From: a virus | Taxonomy: Duplodnaviria > Heunggongvirae > Uroviricota > Caudoviricetes | DNA: 64,000 nt | Direction: 5' to 3' (one strand) | IMG/VR virus record: IMGVR_UViG_3300043399_001190 | Part shown: in pieces, positions 1-64,000 of the stretch | How positions within the stretch are numbered: the first letter of the stretch is position 1 | Layout: each line of letters begins with the position of its first letter | Program-made: the position numbers and the translations under genes | Notes under the pieces: model-generated | Told to the model about the DNA's origin: nothing | Databases searched by the model: none | The model's input: only the letters and a program-made list of their open reading frames with translations

Positions 1-270
1 CCAACCGGAATAACTGCAAATGGAACATCTAGCAGAAGCCGTGATGACAATAAAAGAAATGCTTTAATCGTCTGTAAAGCTAGAGTTGAAAGATATTTCC
101 ATAAAGACACCGAAAGATTTCTTGCAGGCAAAGAACGAATTAGAACCTACCATGAACCAGACAATAGAGTTGTCGATCATGCTAGTGGTTTCTCTGACAC
201 ATATCAGAATGTGGTAATCAAAGGCTTCATCGATGAAATGATTGAAGCCCGTGCAAAAGTTAAAAGGTAA
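1..270 (+). CDS. 3' end of an upstream gene (partial, unknown function); open frame from pos 1 to TAA at 268-270
   Basis: uninterrupted frame 1..270 ending in TAA immediately before tRNA; no start in window. Confidence 0.3.
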   Translation, partial: PTGITANGTSSRSRDDNKRNALIVCKARVERYFHKDTERFLAGKERIRTYHEPDNRVVDHASGFSDTYQNVVIKGFIDEMIEARAKVKR

Positions 271-346
271 GCGCCTGTGGCCAAGCGGTTAAGGCAGTGA
301 ACTCATAATTCATTGATCGGGGGTTCGAATCCCTCCGGGCGCACCA
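271..346 (+). tRNA. tRNA-Met (anticodon CAU; could alternatively be lysidine-modified tRNA-Ile2), CCA encoded
   Basis: cloverleaf read by eye: acceptor GCGCCTG/CGGGCGC, D-arm GCC..GGC, anticodon stem GTGAA/TTCAT with loop CTCATAA, T-arm GGGGG-TTCGAAT-CCCTC, discriminator A + CCA. Confidence 0.8.
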
Positions 347-347
347 C

Positions 348-815
348 TCATTTTACGTAAGTTAAAAAACCCCAAATTAATATTGCGGATAAAGAAAGGC
401 CTATCAGTACAGCAGCAATAATTTCAAGTGTCTCCTGTAGTTCTTTCCTTTTTCTTATTTTTAATTCCTTTTCTCTTCTCACTCTATGAGCCTCTTCGAT
501 TTCTAATGATCGTGAGCGTTCTTTAATTTTATTCCAAACATCAATTTTACCGGCTTGCATAAAGAGAAGTTGTAATTGCTTTTCAAATTCTTCGGCTTGA
601 TGTATAGCCATTTCTATTTCAATAGCGATAGACATGGAAGATTTTTTTTCATCCGCTTTTGATTCAGAAACGGCTTTCGTGGCCACAGATTTTGCATCAA
701 AGTACTTACTTAATACTGGTCCAAGAGATGTAACATCATCGACAGTTTTTGATACTTTTTTGATTAACGCGACAGCACTCTGAATGCCGGCTAATGCTGT
801 TACTGGATCTATCAT
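348..815 (-). CDS. coiled-coil protein with C-terminal transmembrane anchor, unknown function
   Basis: ORF track; K/E-rich helical sequence ending in hydrophobic LEIIAAVLIGLSLSAILIWGFL; stop abuts start of next gene (815/816). Confidence 0.5.
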   Translation of the reverse strand: MIDPVTALAGIQSAVALIKKVSKTVDDVTSLGPVLSKYFDAKSVATKAVSESKADEKKSSMSIAIEIEMAIHQAEEFEKQLQLLFMQAGKIDVWNKIKERSRSLEIEEAHRVRREKELKIRKRKELQETLEIIAAVLIGLSLSAILIWGFLTYVK

Positions 816-1433
816 TTACTTTGACAATGGATTATCCATCGCCTTCTGTATTTTATTATCTACATCTTTCATTAGAGAATCAACATCTTTTTTAACTTCT
901 CTTTTCATCGTATCAACTTCACGGCTTATCTCTCTTCTAGCATCAATAAGTTCTTTTCTGATACCATTCACTTCTGCTCTTGCTTTCTCCAAATCTTCAC
1001 GAATATCTTTTCTAGCTTGACGCATTTCATTTTCTGTTTCACGTTGAGCTTGTTTAACTGAACGTTCAATTTGTTCTGTTACTGATTCGTTTCTTCGAAT
1101 ATCACTCTTCAAATCGTTTTTGATATCTCTGGTATAGTCTGAAGTTTTTTGGCTGTTTTCTTCAATCACAGCTAATCTTTTATCAAACTCCGATAAATCG
1201 GGTGCAACATATTCAGCAATCTTCTTCTTCATTCCAATATAGTCTTTGTATACTTCAAACGCACCATAAAGACCACCTAGTATAGAAGAAACAATCGTAA
1301 AAGCTACCATTAATTTAGCAGGTGTGAACTCATACCCACCAATGCTGATTATAGTATCTTTACTTGCATATTTTTTGACGGCGGCTTCCGCTTCGTCAAT
1401 TTTTTTGTTTACGTCTTTAATTTGTTCTGTCAT
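816..1433 (-). CDS. membrane-anchored long coiled-coil protein, unknown function
   Basis: ORF track; hydrophobic segment LMVAFTIVSSILGGLYGAF then heptad-rich charged region; tightly packed with neighbours. Confidence 0.5.
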   Translation of the reverse strand: MTEQIKDVNKKIDEAEAAVKKYASKDTIISIGGYEFTPAKLMVAFTIVSSILGGLYGAFEVYKDYIGMKKKIAEYVAPDLSEFDKRLAVIEENSQKTSDYTRDIKNDLKSDIRRNESVTEQIERSVKQAQRETENEMRQARKDIREDLEKARAEVNGIRKELIDARREISREVDTMKREVKKDVDSLMKDVDNKIQKAMDNPLSK

Positions 1434-1434
1434 T

Positions 1435-3354
1435 TTAGTTCCTGTATTGTTGGTTGACCATTTGTTGATGTAATCTATCAGATGATAGTTGTCTTAATGC
1501 TCTAACATTATCTACAGTCACTTGATTTCTATAAATCTCCTCAGATTTGTATAACTGACCATCCTTGAGTGCTAAACTGATATAAGCGTTAAATCCTGCT
1601 GGATTAACAGCAATAGATGATATGTCAACTCCCCTAGATAATTCATTTGGTGTCACATTAGTTTTGACTGAAGAATCTCTTGATGAATTATTCGTTTGCA
1701 ATTGAGGTATTTGTGTAGCATTGATTGTGTTCATCAGAGGACTCACGCCCGTTAATTTTAACCCCTCAGTTTTAGGTAAATCTTCTTGTAATTTACTCAC
1801 ATCAAATTTGGTTTCGACATATGTTGTCTGCTGATTTGTGCTAAATGTTGTAGCTTGTTCCGTGTAAGATGGTAAAGACAAAGTGTAAATATTTTCTTGT
1901 CTTGTTGATGTTGGTTGTGTAGACACTATTACAAGTTGTTTTGTTGGTTGCAATCCAAATTCTTGCATCTTATTTGCAGAATTTAAACCTAGATTAGTTG
2001 TTGATGCGTTGTTACTTTGAGATGGATTTGTGGCAAACATTGAAGCAGCTTGTGAAGCAGATTGACTTTGGTTAATTGTTGCCGCACTGATAGAAATACT
2101 ATCTTTTTGTGTCTTGTCACTTATTGCTTGTGCTTGTTCGACCGCTTGTTGTACAGTGCTTGTTTCTAGATTACCAATGCGTGTCTGTTCATTTCTTACA
2201 ATTGACAATATTTGACTCACTGAAGGTCCAGAAGTTTTTGCAGCACTTCCAGATACGGTAACTTCACCAACTCTAGGTTGTGGGTTTGTAGCACTAGGTA
2301 TTGGTGTTGAGCTAGAAGTAGAATTTGTTATAGTTACTGGTGCTGAAGCACTGGTGGTAGAAGTTGTTTGTGTTGGTTGTGTCTGTGTAACTTCTGTAGG
2401 AGTAGATGTAGAAGTGGGTGCTACTGTCGTTGTTGTCGGAGCTGCAAGAGGTTCTGAGGTTGTAAAAGTGTTGACAGTAGTAACTGTTTCTGTGGGAGTT
2501 GGAATTTTAGGCGTAGGTGGTGGAGTAGGTGAACTATTTACACCCAATTCACATCTCTTGTACACGCCACCAAGTGGATCTTTACCCCAAGCTCCATTAC
2601 TACAACTATAGGTACCTGCTTGCAACTCTTTATAATCCCACGTATCGTTGGCACCATATCGAATGACAGCAGCTTTTGATAATGTGAATTCGCCGTTTTC
2701 GTCAGCCACTTTATCCCAAGAAGAGAATGTTGGTAAAGGTGGTGGAGCTACTGTGTATTGTAATCTTACATCTATATTCCTGATTTGTGGTCCGTAGTAT
2801 CCTGCCCAAAAACGATCATCTTTACCTGTAAAACTTACATTTAGATTGCCTAAATTTGAAGGTGCATATTGTGTGCCAAAATTTTGGGTGCCAGACATTG
2901 TTGTCCAACCACTTGTAGTTTGTGGCATATTGTAATTATAGCTTTGAACAGTTGCACCTAAATTGTTCGTTACACTTATATTTCCAGTCAGTGTACCTCT
3001 ACTGTAATCTTGATTGAAATATTGCCAAGAATATTTAAAACCAGATACCTGTATGCCTGTTCCCGCATTAGCGAGTGCAAAATTTATAGCAGTGTTGTAA
3101 GCCACCGTTTGTTGCGTATAACCAAACACAAAAGTTCCAGTGCTTGAATTATATGCTGGCATATTGCCACCAGACAAGCCTCCTCCACCAGTATTTAAAT
3201 TTATAAATCCATTCCAATTGAATGGTGCGCCTGGCGGAGGAGGATTCAGTGTTGTATATACTATATTGTCAGTAAGTTCTTGACTTTTACTTGAAGAGGT
3301 TGTAAACAACCAAGCCAAGCAAACTACCAAGCCCAATATTTTTGTAAATTTCAT
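1435..3354 (-). CDS. secreted/surface protein: signal peptide, N-terminal Gly/Asn/Thr-rich domain, Thr/Pro-rich mucin-like linker, C-terminal domain
   Basis: N-term MKFTKILGLVVCLAWLFTTSSS signal peptide; RBS GGAAGT before ATG at 3354; linker SSPTPPPTPKIPTPTETVTT...; start overlaps 3' end of upstream gene by 68 nt in another frame. Confidence 0.55.
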   Translation of the reverse strand: MKFTKILGLVVCLAWLFTTSSSKSQELTDNIVYTTLNPPPPGAPFNWNGFINLNTGGGGLSGGNMPAYNSSTGTFVFGYTQQTVAYNTAINFALANAGTGIQVSGFKYSWQYFNQDYSRGTLTGNISVTNNLGATVQSYNYNMPQTTSGWTTMSGTQNFGTQYAPSNLGNLNVSFTGKDDRFWAGYYGPQIRNIDVRLQYTVAPPPLPTFSSWDKVADENGEFTLSKAAVIRYGANDTWDYKELQAGTYSCSNGAWGKDPLGGVYKRCELGVNSSPTPPPTPKIPTPTETVTTVNTFTTSEPLAAPTTTTVAPTSTSTPTEVTQTQPTQTTSTTSASAPVTITNSTSSSTPIPSATNPQPRVGEVTVSGSAAKTSGPSVSQILSIVRNEQTRIGNLETSTVQQAVEQAQAISDKTQKDSISISAATINQSQSASQAASMFATNPSQSNNASTTNLGLNSANKMQEFGLQPTKQLVIVSTQPTSTRQENIYTLSLPSYTEQATTFSTNQQTTYVETKFDVSKLQEDLPKTEGLKLTGVSPLMNTINATQIPQLQTNNSSRDSSVKTNVTPNELSRGVDISSIAVNPAGFNAYISLALKDGQLYKSEEIYRNQVTVDNVRALRQLSSDRLHQQMVNQQYRN

Positions 3355-4426
3355 TTTTTACTTCCGGTGCGTGTTTAGGAATTTTGTCTGGATTTTGTTC
3401 CCAGAACATTTTCGCTTGTTCTCCTATCTTACCCTCATAAGGGCAAGGAGTACCAGCGGCCATCATAGCATCAAACACGCGACGATCTTGGCACATGGTT
3501 GCAACAGCGGCAACCTTCATACCCATATCGTACAGAGTTTTACTAAGCTTTAAACGTTCACAGTTTAAATCTCTCACTGTTCCACCAGAACTAACACCAA
3601 AAATTTGTGTTTGTACAGCACCACTAGATCCTGTTGTACATAAGTCATTGTTTCCACCACTCATCATTGTTGGAGCAATTGCAGTAGGAGGTGGCTGAAT
3701 AACCTTCTGAGTGATTTCCGAAGTATTCAAATTGTTGTTGGTCATTGAACCACTTTGAATATTCTGATTCACATTGTTATTTGTTGAAGAACTTGTACTT
3801 GTATTATTATTGTTGTTTACATTACTGCTTGTACTTGAACTCACATTATTATTATTAAATGTCTGAGTACCAGAATTAATATTTGTATTCACGTTGTTAT
3901 TGGTGCTGGTACTGGTATTATTTGTATTCAGTGTTTGTGTACCAGAATTTACATTATAATTTGTATTACTGTTTGTACTTGTGCTTGTACTATTATTGTT
4001 GAATGTTTGAGTGCCCGAATTAATTTGATTCACGGTACTTGTGCTTGTGTTGACATTATTATTATTAAATGTCTGAGTACCAGAATTCACATTGTTATTG
4101 TTATATGTCATGGTACCTGAATTGACATTATTATTATTAAATGTCTGAGTACCAGAATTCACATTATTGTTATTGTTTGTATAAGTTACGGAACCACTCA
4201 TAACATTATTGTTGTTATTTGTTATAGTTCCATTTGTTGTAACCGTACTTGTACTAGTGCTAGTACTGTTAGTTGTGCTGGAGTTTGTAGTGTTTACTGT
4301 GCTGGTGCTAGTGGAATTATTATTAGTATCCACCAAAGTTGTCGAGTCATAGGTTGTTTGAGCAACACTAATTGATGTAATCATAGCAAAAAGCACCAAA
4401 AGCGGTGTCTTTTTGAATGACATTTT
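3287..4426 (-). CDS. secreted Asn/Ser/Thr-rich tandem-repeat protein with Cys-containing C-terminal domain
   Basis: track ORF 3287..4600 but likely start is internal MSFKKTPLLVLFAMITSISVA (signal peptide) at 4426 preceded by AAAGAGGTAAAA RBS; repeats VNSGTQTFNNNN. Confidence 0.5.
   Translation of the reverse strand, partial: KMSFKKTPLLVLFAMITSISVAQTTYDSTTLVDTNNNSTSTSTVNTTNSSTTNSTSTSTSTVTTNGTITNNNNNVMSGSVTYTNNNNNVNSGTQTFNNNNVNSGTMTYNNNNVNSGTQTFNNNNVNTSTSTVNQINSGTQTFNNNSTSTSTNSNTNYNVNSGTQTLNTNNTSTSTNNNVNTNINSGTQTFNNNNVSSSTSSNVNNNNNTSTSSSTNNNVNQNIQSGSMTNNNLNTSEITQKVIQPPPTAIAPTMMSGGNNDLCTTGSSGAVQTQIFGVSSGGTVRDLNCERLKLSKTLYDMGMKVAAVATMCQDRRVFDAMMAAGTPCPYEGKIGEQAKMFWEQNPDKIPKHAPEVKNEIYKNIGLGSLLGLVVYNLFK
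3700..4330. repeat. imperfect tandem DNA repeats (~60-66 nt units) inside the N/S/T-rich protein gene
   Basis: near-identical copies of attattattaaatgtctgagtaccagaattcacatt at ~3838, ~4059, ~4125 and related units. Confidence 0.7.
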
Positions 4427-4452
4427 TACCTCTTTCTTGCTATTTTTAGGTT

Positions 4453-4487
4453 GATATTTTCTTGGTTTATGATATAATGGAGTCTTA
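4453..4487 (+). promoter_or_regulatory. sigma70-type promoter (TTGATA-16-TATAAT) in divergent intergenic region
   Basis: ttgatattttcttggtttatgatataat read directly; sits between minus-strand block and plus-strand replication block. Confidence 0.55.
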
Positions 4488-4511
4488 TTATTTATGTCCT
4501 GGAGAAATAAA

Positions 4512-4823
4512 ATGGCAAATATTAGAGGAATTAAATTGGTAACGGGTGAGGAAGTTATTTCCGAGGTAATCATCCAGCCAGATGGTAGATTCTTACTCAA
4601 GAATCCTGTGCAGCTAAGGATGGTTCCACCACAGATTGCAGGTAGCCAGCCATCTATGGGCTTTGTTCCTTTCCCAGCCTTCGGCAGTCAAGGTGAAAAT
4701 ATATTTGTAGAACCACTACATATAGTGTACAATTACACTCCTGACGAACAAATCGTTTCAAATTACAACCAAATGTTCGGTGCAGGCATCATCACCCCAT
4801 CTAAACAAATTATAACTGGATAA
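4512..4823 (+). CDS. hypothetical protein upstream of DNA polymerase
   Basis: track ORF 4494..4823; start moved to MANIRG (GGAGA RBS); stop overlaps pol start (TAATG). Confidence 0.45.
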   Translation: MANIRGIKLVTGEEVISEVIIQPDGRFLLKNPVQLRMVPPQIAGSQPSMGFVPFPAFGSQGENIFVEPLHIVYNYTPDEQIVSNYNQMFGAGIITPSKQIITG

Positions 4824-7354
4824 TGAATTTTTACACAAACGTACAATGTATTGGCAACAACATCTTTTACCGTGGTGTTCTCGACGGTAAAAGAATCAAA
4901 ACTAAGATACCTTATCAGCCAACACTTTATGAAAAATCGAGAAGTGTGAAAAACTTCACATCACTTGAGGGCGACTATCTTATGCCCATCAAGTTTGGTT
5001 CAATTCGTGAAGCAAAAGAATACCTGAGACAGTTTGAAAATGTCTCGGGTAAAACCATTTATGGTCAAAACAGATTCGAATATGCATTTATCGGTGAACA
5101 ACATAAAGGTATGGTTGAATGGGATTTCGATCAAGTAATGATTGGCGTACTTGATATTGAGGTCGGCTCAGAAAATGGTTTCCCTGATCCTTATGAAGCA
5201 AATGAACCAATTACAGCCATTGCATTGAAATATGTTGGCGGTCACATGTTTGTTTGGGGTTGCGGAGACTATAACACAAAAGGTGATGAAAGATATCTGA
5301 AGTGTAAAGATGAATATCAACTGTTGAAGCTTTTCTTGAAATTCTGGCAAGAAAAATGTCCAGATGCACTGACTGGTTGGAACACGAAGTTCTTCGACGT
5401 GCCTTATTTGGTGAACCGCATTCGTAAAATTCTCGGTGAAGATGAAGCTAAAAAGCTTTCTCCTTGGAATATGATATCTCAAAGAGAAGCCTTTGTTATG
5501 AACCGAAAACTTGTGGTTTACGACTTGGTTGGTATCGGTGATTTTGACTACATGGAACTATACAAGTGGTATGCTCCTGGTGGTAAATCACAAGAATCGT
5601 ATCGACTAGACAACATCGCAAATGTTGAAATTGGTGAAAAGAAACTCGACTATTCTGAATATGATTCTCTACATCAACTTTACAAACTAGACTATCAAAA
5701 GTTTATTGAATATAACATCAAAGACGTTGAACTGATTCTTCGACTTGATGATAAACTGAAGTTGCTGGAACTTGGTTTGACTCTTGCTTATGATACCAAA
5801 ACAAATTACGATGATGTATTTGCACAAACACGCATGTGGGATGCACTGACATACAATCATTTGATGGAGCGTAAAATTGTTGTTCCACCAAGAATCATTA
5901 AAGAGAAAGATGCCGCTTTCGAAGGTGCTTACGTTAAAGAACCTCAAGTTGGTCAACACGAATGGGTTGCAAGTTTTGACTTGAATTCTCTGTATCCTCA
6001 CTTGATGATGCAATACAATATTTCACCAGAAACGTTGATTGAACCTGAAGATTATAATGAAGCAATGAGAGAAGTTCTTTCACAAGGTGTTTCTGTTGAA
6101 AAACTCTTGAACTGTCAAGTTGACACCTCAAGTTTGGTCAATGTAACTCTCACACCGAACGGTCAATTTTTCCGCACAGATATTCAAGGCTTTCTTCCGA
6201 AGATGATGGAAGAAATGTATGAAGATCGTAAGAAATTTAAAAAGTTGATGATTCAGGCTAAGAAAGAATACGAGGTAGAAAAAGATGCATCGAAAAAATA
6301 CGAAATTGAAAAGCGTATTGCCAGATACAACAATCTGCAACTCGCAAAAAAGGTCTCTCTCAATTCTGCTTATGGCGCTTTGGGTTCTCAGTATTTTAGA
6401 TTTTACGACCTACGGATGGCTTTGGGTGTCACTACTGCTGGCCAGTTATCTATTCGTTGGATTGAAAATGCTCTCAACAAATACATGAACGGTCTTTTGA
6501 AGACTGAAACTGATTATGTGATTGCATCGGATACTGATTCGATTTACTTGCGCCTTGGTGAATTGGTTAAAAAAGTGTATGGTACAAAAGATGGTATCTC
6601 TTTACCGAAAGAGAAAATTATCGACTTCATGGACAAAGTTTGTGAAGATAAAATTCAACCATTCATTGATAAGTCTTATAAAGAGTTGGCTGATTATGTA
6701 CATGCATTTGCACAAAAGATGCAAATGAAACGTGAAGCTTTGGCCGACAAAGGTATTTGGACTGCCAAAAAGCGTTACATCATGCATGTGTATGACAATG
6801 AGGGTGTTCGTTACTCTGAACCTGAAATGAAAGTCATGGGTTTGGAAATGATTAAGTCATCCACTCCTGCACCCGTGCGCGAGAAGATGAAAGATGCACT
6901 TCAAATTATGATGAAAGGTACAGAAAGTGATATTCACAATTTCATATCTTCATTCAAGGATGAATTTAAAAATCTTGCTGTCGAAGATATTTCTTTCCCG
7001 AGAGGTATCAACGGATTGAAAGAGTATGGTGATCGAACCACAATTTACAAAAAAGGTACACCAATTCATGTGAAAGGTGCATTACTATATAATTATTATC
7101 TACTTGAAAAAGATTTGTCAAAAAAATATCCACTGATCCAAGAAGGTGAGAAAATCAAATTTACCTATTTGAAGAAACCCAACCCCTTCAAAGATACCGT
7201 AATCTCATTTCCTGGTAGACTTCCTCCGGAATTTGACATTCAAGAATTTATCGATTATGATATGCAATTCGAAAAAACTTTCCTTGATCCGATTAAGGTT
7301 ATTTTGGATTGTATGAATTGGACAACAGAGAGAAAAAATACTCTCTTCGATTGA
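4823..7354 (+). CDS. 43: DNA polymerase, family B (T4 gp43-like) with 3'-5' exonuclease domain
   Basis: 843 aa; motifs FDLNSLYPHLM (motif A DxxSLYPS) and IASDTDSIYL (motif C YGDTDS), exo motif region; T4-like synteny with uvsX/41. Confidence 0.92.
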   Translation: MNFYTNVQCIGNNIFYRGVLDGKRIKTKIPYQPTLYEKSRSVKNFTSLEGDYLMPIKFGSIREAKEYLRQFENVSGKTIYGQNRFEYAFIGEQHKGMVEWDFDQVMIGVLDIEVGSENGFPDPYEANEPITAIALKYVGGHMFVWGCGDYNTKGDERYLKCKDEYQLLKLFLKFWQEKCPDALTGWNTKFFDVPYLVNRIRKILGEDEAKKLSPWNMISQREAFVMNRKLVVYDLVGIGDFDYMELYKWYAPGGKSQESYRLDNIANVEIGEKKLDYSEYDSLHQLYKLDYQKFIEYNIKDVELILRLDDKLKLLELGLTLAYDTKTNYDDVFAQTRMWDALTYNHLMERKIVVPPRIIKEKDAAFEGAYVKEPQVGQHEWVASFDLNSLYPHLMMQYNISPETLIEPEDYNEAMREVLSQGVSVEKLLNCQVDTSSLVNVTLTPNGQFFRTDIQGFLPKMMEEMYEDRKKFKKLMIQAKKEYEVEKDASKKYEIEKRIARYNNLQLAKKVSLNSAYGALGSQYFRFYDLRMALGVTTAGQLSIRWIENALNKYMNGLLKTETDYVIASDTDSIYLRLGELVKKVYGTKDGISLPKEKIIDFMDKVCEDKIQPFIDKSYKELADYVHAFAQKMQMKREALADKGIWTAKKRYIMHVYDNEGVRYSEPEMKVMGLEMIKSSTPAPVREKMKDALQIMMKGTESDIHNFISSFKDEFKNLAVEDISFPRGINGLKEYGDRTTIYKKGTPIHVKGALLYNYYLLEKDLSKKYPLIQEGEKIKFTYLKKPNPFKDTVISFPGRLPPEFDIQEFIDYDMQFEKTFLDPIKVILDCMNWTTERKNTLFD

Positions 7355-7365
7355 AAAGGAATAAT

Positions 7366-8418
7366 ATGAGCATACTTGAGAAAATCAAAAAAAATAGCAG
7401 CATCAAAGATTCAGCCATTCTGGCTAAATCTAAATTTTTCACTGATAAAGATATGATTCCCACTGCCGTGCCGGCGGTAAACATTGCTTTGTCTGGACGC
7501 CTAGATGGGGGTCTAACTCCAGGTCTAACAATGTGGGCGGGACCTTCAAAGCATTTCAAAACCGCATTTTCGCTTTTGATGGCTAAATCCTATCTAGACA
7601 AATATCCAGAATCCGCACTTTTGTTTTATGATTCTGAGTTTGGTACACCACAAGCGTATTTCGATACGTTTGGCATTGATGCAAATCGTGTGTTACATAC
7701 TCCTATCATGGATATTGAACAACTAAAATTTGACATTATGAATCAATTAACAAATCTAGAACGGGGTGATCGTCTAATCATTGTTATTGATTCTATTGGT
7801 AACTTGGCTTCGAAAAAGGAAGTTGAAGATGCTTTGGATCAAAAATCTGTGGCAGATATGAGTCGAGCAAAACAAGTCAAGAGTTTGTTCCGAATGGTTA
7901 CACCACACTTGACAATGAAAGACATTCCAATGGTTGTTGTCAATCATACGTATAAAGAAATTGGAATGTTCCCGAAAGATATCGTCGGTGGTGGAACCGG
8001 TTCTTATTATTCCGCCGATAACATTTTTATTCTTGGTCGTCAGCAAGAAAAAGATGGTACAGAAATTACTGGCTACAATTTTATAATCAATGTAGAAAAG
8101 TCACGCTATGTCAAAGAAAAATCTAAAATACCTGTTAATGTATCTTTTGGTGGTGGCATTAACAAGTGGTCTGGTCTACTTGATATTGCACTTGAATCTG
8201 GGCATGTTATTAAACCTAGCAATGGTTGGTATTCAAAAGTAAACATGGAAACAGGTGAAGTTGAAGATAAAAAATATAGAGAAAAAGATACAAATACTTC
8301 CGAATTTTGGTTGCCTATCTTGAAGCAAAAATCCTTCAGAGATTTTGTTGAAACGAAATATCGTGTTACCAATTCCGAAATTATTCAAGAACAGGATGAA
8401 GAAGATGAAACCGTTTAA
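7366..8418 (+). CDS. uvsX: UvsX RecA-like recombinase
   Basis: near-colinear similarity to T4 UvsX recalled from memory (NIALSG..AGPSK.FK, FYDSEFG, IDSLGNLASKKE, VNHTY, NVEKSR.VKEKSK); start set at MSILEK rather than track 7309. Confidence 0.93.
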   Translation: MSILEKIKKNSSIKDSAILAKSKFFTDKDMIPTAVPAVNIALSGRLDGGLTPGLTMWAGPSKHFKTAFSLLMAKSYLDKYPESALLFYDSEFGTPQAYFDTFGIDANRVLHTPIMDIEQLKFDIMNQLTNLERGDRLIIVIDSIGNLASKKEVEDALDQKSVADMSRAKQVKSLFRMVTPHLTMKDIPMVVVNHTYKEIGMFPKDIVGGGTGSYYSADNIFILGRQQEKDGTEITGYNFIINVEKSRYVKEKSKIPVNVSFGGGINKWSGLLDIALESGHVIKPSNGWYSKVNMETGEVEDKKYREKDTNTSEFWLPILKQKSFRDFVETKYRVTNSEIIQEQDEEDETV

Positions 8419-8737
8419 GGAAGGTGTTGACTTTGTTTACGAAATTCCAAAGACAGAAGATACAACAGTTGGAATTAAAATTATCAGAGGAGAATATTCT
8501 GATACCATTTACCAATATGGTAAAGTGAAATTTGAAGAAGAGTCTGATGGTGCCATTTATCTGAGATTCGTTTATAATGTCTTAGAATCTCCTTTAGATA
8601 AGGAGGAACTAGAAAAGAGTTCGCAGTTCAAAGACTATATCGGCGATATTCTAGTTAATATTATCTCAGCAAATTTGGACAAAGGATTGATTGATGAGGC
8701 TGGAACAGACTATTCTGAAGAACCTGATTCACAATGA
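8396..8737 (+). CDS. hypothetical protein in the position of T4 gene 40
   Basis: track ORF 8345..8737; internal ATG at 8396/8405 overlaps uvsX stop; overlaps 41 start by 46 nt. Confidence 0.4.
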   Translation: MKKMKPFKEGVDFVYEIPKTEDTTVGIKIIRGEYSDTIYQYGKVKFEEESDGAIYLRFVYNVLESPLDKEELEKSSQFKDYIGDILVNIISANLDKGLIDEAGTDYSEEPDSQ

Positions 8738-10094
8738 GGAATTTTTGAGGAAAGTTTTACCTTTCCTCAAAGAGGATTATTTCAATGATCGAACAGAAAA
8801 AGTTATTTTTAAAGAAATAACTGAGTTCACAAATCAATATAATAATTCACCAACAACGGAAGCTTTGGGTTTATCTCTGAAAGATAAGCGCAATCTAACA
8901 AGCGATGAGGTTGAAAAATGTGATGCCGTTCTAAAAGATTTGGCAATTGCACCGGTCGAAAAAACACAAATTCAATGGTTGATTGATAAGACGGAAAAAT
9001 TTTGCCAAGAAAAGGCAATTTACAATGCAGTTCTGGGTTCAATTTCTATTCTAGACGGTAAAGATAAAAGTCAAGACAAAGGTTCTATTCCTAAAATTTT
9101 GTCAGATGCACTTGCTGTCAGTTTCGATTCGTCGGTCGGTCATGATTATTTGGAAGATTATGATGAGCGTTATGATTTTTATCATCGAAAAGAGGAAAGA
9201 ATTCCTTTTGATTTGGAATACTTCAATAAGATAACCAAGGGTGGATTGCCTGCGAAGACTTTGAATATTGCTCTTGCTGGTACTGGTGTTGGTAAATCTC
9301 TTTTCATGTGTCATGTTGCCGCAGGTTGTATGACACAAGGTAAAAATGTATTGTATATTACACTTGAAATGGCTGAAGAGAAAATTGCCGAGAGGATTGA
9401 TGCGAACCTACTGAATGTTTCCGTCGATGATCTTATGCAATTGACTAAAGATATGTATGATAAAAAAGTCAAGCGTGTCAAAGAAATGACGACAGGTAAA
9501 CTTATTATCAAAGAGTATCCAACAGCCTCGGCTTCGTCCATACATTTTAGGACACTTTTAAATGAACTCAACCTCAAAAGGAACTTTGTTCCGGACATTA
9601 TTTTCATTGACTATCTTAATATTTGTTGTAGTGCAAGAATCAAAGCCGGAGCAAACGTTAATTCTTACACCTACGTTAAAGCCATCGCCGAAGAATTGCG
9701 AGGTCTTGCGGTTGAATTCGGAGTACCAATTGTTTCTGCGACACAAACAACAAGAAGTGGTTATACTTCTTCAGACCCAGGATTGGAAGACACAAGTGAA
9801 TCTTTTGGTTTGCCAGCAACCGCAGATTTGATGTTTGCACTCATTTCTTCCGAAGAAATGGAAGCACTCAATCAAATTATGGTCAAGCAGTTGAAGAATC
9901 GTTATTCTGATCCAACACAATACAAAAGATTCGTCTTGGGTATTGACAGGTCGAAAATGAGACTATATGATGTTGAACAGGATGCACAATATGGTATTGC
10001 GGATTCTGGTAAACAAGTGCAGGACAAACCTTTAAACACATTTGGAATGAGGGAAATGAAGCCGAAAAATAAATTTGCAGGAATTAAAGTATAA
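8691..10094 (+). CDS. 41: replicative DNA helicase (T4 gp41, DnaB family)
   Basis: strong similarity to T4 gp41 recalled from memory (VSFDSSVGHDYLEDYDERY, Walker A AGTGVGKS, LYITLEMAEE, KNFVPDIIFIDYL). Confidence 0.93.
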   Translation: MMRLEQTILKNLIHNEEFLRKVLPFLKEDYFNDRTEKVIFKEITEFTNQYNNSPTTEALGLSLKDKRNLTSDEVEKCDAVLKDLAIAPVEKTQIQWLIDKTEKFCQEKAIYNAVLGSISILDGKDKSQDKGSIPKILSDALAVSFDSSVGHDYLEDYDERYDFYHRKEERIPFDLEYFNKITKGGLPAKTLNIALAGTGVGKSLFMCHVAAGCMTQGKNVLYITLEMAEEKIAERIDANLLNVSVDDLMQLTKDMYDKKVKRVKEMTTGKLIIKEYPTASASSIHFRTLLNELNLKRNFVPDIIFIDYLNICCSARIKAGANVNSYTYVKAIAEELRGLAVEFGVPIVSATQTTRSGYTSSDPGLEDTSESFGLPATADLMFALISSEEMEALNQIMVKQLKNRYSDPTQYKRFVLGIDRSKMRLYDVEQDAQYGIADSGKQVQDKPLNTFGMREMKPKNKFAGIKV

Positions 10095-10115
10095 ATACTT
10101 TAATTTAGGGGTATT

Positions 10116-10865
10116 ATGGCTGCACAACAAGGTTTTCAATATGAAGTGAACGCCGCCAATGTTTTGAAACCTTTAGGATTGGTACCAAAAACATTTGTGC
10201 CAGCCGGTGCGGGCCACGATCAACCCGATTTAATGCTGGAATATAAAAAAATTAAGGCAGGTTGTGAATTAAAAATTACAGCAGCATCAGCCGGTTCTTT
10301 GGTTTTAAAATATGATTCGAAGGACAAAAAGAACCCCTGGAAATTTGGTGACATAAAGAAAGATGATGATGAAAAAATATTCATAAAGGAATTGGCAGAA
10401 GAAGTTGGCCTTTTTGATATTATCAAAAAGGAATGGAAAGAAATACCCTTTAAAAGAGATAAAGACCTTTTATGGGAATCGACAGCAGGAAAACTAACTA
10501 ATCAACAAAGATACGAAAGAGATAGGGACACATTTCCTGATATACGCGGTGAAATAAAAGCAGAAAAAATTGAACAATATTACAACAAAAAAGACACATA
10601 TTATGTAAATGTGGGTACACACGGCTTTTACATGATGGGAAAAAAGAATCCATTAAAATTGAAGAATGTACCTACATTCGCATCAGCAGCAAAAGCCACA
10701 TATCGAGCGAGAGTTCAATATAAAGGAGGAGGTAATTATCAATTTACTTTTGAGATGCAATTTTCTATTCCTGCTGCCAAAAAATCAAAATTTAATATTG
10801 CACCAGTTGACGGTAAAACCGTCAACATAAAAAAAGATCAATTAAATTTAACCTGTTTCATTTAA
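10116..10865 (+). CDS. hypothetical protein; possible PD-(D/E)xK nuclease-like motif (QPDLMLEYKK)
   Basis: ORF track; weak motif PD..EYK only. Confidence 0.4.
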   Translation: MAAQQGFQYEVNAANVLKPLGLVPKTFVPAGAGHDQPDLMLEYKKIKAGCELKITAASAGSLVLKYDSKDKKNPWKFGDIKKDDDEKIFIKELAEEVGLFDIIKKEWKEIPFKRDKDLLWESTAGKLTNQQRYERDRDTFPDIRGEIKAEKIEQYYNKKDTYYVNVGTHGFYMMGKKNPLKLKNVPTFASAAKATYRARVQYKGGGNYQFTFEMQFSIPAAKKSKFNIAPVDGKTVNIKKDQLNLTCFI

Positions 10866-10866
10866 T

Positions 10867-11148
10867 ATGCCATTAGACCTAAACATAGAAAAAATTCTCA
10901 AAGAATTTGATGAAGACGACGACTTCGGTTTTTCTGCCGTTTCTGAAGTTGAGTACAATAAAGTTATTAATGAATCTGCCGAAACGGCAGAAGCATACAA
11001 AGCTAAATTGGCTGAAGTTGAAAAACTTATCATACCCTTCTTAACCAAACTTTTGAAGACAGCCGACAAAGAATATATATACTGGCCAAATAGAAAACCA
11101 GCAATCGAAAAACAAATTGAAAAGATATTGAAACTGACTCGGAGTTAA
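10867..11148 (+). CDS. small acidic hypothetical protein
   Basis: ORF track, tight spacing. Confidence 0.4.
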   Translation: MPLDLNIEKILKEFDEDDDFGFSAVSEVEYNKVINESAETAEAYKAKLAEVEKLIIPFLTKLLKTADKEYIYWPNRKPAIEKQIEKILKLTRS

Positions 11149-11149
11149 T

Positions 11150-11881
11150 ATGAATCCTTTGGTGACGGTCATAACGCCAACTACGGCAAGTGACCAATTG
11201 CATGATGTATTGAAATCAATAGATAAACAAACATATCAAAACATTCAACACTTGGTTGTTGTAGATGGTTTTGACAAGTATGGCGTAAAAGCCACACAAA
11301 TAATGGAAGGCGCAAAACGATCCACTGCTTTTGCACTTCCTCACAATACCGGTTATGACCAATACAACGGTCATAGAATATATGGTGCAATGTCATATAT
11401 TGCAGAAGGTGAGTTCCTCTGCTTTCTGGATCAAGACAACTGGTACGAAGATACACACATAGAGTCTCTGGTTGAAGTAATTCGCCAAGGAAATCAATGG
11501 GCATATTCTCTAAGAAAAATTGTTTCACAAGAAGGAACATTCATTTGTAATGATGATTGTGAATCTCTTGGTAAATGGAAATCTATTCTAAATGACAATT
11601 TTGTGGACGTTAATTGTTTCATGATTCCTAAAATGGCAGCAATTGCATTTTCACCATACTGGTATCGTAGAGCTAGACACCCACAAGAACAACCAGAAGT
11701 TGATAGAATTTTATCGGCATTTATGATGCAAAATTTTAAAAAATTTGACACAAATGGTCAATATAGTGTAAACTATCGTGTAGCAAGTAGAGCAGATTCT
11801 GTACAAGATGTATTCTTCATTAAAGGTAATGAAGTGATGAAACAAAATATGAATGGAGAATTTCCGTGGCGAAAGACTTAA
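11150..11881 (+). CDS. glycosyltransferase family 2-like
   Basis: N-term VTVITPTTASDQLHDVLKSIDKQTY...VVVDGFD and DQDN (DxD) motifs typical of GT2. Confidence 0.55.
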   Translation: MNPLVTVITPTTASDQLHDVLKSIDKQTYQNIQHLVVVDGFDKYGVKATQIMEGAKRSTAFALPHNTGYDQYNGHRIYGAMSYIAEGEFLCFLDQDNWYEDTHIESLVEVIRQGNQWAYSLRKIVSQEGTFICNDDCESLGKWKSILNDNFVDVNCFMIPKMAAIAFSPYWYRRARHPQEQPEVDRILSAFMMQNFKKFDTNGQYSVNYRVASRADSVQDVFFIKGNEVMKQNMNGEFPWRKT

Positions 11882-12744
11882 TTATAGGTGCATATACAAA
11901 TTATGAATTCAATTTATTGAAACCTTGGATTTATTCCATCAAACAAACCGACTTCGATGGTGATATTGTTTTAATTGCCATTGATCCAGACGAAAACACC
12001 GTAAAACAAATAGAAGATGCTGGTGTAATAGTAGTTAAGGCTAGAAACGAACAAAAAATGAGAATTCATATGTTGCGTTTCTTGTACATATACAATTATC
12101 TAAAACACACAGATTATCGTTTCGTTATCACGACAGATGTTCGTGATGTTATCTTTCAGAACAATCCGACAAAATATCTTTACACAACATTTGGTAGCAA
12201 ATCAAAAGGTATCATTGCACAATCTGAGGCAATTAAAATTAAAGATGAAGCCTGGAATCGTGATAATATCATTAAAAATTTTGGAGAATATTTTTACAAT
12301 GATGTAAAGGACAATGAAGTATATAATGTTGGTCTGCTTGCTGGAACTGCCGAATATGTTAAAGATTTATGTTTTGCTTTGTTTCAAATGTCAAGCAATC
12401 GTCCAGATTGGGTCGCCGACCAGGCAGCATACAATATGTTATTGAGTTATAAACCCTGGTCCGATATTGCAATAAAACTAAAGCTTGAAGATGGTTGGGC
12501 TTTGAATGCACACGTAACAAACAAGCCAGATCAAATGCAAGAATTTGGTCCTTATTTGTTGGAAGAAAGACCGTATATGAAAGATGGTGTGGTTTTTAAT
12601 GCACAAGGAAAACCATTTACGATTGTACACCAGTATGATAGGGTTCCAGAGTGGACTATTTATTATATGGAAAAATTTCAATTTTCTATCAAATCGGACA
12701 CCAATACCGGCAGTTCACCTAAATACTTCATCTACAATACATAA
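11866..12744 (+). CDS. hypothetical protein of the glycan-modification cluster
   Basis: ORF track; overlaps neighbours. Confidence 0.4.
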   Translation: MAKDLIIGAYTNYEFNLLKPWIYSIKQTDFDGDIVLIAIDPDENTVKQIEDAGVIVVKARNEQKMRIHMLRFLYIYNYLKHTDYRFVITTDVRDVIFQNNPTKYLYTTFGSKSKGIIAQSEAIKIKDEAWNRDNIIKNFGEYFYNDVKDNEVYNVGLLAGTAEYVKDLCFALFQMSSNRPDWVADQAAYNMLLSYKPWSDIAIKLKLEDGWALNAHVTNKPDQMQEFGPYLLEERPYMKDGVVFNAQGKPFTIVHQYDRVPEWTIYYMEKFQFSIKSDTNTGSSPKYFIYNT

Positions 12745-12762
12745 TTTTATAAATATGAGGCT

Positions 12763-13599
12763 TTGAATATGAGCAAAATTTCTATCGTAACCGCTTTCTA
12801 TGACATTGGCCGAAGTGATTGGTCGATGGATGTACACAAAAATGGTGGTCCACTTCCACACTATTTACAAAGATCGACAGAAAAATATATCGAGCATTTC
12901 AAACGAATGTGCGAGATTGATACTGAAATCATTGTTTACACATCCTCTGATCTAGCATCAAAACTCGGTGAGATTTCACCGAATGTTAAAGTTGTCGAAT
13001 ATGACTACTTTAATATACATAAAGAACTCCGTGACAAGATTGAAGAAATACAAACATCACCTGAGTTCATAAAAAGAATAAATCCATATCAAGTAAGAAA
13101 TCCCGAATACTGGTCAAAAGACTATGTTGGTGTAACATCACTAAAGGCTTTCTATGTGAGTGATGCTTTTGAGCGTGGGTTAATCACCAATGAATGGGCT
13201 GCCTGGGTTGACTTTGGTTATTGTCGTGATGCAGAACATATTCCAAAAACCAAAAAATGGGAATATGATTTCACACCAGGTAAAATGCACTTCTTTAACT
13301 ATCGTGATCCGGACATTAATAAGAAACTTGAACAAATCCAGCTTGCGGTATTAAACAATATCGTCTATATCATCGGCGGTGTTTTTGTTGGTGAAAAAAC
13401 ACAATGGAAGATGCTTGAAGATAGTATGAGCAAATCAATGGAATTTTTAATGTACAACAAGCTCGTTGATGATGACCAAGGTCTTCTATTGAGTTCATAT
13501 TTTATGAATCCAGAAATGTATGAATTGCATAAAATGCCATTAGTTGCTCCAATTGAAGATGTTAGATCCATAATTAAGAAGTTTAATAATCATGAATAA
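12763..13599 (+). CDS. putative LPS/polysaccharide biosynthesis protein (HtrL/YibB-like N-terminus IVTAFYDIGR)
   Basis: motif recall only; TATAAATA-like sequence tttataaata at 12745-12755 just upstream. Confidence 0.35.
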   Translation: MNMSKISIVTAFYDIGRSDWSMDVHKNGGPLPHYLQRSTEKYIEHFKRMCEIDTEIIVYTSSDLASKLGEISPNVKVVEYDYFNIHKELRDKIEEIQTSPEFIKRINPYQVRNPEYWSKDYVGVTSLKAFYVSDAFERGLITNEWAAWVDFGYCRDAEHIPKTKKWEYDFTPGKMHFFNYRDPDINKKLEQIQLAVLNNIVYIIGGVFVGEKTQWKMLEDSMSKSMEFLMYNKLVDDDQGLLLSSYFMNPEMYELHKMPLVAPIEDVRSIIKKFNNHE

Positions 13600-14977
13600 A
13601 TTAGTAATTTTTGACCTTGATGGTGTATTAATTGATTCTAGAGAAATACACTATGATGCATTAAATGATGCTCTGAGAAAAGTGGGTGAACAATATGTCA
13701 TTTCTAGAGAAGAACATTTAAGCTTATACGATGGTTTAAATACGACTAGAAAACTTAAGATGTTGACCGAAAAAAAAGGTTTACCTGTTTCTGAATATGA
13801 TAAGATTTGGTCTGACAAGCAAGAAGCAACATTCACTATTGTTAGAGGTTTCAATAAAGAATATTGGTTACAAACCATGTTCAGAAAAATAAAAGCAAGA
13901 GGATATAAAATTGCTGTTGCTTCGAATTCAATTCGTGAGACAGTAAAATTGTCTCTTATAAGTATTGGGCTAATTGAAGAAGTTGATTATTTTGTTAGCA
14001 ATGAGGATGTAAGTAGAGCAAAGCCATATCCCGAAATGTATTGGAAATGCATGACAGCTTTGAATGCTTTACCCAAAAATACTATCATTGTCGAAGATAG
14101 TCACATCGGCCGACAAGGTGCTTTAGATTCTGGCGCACATTTATTACCAGTTGAAAACGCACAAGAAGTTAACAGTGAAAATATGATGCAAAGGATTTAT
14201 GACCTTATGAATACAATTGAAGGAACAAGTAAAAAATCTCTACCTTGGAGAGATAACAAACTAAACGTTTTGATTCCAATGGCTGGCGCAGGCTCACGTT
14301 TTTCTACTGCCGGTTATACTTTTCCAAAACCACTTATTGAAGTTCGCGGTAAACCAATGATTCAAGTTGTTGTCGAAAACTTGAATATTGAAGCTAACTA
14401 CATTTTCTTAGTACAAAAAGAACACTATGAAAAATATAACTTGAAGTATCTTCTGAATCTAATTGCTCCAAATTGTAAGATTGTGCAAGTAGATGGTCTA
14501 ACAGAAGGTGCAGCTTGTACGACTTTATTGGCAAAAGAATATATTGATAATGATGCGCCTCTAGTCATGGCAAATTCGGATCAATACGTTGATTGGAATT
14601 CTAATGAATGCATGTACGCTTTCTCAGCAGATTCTATTGATGGTGGCATTCTAACATTTGAAGCAACGCATCCGAAATGGTCTTATGCAAAACTTGATGA
14701 GAATGGATTTGTTTCTGAAGTTGCAGAGAAGAAAGTTATTTCCAATAATGCAACAGTTGGCATTTATTACTGGCGTCACGGTTCAGACTATGTTAAATAT
14801 GCTGAACAGATGATTAAAAAAGATATTCGCGTTAACAATGAATTTTATGTTTGTCCCGTTTTCAATGAAGCGATTGGTGACGGTAAAAAAATTCGTGTTA
14901 AAAATGTTGAAGCTATGTGGGGTATTGGAACCCCAGAAGATTTAAATTATTTTTTGAGCAATCACAAGGAAGATTAA
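13592..14977 (+). CDS. bifunctional HAD-family phosphatase/phosphomutase (N) + sugar-phosphate nucleotidyltransferase (C)
   Basis: HAD motif I IFDLDGVLIDS at N-term; nucleotidyltransferase signature LIPMAGAGSRF in C-half. Confidence 0.55.
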   Translation: MNKLVIFDLDGVLIDSREIHYDALNDALRKVGEQYVISREEHLSLYDGLNTTRKLKMLTEKKGLPVSEYDKIWSDKQEATFTIVRGFNKEYWLQTMFRKIKARGYKIAVASNSIRETVKLSLISIGLIEEVDYFVSNEDVSRAKPYPEMYWKCMTALNALPKNTIIVEDSHIGRQGALDSGAHLLPVENAQEVNSENMMQRIYDLMNTIEGTSKKSLPWRDNKLNVLIPMAGAGSRFSTAGYTFPKPLIEVRGKPMIQVVVENLNIEANYIFLVQKEHYEKYNLKYLLNLIAPNCKIVQVDGLTEGAACTTLLAKEYIDNDAPLVMANSDQYVDWNSNECMYAFSADSIDGGILTFEATHPKWSYAKLDENGFVSEVAEKKVISNNATVGIYYWRHGSDYVKYAEQMIKKDIRVNNEFYVCPVFNEAIGDGKKIRVKNVEAMWGIGTPEDLNYFLSNHKED

Positions 14978-14978
14978 A

Positions 14979-15593
14979 ATGAAATATTTTTTTGATGTTG
15001 GAGCACACTGGGGACAAGACTCTCTACATATTGCAAAAGATGACCCAGATACTACAGTTATTGCTTTTGAGCCAACGCCGGAGTTAGCTTCTAGATTGAG
15101 GTGGATTGCCAAAGAAGGGAAATTTGAAAGCCGCTATAAAGTATATCAGCAAGCAATTTCAGATTTTGATGGTGAATCAGATTTTCATCTTGTTGTCGGT
15201 GATACCGGTTCGGCCTCTCTTAACGAATTCAATGACAATCTACATCAAACTTGGCCAGGTAGAACAGACTTTGTTGTTAGAGGCTCAATCAAAGTAAATG
15301 TATACAGACTCGAAACGTGGCTGCCTTTGTTTGCACCGGAAGTAACAGAAATTGAACATTTACATATTGATGCTCAAGGCTCCGATTTAGCAGTTTTAAG
15401 AGGTCTAGGTTCCAAACTCTCGATGGTGAAATCTGGTGTCGTTGAAGTGCCACAAGCTGCTGCTTTACGACTGTATAAGGGTCAACACACGAAAGAAGAA
15501 ACTCTCCAATTTTTGGAAGAGAATGGTTTCGAAGTTACAAATGTGACTTCACAGGTTAATGAGGATAATATTTTCTTTCAGAGAAAAAAATGA
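14979..15593 (+). CDS. FkbM-family SAM-dependent methyltransferase-like
   Basis: N-term FFDVGAHWGQDS resembles FkbM motif (IDVGAN.G); 204 aa. Confidence 0.5.
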   Translation: MKYFFDVGAHWGQDSLHIAKDDPDTTVIAFEPTPELASRLRWIAKEGKFESRYKVYQQAISDFDGESDFHLVVGDTGSASLNEFNDNLHQTWPGRTDFVVRGSIKVNVYRLETWLPLFAPEVTEIEHLHIDAQGSDLAVLRGLGSKLSMVKSGVVEVPQAAALRLYKGQHTKEETLQFLEENGFEVTNVTSQVNEDNIFFQRKK

Positions 15594-16303
15594 AAGTTGC
15601 ATTGTTATTAACAGGTCATATGCGGTGTTGGAATCAAGTATTTCCAAATACCAAAAACCATATCATGGACAAATATAATCCAGATGTTTTCATCGAGACA
15701 TGGGATTCTGAAGCATACTGGGATCCACATTCTTCAAAGGGTATAACCGAAGGTGGTCCCAATTTGAATGTTGATGCGATTCAACGTACTTACAAACCAG
15801 TATACATGAATGTGGAAAAATACGAAGAATTTGAAGAAAATTTTTCTCAACGAGCTAAGGAATTTACTAATTTCTATCATGTACCGAAAAACCAAATTTC
15901 CATGTGGTTTAAAGTAGGTCGTGGTATGCTCGCTGTTGAAGAGCATATGATGTTGACAGGCAAAACATATGATGTTATAATTCGTATGCGTCCAGATTTG
16001 TACTTCAATGAACCTTTACCAGATTTTGATCCGAACAAATTTTATACCTTGGGATTTAGAAATCATATGGGTCAAGGAACCTCCGATATGATTCAAGTTG
16101 GAAACTTCTTTACCATGAGCTTATTCTGTAAAGTTCTTTATCATTTACCACATCTTTATAAGGAAACCGGTCTTTTGTGTCCGCATGTTATTTCAGAACA
16201 CTTCATTAAAAGATTGGGATTACCCTGGCAAGAATTTATGGTTAACAAAACAATAATGCACACACCTCTAGGCGAATATAAACACAAGAGTCTGTACCAA
16301 TGA
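15590..16303 (+). CDS. hypothetical protein, paralogue of 16751..17458
   Basis: MKVALLLTGHMR / KYNPDVFIETWD aligns with MRLALCLSGQPR / KYTVDVFFHTWV. Confidence 0.45.
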   Translation: MKVALLLTGHMRCWNQVFPNTKNHIMDKYNPDVFIETWDSEAYWDPHSSKGITEGGPNLNVDAIQRTYKPVYMNVEKYEEFEENFSQRAKEFTNFYHVPKNQISMWFKVGRGMLAVEEHMMLTGKTYDVIIRMRPDLYFNEPLPDFDPNKFYTLGFRNHMGQGTSDMIQVGNFFTMSLFCKVLYHLPHLYKETGLLCPHVISEHFIKRLGLPWQEFMVNKTIMHTPLGEYKHKSLYQ

Positions 16304-16794
16304 TACTAATTGCACACAGAGGTCTTTTCAGTGGGCCTGATATCGAAAAAGAGAATACACCAAAACAAATCGAACTTGCATTGGAAAAAAATTACGATTG
16401 TGAAGTTGATGTTTGGTACGTTAAAAATGAATGGTGGCTAGGTCATGACAAACCACAATATAAAGTTGATTGGAACTTTATTGGAAAGGAAGGTTTGTGG
16501 CTGCACTGTAAGAATCTAGATGCTTTATATGAACTGACTTACAGCCCATTCAAGTACACTTATTTCTGGCATCAGGAAGACGATTTTACTTTAACTTCGA
16601 ATCATTACATCTGGACTTATCCTGGAAAATCTCTAACCAGAAATTCAATTTCTGTGCAACCAGAAAGAACGGAAGAAATGTGGACATGGACCAAAAGTTG
16701 TTCACTAGGTATAGCTGGTGTTTGTACAAAATATGTTGAAAGATTTGTGAATGAGATTAGCACTTTGTCTATCGGGACAACCGAGAAGCTATAA
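16300..16794 (+). CDS. glycerophosphodiester phosphodiesterase (GDPD)-like domain protein, short
   Basis: IAHRG...ENT...E.D.W..K...LGHD matches GDPD signature. Confidence 0.5.
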   Translation: MILIAHRGLFSGPDIEKENTPKQIELALEKNYDCEVDVWYVKNEWWLGHDKPQYKVDWNFIGKEGLWLHCKNLDALYELTYSPFKYTYFWHQEDDFTLTSNHYIWTYPGKSLTRNSISVQPERTEEMWTWTKSCSLGIAGVCTKYVERFVNEISTLSIGTTEKL

Positions 16795-17458
16795 AAAAGC
16801 TTTTGAATTTATAAGTAGAAATTTACTTGAAAAATATACTGTTGACGTTTTCTTTCATACGTGGGTGAACGTACCGGAGAATAGTTATATTTTTGACGAA
16901 CTGCAACAACTTTATAGACCTGTTATTGCTTCTTATGACTATTCTTTACCGTCAAATGTAAATTCACACATGTTGGTTCCAAATGGCTCACATCCAGCCA
17001 ATTTTTGCACATCAATGTTTTACTCTATTAATGTTGCAAATGAATATAGGGTCAAGCATGAAGTTTTTGGTGCATTTCGTTATGATTTTGTTATACGAAG
17101 TAGATTTGATTTTGCGCTAAACAAAGTGATTGATTTTGGTTCTCTGGAAACAAATAAACTCTATGTTCCAAAAGATGTTGAAGGACCGGCACTTTTAAAT
17201 GACCAGTTTGCCATAGCTGATTCTGATACGATGAATGTCTATGCGTCAACGTTCTTATATCTGCAAAAATTGTATAATTCTGGAGTTCCACTTTGTGGGC
17301 ATGAAATGTTGCAGGAACAACTGACAAGAAATTCTACGCCAGTTGAACGTATCGACCTTGACCATCCTTTCGTTGATGGTGATTTTAATAGAGGAAGACA
17401 CTCTCTGATACGTGAAGATATGTCAAAATGGGTCGATATTAAAATTTGGGGCTACTAA
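16751..17458 (+). CDS. hypothetical protein, paralogue of 15590..16303
   Basis: see paralogue; overlaps upstream gene by 44 nt. Confidence 0.45.
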   Translation: MRLALCLSGQPRSYKKAFEFISRNLLEKYTVDVFFHTWVNVPENSYIFDELQQLYRPVIASYDYSLPSNVNSHMLVPNGSHPANFCTSMFYSINVANEYRVKHEVFGAFRYDFVIRSRFDFALNKVIDFGSLETNKLYVPKDVEGPALLNDQFAIADSDTMNVYASTFLYLQKLYNSGVPLCGHEMLQEQLTRNSTPVERIDLDHPFVDGDFNRGRHSLIREDMSKWVDIKIWGY

Positions 17459-17494
17459 ATAATCCATAGTCACAGTGTACTATCAGAGGATTTA

Positions 17495-18688
17495 ATGAAA
17501 CAATTTTTGCAGTATTTGCAGGAAGAACTGGACCCGGAAGAGGGTGCCAGTAGGCAAATAAAACACCTAACACATATCGAAGATCGTATTTTGCAAACCG
17601 GAGACAAAGGTGCAAAACACGCAATTTCGTCATTGGAAACTGCGGCTGAACACATCAGTCAAGGTAAAAAGTCATCGCAACTGACAACAAAATATGACGG
17701 TTCACCAGCAATCGTTTACGGTCATCACCCAGAAAACGGTAAGTTTTTTGTTGCTTCCAAGTCAGCTTTCAACAAAACACCAAAAATCAACTATACGCCT
17801 GCCGATATAGAAAAAAACCATGGCCATGCTCCTGGCTTGGTTGAGAAGTTGAAAGCAGCACTGAAACATTTACCGAAAGTTGCACCAGAAAAAGGTGTTT
17901 ACCAGGGTGATATGATGTTCTCGGATGTAGACAAGAAACACTCAAAAGATGCCGTTTCTTTCAGACCAAATCCCTCTGGTATAACTTACACTGCACACGG
18001 TCAACATGCAACAAAAGCTAAAAAGGCCAAAATTGGTGTAGTAACTCATTTATCATATGAAGGCAAAAATTCTGCTAGTTTAAATGCATCGCACGAAGTT
18101 GACCATGAAAATTTCGGGCAACATTCTGATGTATTCTCGGTTGACCCAAGAATGGACACTTCTAAAGTACATTTCGGTCCAAAAGACAGAGCAGAATTCA
18201 AAAAACACATTGCCGCAGCTAGATCAGTTCACGATACGCACGGTGACGACATGTATGCAGGAACAAAAGCACATCAAGGTATAGGTGGTCATTTAGAGAC
18301 TTACATCAATCACACTGTTAGGAGTGATGAAGAACCTAATCATGAAAATTTTAAAAAGTGGTTGGAAAATAAGAAAAATAAAGAAATTGAAAAATTGAAG
18401 GTTGAAAAAAATAAAAAGTCCAAACAGCAAGAGTTATCAGCGGAATTAGATAAGATTGAAAGAAATAAAAAGCACTATAATAATGTTTTCAAAATGCATG
18501 GTCATTTACAAAAAGCAAAAAATGTGCTGATTAATGTTCTAAATCAACATCAAGAATTTCAACATGAACACGCTGGTGAACCAGCAAATCCTGAAGGATA
18601 CGTTTTCCATCACGGAAAAGAATCGGATAAATTTGTAAACAGAAGCGAATTCTCAAAAAGAAATTTTGCCGGAATAAGAAACATATGA
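17495..18688 (+). CDS. putative covalent nucleotidyltransferase (KxDG motif, ligase-like) with T4 CTS-like N-terminus
   Basis: N-term MKQFLQYLQE; TTKYDGSPAIVYG (KxDG), later PEGYVFHHGK; assignment by motif only. Confidence 0.45.
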   Translation: MKQFLQYLQEELDPEEGASRQIKHLTHIEDRILQTGDKGAKHAISSLETAAEHISQGKKSSQLTTKYDGSPAIVYGHHPENGKFFVASKSAFNKTPKINYTPADIEKNHGHAPGLVEKLKAALKHLPKVAPEKGVYQGDMMFSDVDKKHSKDAVSFRPNPSGITYTAHGQHATKAKKAKIGVVTHLSYEGKNSASLNASHEVDHENFGQHSDVFSVDPRMDTSKVHFGPKDRAEFKKHIAAARSVHDTHGDDMYAGTKAHQGIGGHLETYINHTVRSDEEPNHENFKKWLENKKNKEIEKLKVEKNKKSKQQELSAELDKIERNKKHYNNVFKMHGHLQKAKNVLINVLNQHQEFQHEHAGEPANPEGYVFHHGKESDKFVNRSEFSKRNFAGIRNI

Positions 18689-20586
18689 AAAAATTTCTAG
18701 AAAAAGTGGAAGACGATTTGCAAACCAAAAGCCCAGTCGTAATGGCTTTTGGTAGAATGAATCCGCCCACAGTTGGGCATGAGAAACTTGTAAACAGAGT
18801 TAAAGAAATAGCTAAAGACTATAATGCTCCACACCATGTTATAATTTCACATTCTGTTGATGCAAACAAAAATCCACTTGATGCTAAAGCAAAACTGAAA
18901 CACGCCCAGAGATTTTTTCCTGGCACAAATTTATCAACTTCCAGTAAAGAACTTCCAACTTTCTTGCAACACGCTGCAAAGTTAAATGCAGCAGGACATG
19001 ACCATTTAATTATGGTTGCAGGCTCGGATAGAATTCCAGAATATGAAAAGAAGTTGCATGATTATAATGGACCAAAAGATAAAAATCCAAAAGCACTTTT
19101 CAATTTCAAAAAAATTGAGTTGAAATCTGCGGGGCATCGTGATCCTGACTCTGAAGGTGTTGAAGGTATGTCTGCCTCAAAAATGAGGGAACATGCAAAA
19201 AATAATGATTTTCATAGCTTCAAGATGGGTGTACCTGAGCATGTGCCCGAGAAACACGCCAGAGAACTTTTCAGAGATGTTAGAAAAGGTATGGGTATAC
19301 ATGAAGATTCTAGTCATGGTTTGTTCAAAGCACTCTTCATTTGTGGTGGTCCCGGTTCCGGTAAAGATATCATCATACGTGAAGCAATTGCTGAAAGAAA
19401 CGCGGTCGAACTGAATTCAACTCTTGCAATTAATATTCTCAACGACAAACATAAGTTACATGAACAGTCTAAAGATTTCAGAAGAGAAGCTATTCGCAAA
19501 AGAATGCCGTTGATTGTAAATGGCACAACGAATGAACAATTCAATATTATTGAAATTAAAAATGAGTTGGAAGAACTCGGTTACGAAACAATGATGATTT
19601 TCGTAAACACGACAAACGAAGCTTCGAAAAAAAGAAACAATGGACATGAAAGAGTTATGTCCGAATCTGTTCGTCAAGAAAGATGGGATAAGACTCAACT
19701 TGTAGCTGAAAAAATGAATCAAATTTTTACAAAATATCTGGAATTTGATAACTCTTTGGACTTGAATGAAGCTACAATTTTCGAAATGTCGGAGAAAGAA
19801 GAAGATATAGCAATCATTTATGAAATGTCCAACTGGTTTTTCGACACTCAAGTAAACAACGAAATTGCAGAAACTTGGTTAGAAAAAAATAGAAAAAAGG
19901 ATATAAACCAAGTATTCGAATCCTTTATTAAAAATCCTTTGAAAGGTAGAAAAAATGTTTCAGAAATTAAAGCAAATCGCAAGACTATTTTTGCCGAAAG
20001 TGGATGCAAATGCAAAACATCCTTTGGATATTCAGAAGTATCAGGTAGAGGAAAACAAAAGCTCACAGACAACATCTGCCCAAGTTGCGAGCTTACTAGA
20101 AAAGCCGGTAGAGAAGACGATGTTAGAGACGGAGACACCAAATCAAACATTAGTTACACATTCAGAACCTACCACGAAGGAACAACCCCAACCATCCAAG
20201 TCAACCCAGAGCCCAAAGAAACGCGCTTCCAGCAAGACAACGACAAGCAAAAAAACAGGAAACAAAAAGCCGCACCAAGCCAAAGCGGCAAAGTAATGAA
20301 CACTGCTGGTGTTAGCCCAGAATATGATACACGCGCTCAAGGTTCTGTTTACCCAATGTCTGGTCTTGGAAATGTTACATATAGAGAACAGAAAGAGAAT
20401 AAATATACCAGTACCGCAGAGGTAACACGCAAATCGTTTGTAAAATTCAGAAAAGAATCTATTGATTCTCCAAGTGTCGAAATGGGAGTTACTGGCGGAG
20501 AATATGGTCCTTCAAACAAAGAACCGTTGGAAACTCCAGGCGATAAAGTATTGAATCAAAATTCAAATAAAAAGAAGAAAAAATGA
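18685..20586 (+). CDS. HxGH nucleotidyltransferase (NMNAT/cytidylyltransferase-like) fused to P-loop domain (GGPGSGK) and long K/T-rich low-complexity tail; CTS-like N-terminus
   Basis: MKKFLEKVED N-term; FGRMNPPTVGHEKL; LFICGGPGSGKDIII; tail rich in K,T,S,N. Confidence 0.5.
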   Translation: MKKFLEKVEDDLQTKSPVVMAFGRMNPPTVGHEKLVNRVKEIAKDYNAPHHVIISHSVDANKNPLDAKAKLKHAQRFFPGTNLSTSSKELPTFLQHAAKLNAAGHDHLIMVAGSDRIPEYEKKLHDYNGPKDKNPKALFNFKKIELKSAGHRDPDSEGVEGMSASKMREHAKNNDFHSFKMGVPEHVPEKHARELFRDVRKGMGIHEDSSHGLFKALFICGGPGSGKDIIIREAIAERNAVELNSTLAINILNDKHKLHEQSKDFRREAIRKRMPLIVNGTTNEQFNIIEIKNELEELGYETMMIFVNTTNEASKKRNNGHERVMSESVRQERWDKTQLVAEKMNQIFTKYLEFDNSLDLNEATIFEMSEKEEDIAIIYEMSNWFFDTQVNNEIAETWLEKNRKKDINQVFESFIKNPLKGRKNVSEIKANRKTIFAESGCKCKTSFGYSEVSGRGKQKLTDNICPSCELTRKAGREDDVRDGDTKSNISYTFRTYHEGTTPTIQVNPEPKETRFQQDNDKQKNRKQKAAPSQSGKVMNTAGVSPEYDTRAQGSVYPMSGLGNVTYREQKENKYTSTAEVTRKSFVKFRKESIDSPSVEMGVTGGEYGPSNKEPLETPGDKVLNQNSNKKKKK

Positions 20587-21056
20587 AAACGTTTCTACAA
20601 TATTCAAAAGAGCGAGACAAGGAAGAGCTTGAAAGACAAATGCGCCATCATTTCGAAATGGCTCAAAGAAGTCTTGACACGGCTCAAGAATTGCAAAGTA
20701 AAGGTGACATGGATGGTTTTCACACATTTATGGCAAAGCACCACCATTTTCAAACTCAAGGTGAGTATTTAAAAACTCACTTGAATGAGGCTTCTCCAGC
20801 GTGGCAAAGAAAAGCTGGTAAAAGCCCAACTGGCGGTCTGAATCGCAAAGGTATTGCTTCTTATCGTCGTGAAAATCCTGGTTCAAAACTGTCAATGGCA
20901 GTGACAACACCTCCTTCAAAGTTGAAGCCAGGAAGCAAAGCTGCAAAAAGAAGAAAATCCTTCTGTGCAAGAATGGGTGGTATGCCTGGTCCAATGAAGG
21001 ATGAAAAGGGTCGCCCAACTAGAAAAGCTTTATCGTTACGTAAATGGAACTGCTAA
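20583..21056 (+). CDS. basic protein with CTS-like N-terminus (candidate internal head protein)
   Basis: MKTFLQYSKE N-term; K/R-rich C-terminus. Confidence 0.45.
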   Translation: MKTFLQYSKERDKEELERQMRHHFEMAQRSLDTAQELQSKGDMDGFHTFMAKHHHFQTQGEYLKTHLNEASPAWQRKAGKSPTGGLNRKGIASYRRENPGSKLSMAVTTPPSKLKPGSKAAKRRKSFCARMGGMPGPMKDEKGRPTRKALSLRKWNC

Positions 21057-21071
21057 TAAACGGAGAAAAAA

Positions 21072-21863
21072 ATGTTCAATAATATTTTCAAGAAAAATGA
21101 TCCTGTTGCTGATATGATCGCTCAAATTGCTGAAGCCGATTACAAAGCAAAAATGGAAGAGCTTAAAGGTCAACAGCATAAGATTGACAAAAACAAGAAC
21201 AACAAGATTGATGCACACGACTTTGCAATTCTTCGTGGCGAAAAGAAAGCCATGAAAAAAGAAGAAGTTGATAGTGTTGAAGAAGCTAACAATCCATTTG
21301 ATGTTAAGAACTACAAGAGTCAATTGAAATCAAAACCAGGTGAAAAAGCTGGCTTTGACTCCAAGAAAACATCTACTGGTACTGTTTATTCAAGAAAGCC
21401 AGTCAAAGATGAGCCAATGAAAAAGGAAGAAATTGACCCGAACAAGACAACAGTTGACACGTTAAATGGTCGTGAAAAAGATTCTAAGAATCCTTTTCTT
21501 TCGAAGAAAGTGTTCATGGATGTACCAGATAATGTAAAAGAAGAAACTGAACAAATTGATGAGTTGAAAAAAACGACTGTCAAATCTTATCTAAAGAAAA
21601 AAGTTGATACTCTCCCAGGAAAAGATCCAAAGAAAGACCAGGAAAGCATGATGAGAGCGCATCATCGTGTTACTGGTGTTAAACCAACTTCTGAAGAAGT
21701 TGAAAAAATCGACGAGCGTGAACTTACTAAAGGTGAAACCGCAGAAAAAGAACGTATCGTTAAAGGAATGAAAAAGAGTTTTGCTGGTTTCAAACAGCGT
21801 TACGGTGATAAAGCAAAATCAGTTATGTATGCTACCGCTACAAAGGCAGCTAAAAAGGATTGA
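21072..21863 (+). CDS. K/E-rich protein with TEQIDELKK motif (candidate scaffold/internal protein)
   Basis: shares (V/T)EQIDE(L) motif with next gene. Confidence 0.5.
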   Translation: MFNNIFKKNDPVADMIAQIAEADYKAKMEELKGQQHKIDKNKNNKIDAHDFAILRGEKKAMKKEEVDSVEEANNPFDVKNYKSQLKSKPGEKAGFDSKKTSTGTVYSRKPVKDEPMKKEEIDPNKTTVDTLNGREKDSKNPFLSKKVFMDVPDNVKEETEQIDELKKTTVKSYLKKKVDTLPGKDPKKDQESMMRAHHRVTGVKPTSEEVEKIDERELTKGETAEKERIVKGMKKSFAGFKQRYGDKAKSVMYATATKAAKKD

Positions 21864-23722
21864 TAATGAGTAAAGCAGGCAATCTCATTAAAAACATGGT
21901 GAAAGCGAAAAAAGAATCTGTCATGGGTAAATTGGCCAACGGTGACGATCCGATGGAACCATGGTCGAAAAGATTCGATGCTCCAATCAAAGAAGAAGAA
22001 TTGAACGAAGATACCTGGTTATATCGTTACATACGTTCTCTTGGTTGGGACCCGGAACACATGACATTTGCAGAACGTTCAAAATACGCTCGTTCGAATG
22101 CATTTAAACACTGGAAACAGTCACACATGAATCGTAGACCGGGTGAAACTGCCACAATGGAGAAACCAGTTCAGGAAGAAATTCTCGACGAAGCTGGAAC
22201 TGGCTTGCTCATGTCATATATTAAATCCAAGGGTCTTGATCCAAGAACAATGGACGGAAATCAAAAAGCCGCATATTCTAAATCCAGTGAATTTAGAATG
22301 TTTAAAATGCGTCATATGAAAGAAGTTTCGGGGATGGGTGAACGTGGTGATGATTGGAATGAAGAAAAGAAACCTGTGAAAGAGGCTGTCGATAAAGCAG
22401 ACACTGTTACAGTAGACATTCCATTGATGATTCGTCTTCTTGAATATGCTCGTGAAGATGCCAAAACCGATATGGATCTACACAAAGTTGTGGAAAATTT
22501 AATCAATATGCGTTCAGAAGGAACACTTTCAATGGATCATTACGATTCTATCGTAAATGTTAAGTCCATGAAAGAAGAGGTTGAACAAATTGATGAACTT
22601 GATAAAGCGACACTGACCAGCTATGCAACGAAAGCGAGAGCAGATGCTGAAAAGCTAACTAAGCAAGGTGATGCTGCATCAAAAAGAAGTTCCACGAAAT
22701 CTTTACAGACTGCTTATGACAAATATAAAAAAGCAGCAAAACGCACGATGGGTGCCGGTAGTGCAGAGTCGAAAGCTCGTCTAAAAGAAGACGAGCAATT
22801 AGACGAACTAAAAAAGATTCCTGATAATATGGATGCTGACGACCATATTACCCGTGAAGATTTGCGTCAGTGGTTTAGTAAAACACACCCAGAGGGTGAT
22901 TGGAAAAGAATCAATTCAAAAGGTGAAGTTGCAGGTCCTTGTGCCAGAGAGCCTGGTGAACCAAAACCTAAGTGCATGTCAAAAGAGAAACGCGCACAAT
23001 TGAGCAAGAGTGAACGTGCGGCCGCAGTTGCAGCAAAACGTAAACATGATCCTGTTGCTGATAGACCAGGTAAAGGCGGTAAGCCTATTAACGTTTCAAA
23101 TTACGGTAAAGGTAAACTGAGTGAAGAAGGTGTCGATGAAGCATGTTGGGATACACACAAACAAGAGGGAATGAAAAAGAAGGGCGATAGAATGGTCCCA
23201 AATTGTGTTCCTAAAAATGAATCTGTCGAACAAATTGATGAAAAAAACAAACCAACAAATCCAGGTTTGTGGTCTAGAGCAAAAGCAATGGCTCGTTCCA
23301 AGTTTGATGTTTACCCATCAGCTTATGCAAATGGTTGGGCAGCAAAATGGTACAAATCCAAAGGCGGCGGATGGAAGTCGGTGAAAGAAGATATTGTTCA
23401 AGAAGGTATTTACGGTATCGAGGATTCACCTTTGTCTGCGACAAATTCTGTTAAAGCTATGGAATCTTCTAACAGAAAAAAAGAAATGTCGAAATCTGCT
23501 AGAATGATTAAATCAATCTACAAAAAGAAAAATGTCAAAGAGACAATGTACGATTGGGAAAAGACTGAAAAGGGTGGTAAAGTTGTTGATGAGCCAACCG
23601 CAAAAGTTATTATGAAAGGTGGTACAACTATGACTGGAAAACCACGAGACACTATCGAAATAGAGCCTGTCTTAAAAACAAAACTTAACAGTCCGGCTGG
23701 TATGAAATCTAGCTTGCAATAA
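21860..23722 (+). CDS. 620-aa K/E-rich protein with internal duplications and three (V)EQIDE motifs (candidate scaffold/internal protein)
   Basis: repeats YIRSLGWDPEHMT..HWKQSHM / YIKSKGLDPRTMD..MFKMRHM; EEVEQIDELDK, ESVEQIDEKNK. Confidence 0.5.
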   Translation: MIMSKAGNLIKNMVKAKKESVMGKLANGDDPMEPWSKRFDAPIKEEELNEDTWLYRYIRSLGWDPEHMTFAERSKYARSNAFKHWKQSHMNRRPGETATMEKPVQEEILDEAGTGLLMSYIKSKGLDPRTMDGNQKAAYSKSSEFRMFKMRHMKEVSGMGERGDDWNEEKKPVKEAVDKADTVTVDIPLMIRLLEYAREDAKTDMDLHKVVENLINMRSEGTLSMDHYDSIVNVKSMKEEVEQIDELDKATLTSYATKARADAEKLTKQGDAASKRSSTKSLQTAYDKYKKAAKRTMGAGSAESKARLKEDEQLDELKKIPDNMDADDHITREDLRQWFSKTHPEGDWKRINSKGEVAGPCAREPGEPKPKCMSKEKRAQLSKSERAAAVAAKRKHDPVADRPGKGGKPINVSNYGKGKLSEEGVDEACWDTHKQEGMKKKGDRMVPNCVPKNESVEQIDEKNKPTNPGLWSRAKAMARSKFDVYPSAYANGWAAKWYKSKGGGWKSVKEDIVQEGIYGIEDSPLSATNSVKAMESSNRKKEMSKSARMIKSIYKKKNVKETMYDWEKTEKGGKVVDEPTAKVIMKGGTTMTGKPRDTIEIEPVLKTKLNSPAGMKSSLQ

Positions 23723-23754
23723 ATAACAGTATATTCTTTTAAGGAGAAACAGTA

Positions 23755-24309
23755 ATGTCAACAGCTTTTTGGACAATGACGGACGCTAACACTGGTGTTC
23801 CGCTTTTCGCACCAACAGCACTAAAACTTGCACCAACCCGTGCAAACGCAAATGTAATCTATGCTAACTCAAATACCGCACAAGCTTTTAGTGCAGCCGT
23901 TGGTGTTTGGGGTGTAGATACACAGGAAGCAACAAACACCCAAGTTACGCCAGCCGCAACAAAAATGGCTCACGCTGGTTGGGTTCAAAGAACCGCAGGT
24001 ATGGGTGGTATTGTTACAATTTCTGCTAACACCAATGCTTATAGCCCAGACGGTAATATTTTTGTTACTTTCGCAAATGGTGGTACAGGTGCAACACCTG
24101 CAAACGCTACAGTTGTTACCAATGGTGCAAAACTAATCACAGGTATCACTTTGAATGAACCAGGTTTGTATCTAACAACACCAACCGCCACAGTTGTAAA
24201 TAGTAACGTTGCTATCACAATCACTATGGGTGGTCGTGCTGGTAGAACACAATACGAAACTCTTGTTGCAACTGGTAGCATCACCGGCAACGGCGCAGTT
24301 ATTATCTAA
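23755..24309 (+). CDS. highly codon-biased Ala/Thr/Gly/Asn-rich protein (likely abundant virion/late protein)
   Basis: strong RBS AAGGAGAAACAGTAATG; GC and codon use shifted (ggt/gca/act); AATAAATA (late-promoter-like) at ~23721; hairpin after stop. Confidence 0.5.
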   Translation: MSTAFWTMTDANTGVPLFAPTALKLAPTRANANVIYANSNTAQAFSAAVGVWGVDTQEATNTQVTPAATKMAHAGWVQRTAGMGGIVTISANTNAYSPDGNIFVTFANGGTGATPANATVVTNGAKLITGITLNEPGLYLTTPTATVVNSNVAITITMGGRAGRTQYETLVATGSITGNGAVII

Positions 24310-24313
24310 TAAA

Positions 24314-24332
24314 AGGGCGGATTTTCCGCCCT
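24314..24332 (+). terminator. hairpin AGGGCGG-atttt-CCGCCCT directly after stop of 23755..24309
   Basis: 7-bp GC-rich stem; weak U-tract on plus strand (TATCATTAT). Confidence 0.45.
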
Positions 24333-24338
24333 ATCATT

Positions 24339-24725
24339 ATGTTTGATGATTTGACTGAAGACAATTTTATTATGTATGCTATGAAGGCATACTATTCGCC
24401 ACACTGTATAATGAGTGAATTTGAGAGCGACCTAAAAAGAACAAAATATCTAAAAAGACTTTTCAGGCGCTACAAAATAACGAAAGCATTAAAAGAAAGA
24501 TTAATCTTAAACCACATAATACTTCTTTATAATGTTTTTGGAGTCGAGGCGGCAACAAGAATATTGTTCTTCAGAATTGATGAAAAAGATTATGATGTTC
24601 TTAAAACTTTTTTGATTTATCTAAATTATATGCCAGATAAAATAAAAGGTATAGGTGGAAAAGATATTTTATCTTCTGATATACTAATTGATATGCATGT
24701 TGCAGATATACTAAGAAAAATATGA
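24339..24725 (+). CDS. hypothetical protein
   Basis: ORF track. Confidence 0.4.
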   Translation: MFDDLTEDNFIMYAMKAYYSPHCIMSEFESDLKRTKYLKRLFRRYKITKALKERLILNHIILLYNVFGVEAATRILFFRIDEKDYDVLKTFLIYLNYMPDKIKGIGGKDILSSDILIDMHVADILRKI

Positions 24726-24907
24726 AATCATTCAAACAATTTATTTTAGAAGATGGTATGGTGGGTTCTTCCGGACCAACAAATGTTGTAAGCACTGGTG
24801 CGATTGCTGGAACGGGGGAAAAAGGTGGTGAACCAGGTGTGCGTTTAAAACGTAAGCGTGCTGTTATAGTTCAACCAATGCAAAAACGAAAACCACCAAA
24901 GATGTAA
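24722..24907 (+). CDS. small basic protein with CTS-like N-terminus (IPI-like internal protein candidate)
   Basis: MKSFKQFILED N-term; Gly-rich middle, KRKRAV..KRKPPKM basic tail. Confidence 0.4.
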   Translation: MKSFKQFILEDGMVGSSGPTNVVSTGAIAGTGEKGGEPGVRLKRKRAVIVQPMQKRKPPKM

Positions 24908-24908
24908 A

Positions 24909-25331
24909 ATGTGGATATTACAGTGGTTACCTGACTGGTTTTTTTATGCTCTATTTTTCGTGGGCTTGTTGGGAATCGCTACTACATTTTTATTGAGATT
25001 CATACCTTTCTTTTATTTGTATAAGAATACAATTCAAGCTTTTTCTTTGTTATTGATTGTTATTGGTGTTTATATGTCAGGAGCAATCAGAGAAAAAGCT
25101 GCTTGGGAAATGAGAGTGAAAGAAATGGAGATAAAGCTTGCTGAAGCTCAAGCAGAATCTTCGAAAGTTAATACTGAGATAATTGAAAAAACTATAACAA
25201 AAACACAAATCGTTAAAGAGAGAGGTAACGATATTGTTAAATATATTGATCGTGAAGTGGTGAAATATGATAATGAATGTAAGATACCAAAAGAGTTCAT
25301 TGAAGCACATAACAAAGCGACAACACGATGA
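24909..25331 (+). CDS. membrane protein with N-terminal TM segments and periplasmic coiled coil (i-spanin-like)
   Basis: hydrophobic FYALFFVGLLGIATTFLL and AFSLLLIVIGVYMSGAI, then charged helical region; start overlaps stop of upstream gene, coupled to next gene (ATGA). Confidence 0.4.
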   Translation: MWILQWLPDWFFYALFFVGLLGIATTFLLRFIPFFYLYKNTIQAFSLLLIVIGVYMSGAIREKAAWEMRVKEMEIKLAEAQAESSKVNTEIIEKTITKTQIVKERGNDIVKYIDREVVKYDNECKIPKEFIEAHNKATTR

Positions 25332-25594
25332 AATATTTGTTGATTATTCTTACATTATTAACGGTGGGTTGTTCTACCACCGTGCCGGTCAAAGCAAAAT
25401 TTCCTGACCCTCCAGGAAAATTGATGACCGAAAGATGCCCACAATTAAAAACGTTGGCTGATGATTCGAAGTTAAGTGATGTTTCTAAAACAATCACGAT
25501 GAATTACACCGAATATTATATCTGTGCTGTCAAAGTGGATTCCTGGATCGAATGGTATGACAGTCAGAAAAAAATATTCGAAAGTGTAAAATAA
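25328..25594 (+). CDS. small lipoprotein (o-spanin-like)
   Basis: MKYLLIILTLLTVGC lipobox-like signal; 88 aa; overlaps neighbours. Confidence 0.45.
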   Translation: MKYLLIILTLLTVGCSTTVPVKAKFPDPPGKLMTERCPQLKTLADDSKLSDVSKTITMNYTEYYICAVKVDSWIEWYDSQKKIFESVK

Positions 25595-26217
25595 TGGAAT
25601 TAACAAAAGAACAACTAAAACAATTACTTCCAAAGAATCCATATATTGATTACTGGCACAATGCATTGTCGCAACTATTGCCAGATTATGAAATCAATAC
25701 ACCACAGAGAATAGCTGCATTTGTTGCACAATGTTCACATGAGTCTGGTGGATTCATGGTACTTAAAGAGAACTTGAACTATCGCTGGCAATCTTTGAGA
25801 AAGTTATTTCCAAAATACTTCCCAACAGATGAATTGGCACAAAAATATGCATCAATGCCAAACAAACAGGAAGCAATAGCCAATAGAATTTATGCAAATA
25901 GAATGGGAAATGGTCCAGAAGAATCTGGCGATGGTTACAGATATTGTGGTCGCGGTCTTATTCAACTAACAGGTCGTCAAAACTATACCTGGTTTGCAGC
26001 ATCACTTGAAATTACACCTGAAGAAGCAACCGAATATCTTGGAACATTTGAAGGTGCAGCACAATCTGCATGTTGGTTTTGGGAAACAAATAAATTAAAT
26101 CAATGGGCAGATAAAGGTGATATTGTTACACTAACGAAAAGAATCAATGGTGGAACAATAGGTCTAGAAGATCGTATTAAACATTACGAACATGCTCTAC
26201 ACGTTTTAGGTGTATAA
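25594..26217 (+). CDS. endolysin, glycoside hydrolase family 19 (chitinase-like)
   Basis: RIAAFVAQCSHESGGF ... YCGRGLIQLTGRQNY motifs typical of GH19 lysins. Confidence 0.75.
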   Translation: MELTKEQLKQLLPKNPYIDYWHNALSQLLPDYEINTPQRIAAFVAQCSHESGGFMVLKENLNYRWQSLRKLFPKYFPTDELAQKYASMPNKQEAIANRIYANRMGNGPEESGDGYRYCGRGLIQLTGRQNYTWFAASLEITPEEATEYLGTFEGAAQSACWFWETNKLNQWADKGDIVTLTKRINGGTIGLEDRIKHYEHALHVLGV

Positions 26218-26503
26218 AATGAATGATAAAAAATTATTCATAGCACTACTAGTACTCATTTCTTTACCAATTGCATTGGCTTTCTTTGGTAAAGATCGCT
26301 TTAGATATCCATGTCAAGATCCTGAAAATTGGGATAAAGATTTCTGTAAAATGCCTTTGTGCGATGTAACACGTACATGCCCGGAACATATTTTCAAAGG
26401 TCAACGTGATCCAAGATTGGGTCCACCAGAAACAAGAAATCAACCAATCGGTCAAGCTCAGTCTTGTCAAGCACAACCACAAGGAGGTAGCTGTGGAAAA
26501 TAA
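26210..26503 (+). CDS. small Cys-rich protein with N-terminal signal-anchor
   Basis: LFIALLVLISLPIALAFFG hydrophobic N-term; 8 Cys. Confidence 0.4.
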   Translation: MYKMNDKKLFIALLVLISLPIALAFFGKDRFRYPCQDPENWDKDFCKMPLCDVTRTCPEHIFKGQRDPRLGPPETRNQPIGQAQSCQAQPQGGSCGK

Positions 26504-26507
26504 TTTT

Positions 26508-26933
26508 ATGTATACAGAAGAACAATTGATGGCGCGATTGAAATTTTTCATTGGCGTCTGCTTGGCACTGACATTAACAGGTATCGTTTTTGTTGTACTT
26601 TATTCAATTATATTTGTTACGCAGCCTCTGAATGCAATAAGCCCAATCGATCAGAAATTTTTTGAGTTGATTGTTCCTATTGCAACATTTTTAACAGGCA
26701 CACTTTCCGGCATCATGTTAGCGGGAAATGATAAAGATTTGAGAGCAAAAGCTTTAGAGTCGGCGACAAAACCTCCGCCACCGCCTGCGCCAGTCCCAGT
26801 GCAACCAGTAAACACAATGAAGCGTGAGCCAGTTTTCACTGAAACGTTTGCACCAACAAATACTCAACCACAAATTGTTACCGGTTTCGGTGGAAAACCT
26901 GCGCCGGCTCCAGCATTCCAACCGGAAATTTAA
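26508..26933 (+). CDS. TM protein with Pro-rich segment (PPPPAPVPVQP)
   Basis: track ORF 26406..26933; start moved to MYTEEQ after upstream stop; one TM FFIGVCLALTLTGIVFVVLY. Confidence 0.4.
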   Translation: MYTEEQLMARLKFFIGVCLALTLTGIVFVVLYSIIFVTQPLNAISPIDQKFFELIVPIATFLTGTLSGIMLAGNDKDLRAKALESATKPPPPPAPVPVQPVNTMKREPVFTETFAPTNTQPQIVTGFGGKPAPAPAFQPEI

Positions 26934-26934
26934 T

Positions 26935-27174
26935 ATGTTAAAAACACTTTTATTGGATAGTCATGATGGATCGCTGAGTAGTAAAAGAGTCATAACTTTT
27001 TTCGCTTTCATTCTCTGCGGTATTGCATTCATTTCAAACTTGTTTTGGGGTTATAAGATTGATTCCGTTTTATTTGAAGGCATGATGTATATTGCAATGG
27101 TAGGTCTTGGAGTGACCGCTTCAGAAAAATTCGCACCAAAATCCAAAACAATAAATACAGACACGGAGAAATAA
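26935..27174 (+). CDS. small two-TM protein (holin candidate)
   Basis: track ORF 26824..27174; start moved to MLKTLL; TM1 VITFFAFILCGIAFISNLFWGY, TM2 MMYIAMVGLGVTA. Confidence 0.4.
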   Translation: MLKTLLLDSHDGSLSSKRVITFFAFILCGIAFISNLFWGYKIDSVLFEGMMYIAMVGLGVTASEKFAPKSKTINTDTEK

Positions 27175-27175
27175 A

Positions 27176-27376
27176 ATGAAAAAATTAATTACACTCTTTC
27201 TATTAGTATCTTCTTCACTAGTTTTTTCAGCCGAGACAAAAAAAGTATGCGTCGATGCTATAACTAATGATGGAAAACCAATCATCGATAAAAAAACAGG
27301 CAAACCAAAACAGGAATGCAAAGAAATGAAAGTTCACAAGAAATTGGAAGGAACAAAAGTTCCCGATAAAAAATGA
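27176..27376 (+). CDS. small secreted protein
   Basis: signal peptide MKKLITLFLLVSSSLVFSAE. Confidence 0.4.
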   Translation: MKKLITLFLLVSSSLVFSAETKKVCVDAITNDGKPIIDKKTGKPKQECKEMKVHKKLEGTKVPDKK

Positions 27377-27813
27377 GCGCAGATAACACCGAGTACACTC
27401 AACTTAAAGTTGATGTTGGTGTGCTTAAAACTCAAATATCGATGATAACCCAACTTTGTAATAAAATGGATACAGTTATCGAAAAACTGGCGGATAATCA
27501 TGACCGTATGGTCAATCAAATTTACAATGATATGGATAAAACAGAAGACGACACGAATGCGAACATAAAAGAACTGCATTCCAGAATCACAACAGTAGAT
27601 AGAAATTTGTGTGATAAGCTTGAGCTAACCGAACGTAGAATTATGGATGAGATTAAAAGCTTAAGACAACAAATCACAGAGCACAACAAAAAAGAAGATA
27701 CCGAAATAAAAAAAATCCTAGAGTGGAAATGGATGGCTGCCGGTGGTATAGTAGTCATCATATGGTTGATTTCTAACATAAAATTTGATATGATACTGAA
27801 GCTGTTCGGTTAA
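27373..27813 (+). CDS. coiled-coil protein with C-terminal TM anchor
   Basis: ORF track; WKWMAAGGIVVIIWLISNI near C-term. Confidence 0.45.
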   Translation: MSADNTEYTQLKVDVGVLKTQISMITQLCNKMDTVIEKLADNHDRMVNQIYNDMDKTEDDTNANIKELHSRITTVDRNLCDKLELTERRIMDEIKSLRQQITEHNKKEDTEIKKILEWKWMAAGGIVVIIWLISNIKFDMILKLFG

Positions 27814-27833
27814 TTTTCCCCTCTTCTTTTGTT

Positions 27834-28856
27834 ATGTCCATTTTTATTGATCGTAAATACCTAAACCTCCTTTCGCCAAAATTAAACAGGTTCTCTCAGA
27901 AAAAAGAGGACCTGTACAATTTCAGGTGCCCTTTCTGCGGCGACTCCCAAAAAAATAAATTCAAAGCACGCGGTTACATTTACCGCAAAAAGAATGACTA
28001 TTACTACAAGTGTCAAAATTGTGGTGTTGGTCATACAATGTATAATTTTATCAATTTTTTGGACCCCAATCTTGTTAAAGAGTACGCATTAGAGCGTTAC
28101 AGGAACGGTGAAACCGGAAACCAAAATTATCCAAAAAAGGAAATACAAGAACCAAAATTTGAAAAACCGGTTTTCAAGAAAAAACAAAAAATTAATTTAC
28201 CAAAAATTAGTGATTTGCCACAAGACCACTATGCACACAATTATTGCATAGGACGAAAAATTCCATCGGATACATATGGTAATCTATATTATGCAAATGA
28301 TTTCAAAGCCTTCATCGATGAAATTTTACCAGATCATGAAAAAGACTTGAAATTAGATGATCCTCGTCTTATTATTCCCTTCTATGATGAAGATGGAACG
28401 TTACTTGCTGTACAAGGGCGTTCGTTGCGAGATTCCAAAATCAGATATATAACAATCAAACTTACCGAAGAGAGTATAAAAATATTTGGTTTGGATAGAG
28501 TGAACAAAGAAGAAAAGGTGTATGTTACAGAAGGACCAATTGATTCCTTTTTTCTACCAAACTCGGTAGCAACTGCGGATGCCAACTTATCTAATGCGGT
28601 AAATTTTGTACCAAAAGATAAATTGGTTTTAGTTTTCGACAATGAACCCAGAAATAAAGATATTTGCCGTCTAATGGACAAAGCAATTGAGGAACATTTT
28701 CAAATTTGCATTTGGCCAGAGATGATTCAGGAAAAAGACATAAATGATATGATTCTTTCAGGATTTACTTCTGAAGAAATTTGTGATATAATAGATAAAA
28801 ACACTTTCGTTAATTTAAGAGCAAAAATGGAATTTATAGGATGGAAAAAAGTATGA
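27834..28856 (+). CDS. 61: DNA primase (T4 gp61-like), Zn-ribbon + TOPRIM
   Basis: CPFCGDSQKN...CQNCG zinc ribbon; position after 41 block as in T4. Confidence 0.8.
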   Translation: MSIFIDRKYLNLLSPKLNRFSQKKEDLYNFRCPFCGDSQKNKFKARGYIYRKKNDYYYKCQNCGVGHTMYNFINFLDPNLVKEYALERYRNGETGNQNYPKKEIQEPKFEKPVFKKKQKINLPKISDLPQDHYAHNYCIGRKIPSDTYGNLYYANDFKAFIDEILPDHEKDLKLDDPRLIIPFYDEDGTLLAVQGRSLRDSKIRYITIKLTEESIKIFGLDRVNKEEKVYVTEGPIDSFFLPNSVATADANLSNAVNFVPKDKLVLVFDNEPRNKDICRLMDKAIEEHFQICIWPEMIQEKDINDMILSGFTSEEICDIIDKNTFVNLRAKMEFIGWKKV

Positions 28857-29515
28857 ATGTAAAATTAATTAATTATTCAAGAAGCGATGACAACAAAAAT
28901 TTGTTGGAACAAATTGCCTATGTTGCGCGTGTATCGAATCCAGCTAATCAAGATAATGATGCTACAGCCGAAAAGCTTGTTCGTTATTTGATTAAGAATA
29001 ACCACTGGTCTCCTTTGGAGATGGTGAGTGTTTGTTTGGAAATCAATACAACTAGAGATATTGCACGACAAATTTTGAGACACCGCTCTTTCAGTTTCCA
29101 AGAATTCAGTCAACGTTATGCCGTAGCAGACTTGGGTTGGACTTTTAAAGAAGCAAGATTGCAAGATCAGAAAAATCGTCAAAATAGTACCTCTCTTGAT
29201 GTGATTAACAACGACGAAGATCGCAAGTTAGCCTATCAATGGGAAATGATGCAAAAAAATCTGGTCGATAGAGTAATTGAAACATATGATTGGGCAATTG
29301 ATAAAGGTATTGCCAAAGAGCAAGCACGGGCTGTTTTACCTGAAGGTATTACAAGGTCGAGAATGTATATGAATGGAACTCTACGTTCGTGGGTACACTA
29401 TATACAACTCCGTTCCGCCAACGGAACACAAAAAGAACACCAAGAAATTGCAATTGCATGTGCAGAAGCAATCAAACCTATTTTTCCTATGATTGAGGAG
29501 TTTGTAAGTGTATAA
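28841..29515 (+). CDS. thyX: flavin-dependent thymidylate synthase ThyX
   Basis: ThyX signature RHRSFSFQEFSQRY (RHR...S.R). Confidence 0.88.
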   Translation: MEKSMNVKLINYSRSDDNKNLLEQIAYVARVSNPANQDNDATAEKLVRYLIKNNHWSPLEMVSVCLEINTTRDIARQILRHRSFSFQEFSQRYAVADLGWTFKEARLQDQKNRQNSTSLDVINNDEDRKLAYQWEMMQKNLVDRVIETYDWAIDKGIAKEQARAVLPEGITRSRMYMNGTLRSWVHYIQLRSANGTQKEHQEIAIACAEAIKPIFPMIEEFVSV

Positions 29516-29858
29516 TGATGTAAAAACTTTTATTGAGGCTTGTGAACAAGAGCGCAACGAAAAAAATGTTGTTCTATATAAGTCTCTAATCAGAGAAGAA
29601 TTTGATGAATTCATTAAAGCGTTTATTCAAAACGATGAAGAAGGACAACTTGATGGTTGTATGGATTTGATTTGGGTAATATTGGGTTATTGTTATATGA
29701 AAGATTATGATGTGCAAGGTGCATGGGATGAAGTTGCACGTTCCAATCTTTCGAAAATTGATTCGGTGACCGGTAAAGTTATTAAAAATAGCAACGGAAA
29801 AGTTATGAAGCCTGAAGGTTGGACACCACCTAATCTAAAACCATTTACAAAAAAATAA
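29508..29858 (+). CDS. MazG-like all-alpha NTP pyrophosphohydrolase (candidate)
   Basis: EEFDEF (EExxE) and downstream D-containing helix; placed between thyX and nrdA. Confidence 0.4.
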   Translation: MYNDVKTFIEACEQERNEKNVVLYKSLIREEFDEFIKAFIQNDEEGQLDGCMDLIWVILGYCYMKDYDVQGAWDEVARSNLSKIDSVTGKVIKNSNGKVMKPEGWTPPNLKPFTKK

Positions 29859-29869
29859 TAAGGAAGAAT

Positions 29870-31660
29870 ATGGAATACATGGGTATTAAAATAGACTTAG
29901 AACGAGATAACTTGTTTGATGAACTTGGTATCAGACGTTTGAAAGAGTCTTACATGAGGGAGGAAGAAAAATCACCTCAAGAAAGATTTGCATTCGTTTC
30001 TGCAAAGTTTGGTTCGAATCCCGAACATGCACAAAGACTGTATGATTATTCGTCTAAACATTGGCTATCATATTCAACTCCTATTTTATCTTTCGGACGT
30101 TCGAAAAAAGGTATGCCCATTTCCTGTTTTTTAAATTACATTGAAGATACTGCGGAGGGTCTAGTTGATAATCTTTCTGAAACTAATTGGCTTTCTATGC
30201 TTGGTGGTGGCGTTGGTATCGGTTTCGGTATTCGTTCGTCGGATGATAAGAGCACAGGCGTCATGCCACACCTCAAAATTTACGATGCATCGTCTTTGGC
30301 CTATCGTCAAGGCCGTACTCGCCGTGGAAGTTACGCTGCTTACCTTGATATTAGTCATCCTGATGTTGTCGCATTCTTAGAAATGCGTAAGCCAACCGGC
30401 GATCCAAACGTTCGTTGTTTGAATTTGCATCACGGTATCAATATCACCGACGACTTCATGCAAATCATTGAAAAATGCATGATTGATCCTAATGCCTCTG
30501 ATGATTGGCAATTAAAAGATCCACACACAGGTGAGATTCGTGAAGTTGTTTCCGCTAAACATTTGTGGCAACAAATTCTTGAACTTCGTATGCATACAGG
30601 TGAACCATACATTCACTTTATTGATACAAGCAATCGTCACCTTCCGGATTTCCTGAAAAACAAAGGATTGAAAATACACCAGTCAAATCTATGTTCTGAA
30701 ATTATTCTGCCAACGAATGAAGAAAGAACTGCTGTATGTTGCCTATCTTCTTTAAACTTGGAGTACTATGATGCTTGGAAAAATGACAAACTTTTTCTAC
30801 GGGACGTGGCTGAGATGCTTGATAACGTTCTACAGTATTTCATTGACAATGCTCCTGACAGCATATCACGCGCAAGATATTCTGCTTCTATGGAACGCTC
30901 TATTGGTGTTGGTGCCCTCGGTTTTCATGCATTACTTCAAAAGAACGGAGTTGCATTCGAAGGTGTCATGGCAAAAGTACTAAACAATAAAATTTTCAAA
31001 TACATTAAGGAAAGTTTAGATGAAGCGAACCTTCAACTTGGTAAAGAACGTGGTGAAGCACCCGATGCTGTGGGCACTGGTAAGCGTTTTAGTCATGTTA
31101 TGGCTATTGCTCCAAATGCTTCTTCGTCTATCATCATGGGAAATACTAGCCCTAGTATTGAGCCTTATCGTGCTAATGCGTACCGTCAGGACACTTTATC
31201 GGGATCATTTCTAAACAAGAATAGATATTTGGATGAAATCATCAAAAAAGAATCCGAAAAACACAAAGAAGGATGGTATGAAGATACGTGGTCATCTATC
31301 ATTGCAAATGATGGTTCATGCCAGCACTTGGAATTTTTAGACGATAATCAGAAAGCAACATTTAAAACATCTATGGAGATTGACCAGCGTTGGGTTATTG
31401 AACACGCTGCTGATCGCCAACAATATATCGATCAAGCACAATCTCTGAATGTTTTCTTTAGACCTGATTCTCATATCAAATATATACATGCTATACACTT
31501 TATGGCATGGAAAAAGGGACTAAAAACACTTTACTATTGCCGTTCGGAGAAACTAGCGAAAGCAGATAAAGTTTCGAAGAAAATTGAAAGAAAAGTTATT
31601 GAAGAAATAGATATGTCACAAATTGCCCAAGGTAACGATTGTATTGCTTGCGAAGGATAA
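29870..31660 (+). CDS. nrdA: ribonucleotide reductase class I alpha subunit NrdA (no ATP-cone)
   Basis: catalytic motif QSNLCSEI; C-terminal CIACEG redox tail; 596 aa. Confidence 0.85.
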   Translation: MEYMGIKIDLERDNLFDELGIRRLKESYMREEEKSPQERFAFVSAKFGSNPEHAQRLYDYSSKHWLSYSTPILSFGRSKKGMPISCFLNYIEDTAEGLVDNLSETNWLSMLGGGVGIGFGIRSSDDKSTGVMPHLKIYDASSLAYRQGRTRRGSYAAYLDISHPDVVAFLEMRKPTGDPNVRCLNLHHGINITDDFMQIIEKCMIDPNASDDWQLKDPHTGEIREVVSAKHLWQQILELRMHTGEPYIHFIDTSNRHLPDFLKNKGLKIHQSNLCSEIILPTNEERTAVCCLSSLNLEYYDAWKNDKLFLRDVAEMLDNVLQYFIDNAPDSISRARYSASMERSIGVGALGFHALLQKNGVAFEGVMAKVLNNKIFKYIKESLDEANLQLGKERGEAPDAVGTGKRFSHVMAIAPNASSSIIMGNTSPSIEPYRANAYRQDTLSGSFLNKNRYLDEIIKKESEKHKEGWYEDTWSSIIANDGSCQHLEFLDDNQKATFKTSMEIDQRWVIEHAADRQQYIDQAQSLNVFFRPDSHIKYIHAIHFMAWKKGLKTLYYCRSEKLAKADKVSKKIERKVIEEIDMSQIAQGNDCIACEG

Positions 31661-31663
31661 AAA

Positions 31664-31909
31664 ATGAAAAAAGTTCTTAGATTTACTGCATCATGGTGTG
31701 GACCATGTAAAGCCTTAAGTAGTGTTCTAAATGAGGTTGAAACGGATCTTCCGTTTGAAGTTATTGATATTGATGTTCACCCAGAACTTGCAATTGAATT
31801 TGGTGTTCGTTCTGTGCCAACTCTTGTAATGATGGATGAAACTATTGAAATGAAAAGAACCACTGGAATGAAAACCAAAGAACAACTAACGGAGTGGTTG
31901 AATGCTTAA
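31664..31909 (+). CDS. thioredoxin
   Basis: WCGPCK active site. Confidence 0.85.
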   Translation: MKKVLRFTASWCGPCKALSSVLNEVETDLPFEVIDIDVHPELAIEFGVRSVPTLVMMDETIEMKRTTGMKTKEQLTEWLNA

Positions 31910-32885
31910 GAAAACACAATTCAAATTAACGGATGAAAGAAACAGTTTCAAACCTTTCAATTATCCGTGGGCTTATGATGCGTGGTTGAAACATGAGCAA
32001 AGTCATTGGCTTCATACGGAAGTTCCTATGGCAGAAGATGTTAAAGATTGGAAAAAACACCTAACAAATGAAGAGAAACAATTTCTCACACATATTTTCC
32101 GCTTTTTTACACAGGGAGATATCGACGTTGCTGGTGGTTACGTTCGTAATTACTTGCCTTATTTTCCTCAACCTGAAGTACGCATGATGTTGGCAGGATT
32201 TGCCGCAAGAGAGGCACTTCATGTTGCAGCATACAGTCATTTGATTGAAACTCTTGGATTACCAGAAACAACATATAATCAGTTTCTTGATTATCAAGAA
32301 ATGAGAGATAAACATGATTATGTCATGGACATATCTTCTAAAAATGGAACAGCCGAATCTACTGCAACACACATTGCAGTTTTCTCAGCATTTACAGAAG
32401 GTATGCAGTTGTTCAGTTCTTTCATAATGTTGTTGAATTTCCCTCGCCACGGAAAAATGAAAGGTATGGGTCAGATTGTTACATGGTCGATTGTTGATGA
32501 AACGATGCATGCCGAATCAATGATTAAATTGTTCAGAACATACATTGAAGAAAATAAAGAAATTTGGAACGATGAACTTAAATCAAAAATTTATACAATT
32601 GCTGAACGAATGGTGCAACTTGAAGACAAGTTTATTGACCTCGCTTTCTCTATGGGAGCAATGCACGGTTTGTCTAGCGATGATGTTAAGCATTACATCC
32701 GTTATATTGCTGATCGTCGTCTTATTTCTTTGGGTCTGAAGGGTATTTACAAAGTTAAGAAAAATCCATTGCCTTGGGTCGAAGAGATGATTAACGCACC
32801 AACACACACAAATTTCTTTGAAAATCGTGCAACAGATTATGCAAAAGGTGCAACAAAAGGTTCATGGGAGGAAGTTTGGGCATGA
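31902..32885 (+). CDS. nrdB: ribonucleotide reductase class I beta subunit NrdB
   Basis: ferritin-like diiron residues (E..H pairs), 327 aa, adjacent to nrdA. Confidence 0.85.
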   Translation: MLKKTQFKLTDERNSFKPFNYPWAYDAWLKHEQSHWLHTEVPMAEDVKDWKKHLTNEEKQFLTHIFRFFTQGDIDVAGGYVRNYLPYFPQPEVRMMLAGFAAREALHVAAYSHLIETLGLPETTYNQFLDYQEMRDKHDYVMDISSKNGTAESTATHIAVFSAFTEGMQLFSSFIMLLNFPRHGKMKGMGQIVTWSIVDETMHAESMIKLFRTYIEENKEIWNDELKSKIYTIAERMVQLEDKFIDLAFSMGAMHGLSSDDVKHYIRYIADRRLISLGLKGIYKVKKNPLPWVEEMINAPTHTNFFENRATDYAKGATKGSWEEVWA

Positions 32886-33106
32886 AAACACTTAGAGAGA
32901 TGATAGAGAGAAAATATCCAGACGGAACAAAAATTTCATCTAAATTGCCACCGAAATATGGTCCAGCAAAAGGATCGGAGAACTGTGCAAATTGTGGATA
33001 TTTCGTTTCAGCAACAAAACATTGTAAAAAATGGGATGCCAAAGTTAGACCAACTTATTGGTGTGCAAAATGGGAACCCAAGGGACATGAAGGGAAACAT
33101 AAATGA
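32882..33106 (+). CDS. small Zn-ribbon protein
   Basis: track ORF 32864..33106; ATG overlapping nrdB stop; CANCGYF..C..C. Confidence 0.4.
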   Translation: MKTLREMIERKYPDGTKISSKLPPKYGPAKGSENCANCGYFVSATKHCKKWDAKVRPTYWCAKWEPKGHEGKHK

Positions 33107-33288
33107 CAAATAGAATAATTACAGGAGAATGTGATAATTGCGAATCATCTTTTGAAGTTGCTTATTCAGAAGAAATGGTTTCAGAAGATATGCCAAATTT
33201 CTGCCCATTCTGCGGTGAGGTCATCGAAAATATTGAAGAAGAATATATAGATGATGATGACTTCGATGAGAATGAGGAATGGAAATAA
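33103..33288 (+). CDS. small acidic Zn-ribbon protein
   Basis: CDNC..CPFCG; DDDDFDENEE tail. Confidence 0.4.
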   Translation: MTNRIITGECDNCESSFEVAYSEEMVSEDMPNFCPFCGEVIENIEEEYIDDDDFDENEEWK

Positions 33289-33710
33289 ATTGGAAATATA
33301 ACGGAAAAGATTTTACCGAAGAAGATATAGCCGACAACTACGGTTTCGTGTACCTTATTACAAATTTGGTTACAGGTAAAAAATACATAGGAAAAAAACT
33401 ATTTTATTCTACCAAAACAAAAGTAATAAAAGGTAAAAAGAAAAGGTATAAAACATTTTCGGATTGGCAAACTTACTACGGATCCAACACCGAGTTGCAA
33501 AATGATGTTACAATATTGACTGAAGCCCTCTTCAGCCGGGAAATATTACATCTATGCAAAACAAAGGGTGAATGTAGTTATTTGGAAGCCAAAGAGCAAT
33601 TCGATAGGGCAGTTTTGGAATCCAACGAATACTACAACTCATGGATAATGGTTAAAGTTAGAAAATCACATATAAAGGCCTTCAATGAACGAATTCTTAC
33701 GAAAATTTGA
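33279..33710 (+). CDS. GIY-YIG nuclease domain protein (Seg-like homing endonuclease, short)
   Basis: GFVYLITNLVTGKKYIGKK = GIY...YIG motif pair; 143 aa. Confidence 0.55.
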   Translation: MEINWKYNGKDFTEEDIADNYGFVYLITNLVTGKKYIGKKLFYSTKTKVIKGKKKRYKTFSDWQTYYGSNTELQNDVTILTEALFSREILHLCKTKGECSYLEAKEQFDRAVLESNEYYNSWIMVKVRKSHIKAFNERILTKI

Positions 33711-34065
33711 AAATAGAGACTTCGATGGTTTAAATTTTTATAGAAATGAAAATGGTGATCTTGCCGTTGATGGTTTCGAATTTAAAAATTTCGGAGAAAA
33801 ACTTCCAGGTTCTGAAATCGGTGATTTATATGATATAATCATTTTCCCTGAAGAACCACCGAAAGCCCCTGAAAGGTTTAAAGCAATCTTAACTTCTCCA
33901 ATACATTATGTTTCGAGGATGATAGATGATGGTTTCTTAGGTGTTGTTGCAAAAGCGACAACAACCTCAGAAAAATTTATGAGTGACATTTTTGATGAAA
34001 TGCACAATATGGTGCTAGACTATATTGATGAATATGAGGAGAAAAATAATGATCGAAAAATATGA
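33685..34065 (+). CDS. hypothetical protein
   Basis: ORF track. Confidence 0.4.
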   Translation: MNEFLRKFENRDFDGLNFYRNENGDLAVDGFEFKNFGEKLPGSEIGDLYDIIIFPEEPPKAPERFKAILTSPIHYVSRMIDDGFLGVVAKATTTSEKFMSDIFDEMHNMVLDYIDEYEEKNNDRKI

Positions 34066-34315
34066 ATTGAAAGAAATGCTGCAAAACTCGGTATCTACCG
34101 TTGTATTTACTAAAGTTGATGGAACAGAACGTGAAATGAATTGTACACTTTTGTCCGAATACTTACCTGAGCCTGTTGCGGATAAACAACAACTCCTAAC
34201 AGAAAATTTGACAAGACGAGAAAATCCTAATACAATATCTGTATGGGACTTGGATAATAACGGCTGGCGTTCTTTCCGAGTTGATTCGGTCAAATCTATT
34301 ACTAGAAAGTCATGA
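34048..34315 (+). CDS. hypothetical protein
   Basis: track ORF 34025..34315, start moved to ATG after GGAG. Confidence 0.35.
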
Positions 34316-35391
34316 GACATTCTTCTTTAAAAGAATATGAAAAATCTCTTTCAGGTGGTGAACCCACCTGGAAAAACGGAAACGAATCCATAACCAGAGC
34401 ACTAAACTGGTACAACTATCATTCCGACACCAAAGAGAGTAAAAAATTCACAATCTCTTATCTGAAAGAAATAAAAGCAGATAAGAAGGATATTGAAATT
34501 CTCGAAAAGGTATCGGATGAATATTTCAAAAATCTGGGATTCGTTTGCCGAATGAAACTTCGTGGTGCACCTTTCTCCAAAAAAGAAGAGATGTGGATCC
34601 AAGATTCTATTGAAAATCTAAAAAAGAAAAATACACAATCTTCGGTTACTGTCGAATCGACACCAACAGTATCCATACAAGAACGTGTTGCAGAAAAAAC
34701 AAAATATTTTATTGCTGAAATTGAAGGTGCAATAGATGACTGTCTTTTTGTTAAAGATTTCACTCTGTTTGATCCTTACGAACAAATGCAAGCTTTGGGT
34801 ATGAAGGCTGCACATTCAAATGCTTTGGTAAAATTTTTCGATAAACGTCGAGAAGAAATTTCCCTTGCTCTTAAGGATAAAGAATTGGCCGAGGGCTATT
34901 CAAACTTCAAAAAAACAGAACTAAAAGAGTATTTGAAACTGCTGGAAAAAATTATTGCTGATGCAAAAAAACTTGCACACAATGCAAAGCTTTCTAGGGC
35001 TCCAAGGAAGAAAAAAGCTAAACCTGTTGATAAGGTTGTTGCCAAAATGCAGTATAAGAAAGAAGACAATGGGTATAAGATTGTTTCTATTAATCCTGTT
35101 GACCTTGTGGGTTGTACTCAACTTTGGGTATTTAATACCAAAACAAGGAAACTCGGAGTCTATAATTCCGTCGATGCGGATGGTTTGAATGTGAAAGGTA
35201 CAACAATAGTTAATTTTAATGAAGAAACTTCAATACAGAAAACCTTGAGGAAACCAGAAGTTACTTTACCTGAGGTAATTAAATCCGGTAAAGTTGCAAT
35301 TAGAAAGTTGCTTCCTAACATCAATGCAGTTGAGCAAAAGTTGACAGGAAGAATAAATGCTGATACAATTCTTCTCAGAGCTATTAAATAA
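34312..35391 (+). CDS. hypothetical protein (359 aa)
   Basis: ORF track; no recognisable motif. Confidence 0.45.
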   Translation: MRHSSLKEYEKSLSGGEPTWKNGNESITRALNWYNYHSDTKESKKFTISYLKEIKADKKDIEILEKVSDEYFKNLGFVCRMKLRGAPFSKKEEMWIQDSIENLKKKNTQSSVTVESTPTVSIQERVAEKTKYFIAEIEGAIDDCLFVKDFTLFDPYEQMQALGMKAAHSNALVKFFDKRREEISLALKDKELAEGYSNFKKTELKEYLKLLEKIIADAKKLAHNAKLSRAPRKKKAKPVDKVVAKMQYKKEDNGYKIVSINPVDLVGCTQLWVFNTKTRKLGVYNSVDADGLNVKGTTIVNFNEETSIQKTLRKPEVTLPEVIKSGKVAIRKLLPNINAVEQKLTGRINADTILLRAIK

Positions 35392-35399
35392 AGGTTTTT

Positions 35400-36248
35400 A
35401 TGATTCTCATTGATTTGAACCAAGTTTTGCTGTCCGGTTTGATGGCACAAATTGGTGGTCAAAAAAATATCAAGCTTGAAGAAGGCTTGGTGCGTCACAT
35501 GGTTTTGAACATTCTCCGTTCACACGTAAAACAATTTCGCAACGAATATGGTGAAGTTGTTCTCTGCTGCGACAATAAAAAATATTGGCGTAAAGAGTTT
35601 TTCCCGTTCTATAAAGCTGGTCGTAAGAAAACCCGTGAAAAATCGGAACTTGATTGGCATTTGATTTTCGATATCCTCGGTAATCTTAAAAATGAACTTA
35701 GGGAAAATTTCCCGTACAAAGTTATTGATGTTGAAGGTGCTGAGGCTGATGATATCATTGGCACACTGACTCCTCTTTTTTCGAATAGCGAAAAGATCCT
35801 GATTCTGTCCAGTGATGGCGACTTTCTGCAATTGCAACAATATAAGAACGTCAAACAATATAATCCAACACAGAAAAAATTTATTAAATCGGTTGATCCT
35901 CTTTTGGAACTAAAAGAGAAGATTATCACTGGCGATAAAGGTGACGGTATTCCGAACGTACTTTCTCCTTCAGATTGTTTCGTGCGTGAAATGCGCCAGA
36001 AACCTATCACCAAGAATAAAATGCAGCAAATGCTTTCAGAAAGCTTTTCTGACTGGCAAGATGAAGAAGCCAAAGTTGGTTTTTCTAGGAATCAAGTTTT
36101 GATTGATTTGCGTAATATTCCTGAAGAAATTAAAAAATCGATTATTGATACATATAATAATACAAAGCCGTGCCCACGTTCCAAGCTTATTAATTATTTT
36201 ATGGATAAAAAGCTTAAGAACCTTATGGACGTTATAGAGGAATTTTAA
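35400..36248 (+). CDS. rnh: RNase H / 5'-3' flap exonuclease (T4 rnh)
   Basis: strong similarity to T4 RNase H recalled from memory (VLCCDNKKYWRKEFFPFYKAGRKK, EADDIIG, ILILSSDGDFLQL, KNVKQYNP). Confidence 0.93.
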   Translation: MILIDLNQVLLSGLMAQIGGQKNIKLEEGLVRHMVLNILRSHVKQFRNEYGEVVLCCDNKKYWRKEFFPFYKAGRKKTREKSELDWHLIFDILGNLKNELRENFPYKVIDVEGAEADDIIGTLTPLFSNSEKILILSSDGDFLQLQQYKNVKQYNPTQKKFIKSVDPLLELKEKIITGDKGDGIPNVLSPSDCFVREMRQKPITKNKMQQMLSESFSDWQDEEAKVGFSRNQVLIDLRNIPEEIKKSIIDTYNNTKPCPRSKLINYFMDKKLKNLMDVIEEF

Positions 36249-36673
36249 TGAGAAAAAACATTTATGAAATTTTTGACGAATTTGCTGCGGTAAGTTCCAA
36301 AAAAGAAAAGATTGAAGTATTAGCTAAAAACTGGAATCCAACACTTAGATTGGTGTTGCAGCTTGCTTATGATCCTAATATTAATTGGATCGTTAAGGAG
36401 AAACCGGCCAACTATAAAAAGCCTGATACTGCACCGGGTATTTCTTTTAGCACATTGAATACGGAATTACGCAGATTGTATCTTTTTCAATCTGGAAATC
36501 CAAGTGCCGAAAAACTCACACCAAAAAGGCGCGAGGAACTTTTGTTGATTTTGCTAGAATCTCTTGAGCCAAGAGAAGCAGACGTAATAATTGGTATTTT
36601 CAAAAAAGATTTGGGTGTCAAAGGATTGACATATAAGTTTATCCGAGACAACATTCCTGGAGTTCTACAATAA
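36248..36673 (+). CDS. hypothetical protein
   Basis: ORF track; ATG overlaps rnh stop. Confidence 0.45.
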   Translation: MRKNIYEIFDEFAAVSSKKEKIEVLAKNWNPTLRLVLQLAYDPNINWIVKEKPANYKKPDTAPGISFSTLNTELRRLYLFQSGNPSAEKLTPKRREELLLILLESLEPREADVIIGIFKKDLGVKGLTYKFIRDNIPGVLQ

Positions 36674-36710
36674 GTAGAATAATTTTTAACTAAGACTAAT
36701 GGAGTTTTAA

Positions 36711-36896
36711 GTGGGTAAAACTTTTAATAAATCTCGTCAAGGCCGTGATTACTACGAAGACGAATTTATTTACGAAAAAATTGATAATAAGAAGCGTAAA
36801 AAACAAAACGCTGAATTGAGGAAAATGAGAATGCGTCAGTTTGACGATGATAATTATGGATACGAAAGTAATTCCAAAACATATCGTTATCGTTGA
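36711..36896 (+). CDS. small highly basic protein
   Basis: ORF track, K/R-rich. Confidence 0.4.
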   Translation: MGKTFNKSRQGRDYYEDEFIYEKIDNKKRKKQNAELRKMRMRQFDDDNYGYESNSKTYRYR

Positions 36897-36919
36897 GTTG
36901 TAATCCTACAACACAAAGC

Positions 36920-36948
36920 TTGATTTTAACCTAACAGCATTGTATAAT
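36920..36948 (+). promoter_or_regulatory. sigma70-type promoter TTGATT-17-TATAAT with flanking inverted repeat
   Basis: ttgattttaacctaacagcattgtataat; cctaacagc / gcttgttagg near-palindrome around -10. Confidence 0.5.
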
Positions 36949-36971
36949 GTAAGCTTGTTAGGAGATTTGTT

Positions 36972-37301
36972 ATGATGATCTATGCTAGGATTAAAAAGTC
37001 CAAACCGAAACTTCGCCCCAAAAAAGAACGTGAAGAATATGAGGCTTGGCTTCAAAAACACAAAGTCGGTGTTAAGGTGAAATCGTCTTATCAACCACTG
37101 TCTTATAGTCTATCTACGCCAGCAGGTAGAGAAACGAATCGTATTCCTTCGTTGAATACGGGAAATTCTCCTGCTCTTGCTAAGGACAAAAAAACGTACA
37201 CTGGCACAAAAATGCTTGGTATCGGAACTCTGCATAAATCAAATGCAGTTCCGGTCTTTTCCGAAGAAGAAGCACAAGATATGGCCAAAATGAGGCGATA
37301 A
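36972..37301 (+). CDS. basic hypothetical protein
   Basis: ORF track. Confidence 0.4.
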   Translation: MMIYARIKKSKPKLRPKKEREEYEAWLQKHKVGVKVKSSYQPLSYSLSTPAGRETNRIPSLNTGNSPALAKDKKTYTGTKMLGIGTLHKSNAVPVFSEEEAQDMAKMRR

Positions 37302-37302
37302 A

Positions 37303-37440
37303 ATGGATAAGATACAAATTAAAATCAAGACACCTAAACCTTTTTGTCGAACACCGATCAAGCCGGTGCAAGCACACAAAAATAGTGTAAAATATTCTCG
37401 TCAACCCAAACACCGTAATAAGGAAAATTATGCTCACTGA
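37303..37440 (+). CDS. small very basic peptide (45 aa), below ORF-track cutoff
   Basis: ATG 37303, TGA 37438-40; MDKIQIKIKTPKPFCRTPIKP... Confidence 0.25.
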   Translation: MDKIQIKIKTPKPFCRTPIKPVQAHKNSVKYSRQPKHRNKENYAH

Positions 37441-37579
37441 AAGTGAAATCAAAGAAATTGAAGACCGTCTGTATAGTATGTCTTGGGAAGAGTTGCAGGA
37501 AACACTGATGCATGTTGAAATGCTCGCTGCAATGAAGGCTAATAAGATTGTTTTCTCTGAATTTGATAAGGTGCAGTAA
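37430..37579 (+). CDS. small acidic protein (49 aa), below ORF-track cutoff
   Basis: ATG 37430 after AAGGAAAA; stop overlaps next gene ATG (TAATG). Confidence 0.3.
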   Translation: MLTESEIKEIEDRLYSMSWEELQETLMHVEMLAAMKANKIVFSEFDKVQ

Positions 37580-37962
37580 TGATTGACGACAGAAGTGATA
37601 AATTTTGGCACTCTTTTCATCTTTTTGAAGAAATTCTTGATGATACACAAATTGATTGTTTAGTTTATGAACTTATTAAGTTCAGACCCAACTTGGCCAA
37701 CGATCTTTATTTTGAATTAGATAAAAATTTAGTAAAAAAGACGCCTTGGCACGAAGAATTGACTAAAGTTGTGCATGAATGGGTCAATCCAACACAAAAA
37801 ACTTACGGTCCAATTACAATTGAAGATGCCAATGACGGGTCTGGCGACGGAATTCTCACTTTTCCGCCGGAATTTCTTGAGGAAACAGGCTGGAAAGAAG
37901 GAGACACGATTTCCATGGAAGTTTCCGACGACGGAAAACTAATTTTGCGAAAAAAAGACTAA
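37579..37962 (+). CDS. hypothetical protein
   Basis: ORF track. Confidence 0.45.
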   Translation: MIDDRSDKFWHSFHLFEEILDDTQIDCLVYELIKFRPNLANDLYFELDKNLVKKTPWHEELTKVVHEWVNPTQKTYGPITIEDANDGSGDGILTFPPEFLEETGWKEGDTISMEVSDDGKLILRKKD

Positions 37963-37976
37963 TTTTTTCAAAAAAC

Positions 37977-38020
37977 TTGACTTTTTTTGTGATTTTGCTA
38001 AAATACATACACAAAATCAC
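37977..38020 (+). promoter_or_regulatory. promoter TTGACT-16-TAAAAT embedded in 9-bp perfect inverted repeat GTGATTTTG / CAAAATCAC (operator-like)
   Basis: read directly: 37989-37997 vs 38012-38020 flank the -10; 12 nt before RBS AGGAGA of CobT-like gene. Confidence 0.55.
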
Positions 38021-38032
38021 TTAGGAGAAATC

Positions 38033-40255
38033 ATGCTTATCGAAGCCAAATCGAATCTTGCTCGTCTGATGGCTACGGAAAATCTGGTTGTCGAAGAACG
38101 AAACGTACAAACAGCTTATTTTGATCCGAAAAATCGAATTTTGACGGTCCCAATTCTTAACGGCGACCTTTCTTCTGAACTTTATGACCTCCTTCTTGGT
38201 CATGAAGTTGGTCATGCTTTGGAAACTCCACCTGAAGGTTGGCATGATTCTCTAGTCAAGCACAAAGTAAATAAAAGCATTCTGAATGTGTGTGAGGATG
38301 CACGTATTGAGAAAAAAATTAAACGCCGTTTTCCTGGTTTGAAACCGTCTTTTGCCAAGGGTTACCGAGAACTCTTGGAGATGGACTTCTTTGGCATTAA
38401 AGGTGTTGATGTAAATACACTCAATTTTATTGACCGAGTGAATCTGCACACAAAAGGCGGCGCATATCATGTTATTTCATTTTCCGACGAAGAAAAAGAA
38501 TTGCTGCGGGAAATTGAAAACACCGAATCCTTCGAAGAGGTTGTTGAAGTTGCATTGAAAGTGCAACAATATATGAAAGACCTGAAAGATATGGAACAAA
38601 AAGAAAAACAAGATAGCAAAAAAGGTCAAAAATCCGATTCAGCCGAAGAAGGTGAAGAGGAAGAATCTGAATCCTCAGATAAATCTTCCACCGGAAGTGG
38701 AGAAGATGACTCAGAAAATAAGATTAAACCGGATGAACTGGACGATGACTCATTGGAAATGAAAGAAGTCAACAAAGATGGATCTTCCGAGATTGATGAA
38801 AAGGGTAAAGGAAACAAAACCAAGAAATCGATGGAAGGTGGTGATGGTCCAGAATCCGACATTTCTTCGGTGACCGATCAAAAGTTCCGCGAAAAAGAAA
38901 AATCCCTTTACAACAACACAAATAAATCCGATATCATCTATTCTAACATTCCCGAGTATGATTCGGAAAAATGCATCTTTTCATATAAAGAGATTTTGCA
39001 AATTGTCGAGGAAGAAAACAAAAACTTTGTGGACAACTATACCAGGGAAAAATGTTATCGTCCCGAAGAAATGATGCAAAGTTTTGTGAAGTATAAAAAC
39101 CAATCGAATAAAGTGGTTTCGTACCTCGTCAAAGAATTTGAAATGCGTAAAAACGCAGAAAAACAAAACCGTGCTAGGACTTCCAAGACCGGTGAATTGA
39201 ACATGGATAAAATCTATGAATACAAATTAACCGATGACATTTTCAAACGTATGACTAATGTGCCCAATGGTAAATCTCATGGGCTTGTCATGTTCGTTGA
39301 CTGGTCCGGTTCTATGGACGAACACCTTGGTCCGACCGTTAAACAGCTTTTTAACTTGGTCATGTTTTGCAAGAAGGTTAACATTCCGTATGAGGTATAT
39401 GCTTTCACCTCAAATGGTATGGAAAATGTTCCACAAAGCAAACGAGTGCGTCAAAAACAAAAAGTTGGTGACCTTCAAGTGAATTTTCAATTCAATTTGC
39501 TGAATATTCTTTCCAGTAAAATGACGAATAAGGAATTCATGAAAATGGCTTCCATTCTATATTACATTGGTTGTGAAAAGCCGAGGTATGGTGGAATCAT
39601 GATTGTTCCCGAAATTCTTCGTTTGAGTGGTACTCCTCTGAATTCTGCAATTGTTGCAGCATTTGATATTGTTCCGAAGTTCAAAAAGAATAACAGACTT
39701 CAAATTGTGAATACTCTGTTTCTAACCGACGGTGAAAGCTCCATGCTTGAGGGTCGAATTAGTTTCCAAGAACGTGAAAGCAAACGTTTTGTTGTGTTGA
39801 ATGAGAATGTTCCGACGACCAGACGCCGTTGTTTCTACCGTGATCCGGTAACAAAAGCAACCGTAGAGGTTACATATCGTAATTATTCTATTTCTGGTGC
39901 AGAAACGGAAACTTTGCTGAAACTGCTGAAACAGCGTGTAGACTCCAATCTAATTGGTTTCTATGTGGCCCGTCGAAGAGACATTAACAATGCAATTAGT
40001 ATGTTTTGTTCCGATGAAAAAGAAGCTAATAAGCTTAAGCTTGAATTTCAGAAAAATGACAATACTGTCATCACAACATATGGATATGATGAATATTATA
40101 TGTTGCGTTCTGAGAGTCTGAACACCGAAGATGATGAAGATTTTGAGGTGAACAGTACAACGACACGGGGGCTTGTTAGTGCTTTTTCTAAATACACGGG
40201 TGGTAAAACATCGTCCCGTGTCATTTTGAACCGGTTCATCAAACTTATTGCATAA
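38033..40255 (+). CDS. CobT-like protein: N-terminal HExxH-containing region, acidic central stretch, C-terminal von Willebrand A domain
   Basis: LLGHEVGHALE; DSAEEGEEEESESSDKSS...; vWA MIDAS-like DWSGSM; architecture like aerobic cobaltochelatase CobT subunit homologues of marine T4-like phages. Confidence 0.6.
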   Translation: MLIEAKSNLARLMATENLVVEERNVQTAYFDPKNRILTVPILNGDLSSELYDLLLGHEVGHALETPPEGWHDSLVKHKVNKSILNVCEDARIEKKIKRRFPGLKPSFAKGYRELLEMDFFGIKGVDVNTLNFIDRVNLHTKGGAYHVISFSDEEKELLREIENTESFEEVVEVALKVQQYMKDLKDMEQKEKQDSKKGQKSDSAEEGEEEESESSDKSSTGSGEDDSENKIKPDELDDDSLEMKEVNKDGSSEIDEKGKGNKTKKSMEGGDGPESDISSVTDQKFREKEKSLYNNTNKSDIIYSNIPEYDSEKCIFSYKEILQIVEEENKNFVDNYTREKCYRPEEMMQSFVKYKNQSNKVVSYLVKEFEMRKNAEKQNRARTSKTGELNMDKIYEYKLTDDIFKRMTNVPNGKSHGLVMFVDWSGSMDEHLGPTVKQLFNLVMFCKKVNIPYEVYAFTSNGMENVPQSKRVRQKQKVGDLQVNFQFNLLNILSSKMTNKEFMKMASILYYIGCEKPRYGGIMIVPEILRLSGTPLNSAIVAAFDIVPKFKKNNRLQIVNTLFLTDGESSMLEGRISFQERESKRFVVLNENVPTTRRRCFYRDPVTKATVEVTYRNYSISGAETETLLKLLKQRVDSNLIGFYVARRRDINNAISMFCSDEKEANKLKLEFQKNDNTVITTYGYDEYYMLRSESLNTEDDEDFEVNSTTTRGLVSAFSKYTGGKTSSRVILNRFIKLIA

Positions 40256-40261
40256 TATGGA

Positions 40262-40657
40262 ATGACGACAAAGAAAAAGCAGTTTAAGGCTCACCTTATC
40301 AAGTATCGAACAAAAGATAATTCAAAGTTCCTGTGGTTCTGGGTCAACCCAGAATCCGGGTCCACTTTGTCTCCGTTTTTTCAAACACAGGAATTAGCCG
40401 AGGCTTGGTTCGATGAGATTCTTATGGTGCATAACGAAACATACAATTTAATTGATAGGGTCAAGAACGGTAAGTTTTATATGATTCGTGCAAGGGTCGA
40501 TGTGGAAGAAATGTTAACAACACCTAAAACGTTTGAGTGCCCGTTTACAATTCATCTAGAAGATGATATAATTGATGTAGAAGTTCTCGGAGTCTCTTTA
40601 GAGGACGCCAAATCGAGAGTCGAAGAATATTTTGATATTATAGAATGGATTGAATAA
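40262..40657 (+). CDS. hypothetical protein
   Basis: ORF track. Confidence 0.45.
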   Translation: MTTKKKQFKAHLIKYRTKDNSKFLWFWVNPESGSTLSPFFQTQELAEAWFDEILMVHNETYNLIDRVKNGKFYMIRARVDVEEMLTTPKTFECPFTIHLEDDIIDVEVLGVSLEDAKSRVEEYFDIIEWIE

Positions 40658-40953
40658 TGTTTGATGATATTGAATTTGAAATTAAGGAATACCCCATACA
40701 GGGTAAGATGGTCATTGGAACATATACATTATCCATGGCTGAGGCAATAAAACTTAACAACCAAATGACGGGCATGGTTGTCAAAGAAAACCTAACCCAA
40801 AAGATGGTTAATTTTATTTTGGAAAACAAGCTGGCCGAATTCACGATGCAAGAAAGCCCCGTGGATATAACCAAAACATATCGAATCCGTTGTTTCCTCA
40901 CACCAGACGATCAGGTGCGAGTGATACGTAAACTACATGATGTAAATGTATGA
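40657..40953 (+). CDS. hypothetical protein
   Basis: ORF track; ATGA overlap. Confidence 0.45.
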   Translation: MFDDIEFEIKEYPIQGKMVIGTYTLSMAEAIKLNNQMTGMVVKENLTQKMVNFILENKLAEFTMQESPVDITKTYRIRCFLTPDDQVRVIRKLHDVNV

Positions 40954-41079
40954 CTGAGGAAGAATCCAGTGAGGTCCTAGCGCGCCTCCTGCAAAAGTAT
41001 GGTGAAGACTTACCGGACCCAGAACACTATCCACAGATTTTTAGTTATTTGGTAAAACTATACCTCCGTGAATTGAGAC

Positions 41080-41661
41080 TTGAAAATGCAAACCCAATTT
41101 GACCCCTCCGCCGTATCATTTACAGTTGCTGGTAAAGCAATCAAACACCTAGCAAAACTACACCTAAACGAAAAGCTCAAGAACGTTCCATACAAACTCC
41201 GAGAATTCACAATAGCCAATTGTGTTCTTTCCGGTGGTTGTTTTGCGTCCCTTTTCCACAACGAAAAGGTCAACGACTTTGACCTCTACCTCAAAAACAT
41301 TTCCATGATAGTGGAATTAAACAACCTCCTTAAAGAATACAAAGGTTTGAATAAAGAATTGGTAGAAGAAGCTTATGCTGATGTTTTCGTAGACGGTAAA
41401 CTCACAACCATAAAAGCAGTCACCTTAGACAATAGACTACAGTATATCACTATGGTGGACTTCCAAACCGCAAAGCAAAACATGGATTATGTCCATTGTA
41501 CGGTGAGCTATGATCCGTCTAAGGATACTCTATGGCTCTCAGAACTCCAATTTGATTGCATTCAAAACAAAAAATTGGTTGCTAATAACCTAACATCAAT
41601 CACTGCTAAAAGGGGAGAAAAATTCCGTAGTAGGGGTTGGGTTTCATCATTTAGACCATGA
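41080..41661 (+). CDS. putative minimal nucleotidyltransferase (Pol-beta superfamily fold)
   Basis: VLSGGCFASLFHNEKVNDFDLYL fits hG[GS]-x(9-13)-DhDh; motif-only. Confidence 0.4.
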   Translation: MKMQTQFDPSAVSFTVAGKAIKHLAKLHLNEKLKNVPYKLREFTIANCVLSGGCFASLFHNEKVNDFDLYLKNISMIVELNNLLKEYKGLNKELVEEAYADVFVDGKLTTIKAVTLDNRLQYITMVDFQTAKQNMDYVHCTVSYDPSKDTLWLSELQFDCIQNKKLVANNLTSITAKRGEKFRSRGWVSSFRP

Positions 41662-42080
41662 AAACGATTATTGCGGGTTCCAGAGACTTCAATGATTTCG
41701 ATTACATGAAAGCATACCTTGCTACGATACCACCATGGATAGAAATCACTGAGGTCGTTTCCGGATGCGCCCAAGGTGCAGATACGCTAGGAGAGAAATG
41801 GGCAGAACTCAAAAGAATTCCAGTAAAACGCTTTCCAGCAGAATGGGAAAGACTAGGTAAGAGAGCAGGTCCAATAAGAAACGCAGAGATGGGAATCTAT
41901 GCAGAAGGGCTCATTGCTTTTTGGGACGGTAAATCCAGAGGTACACAACACATGATACTGTTCATGCAGCAGAATAATAAGTGGACCTATGTGGTACGTA
42001 CAGATATACCCTGGTGTGGTAAGTATGAAAACCGAAGCCCCGTGTTAAACAATGTAGAGTATACACAAGAGAGATTATGA
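41658..42080 (+). CDS. DUF2493 / SLOG-family (YspA-related) protein
   Basis: GSRDF..EVVSGCAQGADTLGEKWA..IPVKRFPAEWE..GKRAGPIRNAEM matches DUF2493 consensus recalled from memory. Confidence 0.65.
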   Translation: MKTIIAGSRDFNDFDYMKAYLATIPPWIEITEVVSGCAQGADTLGEKWAELKRIPVKRFPAEWERLGKRAGPIRNAEMGIYAEGLIAFWDGKSRGTQHMILFMQQNNKWTYVVRTDIPWCGKYENRSPVLNNVEYTQERL

Positions 42081-42265
42081 ACTACGTAGAATCATTCTTA
42101 ACCATATCAATATACCAACTGAACCTATTCTCATTTATGTTAGGTATGGTATATACCCTATGTAATGTGCGCTGGGGTAACCAGTCAAAACTCTGGATGC
42201 ATGTAGTGATTTACACTATGTTCGTAGCATTGTATTATTTTGCGAAGAGTAATGGTTACGTATAA
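42077..42265 (+). CDS. small hydrophobic protein
   Basis: ORF track; last plus-strand gene before GC-rich cassette. Confidence 0.4.
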   Translation: MNYVESFLTISIYQLNLFSFMLGMVYTLCNVRWGNQSKLWMHVVIYTMFVALYYFAKSNGYV

Positions 42266-42440
42266 ATTTCGAAACTCCTCTGGAACCTCCTGGAAAAAAT
42301 TTTGAGGATGTGCTAGATAGAAAACTCGAAAATGTGCTGGGGCCTCCAGAAAATAAATTTTAGAAAAAAAGAGTTTGGGCCATAGGCGAAAATTACTTAC
42401 ATAGCGTTATTTTTAGCACACTGCTGCCATATTTTTAGAG

Positions 42441-42464
42441 CCAAAAAAGGGCGCCGAAGCGCCC
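42441..42464 (-). terminator. rho-independent terminator for the minus-strand cassette (GGGCGC-TTCG-GCGCCC + TTTTTTGG on minus strand)
   Basis: plus strand ccaaaaaagggcgccgaagcgccc; U-tract only on minus strand. Confidence 0.75.
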
Positions 42465-42486
42465 CTAAATCACTGCCAGCCCCAAC

Positions 42487-42585
42487 TTAAACCACTGCCC
42501 TCCACACCATCAGGTCCAGAGCAAGCACAACAGCCGCAGCCATACCAACCACCACGAAACCGATCATTTCTGCTTTAGTATACAT
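42487..42585 (-). CDS. 32-aa hydrophobic peptide MYTKAEMIGFVVVGMAAAVVLALDLMVWRAVV
   Basis: AAGGAG RBS 6 nt upstream on minus strand; single TM; last gene before terminator. Confidence 0.45.
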   Translation of the reverse strand: MYTKAEMIGFVVVGMAAAVVLALDLMVWRAVV

Positions 42586-42596
42586 TTGTTTACTCC

Positions 42597-42818
42597 TTAG
42601 GCGATTTCTTTACGAATTTGGGACTCTTGCAATTCAGCCTGACGCTTGGCTGCGGTGCTGAGGTCTTCAGCGAGGAAAACGAGGTCATCAAAGGCCTCGC
42701 GGGCAATCTGGCGGTCGTGGGCGTGTTCAGACTTTTCCAGATCACGGGTGGCATGGAACTTGACCAGAGCCTCGGCGTAACGGATAGCGGCTTGCTCAAC
42801 GGTGTGGTTCAGAATCAT
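42597..42818 (-). CDS. small helical protein (73 aa)
   Basis: ORF track; AAGGAG RBS; promoter copy A upstream. Confidence 0.55.
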   Translation of the reverse strand: MILNHTVEQAAIRYAEALVKFHATRDLEKSEHAHDRQIAREAFDDLVFLAEDLSTAAKRQAELQESQIRKEIA

Positions 42819-42845
42819 TTGGTGCTCCTTTGTTTCAGTGGTTGG

Positions 42846-42873
42846 ATTATGGCGGATCTGGTAGGAATGGCAA
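42846..42873 (-). promoter_or_regulatory. cassette promoter copy A (TTGCCA-16-CATAAT, minus strand)
   Basis: revcomp of tggattatggcggatctggtaggaatggcaa. Confidence 0.6.
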
Positions 42874-42909
42874 CTGTATACTTTAGTATTCCACCGGAGT
42901 GGTCAACCA

Positions 42910-43091
42910 TTACTTTTCAATACGGACGCACATGGGTTTTTTAGTGGTCATTGCCGGGCGGGCATCATCCACGGCCTTGTAGAGGGCTACGGCAGCCACC
43001 TCACACTTTTCCTTGGAGGAAAACTCCGGTCCCACGCTCCAAGTGCTGGCGTGACCAAGAACAACCAAAACCCAAACAATCGTGTTCATTT
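42910..43091 (-). CDS. 59-aa protein with signal-peptide-like N-terminus (MNTIVWVLVVLGHASTWS)
   Basis: not in ORF track (below cutoff); RBS AAGGAAACGAAATG; promoter copy B upstream. Confidence 0.45.
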
Positions 43092-43118
43092 CGTTTCCTT
43101 ATCTACTATGGAATGGAT

Positions 43119-43146
43119 TATGACAGGATCCGTGGATTTGGCAACC
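43119..43146 (-). promoter_or_regulatory. cassette promoter copy B (TTGCCA-16-TCATAAT) followed by 10-bp inverted repeat CCACTCCGGT/ACCGGAGTGG
   Basis: read directly. Confidence 0.65.
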
Positions 43147-43175
43147 ACTCCGGTATTGTTGACCGGAGTGGTGGA

Positions 43176-43382
43176 TTACTTGCCATCCTCCCATGTGCCT
43201 GTAGTATAATCCACGGCTTCCGCCACCACCTCACCATCCGGACCAAACTTGGTGTAAGAATAAAAGTTTACACCAACCACCTGAGTGTAATAACCTTTGG
43301 TTTCTTCCACCACTGACATTTCCACATCATATTCCCGGAGAAGGGCATGGAGCTTTTGTTTGAATTCTTCGGTTCTGGTCAT
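43176..43382 (-). CDS. hypothetical protein (68 aa)
   Basis: ORF track; AAGGAG RBS. Confidence 0.55.
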   Translation of the reverse strand: MTRTEEFKQKLHALLREYDVEMSVVEETKGYYTQVVGVNFYSYTKFGPDGEVVAEAVDYTTGTWEDGK

Positions 43383-43409
43383 CGTGTGCTCCTTCGAATC
43401 AATGGTTGG

Positions 43410-43437
43410 ATTATGACAGAATCCGTGGATTTGGCAA
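43410..43437 (-). promoter_or_regulatory. cassette promoter copy C
   Basis: ttggattatgacagaatccgtggatttggcaacca. Confidence 0.65.
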
Positions 43438-43445
43438 CCAGTGGG

Positions 43446-43805
43446 TTACAGAAGAACCTCTAGGTCCGAGTGGTCCAGGCGGTCCTCAGCCTCAAAGGTC
43501 TCCGGTTCAAACTCCATGAGCTTGGGAGCCTTGGGTTCAGCCTTAGGCTTCGCCGCCTTCACCACCTTGGCTGGCTTGACCTCCTTACGGAGCACCACGG
43601 TATGCGGCACCGGTTCTTGAACCACCTTCACACTCTCCAGCACCTGGCCAGGCTGGCCATACTTTTTATGGAAGAATGCATCCACCTTCTGCCAGGTCTT
43701 ACGGAAGGCCTCAGCCTTACCACCATACCAGCCTTCGAAACCATTCCGATCCTTGCGGAAAACAATGGTAAAATCGGGATAACGGACTTGGGCTTTACGT
43801 GCCAT
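43446..43805 (-). CDS. hypothetical protein (119 aa), basic Lys/Pro/Ala-rich middle
   Basis: ORF track; AAGGAA RBS. Confidence 0.55.
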   Translation of the reverse strand: MARKAQVRYPDFTIVFRKDRNGFEGWYGGKAEAFRKTWQKVDAFFHKKYGQPGQVLESVKVVQEPVPHTVVLRKEVKPAKVVKAAKPKAEPKAPKLMEFEPETFEAEDRLDHSDLEVLL

Positions 43806-43834
43806 TTTTGTTCCTTTAGTGTATAATTAAGAGT

Positions 43835-43921
43835 TTAACGGAGAGCCATGGCTAGAGCCAAACCCATGGCAATGCCGGACAGGTAGGTTGTAATGAAAAT
43901 GAGATTTTGAATTTTTTCCAT
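43835..43921 (-). CDS. 28-aa hydrophobic peptide MEKIQNLIFITTYLSGIAMGLALAMALR
   Basis: AAAGGAAACCAAATG RBS; promoter copy D upstream; embedded in spurious track ORF 43835..44230. Confidence 0.4.
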   Translation of the reverse strand: MEKIQNLIFITTYLSGIAMGLALAMALR

Positions 43922-43952
43922 TTGGTTTCCTTTCTGATTTACTATGGAATGG

Positions 43953-43980
43953 ATTCTACAGGTTCTGGAAGGTTTGGCAA
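43953..43980 (-). promoter_or_regulatory. cassette promoter copy D (TTGCCA-16-TAGAAT variant)
   Basis: ggattctacaggttctggaaggtttggcaa. Confidence 0.55.
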
Positions 43981-44012
43981 CCACGGTTGGAATAGTTGAC
44001 CAATCCGGTGGA

Positions 44013-44660
44013 TTATGCGGCCACTGCCAAGCGGATGACCTTCGCCATTTTCCGACCGTGGGCGGGGTAGCCGACCACTGCCACGGACTTATCGTAGCAG
44101 GCGCGGCAGCCGTTACACTTTCCACCATGATTGTAAGCACCGCAAACCGTAACGCCAGCGGGGACCGTATCGGCATCCGGCAGGATGGTGGAGCCATGCA
44201 CACCAGCGGTGAAGGTACCATCCACGGCATCGGAAGAAAACCGAACCATTACATTGTCCAGCCTTTGCATGGCGGCGATGATGGGCTGGAATTTAGGGAA
44301 TTTTGCCATGCGGGTCGGCAACCAATGCTTAACGTGAGGAGTGCCAGCCATAACCTGGTAGATTTTCTCAGCCAGCCCCAGGCTGTACATATCGCCGGAA
44401 TCAAACCAGCGGAAATACTTGGCTTTTTTGAGGGCTTGGATCATATCAGCCACCCAGCCATCCCGCTGCCAGTCTTCCTTATTGAAGGCGCGGGGAGCCT
44501 TGACCGTGGAGAATGCATACATTCCCGTGGTGGCGTAGCATCCAGAGCAGGCGGAGACCAGTTTACCATCGGAACCAACCGAACCAGGGCATGTCTCCAA
44601 GGCTTCCAGGGACCAGGATTGGATGCCGTCAAGCTTAGAGGTTTTGGAGAGCTTTACCAT
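44013..44660 (-). CDS. Cys-motif protein (CPGS..CSGCYA), possibly phage Gp37/Gp68 (DUF5131)-like
   Basis: track ORF 44013..44723 trimmed to MVKLSK start after promoter copy E and AAGGACA RBS; family call tentative. Confidence 0.45.
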   Translation of the reverse strand: MVKLSKTSKLDGIQSWSLEALETCPGSVGSDGKLVSACSGCYATTGMYAFSTVKAPRAFNKEDWQRDGWVADMIQALKKAKYFRWFDSGDMYSLGLAEKIYQVMAGTPHVKHWLPTRMAKFPKFQPIIAAMQRLDNVMVRFSSDAVDGTFTAGVHGSTILPDADTVPAGVTVCGAYNHGGKCNGCRACYDKSVAVVGYPAHGRKMAKVIRLAVAA

Positions 44661-44691
44661 TTGGTGTCCTTGTTGCGTTACGATGGAATGG

Positions 44692-44719
44692 ATTATGACA
44701 GAACCGGAGGTTTTGGCAA
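44692..44719 (-). promoter_or_regulatory. cassette promoter copy E
   Basis: ggattatgacagaaccggaggttttggcaacca. Confidence 0.65.
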
Positions 44720-44750
44720 CCATCCTAGGATAGTTGACCGGAAAAGGAGG

Positions 44751-44975
44751 TTATTCCTCCTCAGCCTCTTCCTCTTCCTCAAAGTGTTCCAGAAGTTGGT
44801 CCCAATCCACGGCGGAGAGGTTGACCATGTCCTTCAGGGGACCATCCGGCATATCGTCATATTGTTCCTCCAGCATGTAGCGGATGGACTCTACATCCTC
44901 ACGGGATTCCGGATTGCACCAGACATTGACCAACCAGGTTTCGCGGTTGGTCCAGCCATTGTAACCTTGAGACAT
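44751..44975 (-). CDS. small Trp-rich protein with poly-Glu C-terminal tail (EEEEEAEEE)
   Basis: ORF track; RBS AAAGGAAACGAAAATG; promoter copy F upstream. Confidence 0.55.
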   Translation of the reverse strand: MSQGYNGWTNRETWLVNVWCNPESREDVESIRYMLEEQYDDMPDGPLKDMVNLSAVDWDQLLEHFEEEEEAEEE

Positions 44976-45003
44976 TTTCGTTTCCTTTCAAACTATGGAA
45001 TGG

Positions 45004-45031
45004 ATTATGACAGAATCCGTGGAGATGGCAA
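45004..45031 (-). promoter_or_regulatory. cassette promoter copy F
   Basis: ggattatgacagaatccgtggagatggcaaca. Confidence 0.65.
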
Positions 45032-45034
45032 CAA

Positions 45035-45163
45035 TTATTTGGTTCTGATTTTAAGATAGAACCGTCCATTGTGGACGTATCCGCGGAGGAGACCAGGCAG
45101 CCCGTATTCCTTAGCCATGGCTCGCATGGCTTGGTAGTGGTTGGTTTTGTGTTTTTTCATCAT
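45035..45163 (-). CDS. 42-aa very basic peptide MMKKHKTNHYQAMRAMAKEYGLPGLLRGYVHNGRFYLKIRTK (possibly leaderless)
   Basis: track ORF 45035..45217 trimmed because its 5' part is the promoter repeat; ATG 7-10 nt after -10. Confidence 0.3.
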   Translation of the reverse strand: MMKKHKTNHYQAMRAMAKEYGLPGLLRGYVHNGRFYLKIRTK

Positions 45164-45170
45164 GGAATGA

Positions 45171-45198
45171 AGTGTAGCAGAGCCAGAGGATTTGGCAA
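45171..45198 (-). promoter_or_regulatory. cassette promoter copy G (degenerate -10 TACACT)
   Basis: ggaatgaagtgtagcagagccagaggatttggcaacca. Confidence 0.4.
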
Positions 45199-45362
45199 CC
45201 ATCTGGAAATGACCCACCGGATCGGTCGGGTACTGGTTGCCGGGGGTTCGGATTGTGGTATAATAGACTCATTCGAAAGCGGGACTGGGGTGGACACGGA
45301 GGCTGCGCGTCATTCCGCACTGTAATACTTCCGTACTACCGCCGGCGGAAGACGTTTGGACC

Positions 45363-45392
45363 ATTATAACATGCGGAGCAAAGCTTTGGCAA
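45363..45392 (-). promoter_or_regulatory. promoter copy H (TTGCCA-18-TATAAT) with downstream TTGACCGGA flank
   Basis: attataacatgcggagcaaagctttggcaacc. Confidence 0.45.
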
Positions 45393-45456
45393 CCAGTCTC
45401 AAAAATACTTGACCGGAACACTGTAATACTTTTTGAATACTTGCCATTCTCGCTGA

Positions 45457-45744
45457 TTGTGTCATAATAGCATTATTGAAACAACGAATGAAAGTAAAAG
45501 CATGAAAGTAGTACAATCGTATTCATCTAAAGAATGTAACGAATTTGATATTGTCGTCAATGATGTTAAAATTGCATATTATATTGAACATTTCAAAGAT
45601 GAAAATTGTAATGTTCTAGAAAAAACATTATATGAAATTTATTATGATTATAATGAAGAAGATGACGATTATACATCATCTTTTGCAACTGATGATTATA
45701 ATGAATTGCAAGACGTTATAGATTCAATTTACGAAAATCTGTAA
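45457..45744 (+). CDS. acidic hypothetical protein (real start may be MKVVQSY at 45502)
   Basis: ORF track. Confidence 0.4.
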   Translation: MCHNSIIETTNESKSMKVVQSYSSKECNEFDIVVNDVKIAYYIEHFKDENCNVLEKTLYEIYYDYNEEDDDYTSSFATDDYNELQDVIDSIYENL

Positions 45745-45834
45745 TACTTTAGTAATCCAGCACTGTGCTGGGTTAATACTTGTCGGTGGCGGTCGGTGTG
45801 TTATAATGGCATTTTCAACAATGAAAGGCACTGT

Positions 45835-45996
45835 ATGAAAACACTGTATGAAATTACAGTAAAACTAACGGTCTACGCTGAGAATGAGCAAGCCGCTTAT
45901 GATATTATTGAGAATGATATAGATTCTCTGGTGTCAGAGTCGGAACAATTGCAGAATTATGCAATTGATAATGTTGTCACGGTTGAAACGGAGTAA
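45835..45996 (+). CDS. small hypothetical protein
   Basis: track ORF 45796..45996 trimmed to MKTLYEIT after promoter TTGTCG..TTATAAT (45783-45812) and GAAAGG RBS. Confidence 0.4.
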   Translation: MKTLYEITVKLTVYAENEQAAYDIIENDIDSLVSESEQLQNYAIDNVVTVETE

Positions 45997-46000
45997 AAGT

Positions 46001-46177
46001 ATGTTCAAAATTGAATATGATATTGAGAATGAAGTTTATAACGTCACGGAATCTGGCGTTATCGTAGAGTCCTTTGCAACCCTCTGGGATGCTATGGATT
46101 ATCGCGCCTCTATGATCTGGGAGCGGGATATGGCTTTCAACGATTATGGATGTGAGTTCGATATTGAGGAATACTGA
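46001..46177 (+). CDS. small hypothetical protein
   Basis: track ORF 45959..46177 trimmed to MFKIEYD after GGAG. Confidence 0.4.
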   Translation: MFKIEYDIENEVYNVTESGVIVESFATLWDAMDYRASMIWERDMAFNDYGCEFDIEEY

Positions 46178-46398
46178 GTCTCGGTGGCGTTTTTTTCGAA
46201 ATAATATGCTGAATTTTCTGGAAATTCGCTGAGAATATGTCACTAAGTCCAGCACATTCCAGCACATTCTCTATATTAATCGCACAAAAACCATACACCG
46301 CGACAGGCTTAGCGATATCTGCGAGGCGTGCGATAATCGCGCATTTTTCCCATACTAAATACAATCTTTTTTGGAATTTACTCTCTCGGTGGTGTTTT

Positions 46399-46602
46399 AT
46401 GAACGAACGAATTAAAAAACTGGCTGAACAATCTGGATTCATTGGGCAAAGTATGAATCCTATTATTGGTACTAGCCAAGAAACGGCATTGAAAAATTTC
46501 GCTGAATTACTTATTCGGGAATGTATATGTCAATGTGATGACCTCAATAGTATGAAATACATTGCCGATCATTTTGGTATTCAAATTGAAGGTTTGGAAT
46601 AA
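46399..46602 (+). CDS. member 1 of paralogous small-protein family (MNERIKKLAEQSGF...)
   Basis: within track ORF 46237..46602; aligns with 47640..47876 and 51467..51769. Confidence 0.5.
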   Translation: MNERIKKLAEQSGFIGQSMNPIIGTSQETALKNFAELLIRECICQCDDLNSMKYIADHFGIQIEGLE

Positions 46603-46648
46603 GTCGGTCGGTGGTGTTTTTTTACTAAGTTTCTAACGGAGTTTTCTC

Positions 46649-46948
46649 ATGGCTAAATTGCTGATTTCCACCCAGGTTTATGAAAACTATGGCGATGCGA
46701 TTAAACCCTATTTCAAACCCAAGGGTGGTTCGGATTATGTGGTGAAAAACTTTAATCATAAGAGTTTCCTTGATACCACGGAGATTGTAATGGCTCTCCG
46801 TTCTCAGGTTGAATGTGATAATGATTATTACCATGAGTATATCGTGGATTGGATTATCGAGGAAGATGATTATCTCACACCCTTTGAACGGGATCAGTTG
46901 GAATTTGAAGGTGTGATTCGGTTTTCTCCCAAGGAACTTTTCATTTAA
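46649..46948 (+). CDS. hypothetical protein
   Basis: ORF track. Confidence 0.45.
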   Translation: MAKLLISTQVYENYGDAIKPYFKPKGGSDYVVKNFNHKSFLDTTEIVMALRSQVECDNDYYHEYIVDWIIEEDDYLTPFERDQLEFEGVIRFSPKELFI

Positions 46949-46949
46949 T

Positions 46950-47168
46950 ATGGAGGCTATTATGGACTACGGAATGTTCACTGATGCTGGCAATGCAATG
47001 ATCCACGGTATCGTTGTCACCTCTAAAATGGCAGGTCTTGATTGGGACCAAGTGCTTGAAATTCTGCATGACATTAGCACCCTTGATGGTGTTGAAGAAG
47101 CCACCGATACTGCGGTACGGGAATGTGTGTACGATGCACTTGGTTTTAAATCTGGCTTTTATTGCTGA
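46950..47168 (+). CDS. hypothetical protein
   Basis: ORF track. Confidence 0.4.
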   Translation: MEAIMDYGMFTDAGNAMIHGIVVTSKMAGLDWDQVLEILHDISTLDGVEEATDTAVRECVYDALGFKSGFYC

Positions 47169-47192
47169 ATTCAAATTAAAGGAGTCTTTAAT

Positions 47193-47465
47193 ATGTCAAC
47201 CCTCACCCAATACACCCTGGAAATCTATAAATCCGATAAACGCACCAAAGAAGGGCGCCGGCTGTATGCTGTCCAGGACTTTGCACATTGCACCCAAGAT
47301 TATATTAATATTGTGGCTGAAAGTAAACGCAAACTTGGTTTTATCGTTGAAATCCACGAAACCTATGTGATTCGTAAAAATGCATTGGATGGGCGTGAGT
47401 TTGAGGAACGGTATGATACACCATATTATGCATCCCCCCGTTCTGAAACATATTGGAGCACTTAA
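47193..47465 (+). CDS. hypothetical protein
   Basis: ORF track; AAGGAG RBS. Confidence 0.45.
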   Translation: MSTLTQYTLEIYKSDKRTKEGRRLYAVQDFAHCTQDYINIVAESKRKLGFIVEIHETYVIRKNALDGREFEERYDTPYYASPRSETYWST

Positions 47466-47466
47466 A

Positions 47467-47643
47467 ATGAATTTTCTAATTATAGCAGAAAAATATGCGG
47501 AAGCCCATGATGATGAAATGTGGTTCAAAAACCTATACACTGGCTTCCGTGAGTATAACGATGTAAACGATTCGGTTTGGAAAACCCTGTCTTATCTTTA
47601 TGGTAACCGAGTTGCCAATATGTTGTCGGAGTTTAAATTATGA
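47467..47643 (+). CDS. small hypothetical protein
   Basis: track ORF 47380..47643 trimmed to MNFLII. Confidence 0.4.
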   Translation: MNFLIIAEKYAEAHDDEMWFKNLYTGFREYNDVNDSVWKTLSYLYGNRVANMLSEFKL

Positions 47644-47876
47644 ACGAACGAATTAAAGAACTTGCTTTAAAGGCTGGACTAGGTGACCACTTATGGTTGG
47701 ACATTTCCGATTCAGAAGATGTTAAAGTAACAGAAAAGTTCGCCGAGTTATTGATTCGGGAATGTGTCACATCCATTGAAAAGACTATTGACACTAACTG
47801 CGATACCGACAGTGAAAAGATAGGGTGTGAATTTGCTATTACAGATTTGTTGAAACATTTTGGAATTGAAGAATGA
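47640..47876 (+). CDS. member 2 of paralogous small-protein family
   Basis: MNERIKELALKAG...FAELLIRECV...HFGIEE. Confidence 0.5.
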   Translation: MNERIKELALKAGLGDHLWLDISDSEDVKVTEKFAELLIRECVTSIEKTIDTNCDTDSEKIGCEFAITDLLKHFGIEE

Positions 47877-48154
47877 AAACACGTAATTTCCATGTATATT
47901 CTGATCCTGGGCACGGCTGGTGCAAGGTTCATAAGAAACTGTTGGTTAAACTTGGTATCGAAAATAAAATTACCACTTATAGCTATATGCGTGGTGATTA
48001 TGCTTATCTAGAGGAAGATTGTGATCTTTCTACTCTGATAAATGCACTGAAAGCAAATGGTTGTATGAATATTTCTTTTAAAGAATTTAACACTAACCGC
48101 ACCAGTAAAATTCGTGGTTATTCTCATTATTCGGTTAAAGTGAATAACCACTAA
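47873..48154 (+). CDS. hypothetical protein
   Basis: ORF track. Confidence 0.45.
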   Translation: MKTRNFHVYSDPGHGWCKVHKKLLVKLGIENKITTYSYMRGDYAYLEEDCDLSTLINALKANGCMNISFKEFNTNRTSKIRGYSHYSVKVNNH

Positions 48155-48309
48155 CCCTATTGCCATCCTCACCGGTTCTGGTATAATCCACGTCACACCA
48201 ACCAAGGAAACGACATGAATTCGATAAAATACCGTATCTATTATTTCAAGAGAATGGTACATTCTTTTAAAGCCGGATTCATTTTCCTTTGGTATGTTAT
48301 TCGGGGTAA

Positions 48310-48516
48310 TTGATTATGTTCTATAAATCCAATCTGGTCTATGTGGCTGAAGATTTTCGGCTGCCCATTGGTCCATTTATCGACTATTGCCAACATAATT
48401 TCTCGGAATATGTCTGGGAAGTATTTGATGGCGTAGTTTATTGCCATTCCAATGATGCTGGCTTTTTAGCCGGCGAATATCGTGAGTTTCTTGAAAAGGT
48501 GAGCCGTTATGTATGA
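48310..48516 (+). CDS. hypothetical protein
   Basis: ORF track. Confidence 0.4.
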   Translation: MIMFYKSNLVYVAEDFRLPIGPFIDYCQHNFSEYVWEVFDGVVYCHSNDAGFLAGEYREFLEKVSRYV

Positions 48517-48715
48517 AGAATATCAAATTCATGTGCATCACAATGATGCTTACTCTTACAAAGTAATTGTAAGTGAATCTATTTTTGAAGTTTCTTATTT
48601 TGAATACCATAATGAATCAAAAGAACCGCGACAAACCCTGAGTTTCGGTTCTATTCAGGAAATGGAGGCTGTGGCTAATGCTATGCTGAAAACCATTAAA
48701 ATGCTCAAAGGTTGA
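48509..48715 (+). CDS. hypothetical protein
   Basis: ORF track. Confidence 0.4.
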   Translation: MYEEYQIHVHHNDAYSYKVIVSESIFEVSYFEYHNESKEPRQTLSFGSIQEMEAVANAMLKTIKMLKG

Positions 48716-48718
48716 AGA

Positions 48719-48955
48719 ATGATTCATTTTGACTTTATTGTTTCTGATGCTGAAGCTGAAGATATATTCAACATTCTCAATAACCAAATTCACCGTAATC
48801 GTGAAGAAATGTGTGGTATTTCTGGCGGTTTGCTTGAAATTGCAGAACAAATGCAAAAAGAATATGATGAAGATAATCTGTCGGCTATGCAACGAATTGC
48901 ATTCCGTGTTTTTATGCGTGAAATGGGTAAACTGTTTGCGCCTGCTGTGAGTTAA
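48719..48955 (+). CDS. hypothetical protein
   Basis: ORF track. Confidence 0.4.
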   Translation: MIHFDFIVSDAEAEDIFNILNNQIHRNREEMCGISGGLLEIAEQMQKEYDEDNLSAMQRIAFRVFMREMGKLFAPAVS

Positions 48956-48959
48956 TGAT

Positions 48960-49205
48960 ATGATAAAAAATCGTTATGGCGATGAATATGAGTTTGTTCA
49001 CCTTGGTGAAAATATGTACACCATTAAAGGTGAACTAAACCATTGGCGCATGGGTGCTAAAGAAGGATGCACCGATTGGACCGACCTAGATTTTGTGGAT
49101 CCAAGTGGTGGTCCATTTATTCGTGTTGGTCATTATGAGATTGAAGGGCGTAAGGTGAAAAGTATCACCTCCTTTGGTTCTTCTTTTGTTTTTGAGGTGG
49201 AATAA
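48960..49205 (+). CDS. hypothetical protein
   Basis: ORF track. Confidence 0.4.
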   Translation: MIKNRYGDEYEFVHLGENMYTIKGELNHWRMGAKEGCTDWTDLDFVDPSGGPFIRVGHYEIEGRKVKSITSFGSSFVFEVE

Positions 49206-49381
49206 TGTTGCGAATGGTTTATATTTGGTTGGTTCTTTCAACTCTTATTTTCGGAGGAATCTATACTTGGCGAGAATTGAGTAACCGTGAAAAGTGGCAG
49301 TTGACAAAGATTGCCGCTTATGCTACAATCTGCTCTCTGTTGTCGGTTTTGATTCTTTCTTTTATTGTTGTTCTTTTCTGA
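49205..49381 (+). CDS. 58-aa two-TM peptide (MLRMVYIWLVLSTLIFGG...)
   Basis: not in track; ATG overlaps upstream stop (TAATG). Confidence 0.35.
   Translation: MLRMVYIWLVLSTLIFGGIYTWRELSNREKWQLTKIAAYATICSLLSVLILSFIVVLF
49301..49329 (+). promoter_or_regulatory. promoter TTGACA-17-TACAAT located inside the small TM gene, upstream of the SPFH gene
   Basis: ttgacaaagattgccgcttatgctacaat. Confidence 0.5.
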
Positions 49382-49388
49382 GGATTAT

Positions 49389-50183
49389 ATGAAACGTTTT
49401 GCTCTCTCTGCTCTTGTTGCTGCTTCGGTTCTTGCCACGGGTTGCACCCGAATTGAGACTGGTGAGGTTGGTGTCCGCGTTGGTTTTGACAAGCAGGTCA
49501 AACCTGGTGAACTCCTGCCTGGCTCTTTTAACCAGGTTCTGGTTGGTGACGTTCTGACGTTCCCCGTCAAGGACGTTAACGTGGTGCTGGAGAATATGAC
49601 GCCAGTGGCTAAGGACAATTCCACGATGGCTGACCTTGATGCCGTGGTTGTTTATAATATTAACCAAAATCAAGTTGCGGAACTTTATAGTTCCAAGAAT
49701 AAGAGTTTTCATGCTGAAAGCAAAGGTGATGTTTATCTGATGTACAATTACATTGTGCAAAATGCACGTAATGCAATTTACAAGGCTGCACGTAAATACG
49801 AAGCCCTTGATATGGCAGATAATCGTACTGAAATGGAAAACTTCATTAAAGATGAAATTATCCGTAATCTTGCCGAGGAGAAGCTTGACGGTAGTTTGAA
49901 TATTACTCAAGTTATGATTCGTAATGTAGTTCCCGCACCAAGTGTTGTAGCATCGGCCAATGAATTGGTGCGTTCTAAGAATGAACTGAAACAAAAAGAA
50001 GTTGAAGTTAAAACGGCTGAAGCTGAATCTCGGCGTATGGCTGCACTAGCCAATAACTCTGCTAGTTCTATTGCATTTATGAATGCACAGGCTGCACTGA
50101 ATATCTCCGAAGGTATTAAGAATGGTAAGGTACAAACGATTGTCGTTCCAAGTAATATGACCAGTCTGATGCTGCCGAAGTAA
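49389..50183 (+). CDS. SPFH/band-7 (HflC/prohibitin-like) lipoprotein
   Basis: MKRFALSALVAASVLATGC lipobox; SPFH-like core then coiled coil; GC-shifted codon use; track ORF 49365 trimmed. Confidence 0.6.
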   Translation: MKRFALSALVAASVLATGCTRIETGEVGVRVGFDKQVKPGELLPGSFNQVLVGDVLTFPVKDVNVVLENMTPVAKDNSTMADLDAVVVYNINQNQVAELYSSKNKSFHAESKGDVYLMYNYIVQNARNAIYKAARKYEALDMADNRTEMENFIKDEIIRNLAEEKLDGSLNITQVMIRNVVPAPSVVASANELVRSKNELKQKEVEVKTAEAESRRMAALANNSASSIAFMNAQAALNISEGIKNGKVQTIVVPSNMTSLMLPK

Positions 50184-50188
50184 TTATA

Positions 50189-50210
50189 GGGACCGAAAGG
50201 TCCCTTTTTT
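50189..50210 (+). terminator. rho-independent terminator GGGACC-GAAA-GGTCCC-TTTTTT
   Basis: read directly after SPFH stop. Confidence 0.85.
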
Positions 50211-50221
50211 GGAGTTTAATA

Positions 50222-50398
50222 ATGAATAAAGAACATTATTTTGTATATCTCGACAATCTCCGAGAATCTGGTGAAACCAATATGTTTGGTGCTGCACCAT
50301 ATCTTGCTGATGTTTTTGAATTAACAAAGCAAGAGGCTCATGATATTCTATTGCAATGGATGCAAACATTTGATGAGCGACACAAGACAAAACATTAA
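50222..50398 (+). CDS. 58-aa hypothetical protein (below track cutoff)
   Basis: ATG after terminator, MNKEHYFVYLDNLRESGE... Confidence 0.3.
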   Translation: MNKEHYFVYLDNLRESGETNMFGAAPYLADVFELTKQEAHDILLQWMQTFDERHKTKH

Positions 50399-50548
50399 TG
50401 AAAACACTGAGACATTGTTGGTGGGCTATTCGTTACGGTGAATGGCATTGTGGTTGGGAAATGTATAAAGATAAACCCAAGTTCGGCTTCTATCATTTTT
50501 ATTATGATGGTAATTGTGCAGGGTTTCATTTATATAAGTTTTGGTTAA

Positions 50549-51046
50549 GTGTACGATACTGATTGGAATAATATGACAGATAAACCTAAATGCTATCAAC
50601 TCATTGGTATACCTGGCTCAGGTAAATCTACATGGGCAGAAAAAATGGGGCAAGTTATGCATTATACCTCAATAGTTTCAACCGATATGTGGGTTGAAAT
50701 GGAGGCTGAGCGTGTTGGTAAAACATACACTGAAGTTTTCCAAGATTATATGCCCAAGGCTGTAGAATTGATGGCTAATCAGGTTGGCCTGTTGCGTGAT
50801 ATTAAGAGTAATATTATCTGGGATCAAACCTCCACGACCATTGCAAGTCGCAAAAAGAAATTCAATATGTTGCCCAATTATGAGCATATTGCTGTAGTGT
50901 TTAAAACACCATCTGAAGATGAATTGAAGAAACGATTGGCTTCACGACCAGGTAAAGAAATACCATGGGAAGTGGTGCAGAGTATGATTAACCGGTTTGA
51001 AGAACCAACTATTGAAGAGGGCTTCAAAGAGATTTGGAGAGTTTAA
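50549..51046 (+). CDS. polynucleotide 5'-kinase-like P-loop kinase (T4 Pnk kinase domain only, no phosphatase domain)
   Basis: LIGIPGSGKSTWAEK closely matches T4 PNK N-terminus TIGCPGSGKSTWAREF; 165 aa. Confidence 0.55.
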   Translation: MYDTDWNNMTDKPKCYQLIGIPGSGKSTWAEKMGQVMHYTSIVSTDMWVEMEAERVGKTYTEVFQDYMPKAVELMANQVGLLRDIKSNIIWDQTSTTIASRKKKFNMLPNYEHIAVVFKTPSEDELKKRLASRPGKEIPWEVVQSMINRFEEPTIEEGFKEIWRV

Positions 51047-51507
51047 GAATGAGAGATTATGAAAAATACCAGGCTTTTGAAAAAGAAATGCACGAAAAGT
51101 ATCCGAAAATCTTTTCGCAACCTTATGGTGGGTTTGCCATTGGTGAAGGCTGGTATCAAATTATCCGATCCTTGTGTGAGAATATCCAATCGAGAATTGA
51201 TTCGGTTGAATGTTATAGAAACCAATTGATTCTGCGGAATCCACATAATAACCCACTGCCCGAACCTATCGAACAGGTTGTGGTTGAACAAATTAAAGAA
51301 AAATTTGGTGGGCTACGGTTTTACTACCAAGGTGGTGATGAGAAAATCTCTGGCATGGTACATATGGCGGAATCGTGGGCGGAACATACTTGCGAAACTT
51401 GTGGTAGTGTAGGCTCAAACCGTAGCATTGGGGGTTGGTTGACAACTCTATGCGATACCCATTATAATGAACGACTTGAACAATTTAAGGAACGCAATCG
51501 TGCATGA
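51034..51507 (+). CDS. hypothetical protein with C-terminal Cys cluster (CETCG...C)
   Basis: ORF track. Confidence 0.4.
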   Translation: MESLRMRDYEKYQAFEKEMHEKYPKIFSQPYGGFAIGEGWYQIIRSLCENIQSRIDSVECYRNQLILRNPHNNPLPEPIEQVVVEQIKEKFGGLRFYYQGGDEKISGMVHMAESWAEHTCETCGSVGSNRSIGGWLTTLCDTHYNERLEQFKERNRA

Positions 51508-51769
51508 GAAAACCAAGAAACTAGCCGAAGAGTCTGGCTTTATATTTTGGGCAGATGAAGATTGGAAACCAGAAGGTGAAGTAATCGACTGGTCTTCCAA
51601 TTATGATAATGAATTGGAAAATCTAGTTGAATTGGTTGTGCAAGAATGCATATCACAAATTGCATTAGTTGGTATTTCCAATTTTGAAAATGATGACCAT
51701 GGTGATATTTCTTGGACCGTATCAAAGTGTATTGAAATGATTCAGAAAAAATTTGGAGTAAAAGAATGA
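51467..51769 (+). CDS. member 3 of paralogous small-protein family
   Basis: KTKKLAEESGF...LVELVVQECI...KKFGVKE. Confidence 0.45.
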   Translation: MNDLNNLRNAIVHEKTKKLAEESGFIFWADEDWKPEGEVIDWSSNYDNELENLVELVVQECISQIALVGISNFENDDHGDISWTVSKCIEMIQKKFGVKE

Positions 51770-52152
51770 CAGCTTGGAAAGTAACCCCACAAATTAAGAA
51801 ATCCATCATCGAATATAATCATATGTCGAAAGATGGTAACACATTCATTATTGAAACTGGTTGGCGAGGCGGTGAGTTTATTGTTTACACTGAAGATGAT
51901 AATCCACCTGATTTGAAACCTGGCGTTGATATTATGAATTGTGGTTATGAATCAGAAATGGTCGAAACATTTGATGGCTGTTGGGAAGAGCACCATTATG
52001 ATGATTGTGATGATGAGGCACAAGAATTTATTGAAAACTTTCTAGAAGAAGGTAATTCTTATTTTGATCTAGAAGAACACGGTTGGGTTTTCACCGATTG
52101 TGAATTTATTATCGACTGTGAAATGAATATTGAAAAGATGGAAAATGAATGA
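51766..52152 (+). CDS. acidic hypothetical protein
   Basis: ORF track. Confidence 0.4.
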   Translation: MTAWKVTPQIKKSIIEYNHMSKDGNTFIIETGWRGGEFIVYTEDDNPPDLKPGVDIMNCGYESEMVETFDGCWEEHHYDDCDDEAQEFIENFLEEGNSYFDLEEHGWVFTDCEFIIDCEMNIEKMENE

Positions 52153-52342
52153 TAATGATGAATTGATTTACCGCGCATGGCGTGACTCCGAATCGTATCA
52201 AATACCAGTGACCGAAGAAGGTCAAAAGTTGGCAGATATTCGTTACCGTGCATTTAAGAAAGGTTGGGCATATGCACAATTCTATGCAAAACATGGTGAC
52301 ATTTATATGAAAGATTATCTGGAATATGGTGAGGAAGAATAA
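52130..52342 (+). CDS. hypothetical protein
   Basis: ORF track. Confidence 0.4.
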   Translation: MKRWKMNDNDELIYRAWRDSESYQIPVTEEGQKLADIRYRAFKKGWAYAQFYAKHGDIYMKDYLEYGEEE

Positions 52343-52485
52343 TGGAAGTTTTAATCATAGCCATCTATAATCTATTTCTAGTTGGCGGTACCGCATATCT
52401 AGTGGCATTATATGACTGGAGCCCATGGTGGTTTATTCTCACATTTCTGCTATTAGCAAACACGAGGTCAAATAATGAACGATGA
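52342..52485 (+). CDS. 47-aa hydrophobic peptide
   Basis: TAATG overlap with upstream gene; below track cutoff. Confidence 0.25.
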   Translation: MEVLIIAIYNLFLVGGTAYLVALYDWSPWWFILTFLLLANTRSNNER

Positions 52486-52651
52486 AAAAAGTATTTTTCT
52501 TATTATGATTGCTCTACTAATGGCATTTATGTTGTTTTATTTCTTTGGAGTATATCGAGAAAATAAAAGAATCTATGATAATTGTTTGCTGAATAATGGT
52601 GAATTAGTTCATAATGAGGCAAAGAAAATTTGTTATGAGGTCATAAAATGA
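52475..52651 (+). CDS. 58-aa single-TM peptide
   Basis: GAGGT RBS; below track cutoff. Confidence 0.3.
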   Translation: MNDEKSIFLIMIALLMAFMLFYFFGVYRENKRIYDNCLLNNGELVHNEAKKICYEVIK

Positions 52652-52851
52652 GTGAAGAAGAATATGATGTTGTTACTGATGTGCTGACAAAACACAGAGA
52701 TAAACTACAAGAAATGACCAATGCAAATCTAAAGTCTGAATATATCGGTTGGAATATTATGGACGATATTCGTGAGAAACAAATCTATCAAATCAACCAA
52801 TGCCTCACAATGTGGAAAGAATGGAACAGAATTAATTTGGATGACGAATAG
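52648..52851 (+). CDS. hypothetical protein
   Basis: ORF track. Confidence 0.4.
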   Translation: MSEEEYDVVTDVLTKHRDKLQEMTNANLKSEYIGWNIMDDIREKQIYQINQCLTMWKEWNRINLDDE

Positions 52852-52853
52852 AA

Positions 52854-53063
52854 ATGAACGTATCAACAACTCAACTATATGAAGAAAATCTGAAGCTCAA
52901 AGAAGAACTAAAACAATATCAAAAAGATATTCAGGTTTTTATTCCCAAAGAACAATTTGATGCAGTATTGGTAAAAACTAATATCGAACTAATTCAACGT
53001 GTCAATCGTTTAATTGAACTGCTAGAATCTAAAGAAGATAGCATAACACAAATTAAATTATGA
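52854..53063 (+). CDS. hypothetical coiled-coil protein
   Basis: ORF track. Confidence 0.4.
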   Translation: MNVSTTQLYEENLKLKEELKQYQKDIQVFIPKEQFDAVLVKTNIELIQRVNRLIELLESKEDSITQIKL

Positions 53064-53290
53064 GATATTTCAGTTACAATGAATATGATCCTGAAAGCCC
53101 GAAGGCTGATGAAACCGGAGGATATGTTGTAACTTTATCCGAGGAAGATATTCGCAAGGAATACTGGCCATATTGGTACGGTAAAATGTGTGAGAAGTTT
53201 GACAAAAAAACCGTGGATCAAAATTATTCTTTTGAGGATTGTCTAGATGATTGGTGTGTAGTTCATTGGGCATGGGAAGTAAAAAGTTAG
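53060..53290 (+). CDS. hypothetical protein
   Basis: ORF track. Confidence 0.4.
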   Translation: MRYFSYNEYDPESPKADETGGYVVTLSEEDIRKEYWPYWYGKMCEKFDKKTVDQNYSFEDCLDDWCVVHWAWEVKS

Positions 53291-53598
53291 AACTTTCTAC
53301 TGACTTGCCATTTTCTCCAGAAGTGGTAGAATACGTACATCAAATTTTGAAAGGAAGAAAAATGCCTTATGTGACCGTCGATGTGGATGTTGATTATTAT
53401 GAAGTTCTGGATCAAATGAATGACGATGATCTTATTGATGAATTGAAACGTCGAGGTGTGGATTATAACACCAAGTATGTTGGCGGTGATGCAATGCGTG
53501 AATTGCTGGAAACTATTTGGCTCAATCGCCGTAACGGTAAACCGTTTGATGCTGAACTTGATAAACTCATTTATGGTGTTCTTGGTAAGGTGATTTAA
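53272..53598 (+). CDS. hypothetical protein
   Basis: track ORF 53251..53598 (start uncertain). Confidence 0.35.
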   Translation: MGSKKLELSTDLPFSPEVVEYVHQILKGRKMPYVTVDVDVDYYEVLDQMNDDDLIDELKRRGVDYNTKYVGGDAMRELLETIWLNRRNGKPFDAELDKLIYGVLGKVI

Positions 53599-53599
53599 A

Positions 53600-53827
53600 A
53601 TGAAACGATTCGGTCAAAATCAAAAGTTTCGCATTGTAATTAACGAGGTGCATTTCTATACTAACGCCAAAACTATTCGTGATGGTGTTGGTGATAATAT
53701 GTTTGTGAATATGTCAATTCAAAAAGCACTCGAAGCACTTGAAGCATATCGTGCCGCAAACAAAATTAAAACTGTTGGTCTTGCCGGTTTCTGGGAAGGT
53801 CGTAATGTTCAAATTGATATTATTTAA
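53600..53827 (+). CDS. hypothetical protein
   Basis: ORF track. Confidence 0.4.
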   Translation: MKRFGQNQKFRIVINEVHFYTNAKTIRDGVGDNMFVNMSIQKALEALEAYRAANKIKTVGLAGFWEGRNVQIDII

Positions 53828-53836
53828 GGAATTAAA

Positions 53837-54235
53837 ATGGGAACTCGCTCACTCACTCTGGTTTATGATGAAGCCCGGCAGCCTATTATCAATATGTACG
53901 CGCAATGGGACGGTTATCCGTCTGGGCATGGTTTAGAATTGGCAGAATTTTTGAATTCTATCGAAGCCGTTACAAACGGTATTCTTGTCGGTGAAAAACG
54001 CAAAACTGCAAATGGTATGGGCTGTCTTGCGGCTCAAATGGTTGCACATTTCAAAACCGATGTTGGTTCTTTTTATTTGTATCCTGTTACTGCAAAAGAT
54101 TGTGGGCAAGAATATGAATATCACATTTATCATGACCGTGTAACCATTCGTTTTGGTAATGGAGAACAATTTTTCACAGGCCCTTGGTCAGAGTTTCTAA
54201 ATTTCTGTAAAAATCCTGTAGTAACTGAAGAATGA
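53837..54235 (+). CDS. hypothetical protein
   Basis: ORF track. Confidence 0.45.
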   Translation: MGTRSLTLVYDEARQPIINMYAQWDGYPSGHGLELAEFLNSIEAVTNGILVGEKRKTANGMGCLAAQMVAHFKTDVGSFYLYPVTAKDCGQEYEYHIYHDRVTIRFGNGEQFFTGPWSEFLNFCKNPVVTEE

Positions 54236-54543
54236 AAATTGTAATTAATGTTTGTTATGGTGGCTTCGGGCTTTCGAGAGAAGCCGTAGACCGCTATTGT
54301 GCCGAAAAAAGAATAGAACCTGGCGAATGGAATAAGACTTGGCATTTTTATTCCAATTTCCATTGCCGAGATATTCCTCGTGATGATGAATTGCTGGTTC
54401 GCCTTGTTGAGGAACTTGGTGACAAAGCCAATGGGCAATGCGCTGAATTGAAAATCGTAGAAATTCTTGAAGGTGTAGATTGGTACATCCAAGAATATGA
54501 TGGCTTAGAATGGGTTGCGGAACACCACCGCACTTGGAGTTAA
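54232..54543 (+). CDS. hypothetical protein
   Basis: ORF track. Confidence 0.45.
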   Translation: MKIVINVCYGGFGLSREAVDRYCAEKRIEPGEWNKTWHFYSNFHCRDIPRDDELLVRLVEELGDKANGQCAELKIVEILEGVDWYIQEYDGLEWVAEHHRTWS

Positions 54544-54544
54544 G

Positions 54545-54742
54545 ATGATAATTGTTAAGGTTAATCTAAACAAGTATCTTTATACTTTACTTGGCCGCCA
54601 AGAGTTAATAGATTCTTGGTGGCATTCTCCCAATAAAGCATTTGAAAATAAAACTCCTGATGAAGTATATCAATCAGGCGAAGAAGGTCGGGAAAAAGTT
54701 GCAAAATATATCCTAGGATTTATTGGCGCCGGCTATAGTTGA
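54545..54742 (+). CDS. hypothetical protein
   Basis: track ORF 54515..54742 trimmed to MIIVKV after GGAG. Confidence 0.35.
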   Translation: MIIVKVNLNKYLYTLLGRQELIDSWWHSPNKAFENKTPDEVYQSGEEGREKVAKYILGFIGAGYS

Positions 54743-54770
54743 CCGGACTGTGTGAGTACTTTTTTCTGAA

Positions 54771-54798
54771 TTGCCGTTTTCGCCAGTTGTGTTAGAAT
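54771..54798 (+). promoter_or_regulatory. promoter TTGCCG-16-TAGAAT preceded by ATAGTTGACCGGA motif (54734-54746)
   Basis: read directly. Confidence 0.5.
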
Positions 54799-54834
54799 TC
54801 TCTTATTGATTGATTAACACAACAAGGAGTTTTT

Positions 54835-55662
54835 ATGCCGCGTGGCGTTCCCAAAGCTGGTTTCCGCAACACCAAAAAGCGTATGGCTCAAGCCAATGAG
54901 GTCGTGATGGCCAAAGCCACCGAGTCCCGTTTCTCCATCAACCAGCGATTCGAATTCGTTGGTGATATGGTCCTCATGCTGGTTAACGGTGACCAAGCGT
55001 CCGTGGTTGTGTCTGGTCCTGGCGGTCTTGGTAAGTCTCACACCGTGACGGCTGCCCTTGAGTCTGCTGGTATGACCGATGTGACCGTGCTGGATGAGTT
55101 CCAGGTTGGTTCCGTGCTGAACACCGCCAAGTCCTACCGTGTTATCAAGGGCTACTCCACCCCCAAAGGTCTGTATCGTACACTCTACGAAAACAAGGAC
55201 GGCGTGGTCGTGTTTGACGATTGCGATTCCGTGCTTAAGGACCCAGTTTCTCTTAACCTTCTTAAGGCTGCTCTGGATTCGTATGACCGCCGTATTATCT
55301 CTTGGCGTGCTGACATGCGCGATGAGGAATTGCCACAGTCGTTTGAATTCAAAGGTCGCGTGATCTTTATTTCCAATCTTCCCTCTGAAGCCATGGACCA
55401 AGCCATCATTACCCGTTCCATGGCTGTTGATCTGTCTATGACTCCCGCTCAGAAAATCGAGCGTATGCAATTCCTGTTGGATCAACCCAACTTCATGCCT
55501 GAATATGCTAAGAATTTCAAACAAGATGCATTGGACCTTATCAATTCTCTCCGTGATTCTGTGAAAGAATTGTCTCTTCGCACTCTTATTCAAGTTACTA
55601 AGATTCGTAAATCGGCTGGTGCTAAGTGGAAAGACCTTGCTGAATATACTATCGTGGGTTGA
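54835..55662 (+). CDS. AAA+/P-loop ATPase (Walker A GPGGLGKS, Walker B VVVFDDCD), strongly GC/codon-shifted
   Basis: motifs read directly; codons ctg/cgt/ggt/tcc dominate unlike neighbours. Confidence 0.55.
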   Translation: MPRGVPKAGFRNTKKRMAQANEVVMAKATESRFSINQRFEFVGDMVLMLVNGDQASVVVSGPGGLGKSHTVTAALESAGMTDVTVLDEFQVGSVLNTAKSYRVIKGYSTPKGLYRTLYENKDGVVVFDDCDSVLKDPVSLNLLKAALDSYDRRIISWRADMRDEELPQSFEFKGRVIFISNLPSEAMDQAIITRSMAVDLSMTPAQKIERMQFLLDQPNFMPEYAKNFKQDALDLINSLRDSVKELSLRTLIQVTKIRKSAGAKWKDLAEYTIVG

Positions 55663-55754
55663 AAAATGAGCTATCGGTGGTATTTTTTGAAGAATGCGTG
55701 GTGACTACAAAAAGCAACCGCCATTTATTTGTGGTATTTTATTAAAGGTAAAAA

Positions 55755-56162
55755 ATGACTCAACCAGAAGATGAAAAATATTTCAAAGTTAATCTCGAAA
55801 AGGTGTCAAAAACAAAAGGTTATTTGTCCACCACTAGATTGTTGGCATATAGAATGTTGGAAAATCCATATATTACAGTAGAAGATTTTTTGCTTGACAT
55901 ATCCGACAGTGATCTAAAAGAATTGCTTTATAAAGTTGATGAGGAAGATGTAGAGGAAATTATTTTGCTTTCTGAAATGTTGGCAACAGGTGAAGGGCTT
56001 GAATACTCAAAAACTGATAGTGTCATGCTTGAACGAACAAACATTCTTGTTGGCTTTCTAACTATTGAAAGCTTGGCACGAAAAGGTTTGGTTAAAGTGT
56101 ATCGAGAGAATATGTCTTTCGGTGATGATTTTGCAAGTAAAATTATTGTGGAGAAAATGTGA
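55755..56162 (+). CDS. hypothetical protein
   Basis: ORF track. Confidence 0.45.
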   Translation: MTQPEDEKYFKVNLEKVSKTKGYLSTTRLLAYRMLENPYITVEDFLLDISDSDLKELLYKVDEEDVEEIILLSEMLATGEGLEYSKTDSVMLERTNILVGFLTIESLARKGLVKVYRENMSFGDDFASKIIVEKM

Positions 56163-56315
56163 TGATTGAAAATATCAAATGGACTTTTATGGTTGATTGG
56201 CTGACTGGTGATGAGGAAGCCCGTGACGAAAAGACCGCGGAAATTTTGGCAAATGCTATTGCCGGTAAAATTGTTGCAGTCAAGCAACACAAAAAACTGG
56301 CTAAAAGTTAAACAC

Positions 56316-56343
56316 TTGCCATTTTACATGGCTTTGGTATAAT
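56316..56343 (+). promoter_or_regulatory. promoter TTGCCA-16-TATAAT
   Basis: ttgccattttacatggctttggtataat. Confidence 0.6.
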
Positions 56344-56371
56344 AGTCTCTTCAATTCAAGAAAGGTGTAAT

Positions 56372-56653
56372 ATGTCTCGTATGTCTGATTTGCAAATTTC
56401 TATCGCCGAACAAATTAATGCCGGTGCATTCTTCGAAGATATTGTGGAATTTCTTGTTACCAAATACGGTTTCGATTATGACACCGCTGAAGATATGGTA
56501 TACACTGTTGAAGCTGAGGTAACCATGGATAATGAACAGGAATATTACGATGATTCCATGGATGGTGACCATGAATCTGCTCTAGCATCTGCTGGTTGGG
56601 GCACTGATGAAGATTATGGTTATTTCGATGATTACAATTACGATTACGAATAA
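56372..56653 (+). CDS. acidic hypothetical protein (DEDYGYFDDYNYDYE tail)
   Basis: ORF track. Confidence 0.45.
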   Translation: MSRMSDLQISIAEQINAGAFFEDIVEFLVTKYGFDYDTAEDMVYTVEAEVTMDNEQEYYDDSMDGDHESALASAGWGTDEDYGYFDDYNYDYE

Positions 56654-56655
56654 TT

Positions 56656-56913
56656 ATGGAAAAACTAATTCGATTTATTGATCTGCAAGCTACAATGATG
56701 GAAGACCTCTTTTGGTCTCTTTCTTCTTATGTAGAAGGTAACATGGAAGATGGAATGAAACTCCAATTGGATTTTCTAAAACATCATGATGAATTGGAAG
56801 ATATGTACTCTGAACTTCTAGAGGAAGAAAAGGAGGTATTGGAATGGATTCCGGACCTAATGGGAATTAATTCTGAAAGGCGGACATACCTATTTTATCC
56901 ATGTCAAGAGTAA
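56656..56913 (+). CDS. acidic hypothetical protein
   Basis: ORF track. Confidence 0.4.
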   Translation: MEKLIRFIDLQATMMEDLFWSLSSYVEGNMEDGMKLQLDFLKHHDELEDMYSELLEEEKEVLEWIPDLMGINSERRTYLFYPCQE

Positions 56914-56953
56914 ATGTCAACAGAAAACCAACAAGTTTACCGAAAAAAATTAA

Positions 56954-56982
56954 TTGCCATTTGACGAATTTATTGTTAGAAT
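56954..56982 (+). promoter_or_regulatory. promoter TTGCCA-17-TAGAAT
   Basis: ttgccatttgacgaatttattgttagaat. Confidence 0.55.
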
Positions 56983-57008
56983 ACAACTTTCTTTGATATG
57001 GAGTTTAT

Positions 57009-58172
57009 ATGAATCGTAATGCTCGCGCCTTTGTTGAAGCTGCAACCTCAGTGTATGGTAAGAATGCCGTTCTGACTCGCTCAGATATTGATGCGGTTGT
57101 AAACCATAAGTCCGTACCTTTTCCTTTTTGGTTTGTTACCAAAAGCGAATATCGTTATGGCCGCGGGCAATACCAACTTCCTTCTCTGCCAGAAGACGGT
57201 GTAAATACGGTTGCACAACAAACGGCGCCACAAAAATCTCAGCCTGAAGTTGTGGACATGGCCGCTACGGTGACCGTCTTGCGTCAAAAGCGCCTGCATG
57301 ATGATTCAGACACGGCTATTCCTAAAAAGTTTCCTGGTTTTGTTCCTTTTGGTTTTTATAAAGACCTGTTGAACATTCTACAGTCTAAACAATTCTATCC
57401 TGTCTTTATCACCGGTCTTTCTGGTAACGGTAAGACATTGATGGTTGAACAAGCATGCGCGGTGGAAAACCGTGAATGTATTCGTGTGAATATTTCCGTT
57501 GAAACGGATGAATCTGATCTTATCGGTTCAAATACTCTTGTTGACGGTAACGTTGTCTACCGTGATGGTCCTGTTATCACCGCCATGAAACGTGGTGCCA
57601 TTCTTCTGATTGATGAGGTTGACCGTGGTTCAAACAAACTGATGTGTCTCCAAGGTATCATGGAAGGTAAACCCTACTTCAATAAGAAGTCTGGTGAATA
57701 CGTGTACCCAGCACCAGGCTTTAACGTGATCGCCACGGCGAACACCAAAGGTCGTGGTTCAGAAGAAGGTCGCTATCTCTCTCAGATTCTTGATGATGCA
57801 TTCCTGGAACGTTTTCCTATTACCGTTGAGCAAAACTATCCTTCGGACAAAATCGAATTGAAGATTCTTAAACCTCTTCTGAATGATGATGAGTTTGCGG
57901 AAAATCTTGTGAAGTGGGCTGATGTTATTCGTAAGACATTTGCTGACGGTGGTGTTGATGAGGTAATTTCGACTCGCCGTTTGGTGCATATTGCAAAAGC
58001 CTATGGCATTTTTAAGAATCGGCAAAAAGCAATTGAATTGTGCGTTGCTCGTTTCGATGAGGAAACCAAGAATTCGTTCTTGGACCTTTATGCTAAAGTT
58101 GACATTAAAGTGGCAGAAGCCAATACTGCACCCGTGGTGACTGCTGTACCGAACGAAGAAATTCCGTTTTAA
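57009..58172 (+). CDS. CobS-like MoxR-family AAA+ ATPase
   Basis: Walker A GLSGNGKT, Walker B ILLIDEVD, sensor region; phage cobS-like. Confidence 0.7.
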   Translation: MNRNARAFVEAATSVYGKNAVLTRSDIDAVVNHKSVPFPFWFVTKSEYRYGRGQYQLPSLPEDGVNTVAQQTAPQKSQPEVVDMAATVTVLRQKRLHDDSDTAIPKKFPGFVPFGFYKDLLNILQSKQFYPVFITGLSGNGKTLMVEQACAVENRECIRVNISVETDESDLIGSNTLVDGNVVYRDGPVITAMKRGAILLIDEVDRGSNKLMCLQGIMEGKPYFNKKSGEYVYPAPGFNVIATANTKGRGSEEGRYLSQILDDAFLERFPITVEQNYPSDKIELKILKPLLNDDEFAENLVKWADVIRKTFADGGVDEVISTRRLVHIAKAYGIFKNRQKAIELCVARFDEETKNSFLDLYAKVDIKVAEANTAPVVTAVPNEEIPF

Positions 58173-58195
58173 ACCGAAAATAAAAAGCATAGTGG

Positions 58196-58224
58196 TTGAC
58201 ACCAGACTTCCACTATGCTATCAT
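58196..58224 (+). promoter_or_regulatory. promoter TTGACA-17-TATCAT
   Basis: ttgacaccagacttccactatgctatcat. Confidence 0.6.
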
Positions 58225-58258
58225 CGAATCTGGTAAAACTTCTATAAGGATTTATATT

Positions 58259-58594
58259 ATGCGTACAAATACCAAAATCAATCGTCATGAGCGTATTGCT
58301 GCTGTTCTGAAAAGTGGTAAAGCTGTTACACCTGCTGAAATTGAAGCCGTGTTCAAAGGCACGGATCAAGAAAAAGTTTTGTATCGACTTTCTACGAACA
58401 TCTACAACATCCGTAAAGATGGTGGTATTATCAAAGTGATTAAAGATGGTCGCAAGGTTGTTGCTTATCAACTTGTCAATCATGAGGAATTCAACAACGA
58501 AGGTCGCTTTATCGGTAAAGTGCAGCCTGTTACACCTGTCGCACCCGTTGCACCTGTGACTCCTGCCCAAAAAGTTGAAGCTGAAACTGTATGA
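58259..58594 (+). CDS. small protein with Pro/Val/Ala/Thr repeat tail (PVTPVAPVAPVTP); possible DNA-binding regulator
   Basis: track ORF 58196..58594 trimmed to MRTNTK after promoter and AAGGA RBS. Confidence 0.4.
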   Translation: MRTNTKINRHERIAAVLKSGKAVTPAEIEAVFKGTDQEKVLYRLSTNIYNIRKDGGIIKVIKDGRKVVAYQLVNHEEFNNEGRFIGKVQPVTPVAPVAPVTPAQKVEAETV

Positions 58595-58791
58595 ACGAAA
58601 AAGGCTTTAGTTTTAATCCAGCAAATTTCACTTATACAATTAACTCTAAAAAGTATAGTGGAGTTTTGTATGCGACACTCACCCTTCCTAGGGATATTGA
58701 TGCTGAAGTTGAAGCTAAACTAGCATCAATGAATGATGACTTTGTTGATGCCAAGAAAGTAATTGAAAGTGTGAAAAATGGAAACCTTTGA
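58591..58791 (+). CDS. hypothetical protein
   Basis: ORF track. Confidence 0.4.
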   Translation: MNEKGFSFNPANFTYTINSKKYSGVLYATLTLPRDIDAEVEAKLASMNDDFVDAKKVIESVKNGNL

Positions 58792-58835
58792 TAAGATAAT
58801 GTGGTTTTTCTACAGTTCAAGCATTTCTATCTTGG

Positions 58836-59057
58836 ATGTTTTTGTGGTCGTTATTCTTAACATGGTTGGTGGCTGGTACTGGCTACTGTTTATTCCTTGG
58901 TTCTTTTATTCAAGTTTACAAAAACAGAAATATGATTAATAAAATTATGCGTGAATTTCAATTCTACCTTGATGCATGGAAATTTTGTGTTGAGAATCAA
59001 ATTTCTTTGCAAAAGATTGTGAAGAAAGATTTCAAAACTTGGATTATCGTTGAATGA
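58836..59057 (+). CDS. small membrane protein
   Basis: ORF track; hydrophobic N-term. Confidence 0.35.
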   Translation: MFLWSLFLTWLVAGTGYCLFLGSFIQVYKNRNMINKIMREFQFYLDAWKFCVENQISLQKIVKKDFKTWIIVE

Positions 59058-60178
59058 CCACTGTACGTAGAGTTAAAAATTCATCGTTTTCTTATTTAAT
59101 AGATAAAATGATTGGTGTTCATCGTTCACATGCACGTCATTTGAAATACCCACCGCTTAGGAAAAAGAAAGTGTCTAAAATTACAATGAATGAAAATAAA
59201 ATTGTCCTTGGTGCAAGTGATATTACCGACTTCTTCATTTCTAATATCATTGAAGCTCGGGATAAACTGAAGATTGATACAAACCGAGAAAATTTTGGAA
59301 TCTATTGCAGCAAAAAAGATTGGCGTGAATTTTTTCCTCAACTGAGTGATTTGCGTATTCTGGATTTTGAAAGTGAAACCTATTTCTTCGACGATGAAGG
59401 TCTCAACTGGATTCGTACCAATATTCACTCGACACATGTGAGTGTGGAAATTACTGGTGATTCCAATTTCATTGAAAAATTTACGGATCGTTTTGCCAAG
59501 AATTTCGATTTCGTGAAGAATCACATTGAATGGATTTATTCTTCTGACGGTAACTCTATCGACATTCCTTTGCAGAATGATCGTATGCCTGTTACTGAGA
59601 TGTATCCGTTCCTAGGTGAACAATCTCTGGAAAAATACTACGATGACTTTATGAAGTCTTCGGCTTCTATTCTTCTACTGATTGGACCGCCAGGCACTGG
59701 TAAGACCACATTCATTCGTGGTATGTTGCAGCATACAAATTCGTCTGCTACACTTACCTATGATGCAAACATTCTTGAAAAAGATTATGTGTTTGCAAGC
59801 TTCATTGAAGGTGACAAGAGTGTTTTGATTCTTGAAGATGCTGATATGTTCCTGAAATCTCGTAAAGAAGGTAACACTATCATGCACAAGTTTCTGAACG
59901 TTGGTGATGGGCTTGTAACGATGCGTGGAAAGAAAATGGTTTTCTCCACAAATCTTCCGTCTATCAAAGATATTGATCCTGCTCTTATTCGACCTGGTCG
60001 TTGTTATGATATCTTGCATTTCTCTGAGCTGAATCAAGAGCAGGCACAAAAACTGGCTGAACGTTGCAATGTTACATTGAACGGTAAGCGTGACAAATGG
60101 TCTATTGCTGATGTTTTCTTCAATGAAAACACCAACAGTAAATTTAAAGTGAAAGAAAATAAGATTGGATTTGTATGA
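59054..60178 (+). CDS. AAA+ ATPase (Walker A GPPGTGKTT, Walker B LILEDADMF) with N-terminal extension
   Basis: motifs read directly. Confidence 0.6.
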   Translation: MTTVRRVKNSSFSYLIDKMIGVHRSHARHLKYPPLRKKKVSKITMNENKIVLGASDITDFFISNIIEARDKLKIDTNRENFGIYCSKKDWREFFPQLSDLRILDFESETYFFDDEGLNWIRTNIHSTHVSVEITGDSNFIEKFTDRFAKNFDFVKNHIEWIYSSDGNSIDIPLQNDRMPVTEMYPFLGEQSLEKYYDDFMKSSASILLLIGPPGTGKTTFIRGMLQHTNSSATLTYDANILEKDYVFASFIEGDKSVLILEDADMFLKSRKEGNTIMHKFLNVGDGLVTMRGKKMVFSTNLPSIKDIDPALIRPGRCYDILHFSELNQEQAQKLAERCNVTLNGKRDKWSIADVFFNENTNSKFKVKENKIGFV

Positions 60179-60366
60179 TCTATGAAATCTCTGAGCCGTA
60201 CCAGCAATATCAATACTTTATTGAAGTTAATGATGTGCGTGAGTTGAAGCATATTAAATTTACCACAAAATATCAAGGTGCAAAGTTTCCTGATGCGTTT
60301 CAAACCAAGTTGGAGTTTTTTCTAACCGAAAAAGAATGGGAAAACTTGAAGAAAGTTTTTGTGTGA
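60175..60366 (+). CDS. hypothetical protein
   Basis: ORF track. Confidence 0.4.
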   Translation: MIYEISEPYQQYQYFIEVNDVRELKHIKFTTKYQGAKFPDAFQTKLEFFLTEKEWENLKKVFV

Positions 60367-60422
60367 CTCCGAGGCAACAGAAATGTTGCCTTTTTTTATG
60401 ACTGTGTTATAATGGTTTTATT

Positions 60423-60674
60423 ATGAATGCAAATTGGTTTAGAAAACTCGTTTCGGATGAAATCCGTGAAGTCGTTATGTGGGCTGGTCTGGCTGACCAG
60501 TATGAGGGTATGAAGTCCAAGGAAGTTGATAGTAAGGGTAAAACCTTTTATCGGCTCACGACAAAAATTGGTGATATTCTCATTTATTCACCTAAGGTTA
60601 TCTATGTGAATGGGCATAAATGCCATTCCGTGAATGAGACCAAGCGGCACATTCAATACCGATACGTAAATTAG
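60423..60674 (+). CDS. hypothetical protein
   Basis: ORF track. Confidence 0.4.
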   Translation: MNANWFRKLVSDEIREVVMWAGLADQYEGMKSKEVDSKGKTFYRLTTKIGDILIYSPKVIYVNGHKCHSVNETKRHIQYRYVN

Positions 60675-61096
60675 ATTTTTTGATGACCCTTGAGCGCGGA
60701 ATATTTTGATGCATGACTTTTGCAACAAAATCTTTTAATTGATGAATTGATATATTTTCCACAACCGGGGAATAAACAATATAAAGTTATATTATCATTT
60801 TTCTGATATTCCCGTTTTTTCTTTTGTTTCTCGGCATTTATTTGATTTTCTGATTTTGTTTCATTTATAAGTTTGGTTTCGTATAAAAATGCAGATTTTC
60901 TATCAGGAAATTCAGAAATAATTTCAAAGTTGAAGTTGTCAAAATTCTTTTTCACATATTCATTTGAAGTAAAGTAGTAAACACCAAAATCTTCATTTGC
61001 CGGCACCCTATTTTTATAACGATAACCTATGTAAAATTTGCCGGTGTTTTTCTCTATGCATTTATAGACATAAGGTAGTGCTGTTTTAGTTACCAT
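60671..61096 (-). CDS. GIY-YIG homing endonuclease (Seg-like), only minus-strand gene in this plus-strand block
   Basis: TGKFYIGYRYKNR (GIY..YIG), Zn-finger-like C-term CLFPGCGK...CCKSH. Confidence 0.6.
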   Translation of the reverse strand: MVTKTALPYVYKCIEKNTGKFYIGYRYKNRVPANEDFGVYYFTSNEYVKKNFDNFNFEIISEFPDRKSAFLYETKLINETKSENQINAEKQKKKREYQKNDNITLYCLFPGCGKYINSSIKRFCCKSHASKYSALKGHQKI

Positions 61097-61233
61097 TTTG
61101 ACCTCACGAAATTAGTGTACCTCCTCTATTTATGTTTTTTTGTGCGGTTGCAACATGAAATTTCCTATATAATAAGTGTAGTGACGCTGTTGTGGTTACT
61201 ACTAATCAACTTGCTTATTTTAAGGAGAAAAAA

Positions 61234-61434
61234 ATGTTCGCATACAATACTTTTATTGATACTGTACAAACTGGTAAGAAAACTTTCGTCAATATGTTTA
61301 TCACTGACGAAAAAGTTAAAGCACCACTTAATGCATTTGTAGATGCACAAACAGCTTTTGTTAAACAAATCTTCAAGTCATATGAAGAGTTGTCTTCGCA
61401 TATCACTAACGAAATTCACAAGAAAACAAAATAA
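61234..61434 (+). CDS. hypothetical protein
   Basis: track ORF 61192..61434 trimmed to MFAYNT after AAGGAG. Confidence 0.4.
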   Translation: MFAYNTFIDTVQTGKKTFVNMFITDEKVKAPLNAFVDAQTAFVKQIFKSYEELSSHITNEIHKKTK

Positions 61435-61470
61435 TTATGTTGAACAAAGTTAGAAGTTTTATTTGTACGG

Positions 61471-61671
61471 TTGCAGAAATTTTGCAAAAATATAGAAAAG
61501 ATAAGAGGGCAAATCGTGTTCAATGAATTAGAAGAAATTGGTCTAAGACAAGAGATAGCCGAATTAGAAAATCTTATTGAAGACTATCAAATCAATGGCT
61601 TTAAAGTAAATCAATTCTTGCTTGCTAAACTAGAAATATTAAAAACCGAATTGGAAGAGAGCACTAAATAA
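61471..61671 (+). CDS. hypothetical coiled-coil protein
   Basis: ORF track. Confidence 0.35.
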   Translation: MQKFCKNIEKIRGQIVFNELEEIGLRQEIAELENLIEDYQINGFKVNQFLLAKLEILKTELEESTK

Positions 61672-61752
61672 ACGTGTCTTAAACATTTTGGTTTTATCAT
61701 GGATAATTTTGATTTTTTTCTGGATCAGGTAAAGTTACATAGAGAAATTGAA

Positions 61753-61808
61753 AAGCACCGTAAAAGAAGGTTCATTGCCTTGACTTTCGGTGCTTTTTTG
61801 TTTATAAT
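61753..61808 (+). terminator. structured terminator (AAGCACCG...CGGTGCTT + T6) overlapping a TTGACT-17-TATAAT promoter
   Basis: read directly; inner hairpin AAGG-ttcattg-CCTT. Confidence 0.5.
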
Positions 61809-61846
61809 GTCTTTACTATACTTTGTTTTCTTTTGAAAGGTAATTT

Positions 61847-62167
61847 ATGTCTCTATTCGTTGAAGTTAATTCTCTTGCACCTAAAAATTGTAAGCTGATT
61901 ATCAATCTGGATTATATCCTAGAAGTTGCACCTCTAATCACTGGTGGTTGTGTACTCACCATGGGCGCACAAGAAGCTGGCACATCCCGTACAATCACCG
62001 TATCGGATGATTACTCTGCGTTCAAACAATTTGTTATGCAGACTGTCACGGCCGATTCAATTCAAAAGCGTTTTCCTAAAACTGCAAAACCTACAGACAA
62101 CATTAAGCCACAGCAAGAAGGTAAAGGTGTTGAGTTTGACATTCCTACATTTGGGGGCCAAAAATGA
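61847..62167 (+). CDS. hypothetical protein
   Basis: ORF track. Confidence 0.45.
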   Translation: MSLFVEVNSLAPKNCKLIINLDYILEVAPLITGGCVLTMGAQEAGTSRTITVSDDYSAFKQFVMQTVTADSIQKRFPKTAKPTDNIKPQQEGKGVEFDIPTFGGQK

Positions 62168-62454
62168 AATTCGTACTGACATGCCAACATGATGAGTATG
62201 GTCCAAAAATCACTTATGAATTCAGTAATGTATTCTTGCCTGATGTGCTGGACAACCTACAAAATTTCTTGAAAGGTTGTGGTTTTGTCTTCGACGGCGT
62301 TCTTGATATTGTCGAAGAAGATGATGTAAAAGTACAAGTACCGCATGAACTGAAGGAAGAAGATGATATTCTTTACAAACCCGTAGGTGAAGATCCCAGG
62401 GCACTCAACCAAAATTATCGCAATGAAGATGTGGACATTGACGGTAGATGCTGA
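62164..62454 (+). CDS. hypothetical protein
   Basis: ORF track. Confidence 0.45.
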   Translation: MKFVLTCQHDEYGPKITYEFSNVFLPDVLDNLQNFLKGCGFVFDGVLDIVEEDDVKVQVPHELKEEDDILYKPVGEDPRALNQNYRNEDVDIDGRC

Positions 62455-62738
62455 TTGATTTTTTGAAGCCAACATTTGATTGGATTCGTGATGACTTTAA
62501 ATCTCATCCTGTTCGTTTTTGTATTGAGTTGTTTGCTTGGTGCATTAGTATCGGTTGTAGTATCACCATGGCTCTCACGGTACCCAATCCACCTCTGCTT
62601 GCACTCTATCCCATTTGGATTATTGGGTGTTCTTTGTACGCTTGGGCTGCTTATACACGAAAATCCTTCGGCATGTTGGCTAATTATCTCTTGCTAACAA
62701 CAATTGATACTGTCGGCTTGATAAGAATGCTTATATGA
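62448..62738 (+). CDS. multi-TM membrane protein
   Basis: ORF track; hydrophobic segments. Confidence 0.45.
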   Translation: MLIDFLKPTFDWIRDDFKSHPVRFCIELFAWCISIGCSITMALTVPNPPLLALYPIWIIGCSLYAWAAYTRKSFGMLANYLLLTTIDTVGLIRMLI

Positions 62739-63535
62739 AAATTAAAATTTTTATTGTTACATGGCAAGATGAAAAAGCTCTCGATAGAAATCTGGCGACT
62801 CTATTTGGGGGTTTTTTTAATTTGACGAAAGATGTGGACATTCACGTAAATATAATCAATAATCACACAAACTTCTCAATAAATCCAGAATATCAACCAC
62901 ATGTGAACATTCTCCATAATGTAGCACAACCGGACTTCGCTACAGCAATGTTGGCACGTATGTGGAATATAGCCCTCATACATGGATTTCGGGATTTAAA
63001 AAATCCCGATGCTGATATTGTTGTGACCGCACAAGATGATACACTTTGGGAGAGAGACTGGGTTGCAAAATTAAAATTGCTGATGTATAAATTTGATTTC
63101 TATGCCGATGATGCAGGAGATTTGGTTTGTGCATATAGACCAGAAGCTGTGAGGAAAATTGGATTATGGGATGAAAGATTTCATTATGGTTTTGGTGAGG
63201 GTGATTATTTTCTCCGTGCCATCCGTTACAATCCAGAAAAGTCCTCTATCAATGATTTTGCACATGGAAGAGTGTGGAATCCCACACTACATTTAGCCAA
63301 GAGACCTGAGCCAGACTTGAATCGTTTTAATGAACAAAATAGATCACATAAGTTTCGAGAACTATCTTGGGCTAATTTCCTATACAAATGGGGAACTGAG
63401 GAATTGGAGGGTAGTTGGCCGGAAAACATTCAAGAATTGGTATTGACAACACCAGTGGTACCTGCTACAATATTGTATCCATATTTTGAAATGGATGTAG
63501 AAAACCTCAAAGACAAAGGTTATATTGTACCATGA
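62735..63535 (+). CDS. hypothetical protein (266 aa)
   Basis: ORF track. Confidence 0.45.
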   Translation: MKIKIFIVTWQDEKALDRNLATLFGGFFNLTKDVDIHVNIINNHTNFSINPEYQPHVNILHNVAQPDFATAMLARMWNIALIHGFRDLKNPDADIVVTAQDDTLWERDWVAKLKLLMYKFDFYADDAGDLVCAYRPEAVRKIGLWDERFHYGFGEGDYFLRAIRYNPEKSSINDFAHGRVWNPTLHLAKRPEPDLNRFNEQNRSHKFRELSWANFLYKWGTEELEGSWPENIQELVLTTPVVPATILYPYFEMDVENLKDKGYIVP

Positions 63536-63819
63536 CAACAAAATTGAATACACAAATCGTAACTACCACATTCAATATGTCTTCAACGACATATCAGCCT
63601 GGTGGTCACTTTAAACTGGAAGTACCACAATCATCCGCGGTTATTGCAAAACCGGTTTCTTACGATTTTCGGGTAGCGGAATATGTGGATGAAGATGGTA
63701 AAATTTCCAAAGTGGGATTACAATATCGAATGTGGGAACATGATAATGATGGCACAGGAACAGTAGTACAAACTTGGACTGATGTTGAGCGAGTTCAAAT
63801 TCCAACCTATCTTGTATGA
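63532..63819 (+). CDS. hypothetical protein
   Basis: ORF track. Confidence 0.45.
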   Translation: MTTKLNTQIVTTTFNMSSTTYQPGGHFKLEVPQSSAVIAKPVSYDFRVAEYVDEDGKISKVGLQYRMWEHDNDGTGTVVQTWTDVERVQIPTYLV

Positions 63820-64000
63820 CTGAAGAACGTAAACATATTGGTTATATTGAACGCGAAGAGGGTTATTACAAACTGTATGCTCCTCCTAAAGATTCAATCG
63901 TGACACATGCATTTATTTTGTGTAAATATTGCAACGGTGCTATTGCCACCTGCATGGGACCAAAGTATGATGCAGTATGTTTTACTTGTTATGAGAAAGA
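63817..64000 (+). CDS. 5' part of a Cys-rich (CxxC..CxxC) protein, partial
   Basis: ATG overlapping upstream stop; runs off window end. Confidence 0.3.

Follow-up and report, generated by a model that had tools for sequence, protein, structure and literature searches.

A four-gene block of predicted exported and membrane proteins in a T4-like phage: a conserved mobile module with a possible role in the host envelope at lysis

The DNA considered here, referred to as the window, is a stretch of 64,000 nucleotides of a T4-like aquatic tailed phage (IMG/VR record IMGVR_UViG_3300043399_001190). ORF calling over these 64 kb identifies, between positions 348 and 4423 of the minus strand (on which all the features of the block are located), four co-directional and tightly packed ORFs in the order P4-P3-P2-P1. 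P4 (3287-4423; 378 aa) consists of a predicted signal peptide, an N/S/T-rich repeat region, a 4-Cys domain and a short hydrophobic C-terminal tail; P3 (1435-3354; 639 aa) of a predicted signal peptide, a β-sandwich head, a small Cys-containing domain, a T/P stalk, an S/Q/A-rich region and a conserved C-terminus; P2 (816-1433; 205 aa) of an N-proximal transmembrane (TM) segment, a charged helical region and a C-terminal NPL; P1 (348-815; 155 aa) is helical with a C-terminal TM segment. P4 and P3 overlap by 68 nt in different frames (the P3 ATG is at 3354 and the P4 stop ends at 3287), P3 and P2 are separated by 1 nt and P2 and P1 by none, the P1 ATG directly abutting the P2 stop codon (TAAATG), while a plus-strand tRNA-Met (271-346) lies one base from the P1 stop codon. 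A preliminary description had recognized this block and its overlap, its tRNA neighbor, its exported and membrane proteins, its low-complexity stretches and the tandem repeats of P4, and in all these respects proved correct, except that its end, placed at 4426, counts one extra codon, the P4 ATG being at 4423-4421 with aagaaagagg just upstream. What it had overlooked is that the four genes form one conserved mobile module and that P3 has a lectin-type head.

A T4-type late-promoter-like motif, CATAAATA, is found in a divergent intergenic region at 4489..4496, 73 nt ahead of the P4 ATG. NATAAATA occurs at only 8 sites in the 64-kb window, 6 of which precede an ORF start by 15-75 nt, and the motif is present within 150 nt upstream of P4 in 42 of 78 relatives, compared with an expectation of about 2 (0.026 per 150 nt).

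The N-termini of P4 (MSFKKTPLLVLFAMITSISVA, followed by Q) and of P3 (MKFTKILGLVVCLAWLFTTSSS, followed by K) have the n-h-c layout of signal peptides, as predicted from sequence, and this layout is kept by the homologues. The opinion that signal peptides are unusual in such a phage is overstated, since an Rz1-type lipoprotein spanin (25328-25594) and a further lipoprotein (49389-50183) are also encoded in the window; in T4, too, RI, Sp and the o-spanin are exported proteins.

The N/S/T-rich region of P4 (residues 24-245; 3689-4354) contains eight copies of the motif [VI][NMQ]SG[TS][QMV]T[FYLN] (residues 74-222; 3725..4216), spaced by 12-40 aa; in the motif region N accounts for 32% of the residues, T for 23% and S for 17%. 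At the DNA level, TRF detects a period of 36 at 4053-4174 (3.4 copies, 82% matches) and a period of 72 at 3831-4165 (4.7 copies, 68% matches). The motif is preserved in relatives (NVNSGTMTYNNNN, NVNTGDMTNRNIN) while the length of the region differs greatly, P4 ranging from 155 to 526 aa. The phase variation that had been envisaged is not supported: the copies are diverged (68-82% matches), many of their differences are synonymous and the unit lengths, being multiples of 3, keep the reading frame, so that slippage would not switch expression. The repeats are followed by a conserved 4-Cys domain (residues about 246-353; 3365..3688; QPPPTAxAPxMxSGGNxDLC...NCERLKLSKTL...GMKVAAVxxMCQD...GTPCP), whose Cys columns are invariant in the A2 alignment and which occurs in at least 8000 protein clusters and at least 598 IMG/VR stretches, as well as in Pelagibacter, Roseobacter and Ralstonia phages. 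P4 matches phrog_20531 (E 9e-15; function unknown), no relative was found in Pfam, NCBIfam or PDB searches, and the AF2 model of the 4-Cys domain is poor (pLDDT 55). The hydrophobic C-terminal tail (IGLGSLLGLVVYNLFK; 3290..3337) is encoded by the same DNA that in another frame encodes the P3 signal peptide, and tails of this kind (e.g., ...LLGAIVFKLF, ...ALAFGVAF) are conserved among the relatives.

The head of P3 (residues about 45-205; 2740..3222) is predicted to be a lectin-type, FBA-like or galactose-binding-like β-sandwich, i.e., a carbohydrate-binding fold. Its sequence matches the sugar-binding domains of FBXO6 and FBXO44 (E 3.5e-4) via GKDDRFWAGYYGPQIRN, which corresponds to the C-terminal strand motif GxDxxFWAGxYGPxxxN shared with the Fbs1/Fbs2 FBA domain (PF04300) and with CBM/galactose-binding-like β-sandwiches. 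In the AF2 model (pLDDT 72) the blocks over model residues about 81-150 are mostly above 90, and Foldseek against the PDB yields the Fbs2/Fbs1 sugar-binding domains as the best matches (E 8e-5 to 8e-4, the top match having a probability of 1.0), whereas the Pfam FBA model remains below significance on P3, the TM-scores are modest (0.35-0.46) and the setting is the bacterial periplasm rather than cytosolic ERAD. The nearest named folds in BFVD are F5/8 type C, galactose-binding, CBM and tail-protein domains. The second, small Cys-containing domain (residues 216-270; 2545..2709; ...YSCSNGAWGKDPLGGVYKRC) has tblastn matches among the proteins of Lactococcus and Streptococcus phages, namely tail, adhesion or minor structural ones, the best matches having 49-53% identity over about 55 aa with E down to 3e-9. 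The long, flexible T/P-rich stalk (residues 273-345; 2320..2538) contains 37% T and 18% P; at this position the relatives have a stalk that is acidic in Mosig, HTVC115P and HTVC023P and Pro-rich in locus L009. The protein ends with the conserved ...EEIYRNQVTVDNVRALRQLSSDRLHQQMVNQQYRN.

By prediction, P2 is inserted in the inner membrane in a type-II-like manner and exposes a long helical part to the periplasm. Its hydrophobic TM segment (residues 41-61; 1251-1313), accompanied by the aromatic juxtamembrane motif GGLYGAFEVYKDY, is followed by about 140 charged, helical residues, rich in K/E/D/R and almost without Pro and Gly, and by the C-terminal NPL (825-833), the sole invariant motif across 18 diverse members. 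P2 is 43% identical to HTVC115P gp49 (E 7e-36); two members of its family weakly match Rz-like spanin phrogs (E 6.8e-5 and 1.3e-3) and there are weak matches to HA2/S2 fusion proteins (E about 2e-3), likenesses that could stem from coiled-coil composition. P1 begins with MIDPVTALAG..., continues with a charged helical middle and has its hydrophobic TM segment at residues about 132-154 (354-422); it matches phrog_32327 (E 3e-11; function unknown), and its family is present in 28 related loci, mostly after P2, being absent or displaced in many others.

The association of these genes is more than chance, for the same order recurs across dozens of unrelated contigs. Among 62 evaluable loci a P3-like ORF is present in 57, a P3/P4 overlap of at least 30 nt in 42 and an NPL-ended P2 in 50, the overlaps spanning 59-86 nt in most relatives. 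Very different phages, myo-, podo- and siphovirus-like, marine and freshwater, share the order P4-P3-P2, to which P1 may or may not be added, and the module is also present in the isolates Mosig, HTVC115P, HTVC023P, HTVC033P, CRP-810, CRP-207, Baldr and HTVC202P; no description of the module was found in the literature. All the relatives are phages of aquatic bacteria and nothing points to the eukaryote-like glycosylation context that had been suggested. Roseophages have small lipoproteins with half of the P4 Cys domain beside a short TM-plus-coiled-coil protein.

In the relatives the module is often located inside or beside the lysis cassette, adjoining four unrelated endolysin families. In five loci (L015, L032, L044, L049 and L064) the order is i-spanin, o-spanin, endolysin and P4, with no more than about 20 nt between the endolysin stop codon and the start of P4, which is followed, where the contig is long enough, by P3, P2 and a homologue of the window ORF 26529-26933; other arrangements of module and lysis genes are found in L084, L078/80/82, L093, L112 and L116. 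Furthermore, the P2-like gp48 of HTVC023P abuts a Peptidase_M15_3 gene, a GTA_holin_3TM gene is directly upstream of the module in Mosig, an Amidase_2 gene lies three genes away in HTVC033P, and a holin-like gene and a GH24 lysozyme are downstream in MW202481. An endolysin occurs within 3 kb in 10 of 36 complete loci vs roughly 5-8% expected, whereas, judged with a limited seed set, about 70% of the complete metagenomic loci have no lysis gene within this distance; in Baldr and HTVC202P it is likewise distant from the endolysin and immediately upstream of terL. Lysis-cassette flanks are also common insertion sites for accessory genes. The window's own canonical cassette (24.9-26.9 kb), comprising an i-spanin-like gene (24909-25331), the aforementioned Rz1-type o-spanin and an endolysin (25594-26217), is 21 kb away on the opposite strand, and since a canonical Rz/Rz1-type pair is present the module is here an accessory to, not a replacement for, the spanin/endolysin cassette. 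In HTVC023P, on the other hand, a search of the whole genome revealed no credible lipobox ORF, so that the module may be its only outer-membrane step.

Since the module is so often inside or beside the genes with which many phages burst the cell, it may well act on the host envelope at lysis. At a probability of roughly 40% for the two propositions together, we consider the block to be a single late operon and its products a late periplasm-spanning complex acting in envelope disruption or release. The four proteins would be inserted into the envelope of the infected cell and would work alongside or, in some phages, instead of holin, endolysin and spanin. The base of the complex, in the inner membrane, would consist of P2, P1 and the tail of P4. 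The NPL end of P2 would be the docking site for the P4 Cys domain, the conserved C-terminus of P3 or both, as i-spanin C-termini are for o-spanins, and the P3 head would reach a glycan, either peptidoglycan or a variable outer-envelope polysaccharide. After removal of the wall by the endolysin, the complex could help to breach or peel the outer layers. Against such a role stands the full canonical lysis set of the window, which leaves outer-membrane disruption without obvious need for the module.

The two-component spanins (lambda Rz/Rz1, T4 PseT.3/PseT.2), as defined by Kongari et al. 2018 (PMC6139136), resemble the module in several respects: P2 has the i-spanin layout, an N-in TM followed by a helical periplasmic domain, with an extreme C-terminus whose conservation could reflect a docking site, and two members of its family match Rz-like spanin phrogs; the genes overlap, are preceded by the late-promoter motif and are often inside the lysis cassette; and the P4-type Cys-containing partner domain is a small lipoprotein in roseophages. 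Unlike these spanins, the module has no lipoprotein member, the signals of P4 and P3 being of the signal-peptidase-I type, and therefore lacks their defining outer-membrane anchor; Cys is absent from the periplasmic part of P2; the module comprises three to four proteins and about 1400 aa instead of about 200, with a lectin head and long stalks; and the genome that encodes it has a bona fide Rz/Rz1-type pair as well. With the unimolecular spanin gp11 of T1, P4 shares the end-to-end topology, from N-terminal export signal to C-terminal hydrophobic segment, and a periplasmic part predicted to be non-helical and of low complexity, but its signal has no lipobox, its tail is short (about 16 residues), it has an extra disulfide-type domain and is always accompanied by P3 and P2.

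Alternatively, the module might serve receptor masking, superinfection exclusion or progeny protection, the membrane partners holding P3 while its fast-evolving head binds a variable surface or periplasmic glycan (O-antigen, capsule or lipid-linked precursors), with the consequence that infected cells or lysis debris cease to adsorb phage. This possibility, in part already contemplated in the preliminary description, finds support in the P3 head, whose fold recurs at the tips of phage tail proteins and which diverges more than any other part of the module (33-40% identity in comparisons in which P4 has 73-84%; a word-indexed search reaches only 20 proteins vs at least 8000 for P4), in the matches of the second P3 domain to tail and adhesion proteins of Gram-positive phages and in the location of the module after tail-fibre-like genes in CRP-810 and HTVC115P. 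It is nevertheless unlikely, and less favored because a late-promoter motif precedes the module, whereas exclusion functions are typically early, and because it is linked in the genomes to lysis genes and not to those for receptor binding; moreover, there is no evident route across the outer membrane and the roseophage P3 equivalents have no recognisable lectin head.

The T4 proteins RI and RIII act on the holin T, and by analogy P2, P3 and P4 might sense the status of the wall or periplasm and signal via P1 to the holin, making the module an antiholin or lysis-inhibition-like regulator of lysis timing. In L015, L032, L044 and L064 the module is indeed placed between the endolysin and a 2-TM holin candidate, whose gene in L015 lies just downstream of P1; P1 is a small membrane protein with a predicted cytoplasmic helical part, and the co-occurring canonical spanins leave regulation as a free role. 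However, the 2-TM protein is a holin by candidacy only (phrog_25359, function unknown), no similarity to any known antiholin was found, the module is very large for this task and P1 is missing or displaced in many loci, making this explanation rather improbable.

Even less credit can be given to an adhesion or aggregation factor akin to curli "sibling capture", in which the Asn-rich P4 repeats would form amyloid-like fibres with P3 as the adhesin. The short N/Q-rich repeats are conserved at the protein level, and the curli T8SS module of pelagiphages (Wittmers et al. 2022; Zaragoza-Solas et al. 2020; PMC9599517, PMC7029224) is likewise a multi-gene, exported, envelope-directed module, common to SAR11 myo- and podoviruses, that looks horizontally transferred as a unit. 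Yet P1-P4 are entirely other proteins: the published clusters differ in gene content, the module has no CsgG, CsgF, CsgA/B, FecR or adenylate cyclase, a domain search of all four detected no signature of Curlin, CsgG or CsgF, there is no outer-membrane secretion channel, the P4 tail is hydrophobic and P2 and P1 are inner-membrane proteins.

That the proteins are tail-fibre or decoration components of the virion with uncleaved N-terminal helices, including the Hoc-like adhesion once proposed, is very improbable in spite of the late-promoter motif, the occurrence of the P3 head fold and second domain in tail proteins and the position of the HTVC023P module among structural genes, because two of the proteins have typical signal peptides, with a canonical n-h-c signal and AxA-type cleavage site conserved across homologues, that would take P3 and P4 out of the cytoplasm, where tailed-phage virions assemble, and the other two have TM anchors.

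The envelope-spanning arrangement proposed for lysis also recalls the TonB and TolA tethers, which like the module combine a base anchored in the membrane with a long spacer, be it Pro-rich, acidic or Thr-rich, and with a terminal globular domain that could extend to the wall or the outer membrane. The annotation of one P3 homologue reads "tonB". Searches for sequence and domain similarity, however, found none; the module is not accompanied by ExbBD or TolQR partners, and its polarity is reversed, the P3 head being N-terminal and P3 itself unanchored.

The window comes from a T4-like myovirus whose gp43-type DNA polymerase (4823–7354) shares only ~50% protein identity with cyanomyophage polymerases, and database comparison returned no close phage record. 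Between a tRNA-Met (271–346, plus strand), which flanks the P1 side, and the divergently transcribed polymerase block, the minus strand carries four ORFs that are designated, in order of transcription, P4 (3287–4423, 378 aa), P3 (1435–3354, 639 aa), P2 (816–1433, 205 aa) and P1 (348–815, 155 aa). The preliminary description had drawn this block from 348 to 4426 and its ORFs stand, save that the upper end lies one codon too far, the ATG of P4 being at 4423, preceded by the Shine–Dalgarno-like aagaaagagg. Packing is of the operon type: P3 starts 68 nt ahead of the end of P4 in a different frame, the P2 ATG is one base past the P3 stop and the P1 ATG directly abuts the stop of P2. A programmed frameshift fusing P4 and P3 was considered and rejected for the window, because the −1 frame after the in-phase A_AAA_AAT heptamer runs straight into a stop codon. 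None of the four proteins reached threshold against Pfam or NCBIfam, while P4 and P1 are assigned to PHROGs of unknown function.

The proposal that these are exported envelope proteins is borne out by the signal peptides of P4 and P3, both of SPI type with no Cys at the cleavage site, and by the TM segments of P2 and P1. The accompanying idea that signal peptides are unusual in such phages does not hold, the window also encoding lipoproteins at 25328–25594 and 49389–50183, the latter (plus strand, 264 aa) having the lipobox LATGC and matching phrog_200 “lipoprotein” (E 1e-32).

P4 begins with an n-h-c signal peptide with its putative cleavage site between MSFKKTPLLVLFAMITSISVA and Q and contains a low-complexity region of 220 residues (32% N, 23% T, 17% S), within which lie eight copies of the repeat [VI][NMQ]SG[TS][QMV]T[FYLN], of which three follow one another in strict 12-residue tandem; the protein repeats match the TRF periods 36 and 72 found at 3831–4174. 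Among relatives, expansion and contraction of the low-complexity part give P4 lengths of 155–526 aa, so that the variation in repeat length that had been anticipated is real; the phase variation and the eukaryote-type glycosylation suggested along with it find no support. Near the C-terminus lies a conserved domain in which four Cys are invariant, followed by a 16-residue hydrophobic tail that ends the protein. This Cys domain occurs in at least 8000 metagenomic protein clusters and at least 598 IMG/VR stretches; its AF2 model (pLDDT 55) is unusable and too poor for a fold search. In the P4-like gp202 of the pelagimyophage Mosig EXVC030M (L001 ~1985–2075) an in-phase A_AAA_AAG heptamer is present, and reading in the −1 frame gives back the conserved hydrophobic tail (...LWITIPLMLFFGVAF) missing from the annotated frame; behind this is either a programmed −1 frameshift, with a soluble and an anchored isoform as products, or a sequencing error in the homopolymer. 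In HTVC023P (L003 ~6464–6530) the tail is a separate small ORF (MIWLTIMIIGAAYAIY...) whose ATG overlaps the gp45 stop (ATGA) and which itself overlaps the start of gp46. Matches to the P4 domain in bacterial “genomes” are mostly mis-binned phage contigs, with a few large alphaproteobacterial contigs bearing a stand-alone homologue. The latter, seen on a 1.3-Mb contig (L120 6560–7600) and in L121–L124, has a signal peptide, an S/N-rich region, the Cys domain and additional C-terminal Cys repeats; its position amid transporter genes, with neither P3 nor P2 partners, suggests a cellular origin of the domain.

P3 consists, in order, of a signal peptide, a β-sandwich head, a small Cys-containing domain, a stalk (37% T, 18% P), an S/Q/A-rich region and a conserved C-terminus. 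The best matches of the small Cys-containing domain (49–53% identity over ~55 aa) are to tail/adhesion proteins of Lactococcus and Streptococcus phages. In Pfam, NCBIfam and PDB sequence searches with all four proteins the sole significant match was the FBA motif, the head matching the sugar-binding FBA domain of FBXO6 (E 3.5e-4); against Pfam, up to an E of 1, no family was reported for P3 and the gathering score of PF04300 was not reached. The AF2 model of the head has a pLDDT of 72 overall, its core being mostly >90, and a Foldseek search of solved structures placed at the top the sugar-binding domains of Fbs2 and Fbs1 (E 8e-5 to 8e-4, probability 1.0), while among viral models P3 orthologues came first, followed by F5/8-type-C, galactose-binding, CBM and tail-protein domains. 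By sequence and predicted model, the head is a β-sandwich of the FBA/galactose-binding-like type with a conserved C-terminal strand motif. Many P3 relatives (alignment A4: P0246, P0248, P0249, P0256, P0260) have a tandem array of Cys-rich repeats (CPGYxxAYxTQQCxxNPLY) separating head from stalk, which the P3 of the window lacks.

P2 has one hydrophobic segment (residues 41–61), an aromatic juxtamembrane motif, a helix-type region (~140 residues, with many K, E, D and R but 2 Pro and 1 Gly in all) and the C-terminus NPLSK. This layout of a TM segment plus a charged helical part is kept in 18 diverse members, across which NPL is the sole invariant motif, and is that of an i-spanin, with a predicted N-in/C-out topology in the inner membrane and a periplasmic, mostly helical domain. 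The P2 of the window scores only E 0.77 against the Rz-like phrog_312, two of the 18 family members match Rz-like spanin PHROGs (phrog_739, 6.8e-5, and phrog_7686, 1.3e-3), and the profile of the family has weak matches in influenza HA2 (residues 8–130) and coronavirus S2 HR1 (E ~2e-3). Two-component spanins have been reported to resemble class I fusion proteins (Kongari et al., PMC6139136); the P2 similarities to spanin PHROGs and fusion proteins may be compositional, i.e., coiled-coil artefacts. P1, a charged helical protein, carries its TM segment at the C-terminus.

As in T4-type late units, a −10-like element TATAAATA/NATAAATA is found shortly 5′ of the first module gene. The T4/cyanomyophage late-promoter element NATAAATA has only eight sites in the 64 kb, five on the plus strand (10090, 12748, 20398, 23718, 27150) and three on the minus strand (61134, 12664, 4496). 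Six of the eight precede an ORF start by 15–75 nt, so the sites have the look of functional T4-type late promoters; the lysis genes belong to a unit headed by the one at 23718, and that of the module, CATAAATA at 4496–4489 (minus strand), is 73 nt ahead of P4. The motif occurs at most 150 nt upstream of P4 in 42 of 78 relative loci, against 0.026 expected per 150 nt (~20-fold enrichment), from which late transcription of the module is inferred.

The P4 Cys domain is carried by the Pelagibacter podoviruses HTVC115P, HTVC023P, HTVC033P and Baldr, by the siphovirus-like HTVC202P and by Mosig, and further by the Roseobacter phages CRP-810 and CRP-207 and by the Ralstonia phage RSP15; HTVC027P is without the module. 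In the isolates the P4-like gene is always followed by a signal-peptide protein with a β-rich head, a low-complexity stalk and a related C-terminus, the third gene encoding a TM-plus-coiled-coil protein that ends in NPL. Of 62 metagenomic loci with sufficient downstream sequence, 57 have a P3-like ORF, which overlaps P4 by at least 30 nt in 42 (mode 65 nt), and 50 have a P2-like ORF ending in NPL; in 28 loci a P1-family gene is present, as a rule behind P2. Close relatives have different flanks, as in L009, where ClpX, HSP20 and ClpS flank one end and a desaturase and PstS the opposite end; therefore the module moves as a block. Conservation within it is uneven: where the P4 domain is 73–84% identical to that of the window, P2 is 50–89% and the P3 head mostly 33–40% identical.

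Every member is hypothetical or mis-annotated (“lysozyme”, “OmpA”, “tonB”) in public records, “OmpA family” (CRP-810 gp53) and “tonB” (MW202481) being unsupported names for P4-like and P3-like proteins. The annotated starts of HTVC115P gp53 (L002 ~5400–5480) and CRP-207 gp74 (L006 ~2465–2510) are probably too far downstream, and starting from ATGs farther upstream gives well-formed signal peptides and brings back the overlap with the P4-like gene in front.

The window has a canonical lysis cassette on its plus strand, at 24.9–26.2 kb, made of an i-spanin-like gene (24909–25331), an o-spanin lipoprotein (25328–25594; lipobox LTVGC, 4-nt overlap, four Rz-like spanin PHROG matches) and an endolysin (25594–26217; phrog_181, E 3e-73) that can be read as chitinase/GH19-like; a 2-TM, Pro-rich protein (26529–26933, plus strand) could be the holin. 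The module is 21 kb away and, since the phage carries both, its role as a spanin replacement is rejected for the window. In several unrelated phages, lysis genes border the module: the P2-like gp48 of HTVC023P is directly followed by a Peptidase_M15_3 gene, a GTA_holin_3TM gene lies immediately 5′ of the module in Mosig, an Amidase_2 gene is three genes away in HTVC033P, and a holin-like gene and a GH24 lysozyme lie 3′ of it in MW202481. Probing of the relatives with the cassette proteins of the window revealed loci (L015, L032, L044, L049, L064) in which the module sits inside a cassette of the window type, P4 starting at most ~20 nt from the endolysin stop and the 2-TM protein following the module where the contig reaches far enough; L084, L078/80/82, L093, L112 and L116 display other arrangements with GH19-type, GH24 or M15 enzymes. 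An endolysin lies within 3 kb in 10 of 36 complete loci (at least 3 kb on both sides), a lower bound because the seed set is small, against roughly 5–8% expected for such genome sizes. In Baldr and HTVC202P the module is just before terL, far from the endolysin; linkage to lysis genes is thus enriched, not universal. The “lysozyme” neighbours in CRP-810 (gp51, L004 7273–7695) and CRP-207 (gp73, L006 3292–3873) were withdrawn as lysis evidence, these genes encoding P2-like TM-plus-coiled-coil proteins with an NPL end in which an enzyme domain was not found. Altogether, myo-, podo- and siphovirus-like phages have in common a widespread, uncharacterised envelope module, late by its promoter motif, equipped with a lectin-type arm and linked to lysis cassettes.

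With two-component spanins the module shares, through P2, the i-spanin layout of an N-terminal TMD and a predicted helical periplasmic domain, whereas an o-spanin lipoprotein with lipobox and lipidated Cys is absent from it. A scan that recovered the true o-spanin of the window (25328–25594) detected no lipobox ORF within the module or its surroundings, whether in the window or in Mosig, HTVC115P, HTVC023P and HTVC033P. Location in or beside the lysis cassette varies, being seen in many relatives and isolates but not in the window, Baldr or HTVC202P. From unimolecular spanins, which combine an N-terminal lipoprotein signal with a C-terminal TMD in a single chain, P4 differs in having the hydrophobic tail but no lipobox. 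Because the whole HTVC023P genome contains no credible lipobox ORF, the module is the only spanin-like candidate of this phage. CRP-810 (L004 5669–5929) and CRP-207 (L006 1728–1940) have, just upstream of the P4-like gene, unannotated small lipoprotein ORFs with the second half of the P4 Cys domain and conserved C-x22-C spacing; these roseophage half-domain lipoproteins adjoin a short TM-plus-coiled-coil protein, the CRP-810 ORF coming after gp54, which is such a protein. The o-spanin of the window is unrelated to the P4 domain (E 1.2). A search of the spanin and lysis literature on module-carrying phages yielded nothing relevant.

We tentatively regard the module as encoding a late, periplasm-spanning complex acting at lysis, a reading to which a probability of about 0.4 may be given. 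P2, the P4 tail and P1 would form an inner-membrane base and P3 a long arm whose lectin head might reach a glycan of the wall or outer envelope; docking on the NPL end of P2 could be through the conserved C-terminus of P3, the Cys domain of P4 or both, and the complex would affect the envelope at lysis. The hypervariable P3 head would also suit glycan-directed receptor masking or exclusion, an explanation made unlikely by the lysis linkage and by the late timing that the promoter motif suggests. That the module regulates the timing of lysis is less probable still. Curli-like aggregation, brought to mind by the Asn-rich repeats and by the literature on pelagiphage curli, is quite improbable: no Curlin repeat, CsgG or CsgF domain was matched in Pfam by the four module proteins or 51 P4-family members, and the curli T8SS of pelagiphages is a different exported module from P4-P3-P2, which the two papers concerned do not mention (PMC9599517, PMC7029224). 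That these proteins are virion components is hardly credible.

For phages that infect SAR11 and other streamlined aquatic bacteria, we know of no established way through the outer envelope. It is a doubtful, more far-reaching proposition that P4-P3-P2(-P1) is an unrecognised, lipoprotein-independent class of envelope-spanning lysis machinery that would join spanins and disruptin as a third type of outer-layer disruptor. In it a glycan-binding arm would take the place of the lipid anchor, and it would supply the missing outer-membrane step in HTVC023P-type pelagiphages, the most abundant marine podoviruses. The module is repeatedly wired into lysis cassettes across phage types, yet it has no functional annotation. 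Should it act in lysis, the mechanism would be a new one and the module could serve to mark lysis modules in environmental phages; should it mask receptors instead, the module would amount to an exclusion system that is late and directed at glycans. In both cases it offers concrete genes for knock-out or expression in the cultivable carriers Mosig, HTVC023P and CRP-207.

Two neighbouring genes deserve mention. A membrane protein of 181–182 aa is often found 3′ of the module in T4-like relatives (L009, L020, L033–L035, after P2 or P1), is listed as PF14235 (DUF4337) in L009 and is absent from the window. Directly 5′ of the DNA polymerase of the window, and overlapping its start, is a small ORF (4494–4823, plus strand) that matches phrog_527 (E 8e-19) and, weakly, DUF6561, the domain annotated at the equivalent position in cyanophage Sf-CH1b.

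Follow-up and report, generated by a model that had tools for sequence, protein, structure and literature searches.

Comparable glycan gene clusters are already known in marine phages. Cyanomyoviruses (P-SSM2, S-SM2, S-SSM7, S-CAM9, S-PRM1 and S-SCSM2R) and pelagimyoviruses, which have the same type of phage backbone as the virus described here, carry 'LPS / cell-wall modification' clusters that likewise lie in a variable (hyperplastic) region and bring glycosyltransferases and methyltransferases together with sugar-nucleotide enzymes, and which the literature treats, by conjecture, as modifiers of the host surface (PMC3037559; PMC7029224; PMC12801897). Bacterial LOS outer-core loci (Acinetobacter OC; E. 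coli waa with htrL/yibB) offer a second likeness: they too rely on soluble glycosyltransferases, HtrL/YibB included, have no Wzx/Wzy or initiating transferase, and hold variable genes between conserved flanks. The beta-gt/hmC system of T4 occupies the same general uvsX-40-41 region; its beta-gt, a GT-B-fold enzyme that requires hmC, is encoded 5′ of uvsX beside gene 42.

Here, we analyse a glycan cluster within a 64-kb window (the whole stretch of DNA studied, 64,000 nucleotides of a ~179-kb genome), which covers the replication and nucleotide-metabolism module of a T4-like aquatic myovirus. Cyanomyoviruses and HTVC008M are equally remote from this phage, whose gp43 is at most 50% identical to cyanomyovirus and pelagimyovirus homologues. 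Judged from the gene content, the cluster is best explained as a self-contained operon for soluble glycan assembly in this lineage.

An eight-gene cluster downstream of gp41

The cluster lies 3′ of gp41, within the gp41-gp61 gap of the replication module, without structural genes adjoining it. An earlier note on this DNA had counted seven genes; there are eight, all co-directional, with ends that overlap or nearly touch (Table 1). The cluster is real, and both the observation and the interpretation placed on it held up in part: domain and fold matches agree with a glycan-building set that includes a GT2 protein, a HAD and nucleotidyltransferase (NT) fusion, an FkbM methyltransferase, a GDPD-like protein and a paralogous pair.

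Table 1 Features of the locus in 5′ to 3′ order; the eight-gene cluster runs from the GT2 gene to DUF7796 paralogue b
Feature	Coordinates	Strand	Remarks
TATAAATA late-promoter-type motif	10090..10097	+	Exact match; overlaps gp41 stop, 19 nt 5′ of ORF 10116
249-aa basic protein, first gene after gp41	10116..10865	+	phrog_26930, 2.5e-17
93-aa acidic protein	10867..11148	+	No family match; travels with GT2
GT2-family (GT-A) glycosyltransferase, 243 aa	11150..11881	+	PF00535
292-aa protein, unnamed family	11866..12744	+	phrog_1579 'glycosyltransferase', 4e-7
TATAAATA late-promoter-type motif	12748..12755	+	In 24-nt gap between 292-aa gene and HtrL; 14 nt before ATG 12769
HtrL/YibB-family protein, 276 aa from ATG	12769..13599	+	PF09612
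HAD-IA + sugar-1-phosphate nucleotidyltransferase fusion (HAD-NT)	13592..14977	+	HAD_2 and NTP_transferase-fold matches
FkbM-family SAM-dependent methyltransferase, 204 aa	14979..15593	+	PF05050, TIGR01444
DUF7796-like paralogue a, 237 aa	15590..16303	+	phrog_13607, 2e-15
Mini-GDPD, 164 aa, truncated glycerophosphodiesterase fold	16300..16794	+	Fold and catalytic motifs
DUF7796 paralogue b, 235 aa	16751..17458	+	GT-A fold; 5′ end overlaps mini-GDPD gene tail by 44 nt

Up to five of the products are of glycosyltransferase type. The GT2 protein matches PF00535 over profile positions 2-164 of 168 (34.9 bits, cut-off 23.3; E value 1.9e-8) and TuaG/AglG/PglI weakly; after its fourth strand it carries a DQD ('CFLDQDNW') of DxD form, which from its position we infer to be the functional metal/nucleotide-sugar motif. 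The 292-aa protein has no match in Pfam or PDB, and its family of 2,740 representative clusters, with an invariant TTDVRDV motif, includes members fused to HtrL_YibB, Fringe/GT31 or GT2 domains; it is probably a glycosyltransferase-like domain. For the HtrL/YibB protein we took the start used by gene callers, ATG 12769, where the ORF list began at TTG 12763. It exceeds the threshold of PF09612 (1.9e-44; 152.7 bits, cut-off 24.1) but misses those of the NCBIfam YibB equivalogs (223.6 bits against 342 and 177.1 against 264.9), and is thus a family member rather than a YibB orthologue. Both remaining ORFs qualify as DUF7796 (PF25072)/GT-A proteins, DUF7796 having a GT-A glycosyltransferase fold in predicted structures. 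Paralogue a reaches only 15.5 bits against the Pfam model (cut-off 27) and aligns to the family of paralogue b with 100% probability in hhalign (E value 1e-99), so that a GT-A-type fold is predicted for it from its paralogue.

All eight proteins, GT2 among them, lack a TM helix: seven show no TM-like hydrophobicity in any 19-residue window, and in HtrL an internal segment scores 1.79. Pfam families for a flippase, polymerase, ABC exporter or initiating phosphoglycosyltransferase do not occur in the cluster. The gene set does not fit a Wzx/Wzy- or ABC-dependent O-antigen or capsule locus, which would have these membrane-protein families.

Two genes separate the cluster from gp41. The 249-aa protein, which has a homologue in P-SSM2 (30% identity), was seen in just 13 of the 80 loci anchored on GDPD and probably stands outside the glycan chemistry; the 93-aa acidic protein, for which profile searches returned no family, lies directly 5′ of GT2 in most relatives. 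The two exact copies of TATAAATA each head one half of the operon. The first is kept in 9 of 11 distinct relatives, and at the second (T/A)ATAAATA recurs with the same spacing in 13 of 23 distinct relatives' junctions, a further 2 having ATAAATA only ~50 nt upstream; the S-CAM9 glycan cluster shares the motif, again spaced by 14 nt. ATAAATA is rarer than expected in the window, and five of its eight copies precede a gene start by 14-31 nt (p ~1e-6). The late-promoter-like element noted earlier at 12748 is therefore borne out by depletion, placement and conservation, and TATAAATA is a plausible T4-type late-type promoter. As cyanomyoviruses have such motifs before 'middle' genes as well (PMC2984593), it argues for mid-to-late rather than strictly late expression. 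A sigma-70-like site (11/12 matches) lies at 9943-9971.

A glycan cassette separates gp41 from DUF6267 in every one of the 33 relatives whose flanking sequence sufficed, so that to call the cluster 'inserted' is misleading. The 5′ half of these cassettes is shared, their 3′ half comes in no fewer than four versions, and the interval is best explained as a hypervariable cassette site in this T4-like aquatic myovirus lineage.

Sugar supply, tailoring and the mini-GDPD

The HAD-NT fusion, which shares 66-68% identity with S-CAM9, S-PRM1 and B3 proteins, joins a HAD-IA (beta-phosphoglucomutase-like) domain (residues ~1-205) to an NT domain (residues ~222-458). The former matches HAD_2 (91.6 bits, cut-off 23.8) with motifs I-IV (DxD, S/T, K, E-D) in place as DLDGV, ASNS, AKP and VEDS, but misses the cut-offs of TIGR02009 (85.5 against 153) and bPGM (74.2 against 189) and also draws phosphatase or pyrophosphatase scores; its sequence fits mutase and phosphatase alike. 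The NT fold is indicated by matches to PDB 4evw (1.4e-15) and rmlA_long (2.9e-14) and by a PF00483 match precomputed on an identical protein, whereas GlmU, mannose-1-P guanylyltransferase, HddC-like and RmlA chains score alike, at ~20-24 bits, singling out no sugar or nucleotide. Other loci replace the HAD part by a separate PMM-type phosphomannomutase and a small cupin, or have the NT fused to an RpiB/LacAB isomerase, which argues that the HAD domain would serve sugar-1-phosphate supply. The fusion is predicted to run from sugar-6-phosphate through sugar-1-phosphate to NDP-sugar, in keeping with the proposal that the cluster makes its own activated sugar.

The methyltransferase noted earlier passes both thresholds, PF05050 (1e-15; 58.7 bits, cut-off 22.7) and TIGR01444 (3.6e-19; 69.6, cut-off 37.7). 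FkbM occurs in 32 of 80 loci and its slot is a variable tailoring position, occupied in one relative (L042) by another SAM-methyltransferase-like ORF and a third DUF7796 paralogue.

The mini-GDPD has a GDPD TIM-barrel fold in its predicted structure, with the His/Arg, Glu/Asn, Glu-x-Asp and His catalytic positions, HR(6-7), EN(18-19), ExD(35-37) and H(49), invariant across the family. It differs from canonical GDPDs (GlpQ/UgpQ, PF03009) in length (164 aa compared to ~220-330 aa), in being cytoplasmic, in its pairing with a nucleotidyltransferase and in the lack of a detectable sequence match: Pfam, PF03009 included, gave nothing even at E ≤ 10, and PDB sequences gave nothing with a single sequence or a 46-sequence profile. 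The mini-GDPD is tightly linked genetically to the nucleotidyltransferase. The two genes occur together in 72 of the 80 viral loci; in SAR11, SAR86 and Bacteroidia the mini-GDPD adjoins a related NT gene, in either order, in ~52 of 54 evaluable loci. These cellular pairs stand inside surface-polysaccharide islands; the 128 ORFs around them include 11 with matches to GDP-mannose dehydratase/epimerase families, 8 to GT2, 6 to GT1, 3 to WavE, 3 to DUF7796 and 2 to GT11, and a minimal SAR11 island has, beside the mini-GDPD and HAD-NT, just a double glycosyltransferase and one further protein. GDPDs are hydrolases that release glycerol-3-phosphate. The glycerol-phosphate decoration suggested earlier, which was read from the GDPD fold only, fits this poorly, and the evidence points to the link with the nucleotidyltransferase instead.

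Candidate targets of the glycan

We consider a host envelope glycolipid of LOS/LPS-core type the most likely target, ahead of virion proteins, with a probability of roughly 45%. The HAD domain would convert host hexose-6-phosphate to the 1-phosphate and the NT domain this to NDP-hexose; the glycosyltransferases would add sugars stepwise to an acceptor already at the cytoplasmic face, FkbM would cap the glycan by O-methylating a sugar, and the mini-GDPD may form or cleave a phosphodiester on the substrate or product of the NT. Soluble transferases assemble glycans of this type with no need of Wzx/Wzy, and host machinery exports them, so that the infected-cell surface, and later its debris, would carry the altered glycan. 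If so, superinfection could be blocked or progeny spared adsorption loss to debris, and the alternative 3′ cassette halves would correspond to different glycan 'serotypes'. This reading draws on the surface-polysaccharide setting of the cellular HAD-NT/mini-GDPD pairs, on HtrL/YibB being known from no loci but those of LPS core and LOS (PMC4172580), on the LOS-type families GT25 and GT11 in related cyanophage clusters, on the resemblance of a soluble set without flippase, polymerase or initiating transferase to LOS outer-core loci, and on cassettes that vary between conserved flanks in the 33 relatives; it also agrees with the conjectured host-surface role of the cyanomyovirus and pelagimyovirus clusters. 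Two observations count against it and fit late cytoplasmic decoration of capsid, tail or fibre proteins with a methylated oligosaccharide from phage NDP-sugar: late-type motifs head both halves, which suits virion glycosylation better than host takeover, and all-soluble transferases with a methyltransferase also match the virion glycosylation of PBCV-1 and mycobacteriophages (PMC11600133). Virion decoration, in which cassette variants would be virion glycotypes, is consistent with both the enzyme set and the promoter motifs, and is our tentative second choice. It sits less easily with a cluster in the replication module rather than beside structural genes, with HtrL, WavE and GT25-type families that point to LOS-type acceptors, with the sigma-70-like site upstream and with late-type motifs that also precede cyanomyovirus middle genes (PMC2984593). 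To our knowledge, LPS modification has not been demonstrated by experiment in any marine T4-like phage, and we know of no report of a glycosylated virion in one.

A soluble or lipid product in place of a surface glycan is improbable. Here the phosphodiesterase would free glycerol-3-phosphate, a transferase glycosylate it and the HAD domain remove the phosphate, yielding with the NT a glycosyl-glycerol-type solute or glycolipid with phospholipid head groups as a possible source of recycled phosphorus. The retained GDPD motifs and glycerol-3-phosphate-releasing activity of GDPDs, the phosphatase scores of the HAD domain and the minimal SAR11 island would suit such a route, but five transferase-like genes with a methyltransferase and serotype-like variation fit a polymeric surface glycan better, the exchange of HAD for a PMM-type mutase and cupin points to sugar-1-phosphate supply rather than product dephosphorylation, and the genes around the cellular pairs are of O-antigen and capsule type. 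Least favoured of all is DNA, which the earlier note had listed among the targets and for which it had proposed a search for hydroxymethylase or thymidylate-synthase paralogues. In the 64-kb window this search found only ThyX (28841-29515); tblastn with T4 beta-gt and gp42 gave nothing better than E 0.5, and the scanned ORFs include no ThyA-type hydroxymethylase, TET/JBP or 2OG oxygenase, or C5-methyltransferase. The missing hydroxymethylase, TET-like oxygenase and beta-gt homologue make a DNA target unlikely. T4-type glucosylation was rejected for the window, which has neither a beta/alpha-gt homologue nor gp42 and where the cluster is not between gene 42 and uvsX, as was a 5mYOX/ThyS-linked hypermodification cluster, no dioxygenase or ThyA-type hydroxymethylase neighbouring it among the window's ORFs. 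That the transferases glycosylate a hydroxymethylated base, like T4 alpha/beta-gt or 5mYOX/ThyS-linked phage enzymes, is thus very improbable, even though the cluster stands among replication genes and arabinosyl-hmC systems are accompanied by HAD- and NT-type sugar-supply genes. Phage GT-A-fold enzymes akin to LPS/teichoic-acid glycosyltransferases can also glycosylate 5hmC, with glycans of two or three sugars (bioRxiv 10.1101/2023.12.21.572611); against this, the promoter motifs are of the late and not the early type, five transferases and a methyltransferase far exceed known DNA systems and the HAD-NT/mini-GDPD pair belongs to cellular surface-glycan islands.

Relation to known systems

The synteny with the T4 beta-gt neighbourhood proposed earlier is loose and holds for the general uvsX-40-41 region and not for the position within it: T4 beta-gt lies on the other side of uvsX, and this cluster on the other side of gp41, in a window without its homologue or gp42. 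The likeness to chlorovirus PBCV-1 A064R and to the glycosyltransferase and O-methyltransferase cassettes of mycobacteriophages is one of enzyme kinds. Unlike LOS outer-core loci, the cluster is phage-encoded, includes a mini-GDPD and brings its own supply of NDP-sugar. The cyanomyovirus and pelagimyovirus clusters also contain mini-GDPD and DUF7796 homologues, with roles that are conjectured (PMC3037559; PMC7029224; PMC12801897), but they differ in site, lying near hli/psbA/phoH and not, like the present one, in the replication module between gp41 and DUF6267, and in content, with an epimerase, GT11 and GT25 instead of the GT2, 292-aa family, HtrL and FkbM proteins found here.

Gene content and genomic setting of the cassette

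The window covers a T4-like myovirus replication and nucleotide-metabolism module, in which gp43 and gp41 are at most 50% and 65% identical, respectively, to those of cyanomyoviruses and about equally distant from those of Pelagibacter phage HTVC008M (47% and 60%). When near-identical DNA was sought among GenBank phages, the glycan cluster had no match and 540 bp of gp41 (74%) were all that matched; independent Logan assemblies, as well as a 179-kb JGI contig, contain the same gene string. Assigning a host through the other genes of the window was not tenable, as these include no photosynthesis genes and cyanophages and a pelagiphage are equidistant.

The interval 11150-17458, which the earlier note described as a seven-gene cluster, is spanned exactly by co-directional ORFs on the + strand, but there are eight of them, with gene ends that overlap or nearly abut (the extremes being an overlap of 44 nt and a gap of 24 nt). 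The proposed paralogy of the genes at 15590 and 16751 holds, with a BLASTP identity of 21% (E = 5e-12) and an hhalign probability of 100%. A common GT-A origin of the GT2, 292-aa, HtrL and DUF7796 families was rejected, as hhalign probabilities were below 8% for all but the DUF7796 pair. Searching PDB sequences with the 292-aa, HtrL and mini-GDPD (a 164-aa truncated GDPD-fold protein) sequences gave no useful match.

Features of the window and their positions
Feature	Position	Strand	Remark
tRNA-Met (CAT), single	271-346	+	left end of window
DNA polymerase gp43	4823-7354
UvsX	7309-8418
Helicase gp41	8691-10094
TATAAATA	10090	+	overlaps gp41 stop codon; 19 nt before ORF 10116
GT2	11150-11881	+	PF00535, 34.9 bits vs cut-off 23.3
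292-aa protein	11866-12744	+	weak PHROG 'glycosyltransferase' match, 4e-7
TATAAATA	12748	+	14 nt before HtrL ATG
HtrL/YibB	12769-13599	+	PF09612, 1.9e-44
HAD-IA + sugar-1-phosphate nucleotidyltransferase fusion (HAD-NT)	13592-14977	+
FkbM methyltransferase	14979-15593	+
DUF7796-like protein (DUF7796a)	15590-16303	+
'GDPD-like' protein (mini-GDPD)	16300-16794	+
DUF7796 (DUF7796b)	16751-17458	+	PF25072, 41.1 bits vs 27
DUF6267 protein	17495-18688
633-aa 'cytidyltransferase'	18685-20586
Primase gp61	27834-28856
ThyX	28841-29515
NrdA	29870-31660
NrdB	31902-32885
RNase H	35400-36248

The 292-aa protein has no match in Pfam or the PDB. Its family is large and unnamed (582 clusters at 90% identity; 2,740 representatives at 50%), with multi-domain members that are fused with an HtrL_YibB, a Fringe/GT31 or a GT2 domain (P0443, P0399 and P0485, respectively). 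The first of these fusions mirrors the order of the 292-aa and HtrL genes in the cluster. A stretch invariant in the family, TTDVRDV, appears to resemble a DxD-type motif, and the protein may be a glycosyltransferase-type or glycan-modifying domain.

In T4, beta-gt lies upstream of uvsX, the order along transcription being 42, beta-gt, segA, uvsX, 40, 41, dmd, 61.x, 61. The cluster instead lies downstream of gp41, within a gp41-gp61 gap of 17.7 kb (about 1.6 kb in T4), and none of its proteins resembles T4 beta-gt or gp42. The synteny with the T4 beta-gt neighbourhood that had been suggested is thus correct for the broad neighbourhood but not for the actual position, which is on the opposite side. 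The cluster is flanked by gp41 with two small ORFs on one side and a conserved pair encoding the DUF6267 and 633-aa proteins on the other; cyanomyoviruses and HTVC008M likewise keep this pair downstream of gp41, and in P-SSM2 and S-SSM7 mazG and other genes separate gp41 from the genes for the DUF6267 protein and the 'cytidyltransferase'. The 633-aa protein, so labelled elsewhere, combines an HxGH nucleotidyltransferase-like N terminus with a P-loop (GGPGSGK), and our guess is a NadR-like NMN adenylyltransferase/kinase. As its gene is conserved in cyanophages and HTVC008M regardless of a nearby glycan cluster, and the protein has no PDB sequence match, we left it out of the cluster and rejected it as a CDP-glycerol source for the GDPD.

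Nor is the cluster a one-off, as its description as 'inserted' had implied. In all 33 loci that were anchored on DUF6267 (75-88% identity) and had enough upstream sequence, gp41 and DUF6267 enclose a glycan cassette that starts with GT2 and the 292-aa gene, preceded in most relatives by a small acidic 93-aa ORF (b). The 3' half takes at least four forms: that of the window; one with other genes on either side of a DUF7796 gene and without HAD-NT or mini-GDPD; a short one with HtrL and other genes; and one in which HtrL and other genes precede HAD-NT and mini-GDPD. In about 30 of 80 IMG/VR loci anchored on mini-GDPD, the full string b-GT2-292-HtrL-HADNT-FkbM-DUF7796a-miniGDPD-DUF7796b-DUF6267 is found in unchanged order, and in the window-type cassette the FkbM slot can carry another SAM-methyltransferase-like ORF and a third DUF7796 paralogue instead.

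Elsewhere in the window, a G+C-rich segment (42000-45100; 0.46-0.54 vs roughly 0.37 in the remainder) contains a 371-aa ORF (43944-45059) without a Pfam or PHROG match, to which two uncultured Caudoviricetes and an Acinetobacter phage give weak tblastn matches (25-36% identity across roughly half of the ORF); recent acquisition from a foreign source is possible. A batch scan of 46 further ORFs, in which matches are per batch and not per ORF, gave single matches to a SegE-like GIY-YIG homing endonuclease, a MazE-like antitoxin, WYL_2, a MazG-like PRA-PH, DUF7207 and DUF6433.

The nucleotidyltransferase/mini-GDPD pair

Mini-GDPD lacks a signal peptide, its catalytic HR being residues 6-7, and is a cytoplasmic protein tied to the nucleotidyltransferase (NT). 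HAD-NT accompanies it in 72 of the 80 viral loci, and all eight exceptions are too short upstream of mini-GDPD to show it. The cellular set comprises 57 loci from bacterial genomes and metagenome-assembled genomes (MAGs), mostly of Pelagibacteraceae (including the complete genomes NZ_CP172842 and NZ_CP159823 and strain HTCC9565) but also of SAR86, SAR116, Bacteroidia and others; part of its MAG and SAG contigs are possibly phage DNA, the complete chromosomes not. Here, the full fusion lies within 150 nt of mini-GDPD in 34 loci and within 3 kb in four more, an NT-only homologue is present in 13 (in 12 adjoining mini-GDPD or no more than 3 kb from it, in one at 3.7 kb), and two loci with full flanks have no NT homologue. 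Mini-GDPD precedes HAD-NT in SAR11 and follows it in SAR86 and phages, and because adjacency is kept in both orders and across phyla, there is good evidence for a functional link between the two.

The neighbours of the cellular pair are, by their sequence assignments, typical of surface-polysaccharide islands: the 128 ORFs around 13 cellular loci include 11 of GDP-mannose 4,6-dehydratase/epimerase families, eight GT2, six GT1, three WavE, three DUF7796, two GT11 and several methyltransferases. A minimal island occurs in Ca. Pelagibacter nBUS_30 (NZ_CP172842; positions 5829-10513 of the compared locus L130), between recJ and an integrase-family gene and away from any large LPS island, with just four genes that encode a 704-aa double glycosyltransferase (GT4 + GT1), mini-GDPD, HAD-NT and a 239-aa protein. 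The last was compared with DUF7796 and is unrelated.

All four catalytic motifs are visible in the HAD domain, whose best models are of the beta-phosphoglucomutase/YqaB subfamily, with scores under the equivalog cut-offs and with phosphatase and pyrophosphatase models scoring too. Two other viral loci show what may stand in its place. In one (L077, 8292-11289), a separate NT-homologue gene is followed by a small cupin, a PMM-type HAD phosphomannomutase (PF03332, 5.6e-19), mini-GDPD and DUF6071; in the other (L070, 6603-10985), the order is WavE-like, HAD, a 218-aa ORF without a Pfam match, NT fused with an RpiB/LacAB sugar-phosphate isomerase, a 109-aa ORF, mini-GDPD and a cell-wall hydrolase. 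Isomerase, mutase and nucleotidyltransferase make up the classical route from ketose phosphate to NDP-sugar, and from these versions we infer that the HAD domain of the cluster would be a phosphomutase supplying the NT. The sugar and nucleotide are not assignable because GlmU, mannose-1-P guanylyltransferase, HddC-like and RmlA chains score alike against the NT, but GDP-mannose-type chemistry is suggested by the dehydratase and GT11 genes near the core pair in cells and, in S-CAM9 and S-8S53, by the homologue having a 'nucleotide-sugar epimerase' and GT11 as neighbours.

For mini-GDPD itself, a 46-sequence profile found no chain among PDB sequences. In the giant virus Homavirus (BFVD A0A3G5A5B5; Foldseek E = 7e-14) it is fused with an FkbM domain, so that, with the fusion in the metagenomic protein P0443, two 'Rosetta-stone' proteins join components of the cluster. 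Candidate roles are to release a phosphorylated precursor, or to make or trim a phosphodiester on an NDP-sugar or glycan; the glycerol-phosphate decoration first suggested would have the GDPD fold as its single support. A bolder proposal, which we consider doubtful, is that mini-GDPD is a new type of enzyme acting on the substrate or product of the NT, for example a sugar-phosphate (phosphoglycosyl) transferase or an NDP-sugar-processing enzyme, that the pair forms a two-gene module for phosphodiester-containing surface glycans, and that the locus is a serotype-like cassette site fixing the glycotype of the virion or infected cell. Such a module would be common to SAR11, SAR86, Bacteroidia, T4-like marine phages and giant viruses.

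Expression timing and target of the glycan

Exact TATAAATA occurs twice in the window (4.4 copies expected by chance), and the two copies head the two halves of the cluster. The shorter motif ATAAATA is depleted, with eight copies compared to 9 to 71 for heptamers of the same composition (all except one at least 17), and five of the eight lie 14-31 nt before a gene start (10091, 12749, 23719 and 27151 on the + strand, 61133 on the - strand; background 2.9%, binomial p about 1e-6), a placement that the best same-composition heptamer reaches in no more than 3 of 9 copies. These five sites probably map T4-type late promoters within the replication-gene region. TATAAATA is kept at the gp41 junction in 9 of 11 distinct sequences, and (T/A)ATAAATA is found at equal spacing at the 292/HtrL junction in 13 of 23, with two more having ATAAATA only about 50 nt upstream; part of this conservation may reflect common descent. 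In the glycan cluster of S-CAM9, at an unrelated genomic site, AATAAATA precedes the first gene by 14 nt, and NATAAATA is a described cyanomyovirus late promoter (PMC2984593).

Cyanomyovirus 'middle' genes are thought to have both early and late promoters (PMC2984593), and a sigma-70-like site with 11 of 12 matches is present at 9943-9971. Transcription from 12748 at T4-like spacing would begin past the GAGG Shine-Dalgarno sequence. The element at 12748 had been taken as a hint of late expression: the late-type motif is well supported by its enrichment before gene starts and its retention in relatives, but strictly late timing is not, and expression of the cluster is probably mid-to-late. A further sigma-70 consensus at 15953-15981 (+), with perfect TTGACA, 17 nt, TATAAT and an upstream TG, lies within the DUF7796a gene, ahead of the gene for mini-GDPD; we rejected it as an internal early promoter, as just 3 of about 30 relatives retain it and conserved YDxxIR codons overlap it, and it is probably due to chance.

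A convincing transmembrane segment is absent from all eight proteins, and there is no flippase, polymerase or initiating transferase among them, so that assembly of the glycan must rely on a pre-existing acceptor, located in the cytoplasm or on the inner side of the membrane. We favour the host envelope as its target, with a LOS/LPS-core-type glycan, at a probability of roughly 45%, because the HtrL family is LOS-specific (PMC4172580), WavE-, GT25- and GT11-type families occur in related loci, the core pair is at home in cellular surface-polysaccharide islands and the cluster resembles outer-core loci. Modification of virion proteins is a realistic possibility that the late-type promoters, the giant-virus mini-GDPD-FkbM fusion and an all-soluble set of glycosyltransferases plus methyltransferase, paralleling PBCV-1 and mycobacteriophages (PMC11600133), speak for; a soluble or lipid product is improbable. 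DNA would be a very improbable target. A check for hydroxymethylase or thymidylate-synthase paralogues had been proposed: within the 64-kb window there is no gp42/ThyA-type enzyme, only ThyX, and no TET/JBP or 2OG oxygenase, C5-methyltransferase or beta-gt, neighbour genes of the kind that define known DNA-sugar pathways (bioRxiv 10.1101/2023.12.21.572611).

Relation to known glycan loci

T4-like marine phages that infect cyanobacteria and SAR11 rank with Earth's most abundant viruses, and since 2005 their 'LPS' clusters have been called anything from host-surface modifiers to 'stuffer DNA'; to our knowledge, nobody has tested their function. If the glycan decorates the virion, it would be the first case that we know of in marine T4-like phages, and if it decorates the host envelope, our favoured target, it would bear on superinfection exclusion and receptor dynamics in the ocean's dominant microbes. 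The late-type motifs heading the cluster make expression timing measurable, the fixed flanks and alternative 3' halves make glycotype diversity surveyable in metagenomes, and the presence of the pair in cultured phages (S-CAM9, S-PRM1) and cultured SAR11 makes biochemistry and glycan analysis feasible.

In the literature searched, we found no description of the NT/mini-GDPD module spread over SAR11, SAR86, phages and a giant virus, of a GT-A assignment of DUF7796, of the fusion partners of the 292-aa family or of a serotype-like cassette site with late-type promoters. Large cyanomyoviruses and pelagimyoviruses are repeatedly reported to carry 'LPS' or 'cell-wall modification' clusters in hyperplastic regions, with the function of these clusters openly stated as unknown (PMC3037559; PMC7029224; PMC12801897), and homologues of the core pair and DUF7796, annotated as hypothetical, are present in the published phages S-CAM9, S-PRM1, S-8S53 and B3. 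The cluster therefore belongs to an already known class of phage glycan clusters, and the result, useful and testable, would not surprise a specialist. The cultured pelagimyovirus HTVC008M, in which no homologues of the cluster proteins are detectable over 1-50000 and 97300-147284, differs in having its own glycan cluster after nrdB (locus L148, 27718-35013), with a glycosyltransferase, a methyltransferase, a Nol-like carbamoyltransferase and a UDP-glucose dehydrogenase. With its fixed flanks, conserved 5' half and variable 3' half, the phage cassette resembles bacterial O-antigen and outer-core loci.

Follow-up and report, generated by a model that had tools for sequence, protein, structure and literature searches.

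Capsid-targeting-like leaders on a probable cassette of head-internal proteins in an uncultured T4-like myovirus

An uncultured T4-like myovirus with an aquatic, uncultured host is the source of the DNA analysed here in its full length of 64,000 nucleotides (hereafter the window), which constitutes the replication region of this phage; the T4-like context is given by the gp43, UvsX, gp41, gp61, NrdAB and gp47-like genes encoded there. Flanked by gp41 and gp61, an arrangement also found in Syn9, S-SM1, S-PM2, Syn1, HTVC008M and Melnitz, lies a block with the following features.

17455..17461, + strand: late-promoter-like box, CTAAATA; the first tagged gene (17495) lies 34 nt downstream
17467..17482, + strand: small conserved hairpin TAGT-CACAGTGT-ACTA, downstream of the box and before the ribosome-binding site
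17495..17524, + strand: leader 1, MKQFLQYLQE, first residues of the 397-aa ORF 17495
17495..18688, + strand: cargo 1, DUF6267, RNA/DNA-ligase-like covalent nucleotidyltransferase (structure prediction and fold search)
18685..18714, + strand: leader 2, MKKFLEKVED, start of the 633-aa ORF 18685
18685..20586, + strand: cargo 2, nucleotidyltransferase plus kinase (PHROG, Foldseek, model)
20583..20612, + strand: leader 3, MKTFLQYSKE, start of the 157-aa ORF 20583
20583..21056, + strand: cargo 3, helical module plus DUF6321 basic domain (Pfam DUF6321, E 5e-23)
21072..21863, + strand: K/E-rich protein of 263 aa, modular and without a leader; 2 E-x-I-D-E junctions
21866..23722, + strand: 618-aa protein, polyprotein-like and modular; 5 E-x-[ILV]-D-E junctions
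23755..24309, + strand: 184-aa Gly/Thr/Ala-rich protein (synteny only)
24339..24725, + strand: DUF7207 protein, untagged (Pfam, E 2e-39)
24722..24751, + strand: leader 4, MKSFKQFILE, start of the 61-aa ORF 24722
24722..24907, + strand: leader 4 plus a 51-aa Gly-rich basic peptide (leader match; relatives)

Three of the four tagged genes share an ATGA overlap with the gene before them, within the same operon, and the tagged and K/E-rich proteins are all net basic, as T4 internal proteins are. The four tagged ORFs share the start M-K-x-F-x-x-[Y/F/K]-x-x-[E/D], which is found on no other ORF of the window. For the pattern K.F..[FYK][LIVS].[ED] at residue 2, 0.03 matches are expected among 113 ORFs; the resulting P-value of ~1e-8 is inflated, because the four sequences themselves had served to define the pattern. 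A T4-derived pattern fixed beforehand, MK.[FY]..[FY][ILV].E, is met by two of the four leaders, those of 17495 and 24722. As the 5' ends of the four genes differ in their codons, the similarity lies at the protein level. In the T4 record, IPII and IPIII start with MKTYQEFIAE and IPI with MKTFKEF..., and leader 4 (F4, F7, I8, E10) comes closest of the four to this T4 capsid targeting sequence (CTS). Leader 3 has S at position 8, and leader 2 departs from the T4 pattern by K at position 7 and by E9-D10, with its Glu at position 9; in T4 genetics, D10 blocks CTS processing (PMC9026906). In the models, the leader forms a short amphipathic helix, and residues 1-23 of cargo 1 are disordered (pLDDT < 50), with the leader outside the fold.

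Across more than 200 orthologues, the conserved leader positions are 4, 7, 8 and 10: leader 1 follows M-[LKI]-x-F-x-x-[FY]-[LI]-x-E-Q in 114 orthologues, with positions 2, 3, 5, 6 and 9 free, and leader 2 follows M-K-x-F-L-[EQ]-K-[LIV]-E-[EAD] in 113. This selective retention of four residues among five variable ones argues for selection at the protein level, and the retained positions coincide with the determinants of the T4 CTS, where 4 and 7 govern targeting and 8 and 10 processing (PMC9026906). In 82 related loci the leader occurs on three unrelated cargo families, and the tagged proteins, once the leader is removed, belong to unrelated families. Where genes are split in relatives, each part carries its own leader; leader 3 is retained where its gene is split or shortened (MKSFLQYSKE and MLRFKQYINE in locus L009, MKTFKIFLEE in L007), leader 4 has counterparts in MKKFKQFLED and similar starts, and leaders persist at large distances, with cargo identity down to 33-63%. 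Among the DUF6267 cluster representatives, 49 have a leader and 24 do not, with a linker of 4-16 aa. These data establish the motif, the way it is conserved and that it is modular: the leader is detachable, the DUF6267 family occurring both tagged and untagged. Homologous genes of the cultured relative HTVC008M have no clear leaders.

The folds of the tagged enzymes are established as model predictions. Structurally, cargo 1 matches RNA ligases most closely. Cargo 2 consists of a HIGH-motif nucleotidyltransferase (residues ~15-210), a P-loop kinase (~212-400) and a basic tail of 213 aa (421-633) that is disordered yet conserved; it matches the PHROG 'cytidyltransferase' (E 2e-61), Foldseek relates it to NadD/NMNAT (E 8e-5), and the top Foldseek match of its kinase domain is the C. 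thermocellum polynucleotide kinase Pnkp (E 3e-5). Its homologues S-SM1 GC190 and S-CREM2 gp154 have been detected in virions, as has S-CREM2 gp137, which is homologous to the C-terminal domain of cargo 3, a protein whose modules recombine freely among relatives. The 24722 gene holds the position of the virion protein GC426/gp160 in the block, to which its homology is not significant.

The two K/E-rich proteins carry their junction motifs at nt 21549-21563 and 21702-21716 in the 21072 protein and, in the 21866 protein, at 15-nt stretches starting at 22178, 22583, 22793, 23126 and 23228. Seven occurrences of E.[ILV]DE in these proteins compare with 0.08 expected from composition shuffles (a ~90-fold excess), and only 2 are found elsewhere among all + strand ORFs of >= 60 aa. 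The junctions coincide with module boundaries and with indels in relatives, small modules being shuffled; one relative has a HicA_toxin module between two junctions of its 21866 counterpart. The C-terminal module of the 21072 protein matches the N-terminus of the virion protein S-SM1 GC119 (E 1e-8), and residues 306-509 of the 21866 protein are homologous to the virion-detected S-CREM2 gp160. The placement of the EQIDE-type motifs is as expected of prohead-protease sites, cleavage itself being inferred. A preliminary description of the locus had reported the four decapeptide starts, the motifs TEQIDELKK, VEQIDELDK and VEQIDEKNK, and an internal duplication of ~45 aa. All three observations held: the ORFs and N-termini are exactly as described, further motif copies were found (VEKIDEREL and DEQLDELKK, with the looser EILDEAG and EGVDEAC), and the duplication is a tandem repeat of a module (nt 21998-22141 and 22178-22321; local alignment z = 14.5). 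The start of its '620-aa' protein at TTG 21860 had to be corrected, most likely to ATG 21866 (MSKAG..., conserved in relatives), and the comparison it proposed of the K/E-rich proteins with T4 gp22, gp67 and gp68 gave no detectable homology, nor was there any to the T4 internal proteins.

The cyanophage block is syntenic with that of the window, and its products have been detected in purified virions by published mass spectrometry; the synteny with virion-protein blocks is shown, and the cyanophage virion proteins so detected include homologues of proteins or modules encoded by the window's block. Genome-wide, six annotated S-CREM2 genes start with the leader, and the virion proteome contains the products of five (gp6 SAM hydrolase, gp14 kinase, gp154 cytidylyltransferase, gp13 and gp136), compared with 52 of 219 genes overall (hypergeometric P = 0.003); these genes lie far apart and on the other strand. 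The leader thus singles out virion proteins of this phage that are puzzling for their 'non-structural' nature. In S-SM1, the cytidylyltransferase is the only strict leader gene and yielded 25 peptide counts in virions, in which another five proteins from the syntenic block were found. Leader and virion detection are thus associated in two related cultured phages. The tagged Syn9 cytidylyltransferase was undetected in the 2007 virion analysis, and the S-SM1/S-PM2/Syn9 virion table does not list the untagged DUF6267 protein (T4-GC71). As leaderless virion proteins also exist, the tag is not the sole route into the virion. A caveat raised by the S-CREM2 authors themselves is that mass spectrometry of CsCl-purified virions may pick up contaminants that are abundant. 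The virion association of cyanophage cytidylyltransferases is already published; the papers report detection only, without mention of a targeting sequence or processing.

What does this suggest about the role of the block? We regard 17455-24907 as likely to be a late-expressed cassette of head-internal proteins, packaged and probably ejected, although no virion data exist for this phage. In the proposed mechanism, the decapeptide M-[K/L]-x-F-x-x-[F/Y]-[L/I/V]-x-E would act like the T4 CTS: the scaffolding core would bind it during prohead assembly, any fused protein would thereby be carried into the head, and a gp21-type prohead protease would remove the leader by cutting after the Glu of [LIV]-x-E. 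Cleavage by this protease at the E-x-[ILV]-D-E junctions of both K/E-rich proteins would free small basic modules that remain with the DNA. The tagged cargo comprises an RNA-ligase-like nucleotidyltransferase, a fusion of NadD/NMNAT-like and polynucleotide-kinase-like domains, the DUF6321 basic protein and the 51-aa basic peptide. That the leader binds the scaffold, that cleavage occurs, that transcription is late, that the proteins are ejected into the host, and what role the enzymes have there are all inferred. No gp21 or gp22 gene lies within the 64-kb window, nor could one be assigned to a contig of this lineage. T4 head-assembly genes gp20-gp23 are present in these phages, with a conserved capsid-protein cleavage site; as FLTE|A, the T4 gp23 site, has LLTE|A for its aligned counterpart in the capsid protein of a cyanophage, and gp21 proteins are 40% identical, prohead protease specificity is plausibly conserved. 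The preliminary proposal that CTS-like leaders mark head-packaged proteins, enzymes included, is supported by independent evidence, none of it measured in this phage. Its labels 'ligase-like' and 'NMNAT/kinase-like' held in structure prediction and fold search, and the N-termini follow the pattern of the T4 leaders, with 18685 deviating; a gp21-like protease has not been shown on the same genome, and a counter-defence role of the enzymes remains speculation. The proteins that such phages inject with their DNA may be predictable from sequence alone.

The closest precedent is provided by IPI, IPII and IPIII and the polymorphic internal proteins of T-even phages, which share the decapeptide pattern (positions 4 and 7 aromatic, 8 aliphatic, 10 Glu), the T4-like background, and mature parts that are unrelated and basic and evolve fast. 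In contrast, the mature parts encoded here are not homologous to theirs and extend to large enzymes and to proteins with several modular domains. Their genes are located within the replication module (gp41-gp61) of a phage with an aquatic, uncultured host, position 2 is often L/I in relatives, and one leader has K7 and E9-D10. T4 Alt, an ADP-ribosyltransferase that is injected after head packaging and processing by gp21, sets a precedent for a head-carried, prohead-protease-processed enzyme acting at the start of infection, whereas the enzymes here are ligase-like, NadD-like and kinase-like. The cyanophage virion enzymes (S-SM1 T4-GC190; S-CREM2 gp154, gp14 and gp6) have the same leader and syntenic block, and their cytidylyltransferases are homologous to the nucleotidyltransferase domain of 18685 (33-37% identity); unlike them, the window's protein fuses this domain to a kinase and the disordered tail, and adjoins a tagged ligase-like enzyme. 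The giant phages phiKZ and SPN3US and the P1 Dar system also load head-internal cargo via N-terminal regions, without sequence relationship to the system described here. Giant-phage ejection proteins have propeptides cleaved after Glu at a short x-x-E motif (PMC5694885), but these are mostly >100 residues long with A/S-x-E motifs, and Dar has a different loading hierarchy. The enzymes themselves recall T4 Rnl1/Rnl2 and Pnkp and bacterial Pnkp/Hen1, cargo 1 matching RNA ligases best and the cargo 2 kinase being Pnkp-like.

Among alternative explanations, it remains possible, though unlikely, that the leader is a tag for the tail or baseplate, for a chaperone (phage Hsp20) or for the membrane, or that abundant late proteins merely co-purify: mass spectrometry gives no location within the particle, contamination was left open by the S-CREM2 authors, and the leader is a short amphipathic helix. 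Against a non-head tag stand the position-for-position match to the T4 CTS, cleavage residues included, and the presence of the head genes with their conserved capsid site; a shared decapeptide would not be expected among contaminants. Less probable is a block of ordinary cytoplasmic enzymes of nucleic-acid or nucleotide metabolism together with disordered proteins, its leaders being lineage-specific relics of duplication and recombination between neighbours. The location within the replication module beside nucleotide-metabolism genes, the untagged enzymes, and the fusion of ligase-like and nucleotidyltransferase domains in S-PM2, suggesting one metabolic pathway, speak for it; the unrelatedness of the proteins minus leader, the persistence of the leader despite cargo divergence, and the occurrence of homologues in virions speak against it. 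A translation or expression feature unrelated to sorting (an A/T-rich unstructured 5' coding region, or a translational-coupling signal shared within one operon) can be all but dismissed, for despite the ATGA overlaps in one operon and the frequency of MK starts (K2 in 17 of 113 ORFs), leader codons differ, conservation is confined to residues 4, 7, 8 and 10, and the S-CREM2 leaders track virion detection on scattered, other-strand genes.

The 23755 gene has its own AATAAATA box at 23718-23725 and sits where cyanophages have an 'S-layer domain/virion structural protein'; a similarity search with its product gave nothing significant, and its membership in the putative head-internal cassette, based on synteny only, is uncertain. 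The DUF7207 gene is a conserved neighbour in all related blocks, and its homologue S-CREM2 gp159 was undetected in virions. The upstream hairpin matches no Rfam family; its sister-clade form is GCAAC-CAAAGTGT-GTTGC, with the loop conserved and three of four stem pairs changed on both sides. The CTAAATA box, which overlaps the upstream gene's stop codon, departs from consensus; of 79 related loci, 69 have TAAATA at a distance of 39-55 nt before the ATG, and a perfect T4-type TATAAATA occupies that site in the sister clade and in the cultured phage Melnitz.

A decapeptide leader resembling the T4 capsid targeting sequence (CTS) stands at the start of four genes of this phage. The preliminary description had claimed these four starts, and all four held; no further window ORF begins with the leader, and about 0.03 such starts would be expected by chance among the 113 ORFs of the window. 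As the leader pattern was set post hoc, its P-value is inflated; the T4 pattern, fixed a priori, is matched by two of the four. Because codons differ among the four 5' ends, selection acts on the leader at the peptide level. The tagged genes belong to a run of eight, 17495-24907, all in the same direction:

17495-18688: DUF6267 gene, 397 aa (Pfam DUF6267, E 1e-93); leader MKQFLQYLQE
18685-20586: nucleotidyltransferase-kinase gene, 633 aa (N-terminus PHROG 'cytidyltransferase', middle with weak AAA_33/Zeta matches); leader MKKFLEKVED
20583-21056: DUF6321 gene, 157 aa (DUF6321 at the C-terminus); leader MKTFLQYSKE
21072-21863: K/E-rich gene, 263 aa
21860/21866-23722: second K/E-rich gene, ~618 aa
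23755-24309: unnamed gene, 184 aa
24339-24725: DUF7207 gene
24722-24907: small tagged gene, 61 aa; leader MKSFKQFILE

For the second K/E-rich gene the mechanical ORF start is the TTG at 21860; its relatives all begin MSK..., which corresponds to the ATG at 21866, 2 nt past the preceding stop, and a product of 618 aa is likely. The tagged and K/E-rich window proteins are all net basic.

The conserved positions of the leader are those of known function in T4, since conservation at 4, 7, 8 and 10 coincides with the amber-suppressor map of the IPIII CTS, in which residues 4 and 7 serve targeting and residues 8 and 10 processing (PMC9026906, a review of Black's work); Asp at position 10 blocks cleavage in T4, but not targeting (PMC9026906). 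The T4 record gives MKTYQEFIAE for the internal proteins IPII and IPIII and MKTFKEF... for IPI. Among the targeting positions, Phe4 is present in all four window leaders, and position 7 is Tyr in 17495 and 20583 and Phe in 24722, the exception being Lys in 18685, which its orthologues keep. At the processing positions, 17495 has L8 and E10, 24722 has I8 and E10, 20583 has E10 with a non-aliphatic S8, and 18685 has V8, E9 and D10, its orthologues mostly reading [LIV]8-E9-[E/A]10. Across 114 orthologues the 17495 leader follows the consensus M-[LKI]-x-F-x-x-[FY]-[LI]-x-E-Q, and across 113 that of 18685 follows M-K-x-F-L-[EQ]-K-[LIV]-E-[EAD]. In DUF6267 leaders, positions 4, 7, 8 and 10 are almost fixed and positions 2, 3, 5, 6 and 9 free; the 18685-family leader is more uniform overall, with most variation at positions 3 and 8.

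Does the leader go along with presence in the virion? The fullest test is the phage S-CREM2, for which the complete genome (174,876 bases, all scanned) can be compared with a published virion proteome (PMC10665884).

Annotated leader genes of S-CREM2 and their detection in the virion proteome
gp6: SAM hydrolase; MKDFDSFLEE; detected
gp13: unnamed; MKDLHSFLTE; detected
gp14: kinase; VKRFDAFLTE; detected
gp136: unnamed; MQTFSMFFSE; detected
gp154: cytidylyltransferase; MKNFSSFLTE; detected
gp175: unnamed, 55 aa; N-terminus not given; not detected

Five of the six were thus found in virions, against 52 of 219 genes overall (P = 0.003). The authors of the proteome could not explain these proteins, suggesting encapsidation or contamination (PMC10665884). 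As a point that would speak against packaging, the preliminary description had named a spread of the N-terminal similarity to unrelated non-structural genes; this is not seen in the window, and in S-CREM2 the leader tracked virion detection. In S-SM1 (170 of 174 kb scanned), the sole strict leader gene is SSM1_190, a cytidylyltransferase (MKKFSAFLNE) with 25 peptide counts in virions (Sullivan 2010, Table S8). Five more products of the S-SM1 block were virion-detected, namely GC1453, GC1454, GC1455 (which starts MLSFKELQEKK), GC425 and GC426. The DUF6267 gene has no leader in S-SM1, Syn9, S-PM2 and Syn1, and this untagged cluster, T4-GC71, is absent from the virion table of Sullivan 2010. Several window proteins are homologous to virion-detected S-CREM2 proteins: 18685 to gp154, the DUF6321 of 20583 to gp137, and the 618-aa protein, through residues 306-509, to gp160; at its C-terminus, 21072 has a module homologous to the N-terminus of the S-SM1 virion protein GC119 (E 1e-8). 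For this phage itself, packaging, N-terminal processing and ejection remain inferences with indirect support only, from the virion mass spectrometry of S-SM1 and S-CREM2, and without N-terminal peptide data.

Counter-examples exist. The tagged cytidylyltransferase of Syn9 went undetected in an older, less sensitive virion analysis, several virion proteins have no leader, and HTVC008M shows no clear leaders. As a second test, the S-SCSM2R proteome is uninformative: its two odd virion enzymes are untagged, and the 50 kb examined contain no gene with the leader. Permissive leader patterns were rejected as a predictor, as they also captured a HAD hydrolase (MNKLVIFDLD), T4 lysozyme and PTOX; only the strict leader, with Phe or Tyr at 4, an aromatic residue or Leu at 7, an aliphatic residue at 8 and Glu at 10, is useful. 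A ready experimental system is provided by Melnitz, a cultured OM43 phage (Methylophilales phage, MZ577097; L181:4290-14165), in which the same block lies behind a perfect TATAAATA and four or five of its genes carry the leader (MQGFKTFLSE, MKKFSELTSE, MKKFSEIIEA, MKNFKNHIAE and a shifted copy on DUF6267).

Homology of the 61-aa window protein to GC426/gp160 was considered and rejected, as it is not significant (z about 1) and only gene position is shared. The virion proteins at this gene position, S-SM1 GC426 (L014:32805-33353), S-CREM2 gp160 (L004:28342-29235) and Syn9 gp190 (L001:11500-12024), start with a copy of the capsid N-arm, taken from just past the maturation cleavage site (local alignment z 8.5-15.7); the copy is the likely reason for their RefSeq name 'major head protein'. 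The 61-aa protein shows no significant similarity to these capsid N-arm-type proteins.

The leader behaves as a separable module. In two diverged relatives (L007 and L009) it is found on every block gene; in a diverged relative the 157-aa gene is split in two, each half with its own leader, and a 97-aa gene in a diverged relative consists of leader and DUF6321, nothing else. With the leader removed, the leader-bearing ORFs of 82 related loci sort into three groups: DUF6267 (82 ORFs), the nucleotidyltransferase-kinase (58) and heterogeneous small modules (61). Of 150 DUF6267 cluster representatives, 49 start with the canonical leader (residues 1-10), 15 have a shifted copy, and 24 lack it, their fold beginning within 15 residues. 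The linker from leader to fold spans 4-16 residues in DUF6267, and residues 1-23 are disordered in the AlphaFold model of 17495 (pLDDT 87). Behind the leader, many Kyanoviridae have another conserved module of ~35 aa, '...A.K.LGL.Y.GFGRY.D..G.(V/I)TH...', on otherwise unrelated cargo: Syn9 gp184 (L001:6806-7954), S-SM1_190 (L014:28256-29419), S-CREM2 gp12/gp14 (L003) and the DUF6267 proteins P0342, P0380, P0383 and P0387. It could contribute a further part of the packaging signal or be an adaptor domain that these cargoes share, and is not present in the proteins of the window.

The two K/E-rich proteins contain seven E-x-[ILV]-D-E motifs, against 0.08 expected from composition. The preliminary description had matched them to the (L/I)-x-E rule of the T4 prohead protease gp21; the motifs are confirmed and over-represented, and [ILV]-D-E is compatible with the rule, while cleavage itself is inferred. 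The ~45-aa duplication claimed for a 620-aa protein also held, being one small module in tandem in the 618-aa product. When the proteins are aligned with those of two relatives, whole modules prove to have been inserted, deleted or duplicated between these junctions, of which a single protein of the relative L009 contains eight. In IMG/VR relatives, small modules follow the leader in many orders, with KEE-x-E-x-[IV]-D-E between them; the shuffled units are a helical module, DUF6321, a Cys-rich 'RCWPGHKPVPGK' unit, an 'EDLRKWF...CAREPGE' unit and a Gly-rich basic tail. The junctions thus look like linkers of a polyprotein that would be cut by the protease. In the L009 relative of 21866-23722 (L009:14616-16283), a HicA_toxin domain (PF07927) lies exactly between two E-x-[IL]-D-E junctions, in the place of the window's 'ATLTSYATKARA...' module; a toxin-type RNase may be delivered there within a polyprotein. 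The proposal that 21072 and the second K/E-rich protein are homologues of T4 core proteins failed, as hhalign gave probabilities of at most 0.7% against T4 gp22, gp67, gp68 and IPI-III and the S-CREM2 scaffold.

The protease search suggested in the preliminary description found no gp21 in the window, and a scan with a three-sequence alignment, which returned at least 80 loci dominated by cyanophages, found none on the long block-carrying contigs of this lineage. A gp21-type protease in this phage is therefore an inference and has not been found on a contig of the same lineage. It rests on the presence of gp21 throughout the 16 cyanophages of Sullivan 2010, as well as in S-SM1 and S-CREM2, on the 40% identity of T4 gp21 to S-CREM2 gp143, and on the capsid cleavage site: the T4 gp23 propeptide has 65 residues (PMC5694885), and FLTE|A, the maturation site behind residue 65, is matched in the alignment by LLTE|A of the capsid protein of S-CREM2.

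What might the tagged enzymes do? For 17495, described beforehand as ligase-like, motif I held: K66-Y67-D68-G69, a KxDG motif with the catalytic lysine, is invariant among 43 aligned sequences. Also invariant are E367-G-Y-V and K379, both past a 120-residue helical insert. For motifs III-V and the fold, the evidence consists of structural matches to N. gruberi RNA ligase (8.9), REL1 (8.4), T4 Rnl2 (8.1), tRNA ligase (7.4) and T4 Rnl1 (7.0; the figures are unlabelled). We treat 17495 as a divergent ligase-type nucleotidyltransferase, without data on activity or substrate. For 18685, described as NMNAT/kinase-like, Foldseek supports both folds, with Pfam scores below their cut-offs. Its fold model has two domains in residues 1-420, and residues 421-633 are disordered yet contain conserved motifs. 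The N-domain, with a nearly invariant P-P-T-V-G-H (27-32) and S-A-S-K-M-R (163-168), matches NadD/NMNAT (E about 1e-4, NadD 8e-5; TM 0.6) and PHROG 'cytidyltransferase' (E 2e-61); Pfam CTP_transf_like reaches 13.5 bits, under the cut-off of 21. The middle domain has an invariant Walker A, G-G-P-G-S-G-K-D (221-228), and is closest to the polynucleotide kinase of C. thermocellum (E 3e-5), followed by adenylate kinases (1e-4); Pfam AAA_33 reaches 19.3 bits, under the cut-off of 27. S-PM2 d138 (L013:6998-8773; 591 aa, without leader) fuses the DUF6267 ligase-like and cytidylyltransferase domains, which suggests that they act in one pathway; in HTVC008M the kinase is a separate gene. From these arrangements the three activities appear to be linked. 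T4 Pnkp and Rnl1 heal and seal RNA, and the linked activities could work in this manner; alternatively, they could serve a NadR-like NAD salvage. The evidence leaves both readings standing, undecided.

The window covers the part of a T4-like myovirus genome devoted to replication and metabolism and contains only replication, metabolism and lysis genes, among them gp43 polymerase, UvsX, gp41, gp61, ThyX, NrdA/B, a gp47-like nuclease, a peptidase and CobS; its gp43 is at most ~50% identical to that of cultured cyanomyoviruses. The block is located between gp41 and gp61, as in Syn9, S-SM1, S-PM2, Syn1, HTVC008M and Melnitz, the latter two being the nearest cultured carriers of the 18685 protein (34-44% identity). 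Close relatives are found on more than 590 IMG/VR contigs, some of 166-177 kb. 17495 is preceded, at a distance of 34 nt, by a CTAAATA box; at its position the sister clade and Melnitz have the perfect T4 late-promoter sequence TATAAATA, and in 69 of 79 loci a TAAATA stands 39-55 nt upstream. As the window has no excess of exact TATAAATA (2 copies against 4.4 expected), the promoter argument rests on the position-conserved box in the relatives, and late expression of the block is inferred; the literature searched gave nothing useful on transcription timing in Syn9. The box is followed by a small hairpin (the two together span 17455-17482), also found upstream of DUF6267 or the first block gene in related loci (L015-L094 and Melnitz, L181). 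It reads TAGT-CACAGTGT-ACTA in the window and GCAAC-CAAAGTGT-GTTGC in the sister clade, with a conserved 8-nt loop and compensatory stem changes; it has no family match in Rfam and may regulate the cargo operon from its 5' UTR.

We propose that the system works as the CTS and internal proteins of T4 do, with matching targeting positions and partly matching processing positions. It departs from the T4 internal proteins in its cargo, which comprises enzymes and modular proteins, in where its genes lie, in its hosts and in the polyprotein format that we propose. That cytidylyltransferases and kinases of cyanophages are associated with virions is already known (PMC3037559, PMC10665884); we found no link to a CTS made in the literature searched. 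Searches on a CTS in cyanophages or pelagiphages, and on DUF6267, DUF6321 and DUF7207, likewise returned nothing relevant, with incomplete coverage. T4-like phages of cyanobacteria, SAR11 and OM43, with their freshwater relatives, are among Earth's most abundant viruses, and 'non-structural' enzymes (cytidylyltransferase, kinases, SAM hydrolase) have turned up in their virions in several proteomics papers, which left undecided whether these are cargo or contaminants. A T4-CTS-like tag on just these proteins offers an explanation of how they come to be in virions and of how new cargo is recruited, the same enzyme family gaining or losing the tag, and it allows injected proteins in metagenomes to be predicted from sequence alone. 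The finding explains an open observation and provides a predictor, with proteomic confirmation not in hand; it also suggests candidate enzymes for counter-defence in the first minute of infection, and a polyprotein format in which small effectors would be released by a protease. A bolder reading, conceivable as a whole, is that T4 capsid targeting is conserved in abundant aquatic T4-like phages as a general plug-in delivery system, in which any gene gaining the decapeptide would become injected cargo. The cargo would then be a kit for RNA repair or nucleotide salvage (RNA-ligase-like protein and nucleotidyltransferase-polynucleotide-kinase) acting before phage genes do, for example against tRNA-cleaving or NAD-depleting defences, and the prohead protease would cut the polyproteins at E-x-I-D-E junctions into interchangeable effector modules, including a HicA-type RNase toxin in some relatives.

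Three observations concern the surroundings. Directly after the block lies a lysis cassette, 24909-26933, with the following members:

24909: spanin-like protein
25328: lipoprotein o-spanin candidate MKYLLIILTLLTVGC
25594: GH19-type endolysin
26210 and 26406: small membrane proteins

Between gp41 and the block, where cyanophages have MazG and 2OG oxygenases, a sugar-related cluster is inserted (10116-17458), comprising glycosyltransferase family 2, HtrL_YibB-like, HAD + NTP_transferase fusion, Methyltransf_21 and DUF7796-like members; DNA, virion or host envelope are candidate targets, none of them assigned. Finally, the G+C content of 42001-46000, a segment that includes a 371-aa ORF (43944-45059) without a PHROG match, is 0.47, compared with ~0.36 elsewhere, and its GC skew is negative or flat, so that this segment may be a recently acquired island.
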